64,000 nucleotides of DNA from Myxococcales bacterium. GTDB taxonomy: Bacteria; Desulfobacterota; Binatia; HRBIN30. Made by a program: the position numbers and the translations under genes. The notes below the pieces were generated by a model. That model ran no database searches. It saw nothing but the letters and a program-made list of their open reading frames with translations, and was not told the DNA's origin. Shown one piece after another: positions 1 to 64,000 of this stretch (positions within the stretch are counted from its first letter, which is position 1; each line of letters begins with the position of its first letter). The stretch spans positions 96,001 through 160,000 of the forward strand of contig JBBILD010000007.1 in the NCBI GenBank assembly GCA_037445065.1, read 5' to 3'.

Positions 1-2
1 TG

Positions 3-533
3 CGGGAGTTCGGCGCGCAGCAAAGCGAACAACTCGCTGCCGCCTTTGTGCGGGCCGGCACCCAGCGCAAGAACCAAGGCGAGGCCGGTGCCGACCTCGC
101 CGCCCAACGCGTCGCGTTGCGCCTCTACGAAGCCCTAGCTGCTGCTGACTCGAACAAGCCCAAGTTCCGCCTGACTCTGGCGCGTTTATACGAGAACACC
201 GGCGACCTGGTTCGCGCGCGCGCGCTGTACGAAGAGGTTCTCACTCAGGACCCCAACCTGCTCGCTGCGCTGCGCGCCCTGGCCGGAATGGCTGAAGCCA
301 AGGGTGATCTCGAAGCCGCTCGCCAGTACTGGGAGCGTTACGCACGCGCCGCACGCCCGGGCGACGCGCCGTGGTACGAAGGGGAATACCAGCTCGCCCG
401 CTTACAAAACACAGCCGGCGACCGCGGGGCCGCCTGCGCCCGCCTAGAAAAACTCAAGCCTGCCATGCCTGGGCTCAGTGACGTACAACTCCGCCAGCAA
501 CTGGATCAGCTTTACCGGCAAGCTTGCCGCTAA
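3..533 (+). CDS. Tetratricopeptide-repeat protein (5' partial, frame open to window start)
   Basis: TPR-like helices (LARLYENTGDLVRARALYEEVL; LAGMAEAKGDLEAARQYWERY); no in-frame stop upstream of position 48. Confidence 0.75.
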   Translation, partial: REFGAQQSEQLAAAFVRAGTQRKNQGEAGADLAAQRVALRLYEALAAADSNKPKFRLTLARLYENTGDLVRARALYEEVLTQDPNLLAALRALAGMAEAKGDLEAARQYWERYARAARPGDAPWYEGEYQLARLQNTAGDRGAACARLEKLKPAMPGLSDVQLRQQLDQLYRQACR

Positions 534-641
534 CCGCAATCGAAGGCTTCAATCGGCGGAATGGCAATTTTGAATTGGCCTCCGCCACCGCTGCCGCCTA
601 ATTCGAGCAGCAACATTCTCAGATTTCAGGAGGTAGATCGT

Positions 642-1181
642 ATGCTGACCGTTGGTGATCGCTTTCCCTCGTTTCGGCTCAAAGCAGTCGTCAGTCGCGA
701 GCCGGGCCGTGAATTTCAAGAACTCAGCGATGCGGATTTCGCCGGCAAGTGGCTGGTCGTGTTCTTCTGGCCCATGGACTTCACCTTCGTGTGCCCTACC
801 GAGATCGCGGAATTCGGCCACCGCGAAGCGGAGTTCCGGGCTCGCAATGCGCAAGTGCTCGGTGCGTCCACCGACACCCACTACGTCCACCTCGCCTGGC
901 GCAACCAGCACCCGGAACTGCGCGACCTGCCCTTCCCGATGCTGGCCGACACCAAGCGCGAACTCTCGGCCGCTCTCGGCATTCTGCACCCGCAAGAAGG
1001 CGTGGCGCTGCGCGCCACCTTCGTGGTCGACCCAGAGCGCGTCATCCGCTTCGTGAGCGTGAATGACCTGTCCACGGGGCGGAACGTGGATGAGGTCCTG
1101 CGCGTGCTCGCCGCATTGCAGACCGACGAACTGACTCCGTGCAATTGGAAGCCCGGGGAGCCCACCCTGCGAGCGGCTTGA
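642..1181 (+). CDS. ahpC: Peroxiredoxin, AhpC/TSA family
   Basis: FFWPMDFTFVCPTE peroxidatic motif, GRNVDEVLRVL, C-terminal ELTPCNW; AGGAGGT RBS before ATG 642. Confidence 0.93.
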   Translation: MLTVGDRFPSFRLKAVVSREPGREFQELSDADFAGKWLVVFFWPMDFTFVCPTEIAEFGHREAEFRARNAQVLGASTDTHYVHLAWRNQHPELRDLPFPMLADTKRELSAALGILHPQEGVALRATFVVDPERVIRFVSVNDLSTGRNVDEVLRVLAALQTDELTPCNWKPGEPTLRAA

Positions 1182-1200
1182 GGCTCGTTTCACATCCGCC

Positions 1201-1237
1201 AGCGGGAGCCGACTTTCCCCCGGCTCCCGCTGTCTTC
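1201..1237 (+). terminator. Hairpin, possible intrinsic terminator after ahpC
   Basis: Perfect 11-bp stem AGCGGGAGCCG/CGGCTCCCGCT; weak U-tract. Confidence 0.45.
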
Positions 1238-1307
1238 CAAGCAGAAATCCACGCCTTCCGATTGATGCGCGCCGTTCGGTTGTTACTCTGCGCGCCGGAG
1301 GTGCGGC

Positions 1308-2036
1308 ATGAAAGAGACCCTTTCCCAACCAACCACAGCCCCCCGGCAGTGGCACCGGCGGCAAGTGTTGCAAGCGGGTAGCGCGCTGGCAGTGACCCTT
1401 TTGGTTCGCCGGCTCGGCGCGGAAGCGGCTGGACCAATTTCTCTCCCGCCCCTTCCGTGGCCGGAGAAGGCCCTCGAGCCGGTAATTTCCGCGCGGACGA
1501 TTTCCTTTCACTACGGCAAGCACCACCGGGCTTACGTGGACAACACCAACAAGCTCGTCGCCGGTACGGAGTACGCCGACCTGCCGCTCGAGGAGATCGT
1601 GCGGCGCAGCGCCACGCAACCTGGCAAAGGGGCTTTGTTCAACAACGCTGCCCAAGTGTGGAACCACACGTTTTACTGGCACAGCTTGCGGCCCAAGGGG
1701 AGCGGCAAGCCGAGCGGGAAAATCCGCGAGTGGATTGACCGCGATTTTGGCGGCTTCGAGTCGTTTCGCGAAAAGTTTGCGGCGGCCGCCACCGGCCAAT
1801 TCGGCAGTGGCTGGGCGTGGCTCGTGGCAGCCGACAAACGCCTCGAGATCGTAGCCACGGGCAACGCCGACACCCCACTTACAGCAGCCGGGAAAACCCC
1901 GCTACTGACCATTGATGTGTGGGAGCACGCCTATTACCTCGACTACCAAAACCGCCGCGCCGATTACGTCCACGCGGTGATCGACCGACTCCTCAACTGG
2001 GAGTTTGCCGAGCAAAACTTGGCCAAAGCGGGGTGA
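1308..2036 (+). CDS. sodB: Fe/Mn superoxide dismutase (Fe-type signature) with Tat signal peptide
   Basis: [35 protein letters not shown]-terminal RRQVL + hydrophobic stretch + AEA. Confidence 0.92.
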
Positions 2037-2043
2037 GACTGGG

Positions 2044-3546
2044 TCAGCGCGTGGCGCTGCGCCAGCGGGCCTCGACTCGTTTCACGCGATCACCACGGCG
2101 CACCACCCAGGCGACCGTGTCGGGTTGCGGGAACTCGGGGCCCCACAGGACGGTGTCGAACGAATACACGCTGTCACCATCCACAACCGCAACGACCTTT
2201 TGCTTGTGACGGGCCTCCCAGGCCAAGTGCCGGCCGTCGGGTGAAAAACGCGGCCGCCAAGCTTCATCGTAGGCAAGGGGAAACGCTAGCCCGTCCATCA
2301 AGTAACTCCACTTGCCGCGCGGCTCTCGCGCAGCGGCGAACGCTACGCGTTCGCCGGCCGGATCGAACGCAACGCCCCAAACACTGTAAAATGGACCCCA
2401 GCGTTTCCCATCGACAACGAAATCCGCCGGTACGTCGGGACTCACCGGCAGCCCGCGGTAACAAGGGTAGGCCAGGTGCTGCCCGTCATCGGACAACATC
2501 GGCGGCATAAATTCCCAGTAGTGCTCGCAGATCGTGTTCTCGGGCTTGCCGTCTCGGTTCAGCCGCCACTTCGACTCCTCGCCCGGAACCTTTTCCCACC
2601 ACGCCACCACCGGTGCGGAATCGGCTCCGTTCAGCGAATTCACCAGGATGGTGGGCGAGGTACGGAATTGATCGAAGCCAAATGACACTTGCCCGCCGAG
2701 GCTCAGCACGTGCGAGAACGACGCCAGTCGGGTATCGTTCCGATACAGGGCCCAGCCATCCCGATCGTAAGCGAGCGTAACCAGACTCCCGTCTGTGAGA
2801 TAAAGAAGCTTGAACTGGCCGAGCCCCGGCGCCCGCTCGCTCATGCGCAGCGGCGGTGAGGCTTTGTCAGTGGGCGGCCGTTCGAAGACACGCCGCTCCT
2901 TCCCGTTGACAACGAGCACATGCGAGCCGTCCGCGCGCTCAGCGACAAACGCGACCTCCTGGCCATCGGATCGGATCGCCGGTACGGAGACATCCTCGTA
3001 CACACCGAGCAGCTCTCCGTTCGAGTACACAGCAGCCTTGCCCGCGCTGCCCGGCCCTGCCACCTCGCGCGCGAAATTGCCGGCCGTCGCCCAACGGGTG
3101 CCGTTGCGGCTGATGACGAACGGATTGGGTTGTCGAAAACCCGTGCGGGTTTCCTGCCCATTGTCCACCAAAAGCAGATCCTCTTCGCCCAGCTTACGGT
3201 CGATCGCCCAGTACAAGCGCCGTTGCGTTTCGCGCAGCAATACCGGATGAGAGACTTCCTCGTACTCGCGATCTGCGCCGGCGCTGTGGACCACGCGTTC
3301 CCCTGCTGTGGTGCGCTCCACGTATGCGTACGTCACTCCGTCCGACCCGATCGCCAACGTCTGCCGCCGCGCTGTCTCCGGCAAGCGCACCAGCGTGCGC
3401 GCAGAAACTTCGACTCTCCGCGGCGGCACCTCCGCTTGCCGCTGGCATGCAGCAAGGCAAACGAGCGCGAGTGCCCCGCACCAGCTTGCGGTTAGCGTGC
3501 GGCCAAAGCGGGAGCGCCACCGGCGCCCTGCGGCATCGCCGATCAT
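2044..3546 (-). CDS. Putative lipoprotein with TolB/WD40-like beta-propeller repeats
   Basis: LAAC lipobox; repeats such as PRFSPDGRHLAW, FDPAGERVAFAA, LSDDGQHLAY; ATG overlaps the stop of the upstream gene. Confidence 0.65.
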   Translation of the reverse strand: MIGDAAGRRWRSRFGRTLTASWCGALALVCLAACQRQAEVPPRRVEVSARTLVRLPETARRQTLAIGSDGVTYAYVERTTAGERVVHSAGADREYEEVSHPVLLRETQRRLYWAIDRKLGEEDLLLVDNGQETRTGFRQPNPFVISRNGTRWATAGNFAREVAGPGSAGKAAVYSNGELLGVYEDVSVPAIRSDGQEVAFVAERADGSHVLVVNGKERRVFERPPTDKASPPLRMSERAPGLGQFKLLYLTDGSLVTLAYDRDGWALYRNDTRLASFSHVLSLGGQVSFGFDQFRTSPTILVNSLNGADSAPVVAWWEKVPGEESKWRLNRDGKPENTICEHYWEFMPPMLSDDGQHLAYPCYRGLPVSPDVPADFVVDGKRWGPFYSVWGVAFDPAGERVAFAAAREPRGKWSYLMDGLAFPLAYDEAWRPRFSPDGRHLAWEARHKQKVVAVVDGDSVYSFDTVLWGPEFPQPDTVAWVVRRGDRVKRVEARWRSATR

Positions 3547-4040
3547 TCCGGCGTGTAGCGGATGACCACGCGGCTGCCGTCCGCAAAGCCTTGCCGGAAC
3601 CGCTGCTCGTGCTGGCTCCACCGATCCGGATACTTCTTGGCGAACACCTCGAGGATCCGCTGCTCCGCTTCTTTGCTTTTCACGATCTCCCCGCGGGCAA
3701 ACAACACCGGCCCGTCCGGTTTGCCGACGGCGATACGCGCCCGCGGTCTTCCCCACCGGATACGCTTGGCGCGCCAGGAACTGGCTGGGGTACCCAAGTA
3801 CACGGCCCCATCATGAAACAGAAACCAGATTTCTGCAGCTCGGCTCCAACTTCCGTCCTTGCGCTGGCTCGATATGTACACGTATTTGGCTTGTTCCAAC
3901 GCGTCGCGAACCTCCGGTGAGAGTTCCGCTCGGCTTCCCTGCGGCCACCACAACAAGCTCCCCGCTGCCAAGATCAACATGCGGATCGCCAGCCTGCGAA
4001 CTCGCTCCGCCCTACTTGCAGCGGACTTTCTGCTGCTCAT
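3543..4040 (-). CDS. Pyridoxamine-5'-phosphate-oxidase-like (split-barrel, FMN/F420-binding) protein with signal peptide
   Basis: YISSQRKDGSWSRAAEIWF...YLGTPASSWRAKRIR...KKY pattern of PPOX-class proteins; N-terminal signal ending SRA. Confidence 0.65.
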   Translation of the reverse strand: MSSRKSAASRAERVRRLAIRMLILAAGSLLWWPQGSRAELSPEVRDALEQAKYVYISSQRKDGSWSRAAEIWFLFHDGAVYLGTPASSWRAKRIRWGRPRARIAVGKPDGPVLFARGEIVKSKEAEQRILEVFAKKYPDRWSQHEQRFRQGFADGSRVVIRYTPE

Positions 4041-4900
4041 GCGCCCTCCCCTCCGGAAGAGTTGCTTGCACTCGCCCAGCGCTCACGCGCAAGCCTCTCC
4101 CGATACGCGCGGCTGAGCGGCAGCACGTTCACCGTGCCAGTGATGTCGTTGAGGTCAATGTACACCTCTGTGCGGTACACCTCGGTAATGGCACGGTAGG
4201 TGAGCACGTCGCCCGGTGGTCCAGCGCAATACACGGCGCCCTCGTCCAGAAGCACCACCCGGTCGCAATACTGCGCAGCGAGGTTCAAGTCGTGCAACAC
4301 CGTGAGCACGCTTTTGCCCTCGCCCAGCAGCTCTCGTAACAGGTCGTACATCTCGACCACGTGTCGCAGGTCGAGAAACGCTGCCGGTTCGTCCAACAGT
4401 AGTATGGGAGTGTCTTGAGCAAGCGCTCTGGCCAGCATCACCCGCTGGCGTTCGCCCCCACTCAGCTCCTGGATGGTGCGGTGCGCGAGGTGTGCCACAC
4501 CCGTCCGCTCCATCGCCGCTCGGGCACGAGCCAGGTCTTCGGCATCCTCGAAGGAAAACCCGGCGAGGTACGGCGAACGGCCCATCAGAACCACTTCCAA
4601 CACAGAGAACGGGAACTCCACGTGGGTGTCCTGCGGAACGACAGCGATCGAACGGGCAATCTCGCGCGGCGAAAGTTCGTGTAGGCAGCGGCCGTATAGC
4701 AGCACCTCGCCCGCCCGGGGCCGCACCACGCCGCTCAGGACGCGGAGCAAGGTAGATTTGCCGGACCCGTTCGGACCGATGAGACCGACGAGCTCGCCCG
4801 CACCCAGCGCAAGGGATACGCCTCGCAATACGAGTTGGGATGGCCGGTATCCGAACTCGATTTCCCGAGCCTCGAGCGGGAAGCGCTGAGCTACGAGCAT
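4037..4900 (-). CDS. btuD: Cobalamin/Fe-chelate ABC transporter ATP-binding subunit
   Basis: GPNGSGKST, LSGGERQRV, LLDEP, LHDLNLAAQYCD; lies in the riboswitch-controlled locus. Confidence 0.85.
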   Translation of the reverse strand: MLVAQRFPLEAREIEFGYRPSQLVLRGVSLALGAGELVGLIGPNGSGKSTLLRVLSGVVRPRAGEVLLYGRCLHELSPREIARSIAVVPQDTHVEFPFSVLEVVLMGRSPYLAGFSFEDAEDLARARAAMERTGVAHLAHRTIQELSGGERQRVMLARALAQDTPILLLDEPAAFLDLRHVVEMYDLLRELLGEGKSVLTVLHDLNLAAQYCDRVVLLDEGAVYCAGPPGDVLTYRAITEVYRTEVYIDLNDITGTVNVLPLSRAYRERLARERWASASNSSGGEGA

Positions 4901-4911
4901 CGTGCCACTTT

Positions 4912-4957
4912 TTAAAAGCAAAAGCGGCGGCAGGCCAGGGTTAGCCGCCGCCGCTTT
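4912..4957 (-). terminator. Intrinsic terminator
   Basis: Minus strand AAAGCGGCGGC-loop-GCCGCCGCTTT followed by TGCTTTT. Confidence 0.65.
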
Positions 4958-4984
4958 CGGCGCGAGTTTGTCCCTGCGCGCCAG

Positions 4985-5884
4985 TTACGGGCGGAGTAAG
5001 AAGCTGATCGAGCCGCCGATACCCCAATCCGCCGTCTCGTCCGTGATCCCGAAACTCCCCGTCGGCCGCAACACGATTTCGTAACCGTTTTGCGGAAGGC
5101 GGACGTCAATCCCAGGTTGCCAGGCCAATACGTCAGGGTTGTCCCCAACGGTGTGGACAGTTCCGCCATTGATTTCCGAACGGAACCCGACTTGATCGGT
5201 CCAGCGATAGTAAATGCCTCCCCCGTACACCGTGACTTCCCGCGAACTCGAAGTGTGCGAGGCCACGAACGTGTATCCCCCGTGGGCACGAACCTCGAAC
5301 GGCCCGTAGTGCAGCCCAACCATTCCATACGGAGTGAAGTTGAACTTGCCGGTTCCAGGTTGCAGCGCATTCATGGGCAATACCGACAGGGCCTTCACGT
5401 TGCCCGGCAACAAGGTGGTCTCGGCAGTGGTGAGCCCTCCTTCGGTGGATCCGGTCGGGAATCCCACTGTCACACCCGCACCCGCATCGAAATACTCGCT
5501 GCGCAACGGCACCGCTTTCACAAAAGCGCGCAGATCACCGGGGCCTTCTCCGCCCGCGGTTCGGACGTTCCCGCCAACCCTTTGCTCCACTTCGAGATGC
5601 CGCCAGAACGGGAAGATCAAGCCGGCCTCGAGCAGGTCCATCCCGTAACTCAAGCGCAGCCCACCCGTGTCCGCAGAGGTGGTCGTCTTATTCCCAAGGT
5701 TGTCCTTGACCACATCCTGCGCAAACGTGGCCAGGGGCTCGATCCAAAAGCCTTCGGTGACCGCGGTGTCTGCCTCGAAGCGATCCAGGCTCCGCGTCGG
5801 CGGCGCTTTCTCCTGACTCCACGCCGGGAAAGCGCTCAGTACCAACCCGAGGCAACTCGCAACCACTAGCCCTCGTCGCAGCAT
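4985..5884 (-). CDS. Secreted, probable outer-membrane beta-barrel protein
   Basis: GGAGGAG RBS; signal peptide ending AWS; amphipathic strands; GPGDLRAFVK...FPTG and C-terminal DWGIGGSISF. Confidence 0.6.
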   Translation of the reverse strand: MLRRGLVVASCLGLVLSAFPAWSQEKAPPTRSLDRFEADTAVTEGFWIEPLATFAQDVVKDNLGNKTTTSADTGGLRLSYGMDLLEAGLIFPFWRHLEVEQRVGGNVRTAGGEGPGDLRAFVKAVPLRSEYFDAGAGVTVGFPTGSTEGGLTTAETTLLPGNVKALSVLPMNALQPGTGKFNFTPYGMVGLHYGPFEVRAHGGYTFVASHTSSSREVTVYGGGIYYRWTDQVGFRSEINGGTVHTVGDNPDVLAWQPGIDVRLPQNGYEIVLRPTGSFGITDETADWGIGGSISFLLRP

Positions 5885-6031
5885 AACTCCTCCTCCTTTC
5901 TCCACCCGACCACGCTACTGATGTGGCAAGCTGCCTCCCTGTTCCACAACCGCAACCTCACTGTCAAGCAACACAGCCTCTCCCCGAGCACGCAGCCGGC
6001 ACCCCTGGTTGGTCAGCAGGGCGCTGCCCGT

Positions 6032-7084
6032 TTAGCCGTAGACGCGCCTTTGCTCCCGCCTCAACAAGTACACGAAGAACGGCGCCCCGCTAAGAGCGGT
6101 GACCACACCGACCGGCAGCTCGACGGGCGCGAACAACGTACGGGCCAGCGTATCAGCTACCAGCAAGAAGATCGCCCCGCCGACGAACGAACTCGGAAGC
6201 AACAAGCGATAATCGGCGCCGAACAGCAGGCGCAAGGTGTGGGGAACGATCAGCCCTACGAAACCAATCATGCCGCTCACGGCCACGACCACACCGACCA
6301 ACAACGAGGCCCCCAGGAAGACCGCGGTGCGCACCCGATGGACGGCCACGCCTAACTGCCGCGCGGAGGTCTCTCCCAAACTGAGCACGTTCAACGGCCG
6401 CGCAAAGCGAAACAGCCAAACCGCGGCAACCACCGTGTACACGTTCACAACGGCCACGGTGCGGTAGCCGTATGCAGCCACGCTGCCCATCAGCCACGAA
6501 AGCAAGCCGTGGGCTTGGTAAAAGTCCACCAGCGCGTTCACGCACAAAATCAGGGCCCCAGCAAAGGCGTTGTACACCACGCCGGCCAGCAGCAGCACGT
6601 GTGGCTGCAGGCGCCCGTGCACCAGGGACAAGCGGTACAGCACCGCAACCGAAATCAGGGCACCCAGCGCCGCCGCTACCGGCAGAAGCTCTGGCGAGCC
6701 GAACACTCGCCCGCCGGACACCACCACTGCGGCCACGGCGCCAAGTGCTGCTCCTCCCGACACTCCGATCAAGTGCGGCTCGGCGAGGGGGTTGCGCAGC
6801 AAACCCTGCAACGCCGCCCCTGCGAGGCCCAAACCTGCACCGACGGCACTGGCGAGCAGCGCGCGTGGCAGGCGAGTCTCGAACAAGATCAGATGATGGA
6901 CATTGCCAGCACCACCGGCCCATGCCTCGCGCCAATCAAGTCGCACGTTCCCTGCAACGAGGGCAAGGAGGAAGGAGCCAAACCAAAGCAGCATCAAGAA
7001 AGAGAGGACCGTCACAAAACGGCTCTTGGTCAAGTAGCGAGCGTCTCCGAACTCGCCCGCGTTACCCGTGTTCGGCTGGCTCAT
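6032..7084 (-). CDS. btuC: Cobalamin/Fe-chelate ABC permease, FecCD/BtuC family
   Basis: RLPRALLA, LRNPLAEPHLIGVSGGA, GMIGFVGLIVPH, ELPVGVVTALSGAPFF. Confidence 0.9.
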   Translation of the reverse strand: MSQPNTGNAGEFGDARYLTKSRFVTVLSFLMLLWFGSFLLALVAGNVRLDWREAWAGGAGNVHHLILFETRLPRALLASAVGAGLGLAGAALQGLLRNPLAEPHLIGVSGGAALGAVAAVVVSGGRVFGSPELLPVAAALGALISVAVLYRLSLVHGRLQPHVLLLAGVVYNAFAGALILCVNALVDFYQAHGLLSWLMGSVAAYGYRTVAVVNVYTVVAAVWLFRFARPLNVLSLGETSARQLGVAVHRVRTAVFLGASLLVGVVVAVSGMIGFVGLIVPHTLRLLFGADYRLLLPSSFVGGAIFLLVADTLARTLFAPVELPVGVVTALSGAPFFVYLLRREQRRVYG

Positions 7085-7091
7085 CCACGCC

Positions 7092-7961
7092 TCACGGAAC
7101 GAGAGGAACGCGCTGCGGGTGCAACCAGCGCGCCAGCATTTCCACAGCTTCCGGAACCCGGGGCCCCGCCCGCAACAGGCGCGAATCTGCGCCGACAAAC
7201 ACACGCCCGCTGCGCACCGCACGCAAATCCGCAAAGCGCGACCAAAACGTCCCGTTGTCTGCTTCCTCGCTACCCATACTCGCGTCCACAATGACTTCCG
7301 GGTCTTGCGCCAAGAGGTACTCCAAATCCACCCGCGGCCAGCCGTGCCCCGCCATGGCTCCCACGTTCTTGCCACCGGCCAGCCGAATCATCTCGTCTTG
7401 CAGCGTTCCTGCCCCTGCAACAATCAGTGGATTGCGCCCCACAAGAAAGAACACCGAAGGTGAGCGGTCCGGCGTGACTCGTTCCCGCACGGCCGCGATA
7501 CGCTGCTCGAACGCACGCGCCAGCTCCTCGCCCTTGGTGGTTTGCTCGAGAAGCCGGGAGACCTCGAGGATGGCGTCGCGCGCCTCGCCTACGCTGCTCG
7601 CCTGGATCACCACCACTCGCAAACCCATATGCATCAGCGCCTCCACCGCACGGCGGTTCCCGGGGCTCGGCGAGGCCAGTACCAAGTCCGGCTGCTTGGC
7701 AAGCACCAACTCCACGGTTGGCACGAGAAACGTGCCCACCCGAGCAATGGCACGGGCTGCGGGCGGTTCGTCGCACTGCATGGTTACTCCTACCAGGCGA
7801 TCGCCGGCACCGAGCGCAAAGACGATCTCGGTGAGTTCCGGCGATAGAGAGACGATCCGCCGCGGCGCCTCCGCCCCACTCCAACACGGGTAGGAAAGCC
7901 AGCACAGCGCAAGCAGGAACCCCTTCCTCGCAAGACGAGAACCGTGGGGCTGCAGCCTCAT
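7092..7961 (-). CDS. btuF: Cobalamin-binding periplasmic protein (helical-backbone family)
   Basis: RIVSLSPELTEIVFALGAGDRLVGVT, ELVLAKQPDLV, LLRAGPR. Confidence 0.87.
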   Translation of the reverse strand: MRLQPHGSRLARKGFLLALCWLSYPCWSGAEAPRRIVSLSPELTEIVFALGAGDRLVGVTMQCDEPPAARAIARVGTFLVPTVELVLAKQPDLVLASPSPGNRRAVEALMHMGLRVVVIQASSVGEARDAILEVSRLLEQTTKGEELARAFEQRIAAVRERVTPDRSPSVFFLVGRNPLIVAGAGTLQDEMIRLAGGKNVGAMAGHGWPRVDLEYLLAQDPEVIVDASMGSEEADNGTFWSRFADLRAVRSGRVFVGADSRLLRAGPRVPEAVEMLARWLHPQRVPLVP

Positions 7962-9235
7962 TCCAAAAACACCAAATCGAACGGTGGAAGGCCGGTGGGG
8001 AGCGGACCCGGGGTGAGTTCCACCCCATCCGCAGCACGCAGCACGCGCACGCCAGGGTTGTGAATGTTGCGCTCCACCACGAACAACTGCCCGCGAGTGT
8101 CCAGTTCGATATCGGACAAACCGTCTTGCCGCAGCACCGTCCGTAGCTTTTGCCCCGTGCGCGGGTCGAAGGCCATCAGGGCGGTAGAAAAGTTCGGCAG
8201 CGACACGATCGCGTACGCGAGCGATTCGGACACCAAGACGATGTCCGTGATGTCCCCGCCGAGCGCGTCTTCTCGCACCACCCAGCCGAGGGAGTCGAAC
8301 GAGTCGAGGTCAATGGCCTCGACGCCGCCATCGTTCACGCCGAATTGCCCGACTTCGACGACGTACATGCGGTTGCCGCGGGTGAGCAGGCCTTGAGTCA
8401 TGCCGAATGGGTTCGCGCTCATGAGCTGGAGCGCGCCCACAACCGTGTCGGTGGCGGGATCGATGCGCAGCAACAGGCCTGGCTGCACGGGCGTGAAGTT
8501 CTCCAGGCGCTGCAAGGCCACGTACAGGAACCCTCCGACCACGGTGCTTTGGCTTGCCTCGGGACTGCCGTCCCGGTCCGCGTAGGCGCGCAAGTCAATT
8601 TCCTGTTGGATAAAGTCCGCGCAGTCGGGCCGCGGGCGCAGCCCGACCCGCAACAGATATGGCCGCGCCAATAGGGTCACGTAACCGGTGCGGCCGTCCC
8701 TGAAGGCCAAGTCTTGCGGGTTGGAGCCGTTGCCGGTGGAGCACTGTGCCACGGTGGCAAAGTCTCGATCGGCGTCCAGGATCTGCACGTTGTCGGCGCC
8801 AAAGCGATTGATCACGAACACCCGCCGACCGAACACGCGGGCCACCGGATCCGCCCCCAAGCGCCGCTGCGGGCGACTCGGATCCACGCGGAACGGTGCC
8901 GTGGTCGCGATCGTCGCAAAGCTGCCGGTTTGAAAATCGGTCGTGGTGACGAAAGCGAGAGCGAGTGGCGGCGGCGCTTCGAGTGCGCGCAGCACCGCCT
9001 GAACGAGCTCATCTACGGTCACTGCGCCATCCTCGTTCGCATCGAGTTCCGGGCAGGCACGGACCTCCGCTTCTCCCAAGCCAATGCGCACGCCGAGAAC
9101 CAGTTCGTCAACGGTCACCACCCCGTCGCCGTTACAGTCGCCCAGTTCATCCACCGTGGCCGCCAGCGGGGTTGCAATCGCAATCCCGCTAGCCAAGGCA
9201 GCGGCGAGCACAACCAGACAGATCGCTCGTTTCAT
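7958..9235 (-). CDS. Secreted protein: dockerin-like domain + YncE/BtuG-like beta-propeller
   Basis: Signal peptide; GDCNGDGVVTVDELV...CPELDANEDGAVTVDELV; propeller blades VFVINRFGADNVQILD, GNGSNPQDLAF, LYVALQRL; lies between btuB and btuF. Confidence 0.65.
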   Translation of the reverse strand: MKRAICLVVLAAALASGIAIATPLAATVDELGDCNGDGVVTVDELVLGVRIGLGEAEVRACPELDANEDGAVTVDELVQAVLRALEAPPPLALAFVTTTDFQTGSFATIATTAPFRVDPSRPQRRLGADPVARVFGRRVFVINRFGADNVQILDADRDFATVAQCSTGNGSNPQDLAFRDGRTGYVTLLARPYLLRVGLRPRPDCADFIQQEIDLRAYADRDGSPEASQSTVVGGFLYVALQRLENFTPVQPGLLLRIDPATDTVVGALQLMSANPFGMTQGLLTRGNRMYVVEVGQFGVNDGGVEAIDLDSFDSLGWVVREDALGGDITDIVLVSESLAYAIVSLPNFSTALMAFDPRTGQKLRTVLRQDGLSDIELDTRGQLFVVERNIHNPGVRVLRAADGVELTPGPLPTGLPPFDLVFLE

Positions 9236-9252
9236 CAGTCCTCCGCGTTTCC

Positions 9253-11331
9253 TTACAGTGTCCAGGTTACCGTTCCAATCCAAGAGCGGCCTGGGAGCGG
9301 AAAGCCGCCCACGTCCGAGATCTGGTTGCCGGTGAGGTTGCGCACCTGGAGCAAGAGCCGCAGGTGCTTGCCGAGGTGCCAGCTCAGACCCAAGCCGTGC
9401 GTCGTTCGCGCCGGTACCCGCTGAAAGTTCGCGAGGTCCAAATAATTCCCGGCGATCGCATTCCACTCGTAAAACCCCTCCCAGCGCCCCCACTCGGCGC
9501 TCACGCGTGCGTAGCCCTCCTGGCGCGGGCGCCCTGGCAACTGCTTGCCAACGTAAATCCCTCCTTGCGCGCGGCTGCGATTCTCGGCGTCTTGCAGGGT
9601 GTAGTTGAACTCGGCGCGCAGGACCTGGCGCAAGCGCATCTGCAGGCCCACTTCATGGCCGCGCAGCCGAGCTTGGCCAATGTTTTCCGGACGAAACATC
9701 GCTGCGCTGCGCTGCACGAATACGACCAGATCGCGCACGTCGTTGTCGAAGTAAGCGTATTCGAGCTGGCCCACCTCGAACCAAGCAAACGCGGGTATCT
9801 GCCAGCGAACGCCGATGTCCCGATTCCACGCGCTCTCGGGAACGAGCGAGGGATTGCCAATTACGGTGCCCGATAGCCCGAACAACTCCAGCAAGCTCGG
9901 CGCTCGCTGGTACCGGCCCGTGTTGGCGAGCAACGTCCAGCCCCAACCGAGGTGGTACGCCAGCCCCAGCGAAGGGTTCACTAAGTCGCGGTCGGTGGAA
10001 AGCCGCGGTACTACGCGGCCGAAGGTACGGATGCTCTTGTCCGTAGCATCGTGTAGGTGCTCCCATCGAAACCCGGGAACCACCGTGAGGCGCTCCGCAA
10101 GGACTCGCAGTTCTGGTTGCAAGGCAAGCGCCGTGCGCCAGCGGCGCGCGGGGCTTTCTTCGGGTGCGTTCAGCGCATCGTTGTCGGGCCAAAACCACTC
10201 GTGGCTCGTGCCCAGCAAGCCAGCCACGCTGAGCACTTCGCTGGCATCCCAGGTGAGGTTCCCATCAGCCCCCACGGCCCACGAGAGGTCGGTACGGTCC
10301 TGCTGCCCGCCTCCCAACTCGCCGAAGGGATCGCGAAACGTGCTACGGTCAAGCGTGCTGTACCCTGTCATCGCACCGCTCGTGGCACTCGCAAAGGGCA
10401 GCTCCGGAAACGTGATCCGCAGCGCATCCAGAACGCGCAAGCGCGTGCCTTCGGCATGTAGAGAAGGATTCGCACCACGCCCCGGCAACTCTGTTTGCCT
10501 CCAAAAATTCTCGTGCAAAACCTCCCAGCGCCCGGCGCCTGCGGCTGGAGCCTGGAGATTCAGCAGCACATCCACACTGTCGAAGGAGTTGTGCACGCGG
10601 GTTACGTCGCGATCGTCGAGCGGGTTTTGCGGCGTGTCGTTGTCCGTGCGAAAGCGGAAGTTGCCGGCGCTGCCTGTGTAGGCGACGTGTGCCAGCCAAT
10701 GGAACTCTCCCCACTGGCGCCGATCCGTGGCGGTGGCTTTGCGGGTATCGAACGATCCATACCCGGCCTGTGCTTGTGTGCCGTGATCGCGCTTGGGTAC
10801 CAGATTCACCGCACCTCCCAAGCCAGCAACCGAGAAATTCACCGGAGTCACACCGCGGTACACCTCGATCCGCGCCAAGCTGTCTATGGGGAGATCGGCA
10901 AGGTCCACCACCTCGTTTCGCGCTCGGGAGAGGGGAATCCCATCGAAAAAAATTTGCACTTGGTTGGCCCCTGCGCCGCGCACGGACAAGGTGGCAAAGG
11001 CCCCTAAACCTCCGTACCGGCGCACGCTCACACCGGCGATGTCGGCCAGCGCATCGGTGACGGTTTTGAGTTCCTCGGCGTAGCGGCTGGTATCGATTTC
11101 CTGCGAATAAGCCGTGGGCGCCTTCCGTTCGGTTGCCCGCAGCGCAGGGGCGCGTACCGTCACCTCTGCCTCCACGTCTGCTCCGCGACACGGCGCACAC
11201 AGCGCCGCAACGGCGAGCACTGCGAGAGCAATCCGCACTGCTTGCCGGCACGTCGTCGGCCCCCGGCTTCTCGCTGTCCGCTTGCTCCACCCCCGCCTTG
11301 GCCCAGCGCCACGCCCCTTCATGGGTGACAC
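9253..11331 (-). CDS. btuB: TonB-dependent receptor, probably for cobalamin (start uncertain)
   Basis: Plug motifs SVRGAGANQVQIFFDGIPL and RIEVYRG...GGAVNL; PSLLELFG, GNPSLVPE; C-terminal FPLPGRSWIGTVTWTL; downstream of the B12 riboswitch. Confidence 0.85.
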   Translation of the reverse strand: MSPMKGRGAGPRRGWSKRTARSRGPTTCRQAVRIALAVLAVAALCAPCRGADVEAEVTVRAPALRATERKAPTAYSQEIDTSRYAEELKTVTDALADIAGVSVRRYGGLGAFATLSVRGAGANQVQIFFDGIPLSRARNEVVDLADLPIDSLARIEVYRGVTPVNFSVAGLGGAVNLVPKRDHGTQAQAGYGSFDTRKATATDRRQWGEFHWLAHVAYTGSAGNFRFRTDNDTPQNPLDDRDVTRVHNSFDSVDVLLNLQAPAAGAGRWEVLHENFWRQTELPGRGANPSLHAEGTRLRVLDALRITFPELPFASATSGAMTGYSTLDRSTFRDPFGELGGGQQDRTDLSWAVGADGNLTWDASEVLSVAGLLGTSHEWFWPDNDALNAPEESPARRWRTALALQPELRVLAERLTVVPGFRWEHLHDATDKSIRTFGRVVPRLSTDRDLVNPSLGLAYHLGWGWTLLANTGRYQRAPSLLELFGLSGTVIGNPSLVPESAWNRDIGVRWQIPAFAWFEVGQLEYAYFDNDVRDLVVFVQRSAAMFRPENIGQARLRGHEVGLQMRLRQVLRAEFNYTLQDAENRSRAQGGIYVGKQLPGRPRQEGYARVSAEWGRWEGFYEWNAIAGNYLDLANFQRVPARTTHGLGLSWHLGKHLRLLLQVRNLTGNQISDVGGFPLPGRSWIGTVTWTL

Positions 11332-12314
11332 GGGAGCGCTTCCACGGCGAACACGAGGTCGGCAGCGGAGATGCGGCCGTCGCCGTTGTGGTCGGCCGCA
11401 GGCGTCGCTTCATGGAACAAGGCGGCGAGCGTGTCCTCGATTCGCCTGCATTGCGCAGGAGAAGCCGCAGGGGTCGGCGTGGGCGAGGGCGAGGAGGTCG
11501 CGGTTGCGGTATGCGTAGCGGCGGCCGTGTACGTGGGAGTTGCGCTCGCGGTCGCGGTCTGAGTTGGTGTGGGTGGAACCGTAGTGCTCGGCGTTAGGCT
11601 CGCGGTCGGGACGGGAACCCCCGGCACACAGACATGAACAGCGGCGATCGCGTCGAGGTCGAACCCGGCAGAGTTCGAGGCAGGCACTCGGTTCCCCGGA
11701 TCGTCCATCTCGTCGCCAGCGTCGCGAATCCGCACGAAGGCAGCCCACGGCAGTCCGACCTCCGCGAGGTCGAAGGCGTCGCCACCGGCCATCAGCGGAT
11801 CGCGCGGATCCATACCGTTTTCCGGGTTCGAGAACACGGGGCTCTTCCCGGCCAGGCCTTGCCAAGAAGCCCGATCGTAGGGAAAAGTGCGAAACTCCTG
11901 ACCGTCTTGGCTGACGGCGACGATCCCGAGTTCTGCAAACACGGGTCCGGTGGGGCCACCAGCGTGAAAGGCGTTTTCGAAGACGATCAAGTCCGCCCCC
12001 GGGCCGTCGCAGATCACGGGCGGATCGAGGCGCAGCACGATTTCGCCGCCGTGGCCCAGGGAGAGCACATCCAACGATCCCTGCAACGCGCCCCCTCCTT
12101 TCGGGGGACCGAGCACGATCCCTGGCAGTTGGTCCTGCCCGAAGCCAGCGTTCCTGCCTGGGGAAAAACTCACCACTGCGTCGGCAAACGACCCCGCTTG
12201 CACCGCACTGGCCCACATGGCGAGCCAGGTGAATAGGGCGAGAGTCGAAGGAGCCAGCGATCCCGCTGGCGACCGCTGGCTCCCCGCCTCCGGCGCTGTT
12301 TCGCTCGCCTTCAC
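11319..12314 (-). CDS. Cell-surface protein with BtuH-like domain, Pro/Thr linker and C-terminal single dockerin/EF-hand loop
   Basis: LSLGHGGEIVL...DLIVFENAF...ELGIVAVSQDG...GGDAFDL...FDLDAI; TPTQTATASATPT linker; DHNGDGRISAADLV. Confidence 0.6.
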   Translation of the reverse strand: MKASETAPEAGSQRSPAGSLAPSTLALFTWLAMWASAVQAGSFADAVVSFSPGRNAGFGQDQLPGIVLGPPKGGGALQGSLDVLSLGHGGEIVLRLDPPVICDGPGADLIVFENAFHAGGPTGPVFAELGIVAVSQDGQEFRTFPYDRASWQGLAGKSPVFSNPENGMDPRDPLMAGGDAFDLAEVGLPWAAFVRIRDAGDEMDDPGNRVPASNSAGFDLDAIAAVHVCVPGVPVPTASLTPSTTVPPTPTQTATASATPTYTAAATHTATATSSPSPTPTPAASPAQCRRIEDTLAALFHEATPAADHNGDGRISAADLVFAVEALPCHP

Positions 12315-12341
12315 GCGCGTACTTCGTTCACGCGAGTGGTG

Positions 12342-13751
12342 TCAGGGCAGGCAGCGGAACGCCACGCGGTCCACGGCGGCCCGCTGGTTCGCGTCACGCA
12401 CGCGCACCTTGACCTTCTTTTTTCCCGGCTTCACGCGGGTTGGGGTGGTGACCAAAGGCACGTCTACCGGCACGGGGCCAAAGCAAAGCGGACCGGTGAC
12501 AGGCAGCGCTCCGCTCACCGTGGTGGCAAGCTGCTGCAAACTCGCATCAGGGGTTGTGGAACCTGGCTGCCACAGCTCGAAGCTCACCACCCCCGGCGAG
12601 GTGCAGCTGCTGCGCGGCACGTTCAAGCACACCCCCAAGGCAAACTGGCAACTCCCGTTGGAGGCTCCGTCCCGATCGCACGACGGGTCACCGTCGCGGC
12701 AGACCGAGTCGGTTGTCGGCTGTCCCTTCTTGTTCAGGCGCGGGCTCACATCGCTGAACTCGCTCCAGCAATCGCGCGCTGCGGGGGCCTTGCCGCCAAA
12801 GAGTTTCTCGATGGGCGTGAGCGTCGTCACCTGCGACACGCCAAAATCCACCACGTACACCCGCCCGCTGAACGGATCCACGTCCAGGCCCGTCGAGAAC
12901 GAGAAGCCTTCGGCCAATTGAGTCAAGGTGTTACTGCTCAGATCAAAGGCCACCAAGGTGCTGCTGGAAAAGGTGGGCGTGAACCCGCCGGAGATCAACA
13001 ACCGCCCTTGGTGGTCGAAAGCCAGGTCGTAGACGCCCGAGAGACCCGTGAGTGGGAGACTCTCGGTATTGGTGGTGTTGTGGAGCACGAGAATCGAGCC
13101 CTGAAACGTGCTCGAACTCACGTCGCCCACGAACAAATCGCCATTGCTGGCGAAGGCAAGGCCGGCCGTGAAATCCAACATGCCGCGGCGTACCACAAAG
13201 GGTGGGTAGAAAAAGCTGCGATGCTGCCACACCTTCCCGTTGCCTGAGCCCACGGCATCACCCACGTACGGTTCCCCATCGGGGCCGATGGCGACTCCTT
13301 GCGCGTTCGGGATCGAGCCCGCGGGCGCCACCTCGAGTCCGACGGCAGGTAGCGGGCCGGACGCGAGCAACGGTGCGGAGCGGGCAAACAAGGTGTCCCC
13401 CGTGGCTGCGCCGCTCAGTTCGCCGCCGTTGTCGGTGACGAACAAGTACGAACGATTCACCGCCAGGCCACCAATGGAGTTCAGCCCAGTGATCAACGCG
13501 GTTACCGTTCCATCCCAGTCGCGGCGCACCACTTGCTGCTGGCCCGCACCGAACGACCCTTGGCCGACAAAGATCGAGGTACCGAACACAGCGACATCGC
13601 CTTGAACTGTATCGGGCAACGGAATCTGCCCGACGATGTAGTCCGGCGATGCAACAACCGTGGCGCCCGCCACGCGAGCGTGTCCACAGACGACCGTGAC
13701 GCACGCCACAAACGCCAAACACAAAACGACCCTTGAAACCTCTCGCTGCAT
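12342..13751 (-). CDS. Secreted NHL/SMP-30-like beta-propeller with Cys-rich C-terminal domain
   Basis: Signal peptide; repeats GVAIGPDGEPYVGD, GLAFASNGDLFVGD, DLAFDHQGRLLISG, GLDVDPFSGRVYVVD; C-terminal CRDGDPSCDRDG...CLP. Confidence 0.65.
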   Translation of the reverse strand: MQREVSRVVLCLAFVACVTVVCGHARVAGATVVASPDYIVGQIPLPDTVQGDVAVFGTSIFVGQGSFGAGQQQVVRRDWDGTVTALITGLNSIGGLAVNRSYLFVTDNGGELSGAATGDTLFARSAPLLASGPLPAVGLEVAPAGSIPNAQGVAIGPDGEPYVGDAVGSGNGKVWQHRSFFYPPFVVRRGMLDFTAGLAFASNGDLFVGDVSSSTFQGSILVLHNTTNTESLPLTGLSGVYDLAFDHQGRLLISGGFTPTFSSSTLVAFDLSSNTLTQLAEGFSFSTGLDVDPFSGRVYVVDFGVSQVTTLTPIEKLFGGKAPAARDCWSEFSDVSPRLNKKGQPTTDSVCRDGDPSCDRDGASNGSCQFALGVCLNVPRSSCTSPGVVSFELWQPGSTTPDASLQQLATTVSGALPVTGPLCFGPVPVDVPLVTTPTRVKPGKKKVKVRVRDANQRAAVDRVAFRCLP

Positions 13752-13943
13752 GACAAACCTCCCGTTTGTCTGTCAGCGCTCCAGCGGAAGCGCGGTTGTC
13801 GCCGGGCCGATGAGCAAGAGCGAGGCAGCCGCGCGACCGGCGCGCATTAAAAAACAACCCGGTAGCGTTCGCACGCTCCGGGTGTGAGTCTTGGGTCGCT
13901 TTGCCATCTCGCCCTCACACCCCGGAAGGCACCGATTTTCCTC

Positions 13944-14098
13944 CGCTGCGGGGCCAGGTCTCCTGGCTCTCGGCAACCTACTCGCGGCGCCTTCCCACCC
14001 GGGCATCCCGAGCAGTGGCAAACTTGCCGCTTTCGTTCCGAATACAGTGGCGGGGGCCGCGCCGGCCTCTCACCGGCTTCCCTCAACCCTGCAGCGCG
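13944..14098 (-). promoter_or_regulatory. Cobalamin (B12) riboswitch
   Basis: Minus strand AGGGAAGCCGGTG...GCCCCCGCCACTGTA...GCCACTG...TGGGAAGG...GAGCCAGGAGACCTG (B12 box); P1 CGCTGCAGGG/CCCCGCAGCG; heads the btu locus. Confidence 0.95.
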
Positions 14099-14103
14099 CG
14101 CCC

Positions 14104-14131
14104 ATTTATACGGCCGCGGCAAGCATGTCAA
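14104..14131 (-). promoter_or_regulatory. Sigma70-type promoter of the riboswitch/btu locus
   Basis: TTGACA-N15-TATAAAT immediately 5' of the riboswitch. Confidence 0.65.
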
Positions 14132-14329
14132 TCCCGCCCCGCGTCCGCTGCCCCTTTCGGTTCCCTACTCCGCGCTCCCCGCCCCGCTGCCGATCGCAGC
14201 GCCCCACCCGCTTGAGCCCGGCGCAAAAAAGAGGCAGACTGATTTTGCGTTTTTTCGCTCGACAAAGTCCCACCCTCGAATCAATACACATACGAATCGT
14301 TCCCGCAGCGCTGCGGAAGGAGGTGCACC

Positions 14330-14764
14330 ATGCAAACGGTGCGAGACGTTCTCGAGCGCAAAGGCCATCAGGTGTGGACCGTGCAAGCGCGGCAGACCGT
14401 GTACGAGGCGCTGGAAATCCTGGCCGAAAAAGACATTGGCGCCCTGCTGGTTTGCGACGGCGACGAGGCAGTGGGGATGTTTTCCGAGCGAGACTACGCG
14501 CGGCACGTGATCCTCAAAGGCAAGTCGTCCAAGGACACGCCCGTGCGCGAGGTCATGAGCGCTCCCTTGCTGTTCGCGAGTCCGCAGCAAAAGATGGAGG
14601 AGTGCATGGCGCTCATGACCGAGCACCGCATCCGCCACCTGCCAGTGTTGGAAGAGGGCAAGATCATCGGCATGATTTCCATCGGTGACGTGGTCAAAGC
14701 GGTTCTGGAAGAGAAGCAGTTCTTGATCCAACAGCTCGAAAGTTACATTACGCTCGGAGGCTGA
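14330..14764 (+). CDS. CBS-domain pair protein
   Basis: AAGGAGGT RBS; IGALLV...GMFSERDYAR...VREVM...RIRHLPV...GMISIGDVVK. Confidence 0.9.
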   Translation: MQTVRDVLERKGHQVWTVQARQTVYEALEILAEKDIGALLVCDGDEAVGMFSERDYARHVILKGKSSKDTPVREVMSAPLLFASPQQKMEECMALMTEHRIRHLPVLEEGKIIGMISIGDVVKAVLEEKQFLIQQLESYITLGG

Positions 14765-14822
14765 CCGCTCGCGCCGGAGGCGAGCGCCGAAGCCAGCCTC
14801 CTGGCTCTTTGCGGAGGAACAG

Positions 14823-15404
14823 ATGCCCAACGTTTCCCCAGCAGACTTCAAGCGAGGAATGGTGATTCTGCTCGACGGGGTGCCGCACGTCATCGAGGAG
14901 ATGCACGCCACGGGCACGGCCAAATTCAAGCAAAAGGTTCACGCCCGCATGCGCCACTTAGCCAGTGGGCGCGTCATCGAGCGCACTTTCGCTGACAACG
15001 AAACCGTTACCGCTGCCGAGCTGGAGCAGCGTAAAGCCACATACAGCTACCGGCAGGACGACGTACTCGTGTTTCTCGACAGCGAGACCTACGAACCGCT
15101 CGAACTGCGGGTGGAACAGCTTGGAGACAAGCTCGCCTTCCTCAAGGAGAACGAAGAGTACAAGGCGGTGTTTCTCGACGGTAAGCTCGTGGACGTGCAG
15201 GTTCCCGACCAAGTGGTGTTGCAAGTCGTGGAAACCGGCCCGGCCCAGCGCGGCAGCTCGGACTCCACGTGGAAACCGGCCAAGCTGGAAACCGGCCTCG
15301 AAATCATGGTGCCGCTGTTCATCGAAACAGGGGAGCGCATTCGCGTAGACACAGCGGCACGCAAGTACGCCGGCAAGGAATCGCCAGAAAAGAAAAGCGC
15401 CTGA
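14823..15404 (+). CDS. efp: Elongation factor P family protein (non-canonical tip loop)
   Basis: DFKRGMVILLDGVP N-terminus; KPAKLETGLEIMVPLFIETGERIRVDT signature. Confidence 0.88.
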   Translation: MPNVSPADFKRGMVILLDGVPHVIEEMHATGTAKFKQKVHARMRHLASGRVIERTFADNETVTAAELEQRKATYSYRQDDVLVFLDSETYEPLELRVEQLGDKLAFLKENEEYKAVFLDGKLVDVQVPDQVVLQVVETGPAQRGSSDSTWKPAKLETGLEIMVPLFIETGERIRVDTAARKYAGKESPEKKSA

Positions 15405-15497
15405 GCCGCAGTTTACCGCGCAGCGCCTCCTGCGGGCAGGTGGTGTCGCCGAGATCGCCAGCGCGGTCGGCGAGTGGGACGCGCACAGCCGCGCGCT

Positions 15498-17213
15498 TCA
15501 GGGGAGTACCGTATCCGTGTCCCGTCCGGATCGGAGTACTCGCCCGGGAGTGGCGCCCGTGTCACGGCCGTCGCGCACGATGGCGGTTCCGTTGACCAGT
15601 ACGAACGGAACTCCGCGCGCTCCGGAGTAGAGCCGCTCCACACCGCCGGGAAGATCGCTGCGCGAGCGAATCGGCTCGGCGTCAATTTCGTTCGGATCGA
15701 AGAGAACGAGATCCGCCCACATTCCCGCTTCCACCCGGCCGCGCCCGCGCAACCCGAAGTAGCGAGCGGGAACGTCGGTGATCAGATGAACCGCCTCCTC
15801 CCACGACAAAAGCCCACGCTGTCGTACCGCTTGCGCCAAGAACGCGGTTGGATAGCGGGCGCCGCACATGCGATCGAGATGCGCTCCCGCGTCCGACCCC
15901 CCGATCATCGCGCGTGGGTCGCGCCACACCTCGCGCCGCAACTGCCAGCTCTCTTCGTCATCGTCGGCGGGCAACGGCCACAAGGCGGTGCGAAGCTCAT
16001 CGGCCACCACGATGTCCAGCAAGGTGTCGAACGGATCCGTTGCCCGCTCGCGTGCGATCTCGGCCACGCTGCGGCCACTCAAACCGCGGTTCTCGGGCGC
16101 GAAGGTGTCGCCGATCTCATAGGCACCCCAGCGCGCGAGACTGGCGAGCGCGCCAGTGGCAGACTCGGCGCTCGTCCGCATCTTTTGGCGAGTGGCCGGA
16201 TCGCGCAGGGCCCGGATGCGTTCTTCCACAGGAAGCGACAGCACGGCCCCCCAGCCCGGGAGCGAGTTGAGCGCGCAGTGGTCCAAAAAGCTCATCTTGA
16301 GGCCACCTAAAATGGGCATCGTGAGCGCGACGATGCGCGCCCCCATGGCGCGCGCACGTGCCCCGGCAGCCAACTGGTGTTCATGGCGAGCGCGATTGGT
16401 TGCCGACACGCCGAGGACATTCCAATTGAGCGGGCGCCGCGCCGCGCACGACATCGCGATCATCAAGTTGACTTCGCTCTCGCTGAACTGGGTGAGGCAG
16501 CCATCCACGATCAACTCGAGGGTGGTGCCCGGGTGGTGGCGGACGGCACGCGCCAGAGCGAGCATTTCCTCGGGCCCCGCGAAACGCGACGGCACCGGCG
16601 CGCCATCACCGTCGGCATGGGTGAACGCCTGTGAGGAAGAGAAGCCGAGGCCGCCCGCGGCAAGCGCCGCGCGCAAGAGGCCCACCATGGCGTCGATTTC
16701 TTTCGTTTTTGCCCGCTGGCCCACTGCCGCCGCACCCATCACTCGCCGGCGCAGCGCACAGTGCCCCACGAGGAAGCCCGCGTTCAAAGCGATGCGGCCT
16801 TCCAGCCGGTCGAGATAATCGGCAAAGCTCGTCCAATTCCACGGCACACCTTGCTCGAGCGCCTCCAGTGGCATGCCCTCCACCTTCACCATCATGCGGC
16901 GGATGTAATCCTGATCCTGTTCGCCGAGCGGAGCGAGGCTAAAGCCGCAGTTGCCGGCAATGACGGTGGTCACCCCGTGCACGTTGGACGGAGTCAACGC
17001 TGGGTCCCAAAAAATCTGCGCGTCGTAGTGCGTGTGTGGGTCAATAAACCCTGGGGCTACGAACAGCCCGTTGACGTCCCAGCACTCCCGCGCTGGCTCC
17101 GCGGCTGGACCCAAGTAGGCGATTTTTCCGTCTCGAATCCCGACCGACACTTGCTGGCGGGGCTTGCCGCTGCCGTCAATGACCGTTCCACCGTCAATTC
17201 GTAAGTCCAGCAT
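15498..17213 (-). CDS. N-acyl-D-amino-acid deacylase / amidohydrolase
   Basis: APGFIDPHTHYDAQIFWDP, HGVTTVIAGNCGFSLAP, GGSDAGAH, VLVNG. Confidence 0.88.
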   Translation of the reverse strand: MLDLRIDGGTVIDGSGKPRQQVSVGIRDGKIAYLGPAAEPARECWDVNGLFVAPGFIDPHTHYDAQIFWDPALTPSNVHGVTTVIAGNCGFSLAPLGEQDQDYIRRMMVKVEGMPLEALEQGVPWNWTSFADYLDRLEGRIALNAGFLVGHCALRRRVMGAAAVGQRAKTKEIDAMVGLLRAALAAGGLGFSSSQAFTHADGDGAPVPSRFAGPEEMLALARAVRHHPGTTLELIVDGCLTQFSESEVNLMIAMSCAARRPLNWNVLGVSATNRARHEHQLAAGARARAMGARIVALTMPILGGLKMSFLDHCALNSLPGWGAVLSLPVEERIRALRDPATRQKMRTSAESATGALASLARWGAYEIGDTFAPENRGLSGRSVAEIARERATDPFDTLLDIVVADELRTALWPLPADDDEESWQLRREVWRDPRAMIGGSDAGAHLDRMCGARYPTAFLAQAVRQRGLLSWEEAVHLITDVPARYFGLRGRGRVEAGMWADLVLFDPNEIDAEPIRSRSDLPGGVERLYSGARGVPFVLVNGTAIVRDGRDTGATPGRVLRSGRDTDTVLP

Positions 17214-17321
17214 CTCTCCTCTCCTCGCGTGCCGTTCCCTGCAGCATGGCAAAGGGGTGAACGTTTGTTAATCCCTTGCTCGCTTCTTCACAAGCACGCC
17301 CCTTTCTGCCACCACTCGTCC

Positions 17322-18521
17322 ATGGTGGACACCAGTTGGCAGGCCTTGCTCGATTGGCTGGGGAGTGCCCCGCGTGAAAACGGCAGCGACGCGCTCGCCG
17401 CCACTGCGCGCTTGCTTCACACGCAGCTCGCCAACCTCGGCTGGCAACCGAGCACGCACGTCTACACAGCGTACCCTTACGAAGCTCGCATTCTCGGTGC
17501 GTTGTTGCTGCTGCTCTCGCTCGCCTACACGCTCTCGATGTGGACCCGCCGCTTCGGCTGGGCCGCACTCCTGCCGCTGTTCGGCTTGGCCGTTGCGTTT
17601 CTCCAGCTCGAGTGGCACTGGCCGCTCGGCTGGTTTGCTGCGGTCGAGCAACAAAACATCATTGCCACGCTGTCGCCTGCTGAACCGAAACAGCGACTCA
17701 TTCTCAGCGCCCACTTCGATACCAAGACCGATTTTCTCGACCATGTGGCGCGGGCGCCGGTGTTTGTCCTTGGCATTCCGCTCACCGTACTCATGGTCGC
17801 GATTGCGCTGGCCAGTTACGTGGGCTTCCATGCCGGGAACTTCACCCCGGCCCGGCGCGCGTTGGCGCGGCTGCTCGGCTGGGCAAGCTTGCTGTATGGC
17901 ACGGCCGCGTTCCTTGCACTGAGCGCCGGTGGACTGATGCGCGAGCGCAGCCCCGGCGTCCTCGACGACGGCGCAGCTTGTGCTGTGCTCTTGCGCCTTG
18001 CGGAAACACTCGCGGCTCGTCCGCCTGCGCACACCGAGGTGCGGTTCGTGTTTTTCTCGGGCGAAGAAATCGGCGCGCAAGGATCGCGTGCTCTGGTGGC
18101 GGAGGAAGGCGCGGGCGGCAAGCCGGCTTTGCCAGAACGGGTGGTCAATCTCGACCCGATCGGAGCTTCGACCGACTTCGCCGTGCTCGCGCGCGAGCGC
18201 GCCTTGTTCTGGAGCTATCGGGCCGACCCTGAAGTGGTGGGGCTGCTCGATCGCGCCCACCAGCGGCTGCGCAAAAAGCCCATTCCCGTGCTTGATCTCA
18301 GTGGGCTCACCGATGCCTGGTCGTTCTTGCGTGCCGGCCGCCCTGCGGCCACGGTGTTGAATCCCGTTCCCCGGTTCGGCATTCCGCGCGGCTTACACAG
18401 CGCGCAGGACCGCGCCGAGCGCATCCCGCTCGGGGCTTTGGAAGAAACTTTGCGCTTTTTCGAAGTCGCGGTGCGGGAGTACGACCGCGTTTCTGCCAGC
18501 ACCAGCGGCGGAGTAACATGA
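17322..18521 (+). CDS. Membrane-bound M28 family metallopeptidase
   Basis: LILSAHFDTK, PGVLDDGAA, FSGEEIGAQGS, NLD, LHSAQD; two pairs of TM helices. Confidence 0.8.
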   Translation: MVDTSWQALLDWLGSAPRENGSDALAATARLLHTQLANLGWQPSTHVYTAYPYEARILGALLLLLSLAYTLSMWTRRFGWAALLPLFGLAVAFLQLEWHWPLGWFAAVEQQNIIATLSPAEPKQRLILSAHFDTKTDFLDHVARAPVFVLGIPLTVLMVAIALASYVGFHAGNFTPARRALARLLGWASLLYGTAAFLALSAGGLMRERSPGVLDDGAACAVLLRLAETLAARPPAHTEVRFVFFSGEEIGAQGSRALVAEEGAGGKPALPERVVNLDPIGASTDFAVLARERALFWSYRADPEVVGLLDRAHQRLRKKPIPVLDLSGLTDAWSFLRAGRPAATVLNPVPRFGIPRGLHSAQDRAERIPLGALEETLRFFEVAVREYDRVSASTSGGVT

Positions 18522-19023
18522 GCCGCGGTTTTTGCGCGCGAGCCGGAGTCCTGGGCAGCTCTGGCCTTCACCGCCCGCCGAAGCGCGCCAGCCCACCTCC
18601 CCGTAAGGAGCACACTGCAGGGGCGCGCAGCGCAGCCGGTTGGACGGCCTTCTCCGGAACCGCGGCGGTCGCGAACAACGACCCAAGCCCCCCATCCGTT
18701 CCTGGAGTGGCCACACGCTCCCGCACCGCGGGGCCGGTCATGCGCCAGGAGGATGCCCATCGCTCGCGCGAGACCGAGGGCCAGCTAGGTCGTCTTTGTG
18801 CAACACGAGCGGCATACCTTCGCTCACGCTGAGAGGGTGCGAAGCCAGTCTCGACCACGCCCACATCGTTCCGAGTGTGACCTGCTCTGTGGTCATCGAA
18901 TGGGGGGGGCGGTCGAGCCCAGCAGAACCGTGGCGCGCGTTTCTGCTGCCTCCGAGTTCGCTCACCCCGAGGACAAGGCACACGAGTGCGAGCTTGGCGC
19001 CCGAGCGCCCGTCGCAGCGCCCG

Positions 19024-21450
19024 TCAGCGCGGCAATGCAGGTGGAGCGCCTGCCCCACCCGCCGGTGTAGGCTCCGGCGGAACCTCGGAACCCAAGCCTG
19101 CCACGCTCAGAGCGGTGGCTAAGACGGCCTGCGTTACGCGGTGTGCAAAGGGCAGGTCGAGCGTGGCAAGTGTGTCCGTCGGCCGGTGATAGTGGGGATT
19201 GCGATAGAGCGCTGTGTCGGTCAGCAACACTGCGGCATAGCCCCTGTCCCAAAAGTGCGAGTGATCGCTTAAGCGCGTTGCCACCATGCACGCTCCCTTG
19301 CCGGCGACCACGCCGCTTCCCACGAGCAGGGTACGAACATAGCGGATTGCAGCCTGTTCGAAAGAACGCAGAAGATCAACCGAAGCCTCGTTGGCCACCG
19401 CCGCGATAAAGTTGCCTACATTGAGGCCACTTTGACTCACGCGCAAGCAGCCTGGGATATCCGAGAAAGCACCTTGGCATCCAGGGCGATGGCAGGTGTA
19501 CCCGATCATGTCCAACGAGAACATCCCGAGGAACTCCCGTCCTTCGTAGTGCGCGCGCTGCACGAACCTCAAACTACCCAAGATCCCCACCTCCTCCAAA
19601 CCAAAGGCGACCAGTTCCACAGAGGATCCGGTCTCGACACGGGAGAGCACACGTGCAATTTCGAGGACCGCAGCCACGCCGGAGGCATTGTCATCCGCTC
19701 CAGGGGAGCGGGGAAGGGGCACCGTGTTGAAATGCGCACCGATCACGAGCGCACGGCTCGGATCCCGACTGCCTCTGCGTTTCACAATAATGTTCTCGGT
19801 GTGGCTGAATGGCATGCGCGTGACTTCGTAACCAAAAGACCTGAATTGCCTGACGATGTAGTCGGCAGCGTCGGCCTGAGTCGCTGGAGTATCGCGCCGT
19901 CCCTCGAGGGCGGCGATATGCATCAAAAGCTGATCAATCGAAACTTCTGCCACCAGCCGATCGATTGCACCCGGTGTGGGCGTGGGTTGCATAGGCGGGC
20001 AACCGATCAATGCGTGGCCAACCGCCCGAACCAGTTCGTCCACCGTGACACTGCCGTTTGCGTCGCCATCCGACGCTGCACAGCGTTCGAGCGCGAACTC
20101 CCCCAGCGCTACGTTTACTCCTTGAACCAACTCATCGATTGTCACCCGCCCATCCCCATCGCAGTCGCCGGCGCAGGCTGGGGTAGGAACAACCGTCGCA
20201 GTTCTGGTGAAAGTAGGTGGGGGCGTTCGAGTGGGAGTTGCGGTTTTTATGATCGTGGGGGTCACCGTCATGGTTGGTGCAAGCGTGATCGTTGGCGTTG
20301 GGGTAACGCTGGGCGTCACGCTTGTGTCCGAGGGTAAAGGGAGCGGGCAGCCGCCGGGGACCTCGCGAATTGCGATGCCTGAGAGCCGGCAACCTGCTGG
20401 GCAGCCAGGGATGTGGATCGTGCCCACCACGTCAAGGGAGCGCGTGTCCATTACTGTCACGACACCTCCCGAACGGCCCAGATACGCCAGACTTCCATCA
20501 CGCGTCAGGGCAATTTCACTCGCCGCTAGTAAGACGTGGCGCACGGTAACCGTGGCAGCGTCAACCACTACGAGCGCGTCCCGCCCTGCCACGTACACCG
20601 AGCCGCCATCCGGCCTTACGGCGATGGCACCTGTGGAGGCCCCCGTAGACCGAAAGGAGTCTGTCAATGGATCGAACGCAAGGAACCTGCCAAACCCGGA
20701 ACCACTCGTGGCGTAAACGGTCGAGCCGTCAGGAGCCACACCAATGCCCCCCACTCCTTCGTGATCAGGGTGTCCATCCACAGCGTGAAGGATCCGGATC
20801 TCCTTCATCTTTGCCGTGTCCACCACGGCGATCATGGACTGGCTGCCGGGAACATACACCCGCGAGCCATCTGGGCTGACGGCGAGCTGACCAATGGCAC
20901 CAAGGCTCACTTGAAGCGGAATCGAAGCAATCACCGTGTTCGATTCCAACGACACCACCGAAAGCTCCTTTCCGCCCGCCACGTACAGCCGATCCCCGGT
21001 AGGGCTCACAACCAAAGCTCTGCCATTGACAGGAATCGTCGCCAATGGTTCCCTGCTCGCCCCGTCTAGCACAAACACGCGTTGCGGGCCGAGCTCTTGC
21101 TCCGACACCAGCGCGTAAAAGCGGGATCCATCGGGGGCCACGGCTACATCGGCCACATGCTGCGCCGGGAGGTGCAACGTCGTCAGCACGCGCGGAGCGG
21201 CGGTGTTGATCACAGAGATGCTGGCGACATCGTGAGTGGCCACATAGATGCATTCCTCTCCGCTCGCGGGTCGCAAGGATATGAGGAACATTGCTCCGGC
21301 TGCTGCTCGCCTGGCCCTTCTCCATAGCCCCGCTGTGGACAACACTCTCCTAGCAGGCTCGAGGTACCCACGGTGCATCCGGCGCGCCTGCAGGCGCCGC
21401 GGATTCAGCAGACCTGCCAGCGTACCGCCCAAGCCCATCCGGTAACGCAA
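19024..21450 (-). CDS. Secreted YVTN beta-propeller + Pro/Thr linker + dockerin-like domain + M28 peptidase (start uncertain)
   Basis: VAVAPDGSRFY repeats; PT linker; CAGDCDGDGRVTIDELV; IGAHFN, PGADDNASGVA, FGLEEVGILGS, LDMIGY, SDH, YHRPTD. Confidence 0.8.
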   Translation of the reverse strand: MRYRMGLGGTLAGLLNPRRLQARRMHRGYLEPARRVLSTAGLWRRARRAAAGAMFLISLRPASGEECIYVATHDVASISVINTAAPRVLTTLHLPAQHVADVAVAPDGSRFYALVSEQELGPQRVFVLDGASREPLATIPVNGRALVVSPTGDRLYVAGGKELSVVSLESNTVIASIPLQVSLGAIGQLAVSPDGSRVYVPGSQSMIAVVDTAKMKEIRILHAVDGHPDHEGVGGIGVAPDGSTVYATSGSGFGRFLAFDPLTDSFRSTGASTGAIAVRPDGGSVYVAGRDALVVVDAATVTVRHVLLAASEIALTRDGSLAYLGRSGGVVTVMDTRSLDVVGTIHIPGCPAGCRLSGIAIREVPGGCPLPLPSDTSVTPSVTPTPTITLAPTMTVTPTIIKTATPTRTPPPTFTRTATVVPTPACAGDCDGDGRVTIDELVQGVNVALGEFALERCAASDGDANGSVTVDELVRAVGHALIGCPPMQPTPTPGAIDRLVAEVSIDQLLMHIAALEGRRDTPATQADAADYIVRQFRSFGYEVTRMPFSHTENIIVKRRGSRDPSRALVIGAHFNTVPLPRSPGADDNASGVAAVLEIARVLSRVETGSSVELVAFGLEEVGILGSLRFVQRAHYEGREFLGMFSLDMIGYTCHRPGCQGAFSDIPGCLRVSQSGLNVGNFIAAVANEASVDLLRSFEQAAIRYVRTLLVGSGVVAGKGACMVATRLSDHSHFWDRGYAAVLLTDTALYRNPHYHRPTDTLATLDLPFAHRVTQAVLATALSVAGLGSEVPPEPTPAGGAGAPPALPR

Positions 21451-21566
21451 ACACTACCGCTGCCGGGCGCTCTGCATGGCCGTGTCCTCCCCTCCCGGAA
21501 ATCGCCTTTTCTCCTTGCTCTGCGCGGGGTGCGCACCCACTGCGTGTCTCCGTGAACCTGCCTTCT

Positions 21567-21594
21567 TAAACGCTCGCGGCGGCCAAAAAGTTCC
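21567..21594 (-). promoter_or_regulatory. ECF-sigma-like promoter
   Basis: Minus strand GGAAC-N17-CGTTTA; a second copy, AGGAC-N17-CGTTTT, at 21807-21834. Confidence 0.45.
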
Positions 21595-21927
21595 CAGAAA
21601 ATGCATTTTTTTCTCTGGGCCGGTTGCTTGGGCTTTGTTGCCGGGTGCGGGCTCTTCGTCTCTGCCCGAGCCCCCCTTCTCCAACACACGCTTCCCGCAA
21701 ACGGCTCCCCCACAACGCTGGTGCGGCGCTTCCTCCGCTCGAAGCCGCTTTACTCACCGTGCCTGCCAAAGGACGCTGCCAATATTTGGAAAAGCGACTT
21801 CCCTCAAAAACGCACGAGGCCCGCAAAAAGTCCTCGCACGCGAGCGAGAGGGGCTTTGGTGTTGCAGTGACCTCGGCTCTGGGCTGTGGAGCGTCGCCTC
21901 CCCGGGTGCTCGGCGCTTAGCCCCGGC

Positions 21928-22480
21928 TCAATGCGTGGATGCGGTTCCCTCGCTTTTGCCGGTGCGGGGGAGCGGCGCAGCGGACCAGCAACGCGATGCC
22001 AGTGCCTCCCCCGCGGTGGCGCTGCCACCCGGAGCACTGCACCCCGCAAGGGCCGCGTTGACTGCAACGACCACCTCGTCCACCGTGCCCCGGCCGTCGC
22101 CACTGCGGTCGGCTGCTGCACAGGTCGCAAGCGGTGCGTCGCCAAGGACGATGCTGACACCGCGCGCGGGTTCGTCCACGCTCACGCTGTTGTCCCGGTC
22201 GCAATCGCCGGTGCAAATGGGCGCCCCTCGGGCCAGCAGTACCGAGACCTCATTCGAAAGCGAGTTGACGGTCACGATGTCCAGGCGCCCGTCGCTGGTG
22301 AGCTCGGCCACCCCGAGGTGGCGAGGACGGTCACCGATGCGAACGGACTTTGCGCCAGCGAGCCTGCCCCCTTTGCCGCCAACCTGCACCGACACTTGAT
22401 TCGAGACAGCATTCGCGCTGGCGATGCTCAGGCGGCCATCGCGGCTCAGGTCGTCCACTGCGACCCCGCTTGGCTCCCTG
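21928..22480 (-). pseudogene. Degenerate FG-GAP-repeat + dockerin-like gene remnant
   Basis: PSGVAVDDLSRDGRLSIASAN and GVAELTSDGRLDIVTVNSLSNEVSVLL repeats, then CTGDCDRDNSVSVDE...ADRSGDGRGTVDEVVVAVNAALAGC; no signal peptide or coherent 5' end; consensus residues eroded. Confidence 0.6.
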
Positions 22481-23325
22481 CCGCCCTGGGAGCATCGCGT
22501 TCCAGCCAGCGTGTCTTCCCCAAAACCGCTGCAGCAGAGCGACGACAGCGAATGTGGCCCCCGCCGCGACTGGTGTGCGCTACCCCCCAAAAGCAGCTTG
22601 AAAAAATGTGGCAAATGCTACTGCGTCTCGATGACCCGAGCGGGAACCAGTAGGCGCCTGGTCGCGCGCACCAATCACGCCGGGAGGGAACCAAGAGCCG
22701 TAGGCACGCATTCCCCTTCCACCGCCGGCTCGCGCCAGAAGCCGCGCGCTGCAGTCACTCCACAAAGAACGGCGAAAGTATCCTCCAATACCGCCCATTC
22801 CAGGGGACTGCAGGAGCGACGTTCGTGGAGCCGCTGGTGCGATTTGTGGGCTCGTGGCCAAGTTGCACCAAGGGCAGGCGCAAAGGTTTGCCCCGGAGAG
22901 TTGTGGCGTGGGCCGCGGCTTCCCGCGGAGCACGAGCCCCGACCCAGGTGCGGTGCCCTGGGGAACTCGCTGCGCGCCGTCGTGAGCAGCTCTTAGCTCG
23001 GGTTCGCGTGCGAGGGTCTGGCGAGGTTTCGAGCCGTTGGCGCTCGCATGACCCTGCGCGCCCGACCGCTCGACTCTGCGGGCAGATGTAACCCGCTCTC
23101 AATGAACGCGCTCCTGCGAGAGGCGGGCCAGGCGCGCGTGTAGGCGCGGGCCGCACGACCCGTTGTCACGGATGCAACAAAATCGGAACGGGCCGCAGGA
23201 ATGGCCGTGGAGGAACGACAAGCTGAGGTCGTCGCGTCCCCGCATGGCGGGCGTTTTTGTTCTTCCTGGCATGAGGTTGAGCGGTTTGCTTGCGCCGTTT
23301 CTGGGGAGCAAGTAGGGTGCTCTAC

Positions 23326-24177
23326 ATGAACCAGCACGTGATCGAAGTTACCGAAGAAAATTTTGAAAAAGAGGTCATCGAACGTTCGCGCACCGTACCG
23401 GTGGTTGTGGATCTGTGGGCGCCGTGGTGCGGCCCGTGCCGCACGTTGGGGCCCCTTCTCGAGCGCCTTGCCGCTGAATTCGGCGGCCAATTCGTGCTGG
23501 CTAAGATCAACGTGGATGAAAACCCGCTCCTCGCCCAAGCCTTTCGAGTGCAGAGCATCCCGTATGTGCTGGCGATTCGCGACGGGCAAATCGTGGCGCA
23601 GTTCTTAGGAGCGCAACCTGAGGCGCGGGTACGCGAGTTCCTGGCCGCGTTGCTGCCGAGTGATGCAGAGCGCTTGTCCGCGCAAGCGACGGCCCGGCTC
23701 GCGGCTGGCAAAGCCGCGGAAGCGGAGAAGCTCTTCCGGCAAGCGTTGGAAATCGACCCGCGCTCTGCGGCCGCACTGCTCGGACTGGCTCGAATTCTAC
23801 TCGAACGCGGGGAAGAAGACGAGGCGCGAACGCTGCTCGACCGGGTCGAACCCGGACCCTACCGTGTGCAAGCCGACCGCCTACTGGCAGAACTCCGCTT
23901 GCGCGAGGAGGTCGGTGCGGACGAAGCCACGTTGCGCCAGCGCCTGGCAGCCAACGCGGCTGACTTGGAGGCTCGCCTGCAGTTGGGAAAACGGCTCGCC
24001 GCTCAGGGTAGGTACCGCGAGGCCTTGGAGGAGCTTCTCGAAGTCGTGCGGCGGGATCGAAACTTCCAAGATCAAGCGGCGCGCAAAGCCATGGTGGATA
24101 TTTTCCAAGTTCTCGGCAGTGGCAACGAGCTAGCGGAACACTATCGCTCAGAGCTGGCGAAAATCTTGTTCAGTTGA
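23326..24177 (+). CDS. cnoX: Thioredoxin-TPR chaperedoxin (CnoX/YbbN family)
   Basis: VVDLWAPWCGPC, AKINVDEN, TPR helices, C-terminal ARKAMVDIFQVLG...YRSELAKILF. Confidence 0.88.
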   Translation: MNQHVIEVTEENFEKEVIERSRTVPVVVDLWAPWCGPCRTLGPLLERLAAEFGGQFVLAKINVDENPLLAQAFRVQSIPYVLAIRDGQIVAQFLGAQPEARVREFLAALLPSDAERLSAQATARLAAGKAAEAEKLFRQALEIDPRSAAALLGLARILLERGEEDEARTLLDRVEPGPYRVQADRLLAELRLREEVGADEATLRQRLAANAADLEARLQLGKRLAAQGRYREALEELLEVVRRDRNFQDQAARKAMVDIFQVLGSGNELAEHYRSELAKILFS

Positions 24178-25272
24178 GTCGGGCGTCGGTCTGGGCGGCT
24201 GCCAGCTCCCCGGCTCTGTTGTACGCAGAGCGGCGCTGGCGTCGTACAATTCCCTGAGCAGGGCAACGCTTGGCCGCCGCTCGCCACTTGCGATCTGCCA
24301 CACCCAGTCCACCACCAAACGATTGAGCGGCGCTGGTACACCGAGGCGTTCTCCGTGCGAGACCACTTCGCCATTCAAGAAGTCCACGGCCGGAGGCCGG
24401 CCGCGCTCGATCGCCGCCAGCATCGAGGAGCGGAGCCGGCGAAAGCGTGCACCTACGGCCAATAGGAGAGCATGTTTGGCGAACAGGGAGGGAGAACCGA
24501 GTTGGAAGCGCTCGCGCGGATCGAGTGCGACCCAGTCGAGGTCAATCGTCCCCGCGACTTTCTCGAGGCGAACCCCGCTGGCTCGCGCTACTTCGACCGC
24601 CTCGGTCATGACCTCGAGACCGAGCCGGCGTGCGAAACGGTAGCGAAGCAAAACCCCCAGGCGTTCTCCCCCAATGGTTCCAAGCGAGCTGATGGCGCAG
24701 TTGATGGCGAGCTTACTCCAGCGGGCGCCCAGCAAATTGGTGGTGCGGGCTACCGGACCCACCGTTTGTAAAACGGTCGCTACCCAGTCGAGCCACCGGT
24801 TGGGGGTCGCGTCAACCGTGCCAATCGTGAAGCCGCCCTTCGAAGTGCGCTCGTACACGCCGGGCGAAATCATGGACCCACCCCAAGCGACAATCGCCCC
24901 GATCACCCGCTCTTTCCCGGCCAGCGACGCGACCCGCAGCTCGCACAATCCATTTTGGAAGCACACGAATGTTCCCTGCGGCGCGAGCAAGGGAAGCGCC
25001 GATTGCACGGCTTCCTCCACCTGGGGTGGTTGCATGGCAAGCAGGATCACGTCGTAGGTCCGCCCCCGCTCCGGGAGGTTCACCTCGGCATGTGCGGGAA
25101 CGTGGATCACTCGCTCGCCGTCGCGTAGCTCGATGCCGTGCCGGCAGAGCGCAGAAGCAATGGCTTTATTGTGGGTGACGATTTCTACGGCCACGCCGCG
25201 GGCGCGCAAGTGGGCGGCAAGCACGCCGCCTACACCGCCGCAGCCGAGAAGCAGCATTCGTGGCTGGCTCAC
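24148..25272 (-). CDS. panE: 2-dehydropantoate 2-reductase (ketopantoate reductase)
   Basis: GCGGVGG, FQNGL, WSKLAINC, SSML...GR...DFLNGEVV. Confidence 0.85.
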   Translation of the reverse strand: MSQPRMLLLGCGGVGGVLAAHLRARGVAVEIVTHNKAIASALCRHGIELRDGERVIHVPAHAEVNLPERGRTYDVILLAMQPPQVEEAVQSALPLLAPQGTFVCFQNGLCELRVASLAGKERVIGAIVAWGGSMISPGVYERTSKGGFTIGTVDATPNRWLDWVATVLQTVGPVARTTNLLGARWSKLAINCAISSLGTIGGERLGVLLRYRFARRLGLEVMTEAVEVARASGVRLEKVAGTIDLDWVALDPRERFQLGSPSLFAKHALLLAVGARFRRLRSSMLAAIERGRPPAVDFLNGEVVSHGERLGVPAPLNRLVVDWVWQIASGERRPSVALLRELYDASAALRTTEPGSWQPPRPTPDSTEQDFRQL

Positions 25273-25457
25273 GATGGGTCTCCCTTCTCGTTGCCGATGA
25301 TGGCGGCAAGAGGTGTACAGGGCAAGTACTGGCGCGGCCGGACGCTTGCGTCGCGCGACCGTGCGTGCTCAGCTACTTGGCCGTGGCAGCGCAGGATCAA
25401 GCGGCTCAGGCCGCCGTCGCGGCCGTGGACAGGGCGTCACGAGCTGGTGCGAGTGCG

Positions 25458-26347
25458 ATGCAACCGGCTCGCGTGCGCCTTGCCGACCTGTTCCAACTCA
25501 TGCGCTGGACGCAGTGGAGCAAAAACGCGGTGCTCTTTGGCGCGCTGATTTTCTCCAAGCATTTGTTCCACTTGCCGAGCGTGTTTTGGGCAACCCTTGG
25601 TTTCCTCGCCTTTTGTGCCACCGCCAGCGGTGCCTACGTGTTCAACGACCTGCGCGATTGCGAGCGAGATCGCCAGCACCCGCTCAAGCGCAGCCGACCC
25701 CTGCCGGCGGGGCGGGTTTCGAAACGAGCGGCGGTGTGGCTCTGCGGTGGGCTCTTAGGGGTCGGGCTTACGGGAGCGTTCCTCCTCGGGGGAGAGTTCG
25801 GTCTGTTAGTGCTCCTCTATTTGCTCCTGCAGTTCGCATACACGTTTTTCCTCAAGGAGTTGGTGATCCTCGACGTCATGGCAATCGCTACTGGCTTCGC
25901 CATCCGCGCCGGGGCAGGTGGGGTGGTGATCGGCGTGCCGGTGTCTCCGTGGCTCATCATCTGCACGTTTTTGCTCATGCTGTTTCTCGGTTTCTCCAAG
26001 CGGCGGCACGAGTTGGTGCTGCTCGAAGAACAGGCTGAGCACCACCGAACGACCCTGCGTGAGTACAGCCCGTATTTTCTCGATCAGATGATCAGCGTGG
26101 TGACCGCCTCCACGGTGGTTGCGTACGCGATTTACACGGCGTCACCGGAAGTGCGCGAGAAGCTCGGGACCGACAAGCTGTACCTCACAATTCCGTTCGT
26201 GCTGTTCGGAATCTTCCGCTACCTATACCTCGTTCATCAGCGCGAGGAAGGCGGCAATCCGACGCAGTTGTTGTTGAACGATCGGCCGTTGTTGCTCGAC
26301 ATTTTCCTCTGGGTCATCGCCTGTGCGGCGATTTTGTACTTGCAGCC

Positions 26348-26351
<4 letters not shown>
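25458..26351 (+). CDS. UbiA-family decaprenyl-phosphate phosphoribosyltransferase-like protein
   Basis: QWSKN, YVFNDLRDCERDRQHPLKRSRPLPAG, FSKRRHEL, TIPFVLFGIFRY. Confidence 0.88.
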
Positions 26352-28683
<2,332 letters not shown>

Positions 28684-28691
<8 letters not shown>

Positions 28692-30435
28692 GCTGGTACG
28701 TCATCCGCACCGAAACCTGGTCCTTGTCGCGGAAAAATCCGACCTGCTGGAACTCCCCGCCAATGTGGAAGTAGGCCACGTCGAACAGTAGCCAATCGAA
28801 CATCCGATAGGTGAGGGTGGGATTGACCGCATAGGTCCCGCGCACATTGGCGATCAGCGTCAGACCCGGTGTGAGGCGGCCGTGTAGGTAGTCGGTCTGC
28901 AAGTGCGTTTGGGCAAAGAGTTCCACTTTTTTGAGTTGGACGAAATCGTCCGGACTCATGCCGCTCGTGCCAGGCTTTTGCTGGCCGTTGAAGCGGAAGT
29001 CTTTCTGGCTGGTTTCGTCGAGATTCCAGGAGCCAACGATCGCGTTGACCCAGGTAAACGAGTTTGCTGGGTTGAGCGCGCGCAAGAAGAAGAAGCGATC
29101 CACGCCCAGTTCCCAGCGTACGAAGTCTGCCTCCGGTACGGAACACGCCTGATTGTTGCAAGCTCGTAAAATCGAGAGGGGATCGATTCCACGCCGGATA
29201 CCGAGGTTGATTTCGGGGATAAACGCCGGCTCCTTGCGGAAGTAATTCGCCTGCATGCGAATGATGCTGTCAATGGGCTCGAGGAAAAAGGTGAGCCCGA
29301 GTCCGTATACCTCCACGAACTTGTTGTGGATCGTCTCAGTGACGAAGATCTGCGGTCCTTCCGTGGTCCGCTTGAGCCCTTGGCCGAGTGGCACCGGGGA
29401 ATTCGGGTAGGTGATGTAGTACCAAAAGCTCGCAGTCACCGACCTGGCGATCACGCTTTGGATCCGGGCTCCGTAACGACTCCGGTCGAATCGCTTTTTC
29501 GGGATATGGTCGAACAGCACGAACTGAACCGGAAGTGCCTCGAAGAGATCCCCTAACTGGTCCCGCAGCACCTCCTGGGGATCTTTGCCCGGTACCGAGT
29601 ACGGGCTGACCTCGCGCATGGGGAGAATGCCGGTGTCGACGTCGAGGTCACCCGGTACCCAGTAGGCTTCCACGAAGGCGCTGGAAAACGGGCCCCAAGT
29701 GTCGAAGAGGTTCCAGCTTGCGCGCGCTGTCCACAGCGGAATGCGCGCCTCGTCCACCTCCTGAAACAGCCCGGGCACCGCGAGGGTGAGATCGAAGGGG
29801 TTGTTTTGGTCCAACAGCGCCACGGTGTCCGACTCGCCCCAGGAGATTGCTTGCCGGCCGAGCCGCAAGAAAAACGGGCCTTTGCTGAAATTCAGGTAAA
29901 GCTCGTTGATGCGCCGCCGCGTACCGTAGATGTCGCGCGGGTTTTGCACCTCCACTCCTGGGAAGTACTCGGCCAAAGGAATCGCCTGGGTCACGTCGGC
30001 GCGGAACTCCGGCCCTTCCAGGATAAAGGCCCTCCGTCGCAACGGCTGCGGCCAGCCAGCGTTGACCTGCCGTGCCACCGTCCGAAATTGCGCCGGCCCG
30101 TAATCGTAGATGCCATCGTAAAAGCCCCACGCTGCAACCCGAAAGCTCAAGTCGTCTGGCTTAAAGATCCCCAGCCAGCTCGGCAGGTACGGGGTGAGCT
30201 TCCCCTCGAACTCGGGGTTGTAAAAGTTCCGATGCTCCACCATCTGGCCGAGCTTGGTGTTCGGGAAGGTCACTCCCTCCTCTGAGTTCTCCGTCCGGAT
30301 GGAAAAGCGGCTGTATGTCCGGAGCCGCAACTGGAAGTTCTGGCCCTCGTCAATGTACAGGGCCTGTACGGGTGCCGCCAGCAACCCGGCCACCGTAACC
30401 GCCTTCGCAACCCACACCGTCCACCGACCAAGCAT
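28684..30435 (-). CDS. DUF1302-like outer-membrane protein
   Basis: Signal peptide; ELYL...LRLGRQAISWGESD...NPFD; C-terminal FFRDKDQVSVRMTYQLN. Confidence 0.75.
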
Positions 30436-31067
30436 CTGCTTCGTCCTCCTGTTCGAGTCGTCTGCCCCCTCAAACGAATGTTTGATCGGGGCGCCTGTCT
30501 TCCCCAAAAGGGCACCGTGGCCCGCTTTTACTTCCCGCCGAATCTGCGAGTCAAGCGGAAGATGCTGTGCGACTTGTCCGCGCCCGTTGCAGGAACGACG
30601 AGAGTGCCGACAGCGACTCGGGAAACGCTTGGACAGTGCTTGACTTGTGCCGCTGGCTCCTGCAAGCAAGCGGCTGATTTAAGCGACTGCTTGAACATGC
30701 TGGGATGCCAAGTTCGGGTGCGAGGGTTGCGAGTGGCAAGTTACAGGGGACGTGGGCTTGCCGGTGCGGGCCGCGGTTCCGCGCAGCGGGGCGCAATGCT
30801 GCGCGCGGTGCTCCGTCGAAGACCGTCTGGTGGTCCGGGTGCCTACCGGTGGCAGCGCGGCTCGCCGGGGACAGCGTTTAGACAAGTTGAACGCGAGGTA
30901 CGGGCACGAGCTTGCGAGGCGGCAACCATTTGCAGGTGGATGGGAGGGGGCCCGGTCCAGCAACTCGGGAACAAGAAGTGTTGGAGGAAGGCGCGTTTCT
31001 CGGGATCGGTTTTGGGAATGGTGCCAGTGCTCTGGCGAACGAGTCCGAGTAAAGGCAAGGAGGGCAC

Positions 31068-32909
31068 ATGACAAAGCGGACCCTAGCGCTGCGTAGAGTC
31101 GTGCAGCGGCGGCCGCGGGCGGTGGCCGAGCGGCGGCGGGCGAAGGCGGCACGAGCAGCCATTGACCCGGTGACAGCCGAAATCATCCGCGGCGCCATGG
31201 AGACGATTTGTTACGAGATGGCTACACACGTGAGCCTCACCGCCACCACCCCGATCCTCAACCAGTCGAACGAGCGTAATGCCACGATCCTCGACGCCCG
31301 CGGATCGCTCGCTGCGCTCAGTGTCGGGATTCCGCAGTTCATGTTGAGTTCCACCTTGCCGGTACGCTTTGCCTTGGAGTTTTTCGGTCCGGATGGATTG
31401 TACGATGGTGATGTGCTGGTGGCGAACGACCCCTACCATGGAGGGGGGCACTTGCCGGACTACAACGTGTTCGCCCCAGTGTTCCACCAGGGCGAGATGG
31501 TGCTGATCGCTTCCATTCAGTGCCACCACGCCGATACCGGCGGCGCCATGCCCGGCGGGTACAACGTGGACGCCCGCGATATCTGGGCCGAAGGAGTCCG
31601 CTTCCCGGCGGTCAAGGTGTACGAGCGCGGCCAGGAGCGGCGGGACGTGATTTACATGATGAAGGTCAATAACCGCACCCCCACGTTCTTGGGCGACCTG
31701 CGCGCGCAGATTGGCGCCGCGCAACTCGGGGTACGCCGGTTGAAGGAGGTATTGCAACGATACGGGACTAAAACGGTGCGCGCCGCTGTAGAGTACATGA
31801 TCGACTATGCAGCGCGCCGCTTTCGCGAAGAGGTCTCACGCTGGCCGGACGGAGTGTACGAGTCGGACGTGTACGTGGACCACGACCCGAAGGGCAACCC
31901 CGACATTCATATCCACTGCAAGGTCACCATTCAGGGCAGCGATCTCACCATTGACTTCACCGGTTCCGATATGCGCGACAATCTGCAAGCCTACTCCACC
32001 TTCGGGAACACTCGGGGCTACGTGGTGGCGCAGCTTGCCAGTATAATGGATCCGACCATCCCGAAGAACGAAGGATTTTTTAACTCCATCCGTTTGATCG
32101 TCCCTCCCGGATGTTGCTTGAACCCGCCGCCGGATCGTTCGGTGGCCGCTGGGACCCATCATCCCGGCACCGAGGTGGGCGAGGCAATCGCAAAGGCGCT
32201 GGAGCAGGTGATCCCCGAGCGTTGCTGCCCGCAGATTTACAAAATGGGCATGCCCACTGTGATTTTCGGCAAAAACCCCAAGACGGGGCAATTATTCATT
32301 GATCACTCGGTGGACACATTCGCTTCCTACTGCGGTGCCGTGTACGGCCAGGACGGCTGGGGTGCCATGAACGTGAGCTTCGGGAACCTGATCCGCGCGA
32401 CTGCAGAAATCAACGAGAGCATTTTCCCAGTGCGGCATTGGTCGCGTGACTACGCCACGGACACGGGGGGCCCGGGGAGGTGGCGCGGCTGCCCTGGGTC
32501 GCTCTACGTCAAGGAAATCTGCGCGCCGGCTCAGGTGTACACGTACGTTGTAGGCCGCAAATACCCGGTCCCCGGCATCGCTGGCGGCAAGCCGGGTGCC
32601 CCCAACCGATTGATCGTGCGGGCGGGAGGGCCGCACGCCTTCGAGGTGGAGACCACCGCCTTTTACGTCGAGCACCAGCCCGGCGAACGCTACGAATATC
32701 GCTACGGTGGGGGCGGAGGTTGGGGAGACCCGCTCGAACGTGACCCGGCAAAGGTGCTGGAAGACGTGTTGGATGAGTACGTGTCGGTAGAAGGGGCCCG
32801 CCGGGACTATGGGGTGGTGCTGCGCGGCTCGCTCGAAGACCTCAGCTTGGCCGTGGACTGGGAGGCCACCGAGGCCTTGCGCGCGCAACTGCGCGCCGCA
32901 CGCGCGTAG
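31068..32909 (+). CDS. hyuB: Hydantoinase B / oxoprolinase family protein
   Basis: NDPYHGGGHLPD, HHADTGG..PGG, DFTGS, DTGGPGRWRG, GGGGGWGDPLER. Confidence 0.9.
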   Translation: MTKRTLALRRVVQRRPRAVAERRRAKAARAAIDPVTAEIIRGAMETICYEMATHVSLTATTPILNQSNERNATILDARGSLAALSVGIPQFMLSSTLPVRFALEFFGPDGLYDGDVLVANDPYHGGGHLPDYNVFAPVFHQGEMVLIASIQCHHADTGGAMPGGYNVDARDIWAEGVRFPAVKVYERGQERRDVIYMMKVNNRTPTFLGDLRAQIGAAQLGVRRLKEVLQRYGTKTVRAAVEYMIDYAARRFREEVSRWPDGVYESDVYVDHDPKGNPDIHIHCKVTIQGSDLTIDFTGSDMRDNLQAYSTFGNTRGYVVAQLASIMDPTIPKNEGFFNSIRLIVPPGCCLNPPPDRSVAAGTHHPGTEVGEAIAKALEQVIPERCCPQIYKMGMPTVIFGKNPKTGQLFIDHSVDTFASYCGAVYGQDGWGAMNVSFGNLIRATAEINESIFPVRHWSRDYATDTGGPGRWRGCPGSLYVKEICAPAQVYTYVVGRKYPVPGIAGGKPGAPNRLIVRAGGPHAFEVETTAFYVEHQPGERYEYRYGGGGGWGDPLERDPAKVLEDVLDEYVSVEGARRDYGVVLRGSLEDLSLAVDWEATEALRAQLRAARA

Positions 32910-32920
32910 GAGCATAAGCC

Positions 32921-34990
32921 ATGGCACGCCGCAGGGCATCCTATCGCGTTGGGATTGACGTGGGGGGCACCTTCACCGATTTCGTGCTGCTGCGTCCGGA
33001 CGGCACCTTGCGCATCGCGAAATCGCCCACCACGCCGAAGGACCAGGCCGAGGGCATCCTGCAAGGCTTGGCCGCGATTGCCAGCGAGGAGGGGATGCCC
33101 TTGGCCGAATTCTTGACCCGTGTCGAGCGCATCGTGCACGGCACCACGGTTGCCGATAACACCATGATCGAGATGAACGGCGCCGTCACCGGTCTCATCA
33201 CGAGCGCCGGCCATCGTGACGAAATCGAACTGCGCCGCGGGTTCAAGGAAGACATTTGGGACCCCGCTCTGCCGCCTCCTCCAGCGATTGCGCCCCGACG
33301 GCGCCGCATCGGCGTCGCGGAGCGCCTCGACTACGAAGGCAACGTTCTGGTGCCCTTGGACGAAGACGATGTGCGGCGCGCACTCCGTCGCTTGCGAGCC
33401 CTGGGCACGGAATCGCTGGCTGTTGTCTTCCTGTTCTCCTTCGTAAATCCGCAGCACGAACAGCGTGTCCGTGAGATCGCCGCAGAAGAGTGCCCCGACA
33501 TGGCGGTTTGGCTCTCGCACGAGGTGCTGCCGGCTGCACCGGAGTTCGAGCGCACGAGCACCACCCTGGTCAATGCCTATGTGGGGCCGCGCATCGAAAA
33601 CTACCTGGTGGGCCTCGGCCGTGCCCTCGATGAACTGGGCTACCGCGGCAAACTACTGGTCATGCAGTCGAACGGCGGCATGATGCCGGTTCCGTACGTA
33701 CTGCGCCGGCCGGTGACACTGCTCAGCTCCGGACCCACGGGCGGGGTCATTGGCGCGTGTCAGGTGGCGCGGCTGGCTGGCCTCCAAGATTTTATTTGCG
33801 CGGACATGGGCGGCACGAGCTACGACGTATGCTTGGTGCGCGGAGCAGAACCGGAGATCAAAGCGGGCTGGAACTGGCACCATCGTTACTTGATTGCCCT
33901 GCCCATGGTGCAGGTACAGTCCATCGGCGCTGGTGGCGGGTCGCTCGCACGGGTTGTCGGCGGGACTTTGCAGGTGGGGCCGCAAAGCGCGGGCGCCGAC
34001 CCGGGCCCGATTTGCTACGGGCGCGGCGGAACGGTCGTGACCGTCACCGATGCCAACTTGTTCCTGGGCTATCTCGGTGCGGAAAGCTTTTGTGGTGGGC
34101 GCATGCGGCTCCAGCCAGAAGGGGTCGCAGAGGCGCTGGGGGAGCAGGTGGCGCGACCGCTGGGTCTCTCGATCGAGGAAGCAGCGCACGGAATCTATCG
34201 CCTGGTAAACGCCAACATGGCGAATGCGATCCGCCGCATTTCCGCGCAACGGGGAATTGATCCGCGCGGCTTGACGCTGGTGAGCTTCGGGGGCAATGGG
34301 CCGGTCCACGCCACCGCCCAGGCACGCGAGCTGGGAATTCGCCAGGTGTTCGTGCCTCGCTTGGCACCTGCGTTCTCTGCCTTAGGGCTGCTCATGGCGG
34401 ACCAACTCGTGGACGAAATACGTTCCTACATCGTTCGTACCGACGAGGCCGATTTGAGCCGCATCCGCGCCCTGTTCGCGGAAATGGAAGAGGCGGCTTT
34501 GCGAGTTCTGGAAAATGGCACCGCGCGCCGCTTCGAGCGCCGCCGCTTTTTGCACATGTGTTACCCGGGCCAAACCTTCGACATCGCCGTGCCGGTGGTG
34601 GGGCGTGGAACGGAGCTGAGCGAACGCGAGTACCGCGCCACGGTGGAGCGCTTCCACGACCTGCACGAGGCGCTCCACACGTACGCGGTGCGCGACGAGC
34701 GCCCAATTTTGCGGGCGCTGCGCTTGAGTGCGGTCGGCGTGATCGAAAAGCCGCGCTTCGCAGAACTCGCCCGTACTCGTTCTTCGCCGAAACCGAAGGG
34801 GCGCCGCCGCGCCTTTTTCGGCGGTGGTTTCCGCTCGGTGCCGGTTTTCGACGGCGCATCGCTCGGCCACGGGCAGCGAATCGAGGGACCGGGAATTATC
34901 GAGGAAGCCTTTACAACAGTGGTTTTGCAACCGGGCGACCGTTGCCGAGTGGACCACTGGGGCAACTACTGGATCGAGGTCGGGAGCTGA
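32921..34990 (+). CDS. hyuA: Hydantoinase A / oxoprolinase family protein (ATP-binding subunit)
   Basis: GIDVGGTFTD, HGTTVADN, EFERTSTTLVNAY, SGPTGG, DMGGTSYD, IGAGGGS, SAGADPGPICYGRGG. Confidence 0.92.
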   Translation: MARRRASYRVGIDVGGTFTDFVLLRPDGTLRIAKSPTTPKDQAEGILQGLAAIASEEGMPLAEFLTRVERIVHGTTVADNTMIEMNGAVTGLITSAGHRDEIELRRGFKEDIWDPALPPPPAIAPRRRRIGVAERLDYEGNVLVPLDEDDVRRALRRLRALGTESLAVVFLFSFVNPQHEQRVREIAAEECPDMAVWLSHEVLPAAPEFERTSTTLVNAYVGPRIENYLVGLGRALDELGYRGKLLVMQSNGGMMPVPYVLRRPVTLLSSGPTGGVIGACQVARLAGLQDFICADMGGTSYDVCLVRGAEPEIKAGWNWHHRYLIALPMVQVQSIGAGGGSLARVVGGTLQVGPQSAGADPGPICYGRGGTVVTVTDANLFLGYLGAESFCGGRMRLQPEGVAEALGEQVARPLGLSIEEAAHGIYRLVNANMANAIRRISAQRGIDPRGLTLVSFGGNGPVHATAQARELGIRQVFVPRLAPAFSALGLLMADQLVDEIRSYIVRTDEADLSRIRALFAEMEEAALRVLENGTARRFERRRFLHMCYPGQTFDIAVPVVGRGTELSEREYRATVERFHDLHEALHTYAVRDERPILRALRLSAVGVIEKPRFAELARTRSSPKPKGRRRAFFGGGFRSVPVFDGASLGHGQRIEGPGIIEEAFTTVVLQPGDRCRVDHWGNYWIEVGS

Positions 34991-36159
34991 GTGCGGAAGC
35001 GCTGCCTCTGACTCAGGATGAGCCCAGCCCCGGCGACCGCCAGCGAGCCCACGGCCGTGTACATGGTTCGGTAACCGAAGTGCTCGGCGATGGACCCGAG
35101 TGCGGGGTTTCCCAGCGAGTGGCCGACGTCGAACATGGCAGTGAACCAACTCACTGCACGGCCCCGCCGCCCGCCAGCGAGATCCACCACCAGCGCGGCC
35201 AAAATGGGGAACGCGTACCCATGGCCGATGCCGGCGAGTACCCCGGCCCACAGGCGCAGCTCGCCCTCCACCCTTGGGATACACAGCAAGGCAACCCCGT
35301 AAACGAGAAAGGCGGCGGTGAGTACCGGTAGCCGGCCGACTCGATCGGGTAGGTTGCTACTGATCACACGCACGGCCACAGCTGCAAAGGCATATGCGAA
35401 GAACACTTGGCCTGCGCCTCCGCCGGCGACGGTGGCGAGAAAGGGTGCCAGAAACGTGAAGACACTGGCCTCTGCGACCCCGAACACGAGCGTGAGTCCG
35501 AGCAGCAAAACGAAGCTGCGCCCAAAGCGCTTGCCTGCGCTTTCTCGAGGGGCCGTAGGATCGGCGCTCCGGTGGCGCTCCGGGAGCGCACGAGCGATCG
35601 CACCACTGGCCAGCGCGAAGGCGGCTGCAACCGAAAAGTACGCTGCAAAGCCTCCCTCGCGTTGTAGCCACTCGCCGATTAACGGCCCGAGCCCGTTCGC
35701 AGTCATGCCCCACACTCCAAACCAGGCAAGCCCCTGTGCGCGGCGAGTCACCGGGATGATGTCCGACGCGAAGGTCACAAAACTCGTGAACATCGCACCA
35801 ATGCACATGGTGTTGATTACGACGAGTAGGGCACACCACAGGCCAAGGTCCTGGACGCTCAGGAAGCCGAGAGAACTCGCTGCGTGCAAGCCAGTGGCGA
35901 GAAACATCACGGGCTTGCGGCCAATGCGGTCGAGCAGCACACCGAGCGGCCACCGGATGGCCACCGCAGCGACCGCTCCAAGCCCAGCATAGAAGCCAAT
36001 GGTGACCTCGCTGCCGCCCAGGCTGCGCACGAAGAGCGGGAACAAGATGTACATGGCGCAGGCCAGGGAGCCGGTAAGCTGCATGGCACAGGCGAGCACA
36101 AAGGTGCGGCTGAACAGAGGCGGATCGAGGAGCGAACCTTGGGCACTCGGCTGCTTCAT
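34966..36159 (-). CDS. MFS transporter
   Basis: About 12 hydrophobic segments; GVLLDRIGRK and DRVGR motif A. Confidence 0.85.
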   Translation of the reverse strand: MKQPSAQGSLLDPPLFSRTFVLACAMQLTGSLACAMYILFPLFVRSLGGSEVTIGFYAGLGAVAAVAIRWPLGVLLDRIGRKPVMFLATGLHAASSLGFLSVQDLGLWCALLVVINTMCIGAMFTSFVTFASDIIPVTRRAQGLAWFGVWGMTANGLGPLIGEWLQREGGFAAYFSVAAAFALASGAIARALPERHRSADPTAPRESAGKRFGRSFVLLLGLTLVFGVAEASVFTFLAPFLATVAGGGAGQVFFAYAFAAVAVRVISSNLPDRVGRLPVLTAAFLVYGVALLCIPRVEGELRLWAGVLAGIGHGYAFPILAALVVDLAGGRRGRAVSWFTAMFDVGHSLGNPALGSIAEHFGYRTMYTAVGSLAVAGAGLILSQRQRFRTQLPTSIQ

Positions 36160-36207
36160 CGTAGCTCCGCCCTTCCGCTGCGGCGAAAACGCGGGTTCAG
36201 CCGTGGG

Positions 36208-37119
36208 TCAGGCGGCACGGCCAGTGGCGTGGCGTTCGTTTGCTTCGGCCGCTTGTGCGGCAAGCGGCGCCTGAACGGGAGCGGGCTCTTCCGCCCACTG
36301 GATACGCCGGTAGTCGAAGCCAGATGCGGTGGCGTGGTTGAATTTGACAATGTCGAAGTACGGCGAGAGATCGAAGTCGCGCGGTGTCACGAGCGCTGGA
36401 TCCTCGCGATGGTAGACGGCCCGAAACGGCTCGCGCCGCCTGGCCCAGCGCTGCCACCACCTAGGCTTTGCTGCCTCGTCTAGGGTGACCCGAGGCACGA
36501 TTGGAAAGCCGACCGCAGAAAAGGCCCTGGCCAGCATGGTCGTACAAATCACCGCCGAAGGCTCGCCCCCATACCGCAGGGCCGCCCGGCGAAAGCGGCG
36601 CGGAATCAAGCTCACAGGGAAAAAGTAACGGGCCAACTCGAGCACATGCCGGACATTGTACGGCTTGCCGATTTGCGCGGTCACGTCCGCCAAAACCCGG
36701 TCCAAGTCTTCGCGCCGCAGGCCGCGCGGACGACACACACGAAGGTTGTGGCGCAAGTACTTGGTGACGGGGTTGCATACCACTCCGTCCTCCAGTGCTT
36801 CGATCAGCAGGTAGCGAGCCTCCTCACCGAGGCGTTCGCGGAGTTCCGCCGCTAATTCCGGGCGGAAGCGACGCAGTTCGTCGCCGATGTACAGAGCAGC
36901 ATGCGACCAAGAACTCTGCGTGAGATAGCGGATCACCTGGCTGATGCGCTGGTCACCCTCGACCAGAATCACATCCCCGGGCCGTAAGTTCGCGCGTAAA
37001 GCGGAGGCGTCGTTCGGGATGCGCAGCTCGTAGCTGCGCCGCGGTCTGCAGAGCACGCGGATCATTGCCGCGATCACGCGCTGGCGGATCGGATCGGTAA
37101 GGCGCTGCCAGAGCTTCAT
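36208..37119 (-). CDS. Permuted papain-like amidase (YiiX/YaeF-type NlpC/P60)
   Basis: LRPGDVILVEG..ISQVIRYLTQSSWSHAALYIG; His before Cys (VICTT); TPRDFDLSPYF. Confidence 0.82.
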   Translation of the reverse strand: MKLWQRLTDPIRQRVIAAMIRVLCRPRRSYELRIPNDASALRANLRPGDVILVEGDQRISQVIRYLTQSSWSHAALYIGDELRRFRPELAAELRERLGEEARYLLIEALEDGVVCNPVTKYLRHNLRVCRPRGLRREDLDRVLADVTAQIGKPYNVRHVLELARYFFPVSLIPRRFRRAALRYGGEPSAVICTTMLARAFSAVGFPIVPRVTLDEAAKPRWWQRWARRREPFRAVYHREDPALVTPRDFDLSPYFDIVKFNHATASGFDYRRIQWAEEPAPVQAPLAAQAAEANERHATGRAA

Positions 37120-37219
37120 GGGTTCTCTTTCTTCAACCTGCCTTTACCGGTATGGGAAAGCGGTCCGTTTCGCAATGGAATTGTGAGCGAAAAGCCATCG
37201 GGACGAGGAGGCAATTAGA

Positions 37220-38101
37220 ATGGAACTCGGACGGGTCGGGATTTGGACCTTTGCGCTCGACATGCAACCGGCAAGCAAAGCCCAAGAGGCAGCAGCCGAA
37301 ATTGAAGCGCTGGGCTACGGGGCCATTTGGATCCCAGAGGCAATGGGCCGAGAGGCCATTGCCAATGCGGCGATCTTGCTCGCCGCCACCCGGCGCATCT
37401 CTGTGGCCACTGGCATCGCTTCGATTTGGGCGCGCGATGCAATGGCTGCCGCGGGCGCCCAAAAGACGCTGTGTGAAGCGTACGGCGGGCGTTTCTTGTT
37501 GGGATTGGGGGTGAGCCACGCGCCCATGGTGAGCGTACGCGGGCACCAGTACGAGCAGCCGGTCGCTGCCATGGAGCGCTACCTGAATGCCATGGACTCG
37601 GCGCCGTTTATGTCCGTGGCCCCCGCCGAACCACCACGGCGCGTCCTCGCTGCCTTGCATCCCAAGATGCTCGAACTGGCCCGCACCCGTGCTGACGGAT
37701 CCCACACCTACTGCGTGCCGACCGAGCATACCGCCTGGGCGCGGGAGCGGTTGGGGCCAGACAAGATTCTGGCGGTGGAACAAACGGCCGTGCTCGAAAC
37801 CAAGGCGGAGCGAGCGCGCGAAATCGGCCGCCGTTTCCTCGCCGTTTACCTCGGTCTGCCGAACTATGCCCGCAACCTGCACCGCTTCGGCTTTACGGAC
37901 GACGATCTCGCCAACGGCGGCAGCGACCGCTTGGTGGATGCCTTGGTGGTATGGGGACACGAAGAGGCGATCCGCAAGCGCGTGCGCGAACACCTGGACG
38001 CAGGCGCAAGCCACGTCTGCGTGCAGGTGCTGGATCCCGACCCCCGTGCCTTGCCGTTGCCTCAGTGGCGGCGTTTGGCTCCCGCATTGTTAGCGTGCTG
38101 A
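37220..38101 (+). CDS. LLM-class, probably F420-dependent oxidoreductase
   Basis: LGRVGIW, ELGYGAIW-like, VATGIASIWAR, RFLLGLGVSH, SDRLVDALVVWG, HLDAGASHVCVQ. Confidence 0.85.
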   Translation: MELGRVGIWTFALDMQPASKAQEAAAEIEALGYGAIWIPEAMGREAIANAAILLAATRRISVATGIASIWARDAMAAAGAQKTLCEAYGGRFLLGLGVSHAPMVSVRGHQYEQPVAAMERYLNAMDSAPFMSVAPAEPPRRVLAALHPKMLELARTRADGSHTYCVPTEHTAWARERLGPDKILAVEQTAVLETKAERAREIGRRFLAVYLGLPNYARNLHRFGFTDDDLANGGSDRLVDALVVWGHEEAIRKRVREHLDAGASHVCVQVLDPDPRALPLPQWRRLAPALLAC

Positions 38102-38293
38102 CTGCGGTCGCGGCCGACTCGGAGCAAAGTAGTGCCGGCCGAGCACTGGCAGGAGATACAAGCTCGCTCGCGAGAAGTGACAGCAAGCGACAGGTTCTTG
38201 CTTGACAAAGGCGGGTGGCCAAGCTCTAGTCGCCAACGTACCGCCTCCACCGGAGCTACGCAGTCTGGCGGAACCAATTGTGAGAGGGAGCCC

Positions 38294-39607
38294 ATGAGAC
38301 GACCGAACCGCCCAGTATTTTGGATCACTGCCGCCGTGGCGCTTGCCATCGCCGCCGCCGCACCCGCGGCTACATGGCGAGTGGCTGCGAACGGCGCAGA
38401 CAGCGGCGGTTGCGGCTCGACCGCTACACCCTGCCGTACGATTTCTCAAGCGATCTTCAACGCCAACCCGGGAGACACGATTCTCATCGGACCGGGGGTT
38501 TACGGAGACGTGAACGCCGACGGAGACCTCAATGATCCAGGGGAGGAAAACTCCGGTGTGCCGGGTAAGATGATCGTCATCGCCGAGGCGTTGACCATTG
38601 TCTCGCGCGATGGGGCCGGATCCACCGTGATCCGCGGTGTGCCGTCGGCGGTGACGGTGTCGATCCAGGCAAGCAACGTGGCTTTCGGAAAGAAAGGCAG
38701 GGGCTTCACCGTTCGCGGCGGCGCGGGCAGCGTGGGCATCGAGATCACACCGGGGCAGAGTGCAGTGAGTCTGATGGGCAACGTGGTGGACGGTCACCCG
38801 AACGGTTTGGGTCTGATTGACGGCAGCGGGCACCAGATTCGCAACAATTGGTGGACGACGGGATTCCTGCAGTTGCTGGGCTCCAACATCTCTGTGCGAG
38901 ACAACTTGTTCATCGGGGCGGGTTTGGTTTTGCAAAGTGCTGCGAGCACAGTGACGGTGGATCGAAACCAGGTGCAGCGCAGCACCGGGGTGGGGATAGA
39001 CGTCCAAGGTACCAACCACCTGGTGCGGCGGAACGTGGTGGCCATGGGGTTGTCAGGTGCCGGCTTTCGCTGCCAGGGCACGTGCAGTTCGGTGCGGTTC
39101 CAGGACAACATCGCGCGCCGCAACAACGGGCACGGGTTCGAGATCCTTGCTGGTGCGGGCCAGGTTTTGCAGGGCAATCTCGCTTCCGGCAACGCGAGTT
39201 CGGGGTTTTACGTGAACCTTGCCACGGCAGCGGCAGTGACGTTGACCAAGAACACCGCGGTAAATAACGGTGCGGCCGGCTTTACGTTCTTGGGTGCCAG
39301 CGACAACGTCAACTTGCCATCGCTCAGCAATTGCGTCTCGGTGGGCAATCAAGGCGATGGAATCCAAGTTGCGGGCTATCTGCTCGTTCAACGCTGCAAT
39401 ATCTACGGCAACGTCGGCAGCGGCTTCAGTTGCGGGGTCAACAAGACCTCCAATTTCGGTAGCGTGGTGGCGCAGCAGAACTACTGGGGTGCCGCGAGCG
39501 GTCCGGGGCCGGATCCGGCGGATCAGCTTTGCGGACAGACATCGTTGATTGACGCGAGCAATCCCGCCGCGAGCGAAATCGGGGTAGGGGTGCTGCGCAA
39601 CCCTTGA
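38294..39607 (+). CDS. Secreted right-handed parallel beta-helix protein
   Basis: Signal peptide; PCRTISQAI..A.PGDTILIGPGVY; Asn-ladder repeats; NYWG. Confidence 0.8.
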   Translation: MRRPNRPVFWITAAVALAIAAAAPAATWRVAANGADSGGCGSTATPCRTISQAIFNANPGDTILIGPGVYGDVNADGDLNDPGEENSGVPGKMIVIAEALTIVSRDGAGSTVIRGVPSAVTVSIQASNVAFGKKGRGFTVRGGAGSVGIEITPGQSAVSLMGNVVDGHPNGLGLIDGSGHQIRNNWWTTGFLQLLGSNISVRDNLFIGAGLVLQSAASTVTVDRNQVQRSTGVGIDVQGTNHLVRRNVVAMGLSGAGFRCQGTCSSVRFQDNIARRNNGHGFEILAGAGQVLQGNLASGNASSGFYVNLATAAAVTLTKNTAVNNGAAGFTFLGASDNVNLPSLSNCVSVGNQGDGIQVAGYLLVQRCNIYGNVGSGFSCGVNKTSNFGSVVAQQNYWGAASGPGPDPADQLCGQTSLIDASNPAASEIGVGVLRNP

Positions 39608-39659
39608 TTGCGGGAGGCACGCGGCAAGCGTCGCGTGGGGGCCGCACGGTGTTGCACGC

Positions 39660-41399
39660 TCAGAGGTCGAGGAGTGTTTCGCGCCCCGTGGCGGTAAAGC
39701 GCGCGCACAGCGCATCGTAATTGGCGCGCGAGAAGGGTTCGAAGGTGAGTTCTCGCCCCGGGCGCCAGTAAATCGGGTCCGGGCAGCGATCGGGCCGGAA
39801 TTTTTGCCAGCGGAGTTGGTTTTTCAGCACCTTGCTCGTCGCCGTTTGGGGGAGTTCGGTGGCGATTCGCACGTACGTCGGCAGCCACTTGGGGGACAGG
39901 TCGCGCTGGCCGGCTAAAAACGACGCAAACTCGCGTGTTTCGAAGCGGGCTTCACTGCGCAAGACGAGGGCCGCCATCACGCGGTCGCCCCCGTCTGGGT
40001 CCGGCACTCCATACACCGCCGCAAGCACGACGTCGGGATGCCTCTGCAGAATCTCTTCCACGGGGCGGGCCAAGAAATTCTCTCCATCGACACGCAGCCA
40101 TTCATTCGATCGGCCCACAAAATAAAGGTAGCCGCGCTCGTCCTTGTACCCGAGATCACCACTCCAGTACCAGCCGAAGCGGGTCCGTTCCTGCACCGCG
40201 GCTTCGTTCTTGTAGTACCCCTCGAACCAACCTGTTCCGAGGGTGTTGACGATTTCCCCGATGCACTCTTCCGCATTCAGAAGGCGGCCGTCAGAACCGA
40301 ACCGCGCCGGGGGTTTCTCCCGCCCGTGCTCGTCCACCACGGCGATGCCGAAGGCAGCGAGGCCGACGGACCCAGGCGGGTCACCGGGCTGCCGCGTGAC
40401 TCCCAGGCCTCCCTCGCTCGCCCCGAATACGTCAATGACCCTGCACCCGAACCTCTCCTCGAACTCGCTCGCTACCTTGGCCGAACCCTCGTTGCCAAAA
40501 CAAATCCGCAGCGGATTGTCCGCGTCATCGGGGCGGCGTGGGGTGGAGAGAATGTAGGCAAGGGGTTTCCCAGTATAATTGAAGTACGTCGCGCGGTAAC
40601 GGCGAATGTCGGCGAGCCAGCGGCTCTTGGAGAACTTGCGTGCGAAGGCCACCGGCACGCCAGCGGCGAGCGCGGGTAGGAAGCCGCACATCACGGCGTT
40701 GGCGTGAAACAGCGGCATGGCTACGTAGCCGCAGTCTCCCGCGCGAAGCTCGTAAACGTTGGTCGCGATGTTGAAGGCCGTTTCCACCAGGCGCCGGTGG
40801 CTGCAACAGACGGCTTTCGGGGCAGTAACGGTGCCGCTGGTGAAAATCAGCATGGCGAGGTCCCCCTCGTGCACGCTGACCCGCGGAGCTGGCTCGCCTT
40901 CGAATCGGCGCAGTTCGCGAGCGATGTCGCGGCCGAGCCCTGCTTGCCGCACAGGCGGTGCCTGGGATGTGGGTTCCACTTCATCCCAGCGGCTCGTTAC
41001 CAACAAGCAGGAGTCTGCGACGCCGCAACTTCTCCAGCACTCTTCCAGCAGGGGCTGGTACTTGGTTTCGACCACTAGAAGCGTGCAATCGGTGTGCGCA
41101 ATGTCACGCGCGAGGTGTTCCCCTCGCTTCGTATGATTGATCCCCACGGCTGCGGCGCCGGCGAGCCAGGCCCCGCCGAGGGCAAAGGCGTAGTCGGGGG
41201 TATTGTCGAGCAAAATGCCGACGTGGAAGGGACGTGCCATGCCCGCCGTCGTGCGCAGGCTACGGAACAGTTCCGCCCAGCGAGCGCATTCTTGGTAGTA
41301 CTCCCCGAAGCTGCACTGCCACGAAGCGAAGCGCAGAAAGGGGAGGTCACGCGTCGCTGGGTCCGTGCCGCGCAATCGGATCAGCTCGGCAAGCGTCAC
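39660..41399 (-). CDS. AMP-binding acyl-CoA synthetase (FadD-like)
   Basis: LIFTSGTVTAPKAV, MPLFHANA, FGASEG, YWSGDLGY, RVDGENF. Confidence 0.9.
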   Translation of the reverse strand: MTLAELIRLRGTDPATRDLPFLRFASWQCSFGEYYQECARWAELFRSLRTTAGMARPFHVGILLDNTPDYAFALGGAWLAGAAAVGINHTKRGEHLARDIAHTDCTLLVVETKYQPLLEECWRSCGVADSCLLVTSRWDEVEPTSQAPPVRQAGLGRDIARELRRFEGEPAPRVSVHEGDLAMLIFTSGTVTAPKAVCCSHRRLVETAFNIATNVYELRAGDCGYVAMPLFHANAVMCGFLPALAAGVPVAFARKFSKSRWLADIRRYRATYFNYTGKPLAYILSTPRRPDDADNPLRICFGNEGSAKVASEFEERFGCRVIDVFGASEGGLGVTRQPGDPPGSVGLAAFGIAVVDEHGREKPPARFGSDGRLLNAEECIGEIVNTLGTGWFEGYYKNEAAVQERTRFGWYWSGDLGYKDERGYLYFVGRSNEWLRVDGENFLARPVEEILQRHPDVVLAAVYGVPDPDGGDRVMAALVLRSEARFETREFASFLAGQRDLSPKWLPTYVRIATELPQTATSKVLKNQLRWQKFRPDRCPDPIYWRPGRELTFEPFSRANYDALCARFTATGRETLLDL

Positions 41400-41427
41400 G
41401 TTGCCTCCCGCAGGTGAGGGTTTGGGC

Positions 41428-42912
41428 TCAGCGCGCTTGTGCCGCAGCGATAGGCGTGACCTTGGCTTTCTTCCGTACCGGGCGCTGTACTCGCTTTTCC
41501 TTGGCTCGCGCCGCTTCTTGCAGCTCGCGGAAGGCGTGCTCGATGTCGAGAATGAAGTCGTGTAGATCGGGGAAGTGTTCCCAGTCGGCGTTGACGCCCC
41601 AGAACAAGCCGCCGTTGTAGCTGAAGAGCCCCACCACCACGCCTAAATTTTCGAACAAGGGAACCACGGGGTACGCGGTCTTCATCTCGGCGCCAAGCAA
41701 GTACAAGGGAAGCTGCGGCCCCGGTACGTTGGTGACAATCAGATTGTAAGGGCGGGTACGGGTGGCTAAACGCACCGCTTGCACAAGCAGGTTCGGCACC
41801 GTCCACTCGCTGATTGCAGTGAGGACTTCACCGCCCAACGCTTGTTTCGATTCTTTGAGGTCTTTGGTCGTCTCCGTCACCGCGTGCAGGCGAGCCACTG
41901 GATCGGCAATGTGCACCGGCAGAGGAGCGCCGATTTGGGTGACACGATTGCCAAGCTTGCCCCGCTCGTCGTGAGCGCGCACGCTCACCGGTACCATCGC
42001 GCGAATATCCAGCTCGTCCGGATCGAGCCCTCGGCGCGCAAAAAACCGGCGCAGTGCCCCGGAGACGGTGGCAAGGACCACGTCATTGACGGTGCCGCCC
42101 AAGACGCGTTTGACGTCTTTCACCTCGGCGAGCGGCATGTCGGTCCAGTCGAATCGCCGGTGGGGGCCGACCTCTACTTGCAGCGGCGTGCGTGAAACCG
42201 GACTCAGCGCCGGGGCAAGCGTTTCGATAATGCCTTCGACCACGTCGGCGATCTGATGCACTTTTTGCTCGGGGTTGCGCAACGTATCCAAGACCGCCTT
42301 CGCCAACTCGAGTGGTTGCTCCGCGCGTCGTACGAGTTCGTCCAGGATCAGTTGCCGTCGCGTGGGTTGGGGGCGCGGAGTCCAAGGCTCGGGAACCCCG
42401 GGATCGTCTTCCGGGAAGGGGCTGAGGATGACCGACATGAGGTCCGCTCCGGAGATGCCGTCCACCATGCAGTGGTGGGTCTTACTGACCAGCGCAAAAC
42501 GGTTCCCTTGCAAGCCCTCGACGACCCACATCTCCCACAGCGGGCGCTTGCGGTCCAACGGTTGCGACATGATCCTCCCGACCAAGCGCTTGAGCACGCG
42601 CTCGTCCCCCGGGTGTGGGAGCGCGGTGTGGCGCACGTGGTAGGCTAAGCGAAAGCGGTTGTCATCTACCCAGATGGGGTGGTTTTCGTATGGGATGTAT
42701 GCGATTCGCTGGCGGAAGCGGGGCACCAAGTGCAAGCGAGCATGGATGGCAGCGCGGATTTTTTCGATGTCAACGCCGCCCTCTGGACTGCGCAGCGGCT
42801 CGGCGTCGAATAAACAAACCGCCCCCACGTGCATGTGGCAGTTGCTGTCTTCGAGCCCCAAGAAGGAAGCATCTAACGCGCTCAGTCGTTCGTAGTACGG
42901 TTTGCTTTCCAT
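41428..42912 (-). CDS. Wax ester synthase / diacylglycerol O-acyltransferase
   Basis: RLSALDASFL, MHVG, PLDRKRPLWE, HHCMVDG catalytic motif, TVNDV, TNVPGP. Confidence 0.93.
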   Translation of the reverse strand: MESKPYYERLSALDASFLGLEDSNCHMHVGAVCLFDAEPLRSPEGGVDIEKIRAAIHARLHLVPRFRQRIAYIPYENHPIWVDDNRFRLAYHVRHTALPHPGDERVLKRLVGRIMSQPLDRKRPLWEMWVVEGLQGNRFALVSKTHHCMVDGISGADLMSVILSPFPEDDPGVPEPWTPRPQPTRRQLILDELVRRAEQPLELAKAVLDTLRNPEQKVHQIADVVEGIIETLAPALSPVSRTPLQVEVGPHRRFDWTDMPLAEVKDVKRVLGGTVNDVVLATVSGALRRFFARRGLDPDELDIRAMVPVSVRAHDERGKLGNRVTQIGAPLPVHIADPVARLHAVTETTKDLKESKQALGGEVLTAISEWTVPNLLVQAVRLATRTRPYNLIVTNVPGPQLPLYLLGAEMKTAYPVVPLFENLGVVVGLFSYNGGLFWGVNADWEHFPDLHDFILDIEHAFRELQEAARAKEKRVQRPVRKKAKVTPIAAAQAR

Positions 42913-43077
42913 GCCCCTGGTTCCTCCTGCAACCGCTTCTCCTAGCACGGGACCTCTACCGCACGGAAGGAGCACAGTAGGCAAACGGTGGAGAACACGA
43001 ATCCCCTCGGGGTGGCTGTGAAGCAGGTTGTTGGGGACGGGCCGCACCGACCTGTGGTAGGTGAGCGGGGAGGCGGA

Positions 43078-44268
43078 ATGAGCTGGCGGAAAAAATTGAT
43101 GTGGCTTTCCGTCTTGTACGCGGCGGAGGGTCTGCCCATGGGTGTGTACGCCGATGTGGTGCCGGTGTTTTTGCGCCAGCAGCAGGCTTCGCTCGCCGTG
43201 ATCGGCCTGCTGAGCCTGCTCGGACTCCCCTGGAGCTTGAAGCTCTTGTGGTCGCCGCTGGTGGACCGTTTCCCCAGGTATCAACGTTGGATTGTGGGTT
43301 GTTTGGCCGTGGTCACAGTCTCACTGGTGGTTCTGGCGCAAAACGCCGACGGTGGTGGGCTTCCCGTGGTCTTGGTGGCACTCGGCTTGTTGTGTCTGGC
43401 CAGTGCCACGCAAGACATCGCTATTGATGCTTACTCGATCCAACTTGTAGCGCGCGGGGAAGAGGGAATGGCAAACGGTGTGCGCTTGGCCGCCTACCGC
43501 GTAGCGCTGATTGCCGCGGGTGGGGGAGCCATGTTGTTGGTGCGTCCCTACGGCTGGGCAGTGACCTTCGCTGCCATTGCCGCAGTGACTCTCCTGCTAG
43601 CGGCTACCATTGCCGCCAGCCCGCGCGTGGCGGTTCCTCACAATGCGAGCACGCGAGCATGGGCGGCAGCGCTCTGGCGCTGGCTGCGCCGCCCGGGTGC
43701 GCTTTCTGTGTTCGCGTTTGCCCTCGTTTACAAACTCGGCGATGCCAGCATGGGCCCCATGATCAAGCCGTTTTGGGTGGATCGCGGATTGTCCACGGAC
43801 GAGATCGCCATCGTTTCTACCACGATGGGTGCCTTGGCCACCATTGCTGGTTCGCTTGCTGGCGGCTGGTACACGAGTCGCGCTGGGATTTTGCGCGCCT
43901 TGTGGGTGTTGGGTCTCGCGCAAGCGCTCTCCAACTTGGGGTACGCTGCAGCGGCGGGCTTGGAGGTCGGCCGCGCAGGGATTTACGCGGCATCGGTCAC
44001 GGAGAGCTTTTGTGGCGGCTTGGGCAGTGCAGCCTTCCTGGCCTTTTTGATGCGTGCCTGCGAGCGGGAACGAGCGGCCACCGAATATGCCTTGCTCTCG
44101 GCGCTGTTCTCCTCGGCGCGCCTGTTCGCCGGTGCGCCGAGCGGGTACTTTGCCGAAGCCATGGGTTACGCGGGATACTTTGGTTTTACAGCTGCACTCG
44201 CCCTGCCTGGCCTGTTACTCATCCCACGTTTGGCGCCATGGACCGCGGAGGAACAGCAGTCGTCTTGA
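43078..44268 (+). CDS. ampG: AmpG-like muropeptide MFS permease
   Basis: GLP..., LPWSLKLLWSPLVDR, SATQDIAIDAY, YKLGD, ATEYALLS. Confidence 0.85.
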   Translation: MSWRKKLMWLSVLYAAEGLPMGVYADVVPVFLRQQQASLAVIGLLSLLGLPWSLKLLWSPLVDRFPRYQRWIVGCLAVVTVSLVVLAQNADGGGLPVVLVALGLLCLASATQDIAIDAYSIQLVARGEEGMANGVRLAAYRVALIAAGGGAMLLVRPYGWAVTFAAIAAVTLLLAATIAASPRVAVPHNASTRAWAAALWRWLRRPGALSVFAFALVYKLGDASMGPMIKPFWVDRGLSTDEIAIVSTTMGALATIAGSLAGGWYTSRAGILRALWVLGLAQALSNLGYAAAAGLEVGRAGIYAASVTESFCGGLGSAAFLAFLMRACERERAATEYALLSALFSSARLFAGAPSGYFAEAMGYAGYFGFTAALALPGLLLIPRLAPWTAEEQQSS

Positions 44269-45245
44269 GACACGAGCGCCGGTTTCTGTTGCGGCTTTGT
44301 CTCGTGGTTTATCTGCTGGTCGGGTTGGTTGTTGACCCAGTGGCTAGGGCCCAGCGGGGTCCGCAAACAACCGTGCGCGAGTTCTGCCGTTTGGACGCCA
44401 TGGGCGCGCGAGCAACGCTCCAGGGCTGGCCGCAAGTGGCACCGCTCGTTGCGTGGCCGTCGGAGCCGGCATGGGACCGAGTGGTGCTCATCACCAGCTA
44501 CACGGTGGGCTGGCCCGTCGCGGAAGAAGAGGGACAGTTCGCGATCGAGGTGCGATACGCGGTGCAAGGCGTCGTCACCGCAGCGGGCCTGCGCGAAGAA
44601 GCGCACGTGGAAAGCCGCCTCTTTCGCGTCGCGCCTATGCCCGATGGCTTGTGGCGGATCACAGGGCCACCCCCACCGCCCCACATCTTTGCGCACAACG
44701 CCGACGCCAGTGGCGTGCAACGCTCGTTGGCCGCGGGTGGCGTGAACTTCGTGGCGAATTCGACCTTCGTGCACTGGCTGTTTGGTGAGGCAGGATGGGA
44801 GGTCCCGCTGCTCTCCACCCTGGAATTCGAGCACTCCGATCGCTTCCATGTCGTGAAGGAGCCTCGCCCGGGAGATCTCGTGTTGTACTTTGACGGTTCG
44901 CAGCCGTACCATGTGGGGGTCTTGGAGCAGGAAGGAGTGGTGGTGTCCTCGACGCTGAACGGTGGGGTCGTGCGTACGTCGGTCGAGACGTTTGCCGGCG
45001 AGCGGAAGTTCTTGCGCTTGGTCGAGCCTGAGCCCCTGCCAACGCTAACGCCGACTCCGCTCTTGCCTCGTGCCCTACCTACCTATGCAAGAAAGGCCGC
45101 CAAGCTGCCGGCCCCAGCGCAGCGCCCGCTTTGGAACGCGAGAGCAGCGCAACAAAAGGCGCACAAGCGCGTTTTCGCAGCGAAGCCGGCGGGGAAAACA
45201 TCTACCCCCGCGCGAGAGAAAAAATCGGGAGGAATCGAGCGATGA
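44265..45245 (+). CDS. Secreted protein with degenerate NlpC/P60-like C-terminal domain
   Basis: Signal peptide ending ARA; PRPGDLVLYF...YHVGV...SSTLNGGV; TTG overlaps the ampG stop. Confidence 0.6.
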   Translation: MRHERRFLLRLCLVVYLLVGLVVDPVARAQRGPQTTVREFCRLDAMGARATLQGWPQVAPLVAWPSEPAWDRVVLITSYTVGWPVAEEEGQFAIEVRYAVQGVVTAAGLREEAHVESRLFRVAPMPDGLWRITGPPPPPHIFAHNADASGVQRSLAAGGVNFVANSTFVHWLFGEAGWEVPLLSTLEFEHSDRFHVVKEPRPGDLVLYFDGSQPYHVGVLEQEGVVVSSTLNGGVVRTSVETFAGERKFLRLVEPEPLPTLTPTPLLPRALPTYARKAAKLPAPAQRPLWNARAAQQKAHKRVFAAKPAGKTSTPAREKKSGGIER

Positions 45246-45925
45246 ACACGAAGGAGCAACGTGGCATCTGTGCATTGGTCCTACTGGCACTGTTTGCCGG
45301 CTGCGCGAAGAAACCTGTGACGGCGCCGCGTGCGGTGGTGCCAGAGACGATCGCCCAAGAGGTGCGCGTGGTGGCCTCCGAGGGTAAGAACTTCGGCAGC
45401 ATGGTGGCGCTCGGGGTGGGGATGTCGAATGGCTCTAGCCGAACCTACACCGCGGCTGCAGAGCGGATTTATGCTGTGGACGAGCGCGGCTACCGCATCG
45501 CGCCTCTCTCCGTAGAAGAAGCGGCCCGCCAAGCTGGTGGCATCACCGCACTGGTTGCCGGGTTGCAGGGCGCCGGCGCGGGTGCCTTCCTAACCGGGCT
45601 CCTAGGTGCAATCCCTGGGGCCATTATTGGCGCCGCGCAGGGAGGGGCAGAGGGAGCCGGAAAGGGAGCTGCGATCGGGGCCGGAATCGGTGTCGCGGTC
45701 GGGGCAATCGGTGGCTTTCACGAATCGAAGAGCAAGACCGAGGAAGAAATCGTCGAGCAATTGCACGGCCTGTATTTCGGAGAACAAAAACTCAAGCCAG
45801 GTCTGCCGGTGAGCGGCTTCGTGTTTTACCCAGCGGGGCGCTACACCGGGGTACGTGCGGTCCTGGTGGATGAAGAAACCGGCGCCGCGGTGGAAGCCGC
45901 GGGGACGATGGTGGAGCGGCCATGA
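45242..45925 (+). CDS. Lipoprotein with glycine-zipper region
   Basis: FAGC lipobox; GAGKGAAIGAGIGVAVGAIGG. Confidence 0.7.
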   Translation: MNTKEQRGICALVLLALFAGCAKKPVTAPRAVVPETIAQEVRVVASEGKNFGSMVALGVGMSNGSSRTYTAAAERIYAVDERGYRIAPLSVEEAARQAGGITALVAGLQGAGAGAFLTGLLGAIPGAIIGAAQGGAEGAGKGAAIGAGIGVAVGAIGGFHESKSKTEEEIVEQLHGLYFGEQKLKPGLPVSGFVFYPAGRYTGVRAVLVDEETGAAVEAAGTMVERP

Positions 45926-47376
45926 GGGAGGGGCCGATGGCAACTCCTTCTGCTCGTGAAGCCGTAGGAACGGGCGAGCCTCCGGCCTTGGCCGAGACCT
46001 TGGCCCGCTTTGTTTCCGAGACCAGTCGTGCGCAGCTCCCCGCAGTCGTGTTGCGCAAGGTGGCCGCGCATGTGCTGGACACCTTGGGTGTCGCCGCTGC
46101 CGCCGTGAGGACGGAGTTTTGTGCCGCGACTTGGGCAGCTCTCGAGCGAGTGGGGAGTCGCGGTCGAGCCACGTGCATTGGACTCAAGAAAACTTTGGCG
46201 CCGCCCTGGGCGGCTCTGGCCAATGGGATCCTTGCGCACGGGCTCGACTACGATGACACCCACGCGGAAGCGGTGGTGCACGTGAGCGCTCCGGTGGTCA
46301 GCGCAGCGCTGGCGATGGCAGAGGCCCACGGCGCCACCGGCGTTCAGTTGCTCGACGCGGTCGCATTGGGAATGGAGGTCAGTGTACGAGTGGGACTGGC
46401 GGCTCCGGGTGGCTTTCACGACCGCGGCTTTCATCCGACGCCGATTGCCGGCACCTTTGGCGCGACTGCGGCAGTGTGCCGCTTGCTGGAACTCGACGGG
46501 GAGCGCACCTGCTTTGCCTTCGGCTTGGCGGCGAGCCAGGCGGCCGGAACTCTGGAGTTCTTAGGAGATGGTTCCTGGTCGAAACGCCTGCACGCGGGTT
46601 GGGCGGCGCACGCCGGCGTGGTGGCTGCGGCGCTGGCGGCAGAAGGCTTCGTGGGCCCCAAGGGGGCGCTCGACGGCCGTTTTGGTCTCTATCGCACGCA
46701 CCTAGGCGAGCACGGCTGGGACGCGGCGGCGGTGATGCGCGACCTCGGCAAAGAGTGGCGGCTGCAAGAAATCAGCATCAAGCCCTACCCGGCTTGTCAC
46801 ATGACGCACGCGTGTGTGGATGCGGCCCGCGCCTTGCGCGCACGGCACGCGCCTTCCCCGCAGGCGATCGAACGGATCGAATGCTTTGTGCACGAGCGGG
46901 TGTTCCCCGTGATCTGCGAGCCGCGCCAGGCCAAACTCACCCCGCGCACGGACTACGAAGCAAAGTTCAGCTTGCCCTACACAGTGGCCGCCATGTTGGT
47001 GCGGGGGCACTTGGCGATCGAGGACTTCACGCCACAGGCGATTACGGATCCTGCGGTGCTGCAACTGGCGCAGCGGGTAGTCTGCCTGCCGGATGCACAG
47101 AGCCGGTACCCACGGTACTTCGATGGGCGGGTCCGCATCGTCCTCCGTTCGGGCGAGGTGTACGAGCAGGCCGAACCGATCAACCGGGGCCACCCCGAAC
47201 GGCCCCTGTCGCAAGCAGAGGTAGAAGCCAAGTTCCGCGACAACGCGCTTCGTCTCCTGTCGGAACGCAACACTGAGCGGGTACTGCAGTGGCTTTCGGT
47301 GTTTCCGCAGCATGAGTTGGTTGCGCATCTTACCCGCTGGCTACGATCTTCGCGCCGCAGGGAGCTGCGGCGCTAA
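45922..47376 (+). CDS. MmgE/PrpD family protein
   Basis: AALANGILAHGLDYDDTH, GFHPT, KRLHAG, KPYPACH, AKFSLPY. Confidence 0.9.
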   Translation: MREGPMATPSAREAVGTGEPPALAETLARFVSETSRAQLPAVVLRKVAAHVLDTLGVAAAAVRTEFCAATWAALERVGSRGRATCIGLKKTLAPPWAALANGILAHGLDYDDTHAEAVVHVSAPVVSAALAMAEAHGATGVQLLDAVALGMEVSVRVGLAAPGGFHDRGFHPTPIAGTFGATAAVCRLLELDGERTCFAFGLAASQAAGTLEFLGDGSWSKRLHAGWAAHAGVVAAALAAEGFVGPKGALDGRFGLYRTHLGEHGWDAAAVMRDLGKEWRLQEISIKPYPACHMTHACVDAARALRARHAPSPQAIERIECFVHERVFPVICEPRQAKLTPRTDYEAKFSLPYTVAAMLVRGHLAIEDFTPQAITDPAVLQLAQRVVCLPDAQSRYPRYFDGRVRIVLRSGEVYEQAEPINRGHPERPLSQAEVEAKFRDNALRLLSERNTERVLQWLSVFPQHELVAHLTRWLRSSRRRELRR

Positions 47377-47389
47377 GCCCGACGCTTGC

Positions 47390-48229
47390 ATGCCTGTCCC
47401 GATTCGCGTGCCGTTTTACCCGCACCTCCGTGCCCATGAGCTGCTGAGTTGCGAGGGCGAGGCCATCCACGACGGCGGCTATTTCTCCCTCGCCGAGCGC
47501 ATGACCTCCGAGCCTGTGCTCGTTCGCTTTGCACCCCGCGATGGCTGGGTCTTGGACGCTGGTTGCGGTGGGGGACGCTGGCTGCACCGCTTGCAGAAGG
47601 CTGGTTGCCGCGTCCTGGGCATGGACTTCGCTGCTGATGTCCTGGGAGCGGTACGCCAGCGCTTGCACTCGGTGCCCTTGCTGCGCGGGCGGGCCGAGCG
47701 GCTGCCCTTTGCGAGCAACTCTCTGGCCGGCATTGTGTCGCTGGGGGTCGTAGAACACGACCCAGAAGGTCCGCAGCGGTTTTTGCGCGAGTACGCGCGC
47801 GTACTGCGCCCGGGCGGGCGGCTGCTCGTTTCTGTGCCGTACAACAACGGCCTGCGGCGGCTTTGGTTCAATCACCGGTATCGGCGTCGCGATCGGCGAC
47901 TTTCTGGAGAAGCGTACCAGTTCGTCGAGTACCGCTTCTCCCGGCGCGAGATGGAAAGCGAGCTCGTGCGATCGGGTCTGGTGCCGATTGCCTGCTGCCC
48001 GCACGACTTTTACCCTCCGTTGAACATGTCAGTGGTCGCCGATCAAAACATGCTCGCCATCCGCTTCGAACGAACCGCGGCTGGCTATGAATTGCGCTTG
48101 CCCCCCACGCGTTCCTGGGAGCTATCCGGTTGGTGGAGGCTGCTCGTGGGCGGGCTGTTCCGGGTATCGCCATGGATGGTTACTGCCGAGATTCTCGTGG
48201 TCGCAGAGAAACGCGAGGTGCTTTCCTGA
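47390..48229 (+). CDS. Class I SAM-dependent methyltransferase
   Basis: VLDAGCGGG, LPF...LGVVEH...RVLRPGG. Confidence 0.85.
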   Translation: MPVPIRVPFYPHLRAHELLSCEGEAIHDGGYFSLAERMTSEPVLVRFAPRDGWVLDAGCGGGRWLHRLQKAGCRVLGMDFAADVLGAVRQRLHSVPLLRGRAERLPFASNSLAGIVSLGVVEHDPEGPQRFLREYARVLRPGGRLLVSVPYNNGLRRLWFNHRYRRRDRRLSGEAYQFVEYRFSRREMESELVRSGLVPIACCPHDFYPPLNMSVVADQNMLAIRFERTAAGYELRLPPTRSWELSGWWRLLVGGLFRVSPWMVTAEILVVAEKREVLS

Positions 48230-48386
48230 GCCGGGCTGCACTGGCTCCTGCGTGTGCGCACTAGTCGCGCTCGTTTTCGCTCGGGACGGAAAGCACGCTG
48301 GAAGATAGGAGGACCGTGTTTCGCAGACGCGAAGCATGCGCGGGAACTTGCTTTCAAAGCAGCGTCGGTGAGGCACAGCGTGGGCG

Positions 48387-49421
48387 ATGCGGGTGAGCGA
48401 AGCACAGGGGGACGGAAAGAGCTGCCTTCCACCGGGTGGCCGCGCCAGGGCCCAAACAATTGCCGGCCGCTTCCTGCTGGTTTTGTTGGGCCTGACGAGT
48501 GGTGTTTTGCTGTTAGAGGCGTCCCTGCACCTCCTTGCTTGGCGACTGGGGCGAGACCCCACGCCCGTCCTTGCTGGTCAAGGAAAGACGGTGCTGGTTA
48601 CCGTTGGCGATTCGAACACGTACGGCTTGTACCTGAGGGAAGAAGAGGCCTACCCGGCGGTTCTCTCCCGACTTTGGCGAGACCATGGAGGACGACCGCC
48701 ATTGGCGGTGGTCAACTTGGGTTATCCGGGAATGAATTCCACATTGCTGGCATCGCAGTTTGGCCGGGTCTTGCAGGAGCTTCGCCCGCGGGTGGTTACC
48801 CTGATGCTCGGGGTCAACGATTTCTGGACGATCCCCATGCCCGCACGGGGAGAAGATGCGGCTGTTGAACGGCTGAGGCGTTGGTTTTGGCAGCATGTGC
48901 GCACGTACCGCCTGTTGTACTTTCTGTTTCGTTCGGCCGAGTTGCACCTGGCGCAGGTGCCACAAGATTTGCGAAGGGTGCGGCCTGGAGAGTTCTTCAC
49001 CCGCTGGTCATCTCGTGCGCGTGTGGGCGAGACGGAGTTGCAGTTGGGCTTCGAAGTGGACGCTGCGGCTGAGGCCCCGGCGTCCGTGCGGGAGACGACA
49101 TTGGCTGCAAACCTCGCTGCGATGGTCGAGGAGGCGCGCCGCAGCGGAGCCTGCGTGTTGTTGCTGACGTATGCGGCCGACGGTGGGCTGTATTGGCTCG
49201 CCAATCAGACCGTCCGTCGCCTGGCGGGCGAATTGGGCGTGGGGCTTGTGGATCTCGCTTCCACGTTCGCACCGCGTTGCCCGGTCCGTGTTGAGGGGAG
49301 CTTGGTTCAAGCAAAGTCGCATTGCCCTCAGTATTTGTTCCCGGACCAACACCCGACCGCGCTAGGGCATCGCGAAATCGCACTGCGGTTATTGGAGCCC
49401 GTTCGCTCGTGCTTGCGGTAG
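48387..49421 (+). CDS. Membrane-anchored SGNH/GDSL hydrolase
   Basis: TM helix; GDSNTYG, NLGYPG, GVND, DQHPT blocks. Confidence 0.85.
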   Translation: MRVSEAQGDGKSCLPPGGRARAQTIAGRFLLVLLGLTSGVLLLEASLHLLAWRLGRDPTPVLAGQGKTVLVTVGDSNTYGLYLREEEAYPAVLSRLWRDHGGRPPLAVVNLGYPGMNSTLLASQFGRVLQELRPRVVTLMLGVNDFWTIPMPARGEDAAVERLRRWFWQHVRTYRLLYFLFRSAELHLAQVPQDLRRVRPGEFFTRWSSRARVGETELQLGFEVDAAAEAPASVRETTLAANLAAMVEEARRSGACVLLLTYAADGGLYWLANQTVRRLAGELGVGLVDLASTFAPRCPVRVEGSLVQAKSHCPQYLFPDQHPTALGHREIALRLLEPVRSCLR

Positions 49422-49758
49422 GTCTGCGGCGTTCGCGGCGAGAGCCCGAGCGCGACTCGGCGGAGCTGTGGATGGCTCGGGATGTCCGCGGGTGCGCGAC
49501 GGCCCCCGGGCAACTGGAGAGCGCACGTCCTGCCGTGATCTCATTTGGCTGCTGTATGCACCGGCAGGGTGAAGCGGCCAGACAAGCCCCCGCTCGGGGT
49601 CCCGGTGCGGCGTACTCCCCGAGGCTCCTGTCGGAGTTCCTCAGCGGTCCGTTGTGAATGACTGCGAAGCGTCCCGGAGCGAGCGGACCCGTGACGGGGC
49701 GGGTTATACATCCGCCCTCCGTTCTTTCGGCGCGGAAAAAGGGCCGCTCCAGTGCCGG

Positions 49759-51264
49759 CTACGGGGCTGCTCCCGAGTGGCACTCCCAGCAGGGCCCCCG
49801 CCAATCATCGCCAACGTTGGCCGGGTGCTCGAACTCGAGTCCTTCCTCGCTGCTGGCGAAGCGTTTTTCGCCGGGCGGGCCTTGCGCCAGCACGACGTGG
49901 CATAAGTTGCAATCGCTGCGAATCATGCGGCCGTCCTCAGCTCGGTGGTTTCCAGCATGGCAGCGCATGCAGCCTGGCCAGAAGAGGTGGCTCGAGTGAT
50001 CCGGATACGCATCCCAGCGTATCTGCATTTCGGGGAAAAAGTTGCGCTCGAAAATCCGTTGTAACTCGCTCGCTGCCTGTTCGATGGCTTGCGCCTGGGC
50101 GCGAGCGATCTGCGGGTGATTCTCCTGGTAAAATCCACGCAGGCCATTGGCGATGGCGGGGATTGCTGCTTCGCGCGACGGGTAATCGCCGGTGAGGAGA
50201 TCAATTCCGATCTGTTTGAGCGAGGGCAGGCTTGCGTCCAGGTGCCCGGCCGCGAGCGCGGCGTTGACGGCGTCGCGGGGCGACAGAAAACGGTGTGCCG
50301 GGCGGTTGTGGCAGTCTACACAGTCCAGGCGCCGCCATTGGCTTCCGGCAGGCGGTGTTTCGCCGGCTCCCGCGGCGCGGTAGGTGACCGTCTTGCCAGT
50401 GCGTGCGTCCGTGGCTCGCACCCAGGGGATCGTCGTCCGCTCTGCATCGGCGGCAACGTACTCGACGACGTTTTCCAGCCGCATGTGCCAGTGAATGCCG
50501 CCCGCCTCTGGGCTACCTGGCTCCCCACCGCCGACATGAAGAGCCAGATCGAGATCCCAGCGGCTGTTGCGTTCGTCGGCAAGGAAATACACGTAGCGGC
50601 GCAAGCTAAAACCCAAGTGCTTGGCCGGCCAATGGCAAAGCTCGCAAGTATCTTGGGCGGGCCGTAAGTTGTGGACCGGCACCGGAATCGGGCGCGAATA
50701 CGTATCGGTGAGGAAGGCGTAGAGCTGGCGGGTGCCGTTGAGTTTGGCGCGCAGGTACCAATCGAAGCCCTCCCCCACGTGGCAGTCCACGCAAGCCACG
50801 CGCGCGTGTGGCGAGTGCTGGTAGGCAGCATACTCGGGTCCCATGACTTTGTGGCAGACCGCGCCGCAGAAGGTGTTCGATTCGGTGGCCTCGTAAGCTT
50901 GGAAACTTCCGAAGGCAGAAACAAAGAGAAAACCGAGTAGACCTGCGAGAGCGAGTGCGGTCCGGCGGCGGGTGGCAGCCTGATTCAAGTCGAGCACCGG
51001 CCACGCAAACTCCCAGCCTCGTCCCGTCTTTCGCCAGCGCCGCCAACTCCACCACCAACCGGTCGCGGCCAGTAGCAGGCCACCGATCATCACGAGGGGA
51101 AGGAAAAGGAAGACCACGAGATCTGCGTACGGAGGCGGTGCTTGTGGGGAGACGGTTTCGAGCAGCAACAAAAAGGCAATCGTACCGAGCGCCACGGCCG
51201 CTAACCCGAGGCCAGCGACGGTCAGGGGATTTTTCCAGAGTGTCTTCCGTGGGCTTGGGTTCAT
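49759..51264 (-). CDS. NapC/NirT-family inner-membrane multiheme cytochrome, ImcH-like (7 heme motifs)
   Basis: Three N-terminal TM helices; CGAVCH (CX3CH), CVDCH, CELCH, CVDCH, CMRCH, CNLCH, CWECH; SPHARVACVDCH. Confidence 0.85.
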   Translation of the reverse strand: MNPSPRKTLWKNPLTVAGLGLAAVALGTIAFLLLLETVSPQAPPPYADLVVFLFLPLVMIGGLLLAATGWWWSWRRWRKTGRGWEFAWPVLDLNQAATRRRTALALAGLLGFLFVSAFGSFQAYEATESNTFCGAVCHKVMGPEYAAYQHSPHARVACVDCHVGEGFDWYLRAKLNGTRQLYAFLTDTYSRPIPVPVHNLRPAQDTCELCHWPAKHLGFSLRRYVYFLADERNSRWDLDLALHVGGGEPGSPEAGGIHWHMRLENVVEYVAADAERTTIPWVRATDARTGKTVTYRAAGAGETPPAGSQWRRLDCVDCHNRPAHRFLSPRDAVNAALAAGHLDASLPSLKQIGIDLLTGDYPSREAAIPAIANGLRGFYQENHPQIARAQAQAIEQAASELQRIFERNFFPEMQIRWDAYPDHSSHLFWPGCMRCHAGNHRAEDGRMIRSDCNLCHVVLAQGPPGEKRFASSEEGLEFEHPANVGDDWRGPCWECHSGAAP

Positions 51265-53021
51265 GGGCGCACCGAAAAACCGAGCCGATGAGGGTGGCAG
51301 GTAAAGCACGGGAAGGCAAAGTGCGGCTCACCGCGGCCGTCGTTGCGGAAAAAGCGGGTGGCGCTGTGGCATACCTCGCACAACCCGGAACCTGGGCCGC
51401 TCACACTTGCAAAACTACCGTCCGCAAGGCCGCGTACGTTCTCGAAACGAAGCGGCACGAGTTCGCCGTTTGGCGCGCGCACGAAGCGAGCGAGGAGGAA
51501 CGCGTTGTCGCTCCCGTGGGGGTCATGGCACACCGCGCATTCGGAGGGCGAGCCGGCCCGTGGGTCCTGATGGGTGCGCCGCTCGCTCCCGTGACAGGTC
51601 GCGCAGCCCGTAATCGAGGCGTGGCCGGGACCGTAAGGCGTACCCTCTGCAGCCGCGTGGCAAAGGTCGCATTCGATCTCCAAATTGCCGTGGCCAAATT
51701 CTACCGCGTGCTCCGTGGTGGCGCGGTGACAAAAGGCGCAGGCGCCGAACGGACGCAGCAGAGCATCACCGTGGTTTACGCCGACGAAACTCGGCACGCC
51801 TCCTGCGTCGGGCAGGGAGCGATGCTGCGGGCCAAAGGGTCCAAGTTCCTGTTCGTGGCACAAGAGACAGCCCAGTTCGGCCGCACCGCTGTTGCGCATG
51901 GCCTCGGCCTTGTCGCTGTGGCAAAAAGCACAGGAACCAAAGACCCCTTGCTTGCCCAGTTCGTGCGCGGGGCCGAGAAAAGCGGGCACCAAGCTCGCGG
52001 GCGGGAAGGTGCGGTGGCCCCGGCCGTAGTAGCCCGGGCTAGTGGCCGCATGGCAGACCTCGCAAGTGAGCGAAGCGTGTACTGGGGAGACTGCGGACGC
52101 AATCGAACGATGGCAGAGAGCGCATTCACCAAAGGCAGCTCCTTCACGTGGTGCGTGAGGGTCCGGCTGCCGATCGGGCACCAAATCGGCTGCCGGCAAG
52201 AGGCGGTGCGCGGGGCCAAAGTCCGATGTGGACCCGAGCGGATGGCAGGTGGCACAGGACAACGCGCCTGCCGGACCGAGGAGGGCCTCGAGCGAGCGCG
52301 CCGCTCGGTTGTGGCACAATGCGCAGTCGCCCCAGCTCGCCTCTGCCTGCGGCCGGTGTGGTTCGAGAGCGGGGTCAGGAACTCGCTGCGCCCCCGGCCG
52401 GCTGGCGTGCCCGCGCCCGTACGGCATTCCGGGCACTTCGCGGTGGCAGGTGGTGCAGGCCGTCGCCGCAGTGCCGCCGAACGGCTGTGCCAGGGAAGTG
52501 GCTTGCTCCGCGTGGCACAGGGCGCATTTGCCCCAAAAGGACAGGTCCTGTAAATCGTGCGGGTCGGGTGGCGGATTGGGAACCAGGCTCGGGGCCGGCA
52601 GGCTTTGGTGGTGCGGACCGTACTCAGGAGAGAGGCGCTCGCGATGGCAGTCCGTGCATCGCAGCCCCAGGTCGCCCGTGTTCAAGCTGTTTGCCTTCTC
52701 CGCATGGCAGTACGCACAGCTCCCCATCGCCCTGAGGGCGCCTAGCTCATGACCGCTTGCGGGGAAGGCGGGGACCAAGCTGGCAGCGGGCAGGGCTCGA
52801 TGGCCGCGTCCCACAAACCCGGGCAGCCGTTGCGCATGGCAGGTGGTGCATCGGAGGTCGGCAGCGAAGGGCAACACCTGCTGGGCTTGCGTTTGGTGGC
52901 AAAAAGCGCACTCGCCGAATGCGCTCGCTTCTGCCGGCGGGCTCCCCTGGTACACGGTGCTCCCTGAGTCGCCGCATGCCGCCAGCGTACTGGCGAGCAG
53001 GAGCAAGACCGCGCGCCTCAC
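51261..53021 (-). CDS. 18-heme c-type cytochrome lipoprotein built of tandem di-heme repeats
   Basis: 18 CxxCH counted; LAAC lipobox; GTG overlaps the upstream TGA and follows an AAGGAGG RBS. Confidence 0.85.
   Translation of the reverse strand: MRRAVLLLLASTLAACGDSGSTVYQGSPPAEASAFGECAFCHQTQAQQVLPFAADLRCTTCHAQRLPGFVGRGHRALPAASLVPAFPASGHELGALRAMGSCAYCHAEKANSLNTGDLGLRCTDCHRERLSPEYGPHHQSLPAPSLVPNPPPDPHDLQDLSFWGKCALCHAEQATSLAQPFGGTAATACTTCHREVPGMPYGRGHASRPGAQRVPDPALEPHRPQAEASWGDCALCHNRAARSLEALLGPAGALSCATCHPLGSTSDFGPAHRLLPAADLVPDRQPDPHAPREGAAFGECALCHRSIASAVSPVHASLTCEVCHAATSPGYYGRGHRTFPPASLVPAFLGPAHELGKQGVFGSCAFCHSDKAEAMRNSGAAELGCLLCHEQELGPFGPQHRSLPDAGGVPSFVGVNHGDALLRPFGACAFCHRATTEHAVEFGHGNLEIECDLCHAAAEGTPYGPGHASITGCATCHGSERRTHQDPRAGSPSECAVCHDPHGSDNAFLLARFVRAPNGELVPLRFENVRGLADGSFASVSGPGSGLCEVCHSATRFFRNDGRGEPHFAFPCFTCHPHRLGFSVRP
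51620..52920 (-). repeat. Seven ~65-aa intragenic di-heme repeats
   Basis: Consensus (F/W/M)GxCA(F/Y/L)CH-x15-18-CxxCH-x7-8-G(P/R)xH-x3-P-x4-VP-x6-H; last unit truncated. Confidence 0.8.
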
Positions 53022-53608
53022 TTTGGCGCCCTCCTTTGTACCTGGCGGTGACAGGCTACGCACAGCTCATCCTCAGCGAGGGGAAGGCGCAGGAAGGCTG
53101 TGTTTTGCGGGGCGAAAGAAAACTCCGCGCTGCTGCCCTCTCGAGTCAAATCCTGGCAGCGCGCAAGGGTGGCGCGGCGGATCGCCAACGCGACAGAGTG
53201 ACTCGGCAGTGGGCGCACTGGCGCGAGGATTTCTTCGGCGATGCGGGGATCGTGAAAGAGGTGGCAAGTGCCGCAGTACATGCGGCCGTCTTCGGCAAGG
53301 GGAAGGTTTTGCTGCGCCTCTTCTGGCTCCACTCTTGGCGGCAACAGAGCGGCGACCCGTTCTGGACTGAGCTCCAGGTGTTCTGCAGACCCGCTGTGCA
53401 GCGTGCGGTCGTGGCAGCTCAAGCAGGTCTCTTCTTTCGAGGTTAGAAGATCCATGTCTTCGTTGTGGCAGAGGGCGCACTTTTCCTCGTCTGGCTCGCC
53501 ATCGGCGCGCAGCATCCAGTGCGGATTGTCCTCGTCCTCCGCACGCATCTCTGCGGCCCACAGTCCCGGAACGAGCAAAAGCAGCAAAACCACGGCACGC
53601 AGATGCAT
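53018..53608 (-). CDS. Periplasmic tetraheme cytochrome c
   Basis: Signal peptide; CALCH, CLSCH, CGTCH, CVACH; LPL...CxTCH..H...FLR...LCxxCH pattern. Confidence 0.82.
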   Translation of the reverse strand: MHLRAVVLLLLLVPGLWAAEMRAEDEDNPHWMLRADGEPDEEKCALCHNEDMDLLTSKEETCLSCHDRTLHSGSAEHLELSPERVAALLPPRVEPEEAQQNLPLAEDGRMYCGTCHLFHDPRIAEEILAPVRPLPSHSVALAIRRATLARCQDLTREGSSAEFSFAPQNTAFLRLPLAEDELCVACHRQVQRRAPK

Positions 53609-53931
53609 CACGGCCCCACTCCGTTGCTGCCGTGGCAAGCGGCACAACTTGCCTCTCCTTGGTTGCGCACCAGCGCCCGGATTTCGGTGAGGTCGAGGTC
53701 GGGAATCCCGGTGCGATTGACGAGATGGAGGTTGCGTTGCGGGTGGCAAAAAAAGCAGTCCTGGCGCCCCCACCCGCTCGGATGTTCCTCTTGCACGAGT
53801 TCCAGCCCTGCAGGAGAGGCGAGCAGGTTCCCGTAATCCTCACCTTTCGGACCGGCGCTCTCCCCGCAGGCGAACAGCCAAAGAGAGAGGCACAGAACGC
53901 CACCAAGGTACCAGAACCGCCGTGCTACCAC
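53608..53931 (-). CDS. Small diheme cytochrome c lipoprotein
   Basis: LFAC lipobox; HPSGWGRQDCFFCH, CAACH. Confidence 0.75.
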   Translation of the reverse strand: MVARRFWYLGGVLCLSLWLFACGESAGPKGEDYGNLLASPAGLELVQEEHPSGWGRQDCFFCHPQRNLHLVNRTGIPDLDLTEIRALVRNQGEASCAACHGSNGVGP

Positions 53932-54572
53932 GCTCCCTCCACTCCAGCCTGCTCGTGGCAAGCAATGCAGTAGTCCGCCCGGTGGCAGGAGCCACACTCG
54001 GCCGGGTTCGCGCGCGCTTCCACGGAATGGAAGAAGCGGAAGCTGCGCTCGTGCACCTGCGTGTCGATCGTGTCGCGTCGCGCGTGGCAATTCACGCACT
54101 CTTGCTGGCGGTGGCAATCTTCGCAGCTGGCACTGTCCGTACGGGCAATCATGGCGTGGGCGCGCACCCAGCCAGCGTGGTGGTCTTCGGGCAGCAACGG
54201 CCACAGATTCCGATGGCAAACGAGGCAGCGGCTGGGGGCGTTTGCTACCCGCTCTATCCCGGGCAAGTGGCAAGTGTGGCAGGCTTCGGCGCCTGGGCGC
54301 AGGGCAAGGGTGGATAGCGATCGCGCGAGGTCGCTGTCCTCGCTTTCGATGCGCAGGGAGAACTGGTGGCAGTCAACGCAGGCTACACCTTGCTCCGCAA
54401 AGGTCTTGCGGTGGCCGGCGTGGTCGAAGCTGCGCCTCGCTTCCGCCGTGCTCGGGTTACGCAGCGGGGAGTGGCGAGGCTGGAGCCAGGCGTTCGCCGG
54501 GAGCACCTCGCGGCAGGCAGCGAGCACCGTACAAAGCACCATGGCCGTCCCGATCCTCGCGACGTGTTTCAC
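53925..54572 (-). CDS. Heptaheme cytochrome c lipoprotein (c3/c7-like N-terminus)
   Basis: LAAC lipobox; FDHAGH; CVDCH, CHTCH, CLVCH, CEDCH, CVNCH, CGSCH, CIACH. Confidence 0.82.
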   Translation of the reverse strand: MKHVARIGTAMVLCTVLAACREVLPANAWLQPRHSPLRNPSTAEARRSFDHAGHRKTFAEQGVACVDCHQFSLRIESEDSDLARSLSTLALRPGAEACHTCHLPGIERVANAPSRCLVCHRNLWPLLPEDHHAGWVRAHAMIARTDSASCEDCHRQQECVNCHARRDTIDTQVHERSFRFFHSVEARANPAECGSCHRADYCIACHEQAGVEGAW

Positions 54573-55999
54573 CCAGCCCAACCTCCCCGCAACCGCTCCA
54601 TTTCCGGAAACACTCCACCCCATCCCTCTTCGGGCAGATACCGCCAGCGGTAGGCCAAATACAAACCGACACGGAATTCGTGATCGAAGCGGGGATTGTG
54701 ATTTGCCTCTAGGTGAAATTCGGCGAGCAGGTTTGGGCGCAGCAGGTAGCCGATGCCGAGACGTCCACTGGTCGCTGTGTCGCTGCGGTTGGTCACCTTG
54801 TCGAAGGTGGCGGCTTCCAACTTGGTGCGAAACACGAACCGCTCGTACACCCGGTTCTCGTGATACACTCGCCAGTGATGCCCCCGCCCGCCGGGGCCAT
54901 CGATCAGGCTGTATTCTGCCCGCACTCGTTCGAGCCCGTCTCCCCCGGGCAGCCAGAGGAGCCCGACGCTCGCCAGGTAACCGGTCTCCGTCGCGCCGGG
55001 GCGTGGTTCGTATTGCTGGAGCCCAGCGTCGGCATACGCGGACCAATGGCGGCCGTGATAGTACTGGAGCCCGCCGCGCACCTGCCGCAAGCTACTTGCT
55101 GAGAAGAGAGAGAAGATCGGGTCTGCGTAGCGCTCGAGCTGCGAGAGTCGCAGCGCCGGTGCAGAACGCTGCTCGGGCTTGTAGTAAGCGGCTTCCATCC
55201 TGGCGAACAGACGCGGATGGAGCAAAAACGAGGCGCCAGCGTTGAGGCGCTCGACATTGCGCTCGGCGGTGTCGTAGGAGGCTAGCCAATACAGGTCGGG
55301 ACGAATGCGCAGGCCCACAAACTGGTGGCGGAAACGAAGCTGGGAGAGCTGGCGGATGCGGTGCGCTTCGCGTTCGAGCTGCACGAAGCTGAACCCCACG
55401 ATTCCGCTCCGTCCAATGCGGTAGTGCGTGCTGGCACCGAAAAACTGCTCGTCGCGCGACAGCGAGCCCAGGCGTGGTTGTGGTTCGAAGTACCGAGGCT
55501 GTCCTCCGAAGACCGAAACTGCCCAGCCCACTCCGCGGTCGAAGGTGAGACGTCCAGCATCTGCCACCCAAAACCCGACACCTGCCGTCTCGATTGCCTG
55601 GCGGCCCAAGGAGAACTGCAGGCCGCGCAGGCCCAACTCGGCCCGACCGAGATAGAAGTCCGCATCCGTGTTGGCGCGGCTCCAGTCTCGCTCGGCCCGG
55701 AAGTACGTTTCGCCGCCTGTGTCATGATGGATTCGATCTGCAGCGAGCGCTCCGTAAAGGTTGGTCGGGCTCTCGGCGCGGGTGCCGATGTCCACATCGC
55801 GGACCTGGCCGAGCAGCTCGGCGCTACCCTCCCACTGGGCTGCGTACGCGCCTGTTCTCCCGCTAACAAGCGACCATAGGGCAAGCGGCAGGGCGGCGAT
55901 GCCAATGACAGAGCGAATCCGGTGGCGGGCGGTAGAGAAGTGCGGGCCGCGCCAGCCTGGTGACAAGCGCAGCCCGCGCCACTTAGAACTGCCGCGCAT
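54569..55999 (-). CDS. Putative outer-membrane beta-barrel (porin of a porin-cytochrome conduit); start uncertain
   Basis: Signal peptide ending AYA; alternating amphipathic strands (FSLGRQ, RLGIGYLL, FRVGLYLAYRW); no heme motifs; embedded among cytochrome genes. Confidence 0.7.
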   Translation of the reverse strand: MRGSSKWRGLRLSPGWRGPHFSTARHRIRSVIGIAALPLALWSLVSGRTGAYAAQWEGSAELLGQVRDVDIGTRAESPTNLYGALAADRIHHDTGGETYFRAERDWSRANTDADFYLGRAELGLRGLQFSLGRQAIETAGVGFWVADAGRLTFDRGVGWAVSVFGGQPRYFEPQPRLGSLSRDEQFFGASTHYRIGRSGIVGFSFVQLEREAHRIRQLSQLRFRHQFVGLRIRPDLYWLASYDTAERNVERLNAGASFLLHPRLFARMEAAYYKPEQRSAPALRLSQLERYADPIFSLFSASSLRQVRGGLQYYHGRHWSAYADAGLQQYEPRPGATETGYLASVGLLWLPGGDGLERVRAEYSLIDGPGGRGHHWRVYHENRVYERFVFRTKLEAATFDKVTNRSDTATSGRLGIGYLLRPNLLAEFHLEANHNPRFDHEFRVGLYLAYRWRYLPEEGWGGVFPEMERLRGGWAG

Positions 56000-58427
56000 G
56001 AACAGCCGATACCGGGAATGAGCGGCCCTCGGCGTGGCAAACCAGGCAAGCCTCCACACCGGTTGTGGTGGTCTGTGTATCGGCATGCGCTTGCGACGCG
56101 GTGGCGTCGTGGCACGAGGTGCAGGCTGCGGTGATGGGACCAATGCGCCCGCCTTCCACCTCGTTGCCCGTGGTGGGATCGAGATGGGCGCGCCGCGTCC
56201 CGAGCGCGGTGCCGGGGAAAGGCGGCAGGGTGTAGGTGCCGGGCAAGTGGCAAGTGCGGCAGTTGCGCCGATCGCCCGGGAACAAGACTTCCGAGAAATC
56301 GAAGCGAGTGAAGTTCTGTGGCGGCGGGCCGAAGCCATACACGACGTACGGCTTTTGGTGGAGTTCTTCGCCGGTGTGGATTTTGTGGATGAGCACCTTG
56401 AAGTCGATGGTGGCGGTTTCTTCGCTAGCGGCCACGGCCGCGGGGTCGCGGCGGCGCCGTGCGGCGTCCGACTGGTTCGGGTTGTGGCAAACGACACAGG
56501 CCTCCAGCGTATTGCGCAGGTTGCCGTGCACGCTGAAGTCCACGGAGAATTGTCCGTGGCATGAGGCACATTGCTCGTCGCCCACGACCTCTCGCCGTGC
56601 TACCGGGGCTGAGCCATCCACAGTAAACGTCACGAGCGTATTCGGGGCTGCTTCCTGGACCACCTTGGGTTGAATCGGATCCACCGCGCTCAAGGTGACT
56701 TGCCGCCGGGCTTCGCTCACCACCGCCCATGTGCCGGTGGCCGAGGCGGGAATCGAGAACGGCACGGAGTAGCGGAACGTCCCGGACGCATCCGGACCTT
56801 CCACGGTCCCACTCGCGCCGCCGCCTGCGGCAGTGGCCACGAGCATCTCGGTGTAGTCGGTGGTGGGGCCACTGAACGTGAAGGCCAGCCGATTGAGAGA
56901 GGCGAGGCTTTGTAAGGGCGTCCCGGCCTGGTCGGTGACGCGGAAGGAAACAATGGGCGACTCGCCAGCGTTGTGGTTTTCGAGGCCGGTGATTTCGACA
57001 CGGAGGCCGTTCAACTGACGAGAACGCCCCGGCACTACGTGGGCCCCGGCAACCGACACGTCGAACTCTCTACCCGAGTCCGGTTCGTGGCAAAAGCCGC
57101 AATCGCCGTCTTCGAAGCCGCGCGCCTGGAAATGGTTGTGACCCGGTGGGCCCGCATCGCTGGCGCTGGAAGAGGGATTGACGTCATCGTGGCAGGCAAC
57201 ACAGGCTGCCGTGCTGGGGCGAGTGCGGTGGTAGTCCGCGGTGGGACCTTCGGCATGACAGACGGCGCAGTTCTCGATGGCTCGCGGAAAGCCCACGCCG
57301 GTGATCCGGCCGTCTTGTTCCTTGCGCGCAAACACGATGTCTTGACGCAGGAAACTGCTGTAAATCGCGTAGCTCGAACCAGGAGCACCGTTAACGATCG
57401 AAGGCAGTTCCTTTCCCCGGTGGATTTTGTGCACCATCACTCCGAGGTCCACGCTGCGGCCGCGCTCGTCAGTTGCCTCTTGGGTGTGGCAAACGGTACA
57501 GAGACGGAGTTCGCGGCGGTTACCGTGAGCCACCAGGGGATCATGGCACGCGTTGCATTGCGACGTGGTAGACCCGGCTCGGATCACCGGTGGAGAGCCG
57601 TCAGGAACGAAGTCGAACACCGGGTTTGCGGCCCGTTGTACGCCGTCGAGGAGGCGGTCCACCTGCATGCCGACGCTGTAAGTGGCGCCGCTGTTCACAG
57701 GAGCGAAGGTCTTGCGGAAGGTGTACTGGTAAAGCCCGCGAGCAGCGTCAATGGTGGCAAGCGAGCCGCCGGAGTCGTAAGCCGGGCGCGTGCGGTTGAT
57801 CTCGTTCACGTAGCGGGTGAAACGCTGGTGAAACTCGCCGCCACCATCGTATTCTTCGACCCGCGCGAGCGTGAAGCGTACCCGCGCGAGAGACGGATCC
57901 TGGGTCGCAGACAGCACCGGGGTGAGCGGAGCTCCCTGGTCGTCTGTGAGGGTGAACAGCACGCGAAGACTGCCGGCTTCGTCGAAATTCGCAGCGACCA
58001 CGGCGGCCTTGACCCCGGATCCAACCGGCGTCGGCATTGGTGGCAAGGTTGGCGAGGGAAGCGTTGGCGTCGCAGTGGCGGTGGGTGGCGGTGCGGTCGG
58101 GGTTTCCGTCGCAGTCAGAGTCGGCTCTGTTTCCGGGGTGGTCGGCAACGGGGTTGCCGGGCAGCCCGTGAGGGCCTGATTCACGAGCACAATGAGTTCG
58201 TCAACCGTGATGTTTCCGTCGCCGTTGAGATCGGTGCTGGGGCAGCACGTGCTGGGGGGCAGCTCCTGAAGCGACACGTTCACGGCGCACAGGACTTCGT
58301 CTACCGTCACCGAGCCGTCCTCGTTGCAGTCCCCGGGGCATTGTGCCCGCGCGCTGGCACCCGCGATCAGCGCGGCAAACGCCAGCAGTCCAGTGAGCAT
58401 AGAGCAGCGAAGCAAATAGTTTCTCAT
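55983..58427 (-). CDS. OmcA/MtrC-family decaheme cytochrome with N-terminal dockerin-like domain
   Basis: 10 CxxCH in two blocks of five, each after a beta-sandwich domain; HKIHRG and HKIHTG motifs; CPGDCNEDGSVTVDEV + PT linker. Confidence 0.88.
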   Translation of the reverse strand: MRNYLLRCSMLTGLLAFAALIAGASARAQCPGDCNEDGSVTVDEVLCAVNVSLQELPPSTCCPSTDLNGDGNITVDELIVLVNQALTGCPATPLPTTPETEPTLTATETPTAPPPTATATPTLPSPTLPPMPTPVGSGVKAAVVAANFDEAGSLRVLFTLTDDQGAPLTPVLSATQDPSLARVRFTLARVEEYDGGGEFHQRFTRYVNEINRTRPAYDSGGSLATIDAARGLYQYTFRKTFAPVNSGATYSVGMQVDRLLDGVQRAANPVFDFVPDGSPPVIRAGSTTSQCNACHDPLVAHGNRRELRLCTVCHTQEATDERGRSVDLGVMVHKIHRGKELPSIVNGAPGSSYAIYSSFLRQDIVFARKEQDGRITGVGFPRAIENCAVCHAEGPTADYHRTRPSTAACVACHDDVNPSSSASDAGPPGHNHFQARGFEDGDCGFCHEPDSGREFDVSVAGAHVVPGRSRQLNGLRVEITGLENHNAGESPIVSFRVTDQAGTPLQSLASLNRLAFTFSGPTTDYTEMLVATAAGGGASGTVEGPDASGTFRYSVPFSIPASATGTWAVVSEARRQVTLSAVDPIQPKVVQEAAPNTLVTFTVDGSAPVARREVVGDEQCASCHGQFSVDFSVHGNLRNTLEACVVCHNPNQSDAARRRRDPAAVAASEETATIDFKVLIHKIHTGEELHQKPYVVYGFGPPPQNFTRFDFSEVLFPGDRRNCRTCHLPGTYTLPPFPGTALGTRRAHLDPTTGNEVEGGRIGPITAACTSCHDATASQAHADTQTTTTGVEACLVCHAEGRSFPVSAVHARQF

Positions 58428-58621
58428 CTCCGACCCCCTTCGTTTGGCATCGCTTCATCGCAGGGCGCGCCTTTTGTTCCCTTGCCCACGACCCGAGTAT
58501 CCTCCGGTGTGTGACTCATGCCTTGAGCTTCCACAACCAGGAAAACTTGTGAAGCGGTGTACTGTATTTCTTCTCTTTCGATGTTCAGAACACCTTGGAA
58601 TTCTGGTAAGCAGCGCGTGTG

Positions 58622-60811
58622 ATGAGGAGCGGGGCTTGGGTCGTTGCGCTAGCCTCGGTGGCCTTGCTCTGGGCGGTACCGAGCCACGCCTTGCGTTGCG
58701 CAGGGGACTGCGACGGGGATGGTGCGGTGACAGTCGAGGAGCTGGTCACGGCTGTGGCGATTGCCCTGGGCGAGCAGTCCGGAAGCAGGTGCCTGGCGGT
58801 GGACGGCAATGGCGACGAGCAGGTGACCGTGGACGAGATCGTGCGCGCGGTGCGCGTTGCGCTCGAGGGATGCCCGCAACCGATTGTGTACTACGACCGA
58901 GACGACCCGCGCCGCACGAACCCCTTCCCGGATGACTTTTGGCTGGTCGAGGACGCAGCGCAGCGCACCGGCGTACGACTGAATGTGGCAGCGCCGCCGG
59001 CACCGTCGGATGTAAGCGGCATCTTGCGCCTCCTCTTGCGGGAGACCAACCGCTTGGACGGCTTCAGCCCGATCGCTCACTTCGTGCTGGAGCTGAGCGA
59101 AGCCCCTGATCCGCGCAGCTTGCCCCTCACACCGGCGGAGTCGCTCGAGCGGGGGGCGAGCGTGGGTCTGTTCGACCTCACACCGGGGAGCACGAACTTT
59201 GGCTCGCGAGTGCCCGTGCGCGTGCTGGTGCGCGACGATACGAGCGTGCTCGGAGTGCGCACCCATAGCTTGTTGATTTTTCCATCCATCTCGCTCACTC
59301 CGCGCGGCCGTTACGGACTAGTCGTCTCGACGCGTTTGCGCACGCTGGGGGGCGAGCGGTTTGGCCCCTCCCCGTTTTTCCGGCGTGCGCTGAGCGCTCC
59401 GGTCAGCGGGGAAAGTGCAGCGGTGCAAAAAGTTCGGGCGTTGAGTAGCGAGGTGCTGTCGGCGGTGGGGGACTTCGAGCCGGAGGTACGCGACGATGCG
59501 ATTCTCGCTGTGCGCATTTCGGTGCGCAGCGTGGACGATTTGCCGCGCGACCTGCTCGCCATCAAGGAGCAGGTGCTGGCGGCGCCGCCTCCATCCTTCG
59601 AGGTCCAGAGTGTTCAGGCAGAAACCAATCCTTTGAGCCCGGTGGCAGCGGTGGTGCGAGGAGTATGGAACGCCCCCGATTGGCGGGACGGCTTGTACTT
59701 GAGCCGCGACAGCAACGGCACGCCGCGGGTCACAAAGACCAATCGCGTGCCGTTCGTGCTGGCGCTGCCGCGAACCAGTTTGTTCTCCCCCGTCCCAGTC
59801 ACGATGTACCAGCATGGCAACCCAGGAAGTGCGGAACGCGAGGTTCCGGGTGAGGCGCGGGAGTATCTGGCGGAAGCTGGGTTCGCGGTGGCCGGGTTTA
59901 CCGACAACTTGAACCGCGAAGTCAGCGCCGGCATTTCCAACTCGGAAGAAGCGATTGCGCGCCAAGTGACTGCGGTATTTTTCGCCTTGGTGCAGGATCG
60001 CCGCATCCCGGACTACTGGACCGAGCTGAATGGCGAGCAAATCGCCTTCGTGCGGCTGTTGCAGAGCATGGGCTCCCTCGACGTCCTGCCCGTAGGAGAG
60101 CCCGACGGAGTGCCCGAATTGGATACCGGGGCGCCACTCACGTATGTCGGGATCAGCCAAGGTGCCAATTATGCGCCCGGCCTGCTGCCATACGCGCCCG
60201 AGATCAAGGCGGCGGCACTGGTGGTCGGCGGAGCGCGGTTGATGGAGACCTTGATTCACCAGCGCCCCGACGACTTCGTTCGCTTGCTGGGACAAGTGTT
60301 TCCAAACATGACTGCCGCCGACATTTGGATGGGCCTGTCGCTCTTCCAGCACAATTTCGACCGCCAGGACCAGCACAACCACGCCCGCTTCCTGTACCGC
60401 GAGCCGCTCGCCATCAACGGGATCACCCCTAAGGCGAGTATTCTTCTCATCGAGGGTCTGGAGGATTCCCTCGTACCGAACCACGCAACCGACGCGCTGG
60501 CTTGGCTGATGGGACCGTTACCGCACTTGCGACCGATTGCGCGTCCTGTTCCGTTTCTCGCCGCTGCGGACCCACCCATTCGCGGTAACGTAGACGAGGC
60601 GACTACGGCCGCGTTTTTCCAGTACGTACCGGCAGGGGTCCCTGGGCTGCCGCCCACACCTGGTTGCGCGGTGCTTGCCCCGACAGTGGGCTCCGAAGGC
60701 CACTATTGTGCACAAGCGGCACCCGAGTCGCGGCGGCAGCGCTCGATTTTCTTGCGCTCTGCGCTGCTGCCGGGAGCGCCGGAGATCGTGGATCCGTTCG
60801 CACTTCCTTGA
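58622..60811 (+). CDS. Secreted dockerin-like + alpha/beta-hydrolase (lipase-like) protein
   Basis: Signal peptide; CAGDCDGDGAVTVEELV; PFPDDF...LDGFSP; YQHG; GISQG nucleophile elbow; DSLVPN; EGH. Confidence 0.72.
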   Translation: MRSGAWVVALASVALLWAVPSHALRCAGDCDGDGAVTVEELVTAVAIALGEQSGSRCLAVDGNGDEQVTVDEIVRAVRVALEGCPQPIVYYDRDDPRRTNPFPDDFWLVEDAAQRTGVRLNVAAPPAPSDVSGILRLLLRETNRLDGFSPIAHFVLELSEAPDPRSLPLTPAESLERGASVGLFDLTPGSTNFGSRVPVRVLVRDDTSVLGVRTHSLLIFPSISLTPRGRYGLVVSTRLRTLGGERFGPSPFFRRALSAPVSGESAAVQKVRALSSEVLSAVGDFEPEVRDDAILAVRISVRSVDDLPRDLLAIKEQVLAAPPPSFEVQSVQAETNPLSPVAAVVRGVWNAPDWRDGLYLSRDSNGTPRVTKTNRVPFVLALPRTSLFSPVPVTMYQHGNPGSAEREVPGEAREYLAEAGFAVAGFTDNLNREVSAGISNSEEAIARQVTAVFFALVQDRRIPDYWTELNGEQIAFVRLLQSMGSLDVLPVGEPDGVPELDTGAPLTYVGISQGANYAPGLLPYAPEIKAAALVVGGARLMETLIHQRPDDFVRLLGQVFPNMTAADIWMGLSLFQHNFDRQDQHNHARFLYREPLAINGITPKASILLIEGLEDSLVPNHATDALAWLMGPLPHLRPIARPVPFLAAADPPIRGNVDEATTAAFFQYVPAGVPGLPPTPGCAVLAPTVGSEGHYCAQAAPESRRQRSIFLRSALLPGAPEIVDPFALP

Positions 60812-60853
60812 CGGGCTTCTCCGAACGGCACGGAGGGGTTCTAGAGAATGCTT

Positions 60854-60890
60854 GCCCGGGGCTCTCCCACGGCGGGGAGAAGCCCCGGGC
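60854..60890. terminator. Strong hairpin between convergent genes
   Basis: GCCCGGGGCTCTCCC / GGGAGA-AGCCCCGGGC stem. Confidence 0.55.
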
Positions 60891-60930
60891 TGCTAGCTCG
60901 GGGCGTTAGCGCGGCTGGTAGAGAGGTCGG

Positions 60931-63900
60931 TCAAGTGAAATGCAGGTTGCGGTAGGTCCGGAACAACTGGGTTGTTGCTTGCCGGGAGGCCCCCACGAAG
61001 GTCACCTCGCCTCCGACGGCTTGGTGAATGACGAAACGGAAGGGGGCTCCTAGGGGACCTCGGAAGAGGTGCGTTCCGGGAAACATGTGGCCGAGCGCGT
61101 GCTGGTCTTGCAAGAAGTGCGAAGCAGCTCCGAGAGCCTGCAGTTTGTTGTCACCTGTCACGATGCCATCGAGCGCAGCTCGGTAATTCTCCGCGGCCGC
61201 CCCACTAAAGTGCCCCTGGTTGTTGAGTGCGGCCCACCATTGGCGGTACCACGGTTCACCGAAAGCATCCTGGGCGAGATTGTTGCGGACCAGGATTTCT
61301 GCCTCGAAACCGTTGTAGCCCGCATCCAAGGCCGCCTCGCGGGTGATGTCGGCGTGCGTCGCGGTGTCGCTGGCCGGGATGATGCCTTCCCGTGCGGGTT
61401 CGAAGCCGCCTGGGTTCAGGATCTTCTGGTCGAAGTAGGCGGATGAGAAAATCCCGGCAGCCGCGGCGCCCAGTTTGACCAGGTCACCGGGCAGACCGGC
61501 TCCATTGCCGATCTCTTGGGTGGCGTGCGAGGCGACTGTACTGAAAGCCGAGCGCACAGCCACTACACGCAGAGTGTTCACCGCTTGTGCAACGCTGATG
61601 CCCTGTGCGGCGGAACCAGCAAGCGAAGAGATCACCATGTTGGCCGTCGCCGCCACTACTCCTAGGCCTACGCCGACAGCTCCCGCGATCGCGCCGCTAA
61701 TGGCAGCCTTTCCGATTTGGCTCAACGGCAACCCTTGAGCCGCAGCGGCCATGGCACTGATCGCAGCCGAGAGAACCGCGGCGACCAGTACCGCTATGAG
61801 GATTTCTATGAACTCGCCATTGGCGTCCGTCAAATTGGTCGGATTCCACGCCGCGTAGGAGTACGGGTTGAAGAACTGGCGCGCTGGATCGTGGCTTTGG
61901 AACATGGCGATGTCCGAGTCGTAAAAGCGCGCGCCGGCGTAGAGTAAGCCGCTCAATGGCTCGCGCTGGTACCCGGTAAAGTCGCGGCACGCTCGTACGT
62001 CGCCGCAGGCGAGGCCGGAGAGTCGCCGGCCATCGGCGCTAAAGTATCCGATGAGCCCGCCAAAGGGGGCGAAGCGGATGTGGGCCATCACAGCGCCACT
62101 GTCGCTGGTAATCATTTCTGTCGAACCGACGTGGTTCAGGTGGTAGTAGGCGAACTCGCTAGGTAGCCCCTGCGCGGCAGTTGGCCGAACCAGCAAGGGC
62201 CACGGGAAGGTCGCAAAAAAGAAGACCATTGCGACCAGCGCGATGCGCCCGCGCCCGACCTTGCCCAGGAAGGAAAGGCGGGTGCGGCTGGGAGCGATCC
62301 ACAGGCATGCGATGAGCGTGAGGCCGAGCAAAGCGAACACGGGTGCGGCATCGGGGCGGACGACGACTTGCAGAAAGGGAATGCCCTCGGCCGTGCGGGA
62401 GGCGAGCAGGCGGATTGCGGCGCGCCCGGGCGCACTGGCAAAGGCCGGGTTGGTGGCTTTTTGCGAGGCGAGCAGGATCTTGCCGGCAAAGTAATATTTG
62501 GTCAGGTAGCCGTTTTCCGCCTCGGCCAGGCCGAAGTAATTCCGAGTCCACGGACCACCACCATTACGCATGCCGATGCGATTGCCGGCTTGGTCATAGG
62601 CAAATTCGACCGCACCGCCGTCCACGCGAACCAGTCGATTTTCGGCGTCGTACTCGTAAGTACGGTTTGCGTTGCGGATTCGGTTCCCGTTCGCGTCGTA
62701 TTGCACCAGGTGTTCCAGCCCGTCCACAGCTACGACTTGGTGCGGGCGCTGCCGCGTGTAGAAGAGGGTGCTTCCCTCTTTTTGAACCAGGTTCCCGAGC
62801 GGATCGTAGGCGTACTCCAGATCCGCGTTCGCTCCTGGTAGGTGCACGGCGCGCAAGCGGCCAAGCCCGTCGTAGGTGAACGCCGCGCTGCGATCGAGGT
62901 CGGGTACCGCCGGCGCGTTCGGCTCGCTGAGCGTGGCTAGGAAGCCGTTGGCGTTGTAGCTCGAGTAGTTGAGTTTCTGCAGGATTTGTCCCGCGCGCTC
63001 ACTCCGGCTCGAGGACAAGCGGAAGTTGTTGGAGACGTCCGCGTACTCGCGCACGTCACGCACACCGTTGCCGAGGAGCAATTCGCGCGGCCGTGCGAAC
63101 ATGTCGTAACCGATGCGGCGGGCGTACACCCGCTGTCCGATGACCGCATACACTTGGCCAGCCGGGTCGTAGCGGTAGCGGACCCGCTCGCCGTCGGGGT
63201 AGGTTACGGAGGCAATGTTGCCGGCTGCGTCGTACGCCCAGAGGAGTGTGCCCCTTGTGTCAGGCTCCCCGGGCAGGCTGAGGGTCACCTGGTTGGCGAC
63301 CGGGCGCCCGTGCACGTCGTAAAAAGTGAGGTTCGTTCCGGTGGCTTCGTACACGGCGGTAAGCCGCGAGACGGCGCCGCGCGGATCCAGATTCGGGAAA
63401 TCGGAGGACACCCAGACGTGGCGGTCGTACTGGTATCGCACGTCCGGCCGCGGGTCGTCGCAGCGGTGCACGTACGAATCGCCGCTCGAGTAATACTTGG
63501 CGATGAGTCGCCCCAGAGCGTCGTAACAGAGGCTGATGTGGCGGCCACTGGCCGGATCGTTCACGTAGACCAAATTGCCGTTGGCATCGTACCCGTATTG
63601 CCACACTCCGGAGTTCGGATCTTCGCGCTGGACCAAGAGCCCGCGGGAGTCGTACGTGAAACGGCTAGCGGTGGCGGCGTCCCACACGCCTGGGGCGGTC
63701 CCTTGGAGGGTTTCCAACACACGACCGAACGCGTCGAAGCGGCTCGCGGTGGCCTGCAGGAAGCGGTCCCCGCTGCGCGTCGTCTTCTCTACGACACGAC
63801 CGAAACCGTCTCGCTTCTCCAGTGTGCGTGCCCCTTCACAAGTACCGGCATTCGTGCAGGGGTCGATGGTTTCGACGGACCACGCTGCCGGGTACTCGAA

Positions 63901-63999
63901 GCGGGTCACGGCGCCGTCGGGAGCGATGCGTTCGGTGGGGCGATCGAGTAAATCGTAGGAAACCAACGTAGCGCCGTACGCAAGCGGAGGGGTGACGTA
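60931..63999 (-). CDS. RHS/YD-repeat protein with C-terminal putative toxin domain (5' partial)
   Basis: Many YD..GR repeats; core YYHLNHVGS, FTGYQRE, YAGARFYD, NPYSY...PTNLTDANG; frame open to window end. Confidence 0.9.
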   Translation of the reverse strand, partial: YVTPPLAYGATLVSYDLLDRPTERIAPDGAVTRFEYPAAWSVETIDPCTNAGTCEGARTLEKRDGFGRVVEKTTRSGDRFLQATASRFDAFGRVLETLQGTAPGVWDAATASRFTYDSRGLLVQREDPNSGVWQYGYDANGNLVYVNDPASGRHISLCYDALGRLIAKYYSSGDSYVHRCDDPRPDVRYQYDRHVWVSSDFPNLDPRGAVSRLTAVYEATGTNLTFYDVHGRPVANQVTLSLPGEPDTRGTLLWAYDAAGNIASVTYPDGERVRYRYDPAGQVYAVIGQRVYARRIGYDMFARPRELLLGNGVRDVREYADVSNNFRLSSSRSERAGQILQKLNYSSYNANGFLATLSEPNAPAVPDLDRSAAFTYDGLGRLRAVHLPGANADLEYAYDPLGNLVQKEGSTLFYTRQRPHQVVAVDGLEHLVQYDANGNRIRNANRTYEYDAENRLVRVDGGAVEFAYDQAGNRIGMRNGGGPWTRNYFGLAEAENGYLTKYYFAGKILLASQKATNPAFASAPGRAAIRLLASRTAEGIPFLQVVVRPDAAPVFALLGLTLIACLWIAPSRTRLSFLGKVGRGRIALVAMVFFFATFPWPLLVRPTAAQGLPSEFAYYHLNHVGSTEMITSDSGAVMAHIRFAPFGGLIGYFSADGRRLSGLACGDVRACRDFTGYQREPLSGLLYAGARFYDSDIAMFQSHDPARQFFNPYSYAAWNPTNLTDANGEFIEILIAVLVAAVLSAAISAMAAAAQGLPLSQIGKAAISGAIAGAVGVGLGVVAATANMVISSLAGSAAQGISVAQAVNTLRVVAVRSAFSTVASHATQEIGNGAGLPGDLVKLGAAAAGIFSSAYFDQKILNPGGFEPAREGIIPASDTATHADITREAALDAGYNGFEAEILVRNNLAQDAFGEPWYRQWWAALNNQGHFSGAAAENYRAALDGIVTGDNKLQALGAASHFLQDQHALGHMFPGTHLFRGPLGAPFRFVIHQAVGGEVTFVGASRQATTQLFRTYRNLHFT

Positions 64000-64000
64000 G

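Follow-up and report, generated by a model that had tools for sequence, protein, structure and literature searches.

A putative porin-cytochrome conduit in Binatia with an OmcA/MtrC-family decaheme cytochrome and an ImcH-type inner-membrane cytochrome

A cluster of seven genes at positions 49759-58427 of the window (the whole stretch of 64,000 nucleotides analysed here) probably encodes a porin-cytochrome conduit by which, judging from the predicted proteins, respiratory electrons would leave the quinol pool for the cell exterior. The genes, termed here G1 to G7, all lie on the minus strand, and each of the six junctions is an overlap (17, 4, 7, 1, 4 and 4 nt from G1 to G7), which argues for a single operon. 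Their products carry 47 CXXCH motifs and one CXXXCH, confirming the seven overlapping genes and the total of 48 heme motifs that an initial annotation of this DNA had reported. The motifs are not due to chance, since 2000 composition-preserving shuffles per protein gave means of 0.008-0.145 motifs with a maximum of 3. Six stop-to-stop frames of the 64-kb window contain at least two CXXCH, and all six come from the operon.

The first gene, G1 (55983-58427), encodes a predicted secreted decaheme cytochrome of 814 aa (805 aa in the public record, which starts at Met10) that had been described as MtrC/OmcA-like. By profile comparison it belongs to the OmcA/MtrC family and is full-length: it scores 379.3 bits against TIGR03507 (cut-off 209.3), aligned with positions 4-672 of the 672 in the profile, PF22113, which covers domains II and IV, matches it twice (E 7e-51), and its sequence matches in the PDB are limited to MtrF (E 4.8e-22), UndA and MtrC. 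Close homologues are publicly annotated under the same OmcA/MtrC name. The signal peptide is followed by a dockerin-like/EF-hand Ca-binding module (residues ~30-85), a Pro/Thr linker (~90-135) and an MtrC-type body of four domains, in which domains II and IV, with five heme motifs each, take turns with two that have none. As in the OmcA/MtrC proteins of Shewanella, the ten CXXCH motifs fall into two groups of five (residues 291, 310, 387, 409 and 443, then 620, 644, 723, 769 and 794). The N-terminal module stays below threshold in both families that it resembles (Dockerin_1, 19.5 vs 22.9 bits; EF-hand_1, 25.0 vs 25.4 bits).

Characterised members of the OmcA/MtrC family are extracellular, cell-surface terminal reductases, and MtrC and OmcA of Shewanella carry an N-terminal lipoprotein anchor and a disulfide in domain III. 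G1 of the window differs on both counts. By eye, its signal peptide lacks a lipobox (...ASARA-QC) and leads into the dockerin-like module; besides those of the heme motifs it has seven cysteines, all within residues 1-89, so that a domain III disulfide is impossible. Most G1 orthologues outside the seven dockerin-type clusters do have a lipobox (by eye). The dockerin-like module replaces the lipid anchor of G1 only in clusters whose G6 has 12-20 hemes, and it is also found on other exoprotein-like ORFs within the window.

G2 (54569-55999) encodes a protein of 476 aa without any heme motif, in which the signal peptide extends to about residue 53 (cleavage after AYA), leaving a mature protein of ~423 aa (by eye). 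This agrees with the ~420-aa beta-barrel originally proposed: an AlphaFold2 model built from 42 homologues is a 22-strand beta-barrel (residues 55-454, mean pLDDT 81.3, pTM 0.73), and the PDB matches listed by Foldseek are all outer-membrane barrels (OccK/OprD, AlgE, FimD and chitoporin, TM 0.25-0.48). These are generic porins matched at low TM, so that the predicted fold would indicate a barrel and not, by itself, a conduit. No Pfam or NCBIfam family matches G2 (weak Porin_4 matches occur in 2 of 42 family members), and its family profile retrieves no MtrB chain from the PDB at E <= 1. The family is small, with 176 representatives at E <= 1e-3 out of 1.84 billion. Among the best 149 of them, P0341 (4 hemes), P0344 (12) and P0384 (4) are fusions in which an N-terminal multiheme domain precedes the barrel, and hhalign aligns the G2 family with P0344 at a probability of 99.0 (E 3.7e-18). 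The fusion of distant barrel relatives to multiheme domains provides Rosetta-stone support for a porin-cytochrome conduit, of which G2 would presumably be the sheath. Fused porin-cytochromes have a precedent in Cyc2. Another, GM18_3465 of Geobacter sp. M18, has its hemes in loops (PMC4245776); P0341, P0344 and P0384 are likewise single polypeptides combining multiheme domains and a barrel, but their hemes are in the N-terminal domain, and G2 itself has none.

The next four genes encode the heptaheme, diheme, tetraheme and 18-heme proteins anticipated at the outset, and the lipoproteins among them are those with a lipobox; signal peptides and lipoboxes were assigned by eye in all seven proteins. 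G3 (53925-54572, 215 aa, seven CXXCH, lipobox LAAC) is a predicted heptaheme lipoprotein whose Cys20, Arg21, Pro25 and every heme Cys and His are invariant in 29/29 aligned sequences, including a conserved tether, C-R-x-x-[LM]-P, directly after the lipid cysteine. Its Pfam matches are to generic c7/c3 families only, it has no NCBIfam match, its profile retrieves no MtrA chain from the PDB at E <= 1, and its predicted structure (pLDDT 51.1) is too poor for use. Gene order, a constant heme number and analogy make G3 a candidate for the cytochrome in or at the barrel. G4 (53608-53931, 107 aa, lipobox LFAC) would be a small diheme lipoprotein; its orthologues carry two CXXCH in 28/28 loci where the gene was found, and all have a ...GC/AC lipobox followed by a conserved SE[DN]YGNL. 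G5 (53018-53608, 196 aa, four CXXCH) has an ordinary signal peptide and is likely a soluble, presumably periplasmic tetraheme cytochrome: four motifs are present in 26/28 orthologous frames (of the remaining two, one is truncated at the end of its contig and the other is partial), and no lipobox was found among the N-termini listed. G6 (51261-53021, 586 aa, lipobox LAAC) is a predicted lipoprotein with 18 CXXCH, built from six diheme repeats of 64-67 aa (33-56% mutual identity), a shortened seventh unit and, at the C-terminus, a tetraheme module that is conserved; the CXXCH spacing alternates between 20-23 and 43-44 residues. Most of its orthologues can be aligned over the last ~160 aa only, and the number of motifs varies over 27 loci: 4 (six loci), 6 (fourteen), 8 (one), 12 (two), 16 (one), 18 (one) and 20 (two).

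A survey of 30 related loci, 19 of which are labelled Candidatus Binatia and whose host organisms are known from metagenome-assembled genomes alone, shows that this arrangement recurs. G2-G6 are collinear in 25 of them, the other five being affected by contig ends or one weak match. G1 lies directly upstream of G2 in 23 loci, with the barrel gene between G1 and G3, and elsewhere in the locus in three more (26/30 in total); the G3 gene follows the barrel gene in 29/30. In nearly all loci the heme numbers of G1, G3, G4 and G5 are constant at 10, 7, 2 and 4. An imcH gene, the seventh gene of the window operon (see below), is found within 10 kb in only 9/30 loci and is missing from that range in 21/30; the conserved unit is thus G1-G6, without a constant link to the quinol pool. 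The cytochromes could have been the periplasmic partners of a soluble reductase, but the operon contains no gene for a soluble or catalytic reductase, nor is one conserved next to it across the 30 loci, where the commonest neighbour family is present in 7/30.

G7 (49759-51264, 501 aa, six CXXCH and one CXXXCH) had been called a NapC/NirT-type membrane cytochrome, and PF03264 (NapC/NirT) indeed matches residues 104-191 with 40.1 bits (cut-off 24.1); the NrfH model TIGR03153 matches with E 3.5e-16, under its equivalog cut-off. More specifically, G7 appears ImcH-like, as it fits the published definition of ImcH: an atypical CX3CH motif beside the membrane domain, six CX2CH motifs and a length of 495-519 aa (PMC6295460, PMC4251993). 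A Kyte-Doolittle scan identifies three hydropathy segments, taken as TM helices (13-40, 42-71 and 101-123); the CX3CH motif, CGAVCH at 133-138, lies ten residues past TM3, and the CXXCH motifs start at residues 158, 207, 315, 432, 452 and 492. With its 501 aa, three TM helices, CX3CH near TM3, six CXXCH and NapC/NirT homology, G7 thus resembles ImcH (GSU3259). By position only, and with an offset of +1, its E128, H138, K174, Q180 and Y189 correspond to E127, H137, K173, Q179 and Y188, the residues of heme 1 and the quinol site that are conserved in ImcH (bioRxiv 10.1101/2023.05.03.539133). Homologues of ~500 aa are numerous (>3617) and occur in many phyla. ImcH is described as a menaquinol oxidase required for high-potential extracellular acceptors (PMC4251993; bioRxiv 10.1101/2023.05.03.539133).

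The operon follows the logic of the Shewanella Mtr system, in which a quinol oxidase of the inner membrane, related to NapC/NirT, is linked by multihemes in the periplasm and by a heme chain inside a barrel to a decaheme at the surface, but the position of CymA is taken here by the ImcH-type G7. MtrA/DmsE (TIGR03508) was sought in the operon, where the best of the seven proteins scores 30.8 bits (cut-off 192.2). G2 was also considered as a large barrel of the MtrB/PioB type: it has no NCBIfam, Pfam or profile match of this kind and 22 predicted strands in 476 aa, whereas MtrB has 28 predicted trans-membrane motifs (PMC4245776). The view that no MtrA or MtrB is recognisable therefore stands. 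MtrA and the "periplasmic" cytochromes of the Geobacter porin-cytochrome (Pcc) systems are described as soluble, whereas G3 is a predicted lipoprotein.

Compared by description with the Pcc systems (OmaB-OmbB-OmcB, ExtABCD and relatives), G2 falls within the 18-22 trans-membrane strands given for their porins (PMC4245776), and its gene is clustered with those of multihemes, some of them lipoproteins. The partner proteins also have heme numbers within those published for Pcc partner cytochromes (5-14 and 1-15; PMC4245776), and ImcH is the inner-membrane entry point in Geobacter (PMC4251993). However, the outer cytochrome is here of the OmcA/MtrC type, which the available text of PMC4245776 does not name among Pcc outer cytochromes, and four further cytochromes are present, including the 18-heme repeat protein. 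In addition, imcH is monocistronic in G. sulfurreducens (PMC4251993) but is here co-operonic with an outer-membrane conduit; as far as the text of PMC6295460 is available, imcH is reported beside cytochrome genes and never beside mtrAB or mtoAB. The "hybrid Shewanella/Geobacter" architecture claimed in the initial annotation is thus apt, with an OmcA/MtrC surface cytochrome, a barrel in the Pcc strand range and an ImcH-like inner cytochrome. OmcA/MtrC homologues of Desulfobacterota have been reported, which extend the family beyond Proteobacteria and can be located away from mtrAB (ISME J 2025, PMC12133095). The Desulfobacterota genomes described there still encode MtrA and MtrB, whereas the Binatia clusters have another barrel and other inner cytochromes; Binatia are not mentioned in that study.

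A path through the conduit may be suggested from the predicted properties of the seven proteins. G7, of the ImcH type and with three predicted membrane helices, would oxidise (mena)quinol at the inner membrane. Electrons may then cross the periplasm via the tetraheme G5, which is presumably soluble, and two lipid-anchored proteins, G4 (two hemes) and G6 (18 hemes), the latter acting as a repeat-built wire of variable length. The outer membrane would be crossed by a heme chain, most likely that of G3, within the 22-strand barrel G2. At the surface, the decaheme G1 may reduce acceptors that are insoluble or of high potential, for example oxides of Fe(III) or Mn(IV), humic substances, an electrode or another cell. 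The locations of the cytochromes, the one inside the barrel, the sequence and direction of transfer and the acceptor are all putative in this scheme, and the conduit may be complete. Binatia have mostly been characterised as aerobic methylotrophs and degraders of alkanes, which makes the ecological role of such a conduit less obvious.

That the direction of flow cannot be read from sequence, as was pointed out initially, is strictly true, but the combination of ImcH with an MtrC-type outer cytochrome leans towards outward flow. Inward flow, in which an extracellular donor (Fe(II), Mn(II), humics in the reduced state, a cathode or a partner in syntrophy) would supply the quinone pool or periplasmic oxidases in the manner of MtoAB/PioAB, appears unlikely. 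Multiheme conduits are in principle reversible, Binatia genomes are described as largely aerobic, and the 21/30 loci without imcH within 10 kb make other inner-membrane partners possible. With partners of the CymA and CbcL type, Mtr conduits can work both ways, and homologues of CymA and CbcL/MtoC are found in reducers and oxidisers alike (PMC6295460). ImcH homologues, on the other hand, are reported there, in the text available, from Fe(III) reducers alone and are read as quinol oxidases only. Fe(II)-oxidation clusters often have no mtrC-type gene (PMC4245776), whereas G1 is present in 26/30 loci, and the ImcH hemes, which titrate from -350 to -150 mV (bioRxiv 10.1101/2023.05.03.539133), would be ill suited to Fe(II) as electron donor at neutral pH. 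It is still less probable that the operon encodes a periplasmic electron store or relay for soluble acceptors or detoxification, with G2 an ordinary diffusion porin that happens to share it: G2 does match substrate porins and exporters (OccK/OprD, AlgE), its contact with a cytochrome is putative and G3, G4 and G6 may all face the periplasm, but G1 belongs to a family of extracellular cytochromes and bears a secreted-protein module shared with exoprotein-like ORFs of the window, the barrel gene keeps its place between G1 and G3, its distant relatives are covalently joined to multiheme domains, and a conserved reductase was not found near the 30 loci.

We thus favour a porin-cytochrome conduit that would discharge electrons outwards. 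The distinct quinone-pool-to-surface wire first envisaged is supported by the predicted barrel fold of G2, by the lack of a soluble reductase in or conserved beside the operon and by the literature searched, in which we found no described equivalent of the G1-G7 conduit; the best reading is a variation on the known porin-cytochrome scheme.

The gene cluster at 49759-58427 (minus strand) is real, conserved and well formed, and its sequences point to a variant of the porin-cytochrome theme, apparently built from members of two known families (OmcA/MtrC and ImcH), four cytochromes that fit no class and a barrel whose family is unnamed. It comprises seven open reading frames, named G1 to G7 in order of transcription, and every stop/start junction overlaps (by 17, 4, 7, 1, 4 and 4 nt, respectively). 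G1 (55983-58427, 814 aa) carries 10 CXXCH motifs, G2 (54569-55999, 476 aa) carries no heme motif, and G3 (53925-54572, 215 aa), G4 (53608-53931, 107 aa), G5 (53018-53608, 196 aa) and G6 (51261-53021, 586 aa) carry 7, 2, 4 and 18 CXXCH motifs; G7 (49759-51264, 501 aa) adds six CXXCH and one CXXXCH. These 47 CXXCH and one CXXXCH reproduce the 48 heme motifs in seven overlapping genes counted in the initial annotation. Chance accounts for at most 3 motifs per protein (2000 shuffles of each protein), and no frame with two or more heme motifs was found elsewhere in the 64-kb window, the G+C content of which is about 64% throughout. A promoter scan returned no sigma-70-like site at 49000-59000, and the 13 terminator-like sites are uninformative (7.8 +/- 3.6 in shuffles). 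Read by eye, the N-termini of G3, G4 and G6 are signal sequences of the lipoprotein type (LAAC, LFAC and LAAC), which their orthologues keep, and G5 carries a signal peptide of the ordinary type.

Conservation was surveyed by running the G2 family profile over genomes, one for each species, which gave 30 loci (L001-L030); by their record titles, 19 belong to Candidatus Binatia, three to delta-proteobacterium, one to Thermodesulfobacteriota, one to Alphaproteobacteria and six simply to 'bacterium'. This synteny survey, of the kind suggested at annotation, found G2-G3-G4-G5-G6 collinear on a single strand in 25 of the 30 loci; contig ends cut four of the remaining five (L010, L012, L022 and L024) and L028 has a weak G5 match. 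G1 lies directly upstream of G2 in 23 of the 30 loci and elsewhere in the locus in three; it was not found in four, two of which begin less than 800 nt upstream of G2. An OmcA/MtrC gene sits downstream of G6, not upstream of the barrel gene, in L016 (same strand) and in L020 and L021 (opposite strand), which makes G1 the module that moves within the cluster. On stop-to-stop frames, the number of hemes is nearly constant for G1 (10 in 24/26 loci), G3 (7 in 28/29), G4 (2 in 28/28) and G5 (4 in 26/28). An imcH gene was found inside the fetched 10 kb in nine of the 30 loci, at varying positions and orientations, and among possible conserved neighbours (cytochrome b, maturation genes, a reductase) no family occurred in more than seven; the conserved unit is therefore G1-G6, and imcH linkage is a feature of the window's clade plus a few others. 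One cluster (L030, 7691-12226) looks damaged, with 5 heme motifs in the G1 frame, G2 aligned only from residue 339 and 6 motifs in G3; frameshifts, masked bases or decay of this copy are possible causes.

The two ends of the operon fall into known families. G1 scores 379.3 bits against the NCBIfam OmcA/MtrC decaheme model (cut-off 209.3), covering the whole model, and its match to the Pfam model for MtrC/MtrF domains II/IV has E 7e-51; the solved structures related to it by sequence are MtrF, UndA and MtrC only. G7, annotated as a NapC/NirT-type membrane cytochrome, does exceed the Pfam cut-off for NapC/NirT and is more precisely ImcH-like: three hydrophobic helices are followed directly by CGAVCH and then by six CXXCH. 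ImcH itself is described, in the available text of Levar et al. (PMC4251993), as having three putative transmembrane helices, a NapC/NirT-like region and seven heme motifs that start with a CXXXCH, and, in the accessible part of Zhong and Shi (PMC6295460), as a protein of 495-519 residues with three transmembrane motifs, an atypical CX3CH adjoining the membrane domain and six CX2CH. The conserved residues H137, Q179, E127, K173 and Y188, reported in what is available of a preprint on purified ImcH (10.1101/2023.05.03.539133), correspond to H138, Q180, E128, K174 and Y189 of G7 at a uniform +1 offset, a match made by position and not by alignment to GSU3259. Homologues of G7 with a length of about 500 aa number more than 3617 and come from many phyla, in agreement with the reported spread of ImcH. 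Among PDB sequences, only NrfH matched G7 (E 0.0079); a role as a generic NapC/NrfH partner of a nitrite or nitrate reductase was rejected, with 59.5 bits against an NrfH equivalog cut-off of 134.2 and no such reductase in the scanned part of the window.

Between these ends, neither MtrA nor MtrB was recognised, as the initial annotation had stated: the best DmsE/MtrA model score among the seven proteins is 30.8 bits (cut-off 192.2), the G2 family profile recovered no MtrB chain from the PDB sequences at E <= 1, and the G3 family profile found no MtrA chain at the same threshold. G2 has no Pfam or NCBIfam match. The proposal that it is a beta-barrel is upheld by a confident AlphaFold2 model (42 homologues; pLDDT 81.3, pTM 0.73), which predicts a signal peptide followed by 22 strands. 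This number lies inside the range of the Geobacter Pcc porins (18-22), unlike MtrB, for which 28 strands are predicted (figures from the accessible text of PMC4245776). Foldseek comparison of the model to the PDB gave generic outer-membrane barrels (TM 0.25-0.48) among the matches listed, MtrB being absent from that list, and such matches to a predicted structure indicate the fold class, nothing further. In the ESM Atlas, G2 falls into its own Binatota cluster, with BBP2_2 porins as a weak lead at 0.92.

The barrel family is small: from 1.84 billion cluster representatives, searched exhaustively with the profile, 176 proteins were retrieved at E <= 1e-3, of which 27 reached E <= 1e-30. Among the best 149 of these 176, three distant relatives fuse an N-terminal multiheme domain to the barrel, namely P0341 (575 aa, 4 CXXCH), P0384 (423 aa, 4 CXXCH) and P0344 (723 aa, 12 CXXCH in six 45-residue diheme repeats); in a further relative, P0350, the 3 heme motifs are C-terminal. 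The G2 family aligns to P0344 over 351 columns (hhalign, probability 99.0, E 3.7e-18). As far as primary sequences can tell, the fused barrels are independent evidence that G2-type barrels operate with heme chains. Because the family is without a Pfam or NCBIfam model, standard mtrB/pcc pipelines would overlook the conduit and list 'mtrC' as an orphan.

The remaining cytochromes are less easily classified. The AlphaFold2 model of G3 (29 sequences; pLDDT 51.1, pTM 0.26) is unusable, being too poor for a fold search; the best match of its profile among PDB sequences is a nitrite reductase (E 3.4e-4) spanning two heme motifs, and in the ESM Atlas it forms its own Binatota cluster, with a Deferribacterota c7-like cluster as a weak lead at 0.96. 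Conservation is unusually high just behind the lipid cysteine of G3 (C, R and P do not vary in 29/29 sequences). G5 gave a single weak match (E 0.011) and G6 none at E <= 0.1 against PDB sequences. G6 is built from six diheme repeats of 64-67 residues, mutually 33-56% identical, followed by a seventh unit of reduced length and, at residues ~420-586, by a C-terminal tetraheme module. Its orthologues are alignable throughout only over the last ~160 residues, and their heme motifs, always even in number, range from 4 to 20 (n = 27: 4 in 6 loci, 6 in 14, 8 in 1, 12 in 2, 16 in 1, 18 in 1 and 20 in 2), as diheme repeats of ~64 residues are gained or lost before the conserved tetraheme module.

The length of G6 varies together with the way in which G1 begins. 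G1 is without a lipobox in the window and in L001, L002, L003, L005, L015 and L027, where the signal peptide is followed by 'CxGDC[ND]xDG..VTVDE ... DxNGDG..VTVDE', paired calcium-loop-like repeats just below the Pfam cut-offs (Dockerin_1, 19.5 bits vs 22.9; EF-hand_1, 25.0 vs 25.4); most remaining orthologues have, by eye, a lipobox and then a Pro/Thr linker. Among the 23 complete clusters, those with a dockerin-type G1 are exactly the 7 with a 12-20-heme G6, and the other 16 have 4-8 hemes. On the G2+G3 tree each trait changed at least four times, both always together. Well-supported branches give 2 independent contrasts only, so a sign test cannot reach significance and the pattern is suggestive, not proven: G1 anchor type and G6 length may co-evolve, G1 having exchanged its lipid anchor for the dockerin-like module where added diheme repeats took G6 from 4-8 to 12-20 hemes, and G6 being a putative wire of adjustable length. 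A bolder reading, which we consider unlikely, is that the long G6 lies outside the cell, where the dockerin-like module plugs G1 onto G6 or a surface partner; if true, this would amount to a modular, cellulosome-like extracellular heme assembly extending away from the cell. On this reading the G2 family and its multiheme fusions would join MtrB and the Pcc porins as electron-conducting porins that form a third, independent lineage.

The module itself ('CxGDC[DN]xD..V.VDE' ... 'D..GDG.VTVDE') occurs four times in the 64-kb window: at 58340 (-), N-terminal on G1; at 58697 (+), N-terminal on a 730-aa protein (58619-60811); at 20175 (-), internal, after a Pro/Thr linker, in an 808-aa M28 peptidase frame (19024-21450); and at 22215 (-), C-terminal on a 228-aa frame (21928-22614). 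Its presence on four frames therefore makes it look lineage-typical, and it is probably a tag of exported proteins. The 730-aa protein, encoded on the plus strand and divergent from G1, is secreted, has no Pfam family and contains GISQG (GxSxG-like); it may be a hydrolase and is kept at the same position in L001-L003 with 69-73% identity. Beyond it, a large RHS/YD-repeat protein of more than 1011 aa (60931-63999, minus strand) continues past the window end, with a 47% identical homologue at the same relative position in L002. Elsewhere in the window, a cobalamin riboswitch (13935-14106, minus strand; Rfam RF00174, 85.3 bits) lies upstream of a minus-strand run, probably an operon for B12 uptake, among whose genes are those for a TonB-dependent receptor (9253-11331), a FecCD permease (6032-7375) and an ABC ATPase (4037-4921), and an AMP-binding acyl-activating enzyme adjoins a wax-ester synthase/DGAT (39660-43284, minus strand; WS_DGAT_cat, E 1.5e-72), which suggests storage-lipid synthesis.

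The Mtr and Pcc systems serve as models for the most probable path of the electrons. G7 would oxidise quinol, G5, G4 and G6 would carry electrons through the periplasm, a heme chain inside G2 would span the outer membrane and G1 would reduce an external acceptor. We infer that G3 is the favoured candidate for the cytochrome threaded in the barrel because it is always encoded after the barrel, keeps a constant seven hemes and has unusually conserved post-cysteine residues. Outward flow is favoured since ImcH homologues are reported from Fe(III) reducers only (in the accessible part of PMC6295460) and oxidiser-type clusters usually have no MtrC-type gene (in that of PMC4245776); we hold it quite improbable that the same chain runs in the reverse direction.

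Neither a description of this cluster nor a link of Binatota/Binatia to extracellular electron transfer was found in the searchable literature, the supplements of which might list such genes; the available portions of Binatia papers touching on multiheme proteins, MtrC or FeGenie do not describe it. 'Binat' is absent from the papers listed by a broader search and also from two studies, a survey of Mtr systems by Baker et al. (PMC8805035) and one on Desulfobacterota (PMC12133095), where supplements might likewise list such genes, and in their accessible text both treat MtrC homologues jointly with MtrAB.

The cluster would mean that a barrel and inner cytochromes with no relation to MtrAB can partner an MtrC-type surface reductase, extending the modularity argued for Mtr systems. 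A diheme-repeat protein of 4-20 hemes, together with the swap of lipid anchor for dockerin, would offer a natural series on how wire length and tethering relate to electron transfer. Candidatus Binatia are uncultured and widespread in soils and sediments, and to our knowledge their phylum is not known for this physiology. A conserved conduit would add a large lineage to those that may reduce iron and manganese minerals, humics and partner cells or exchange electrons with them.
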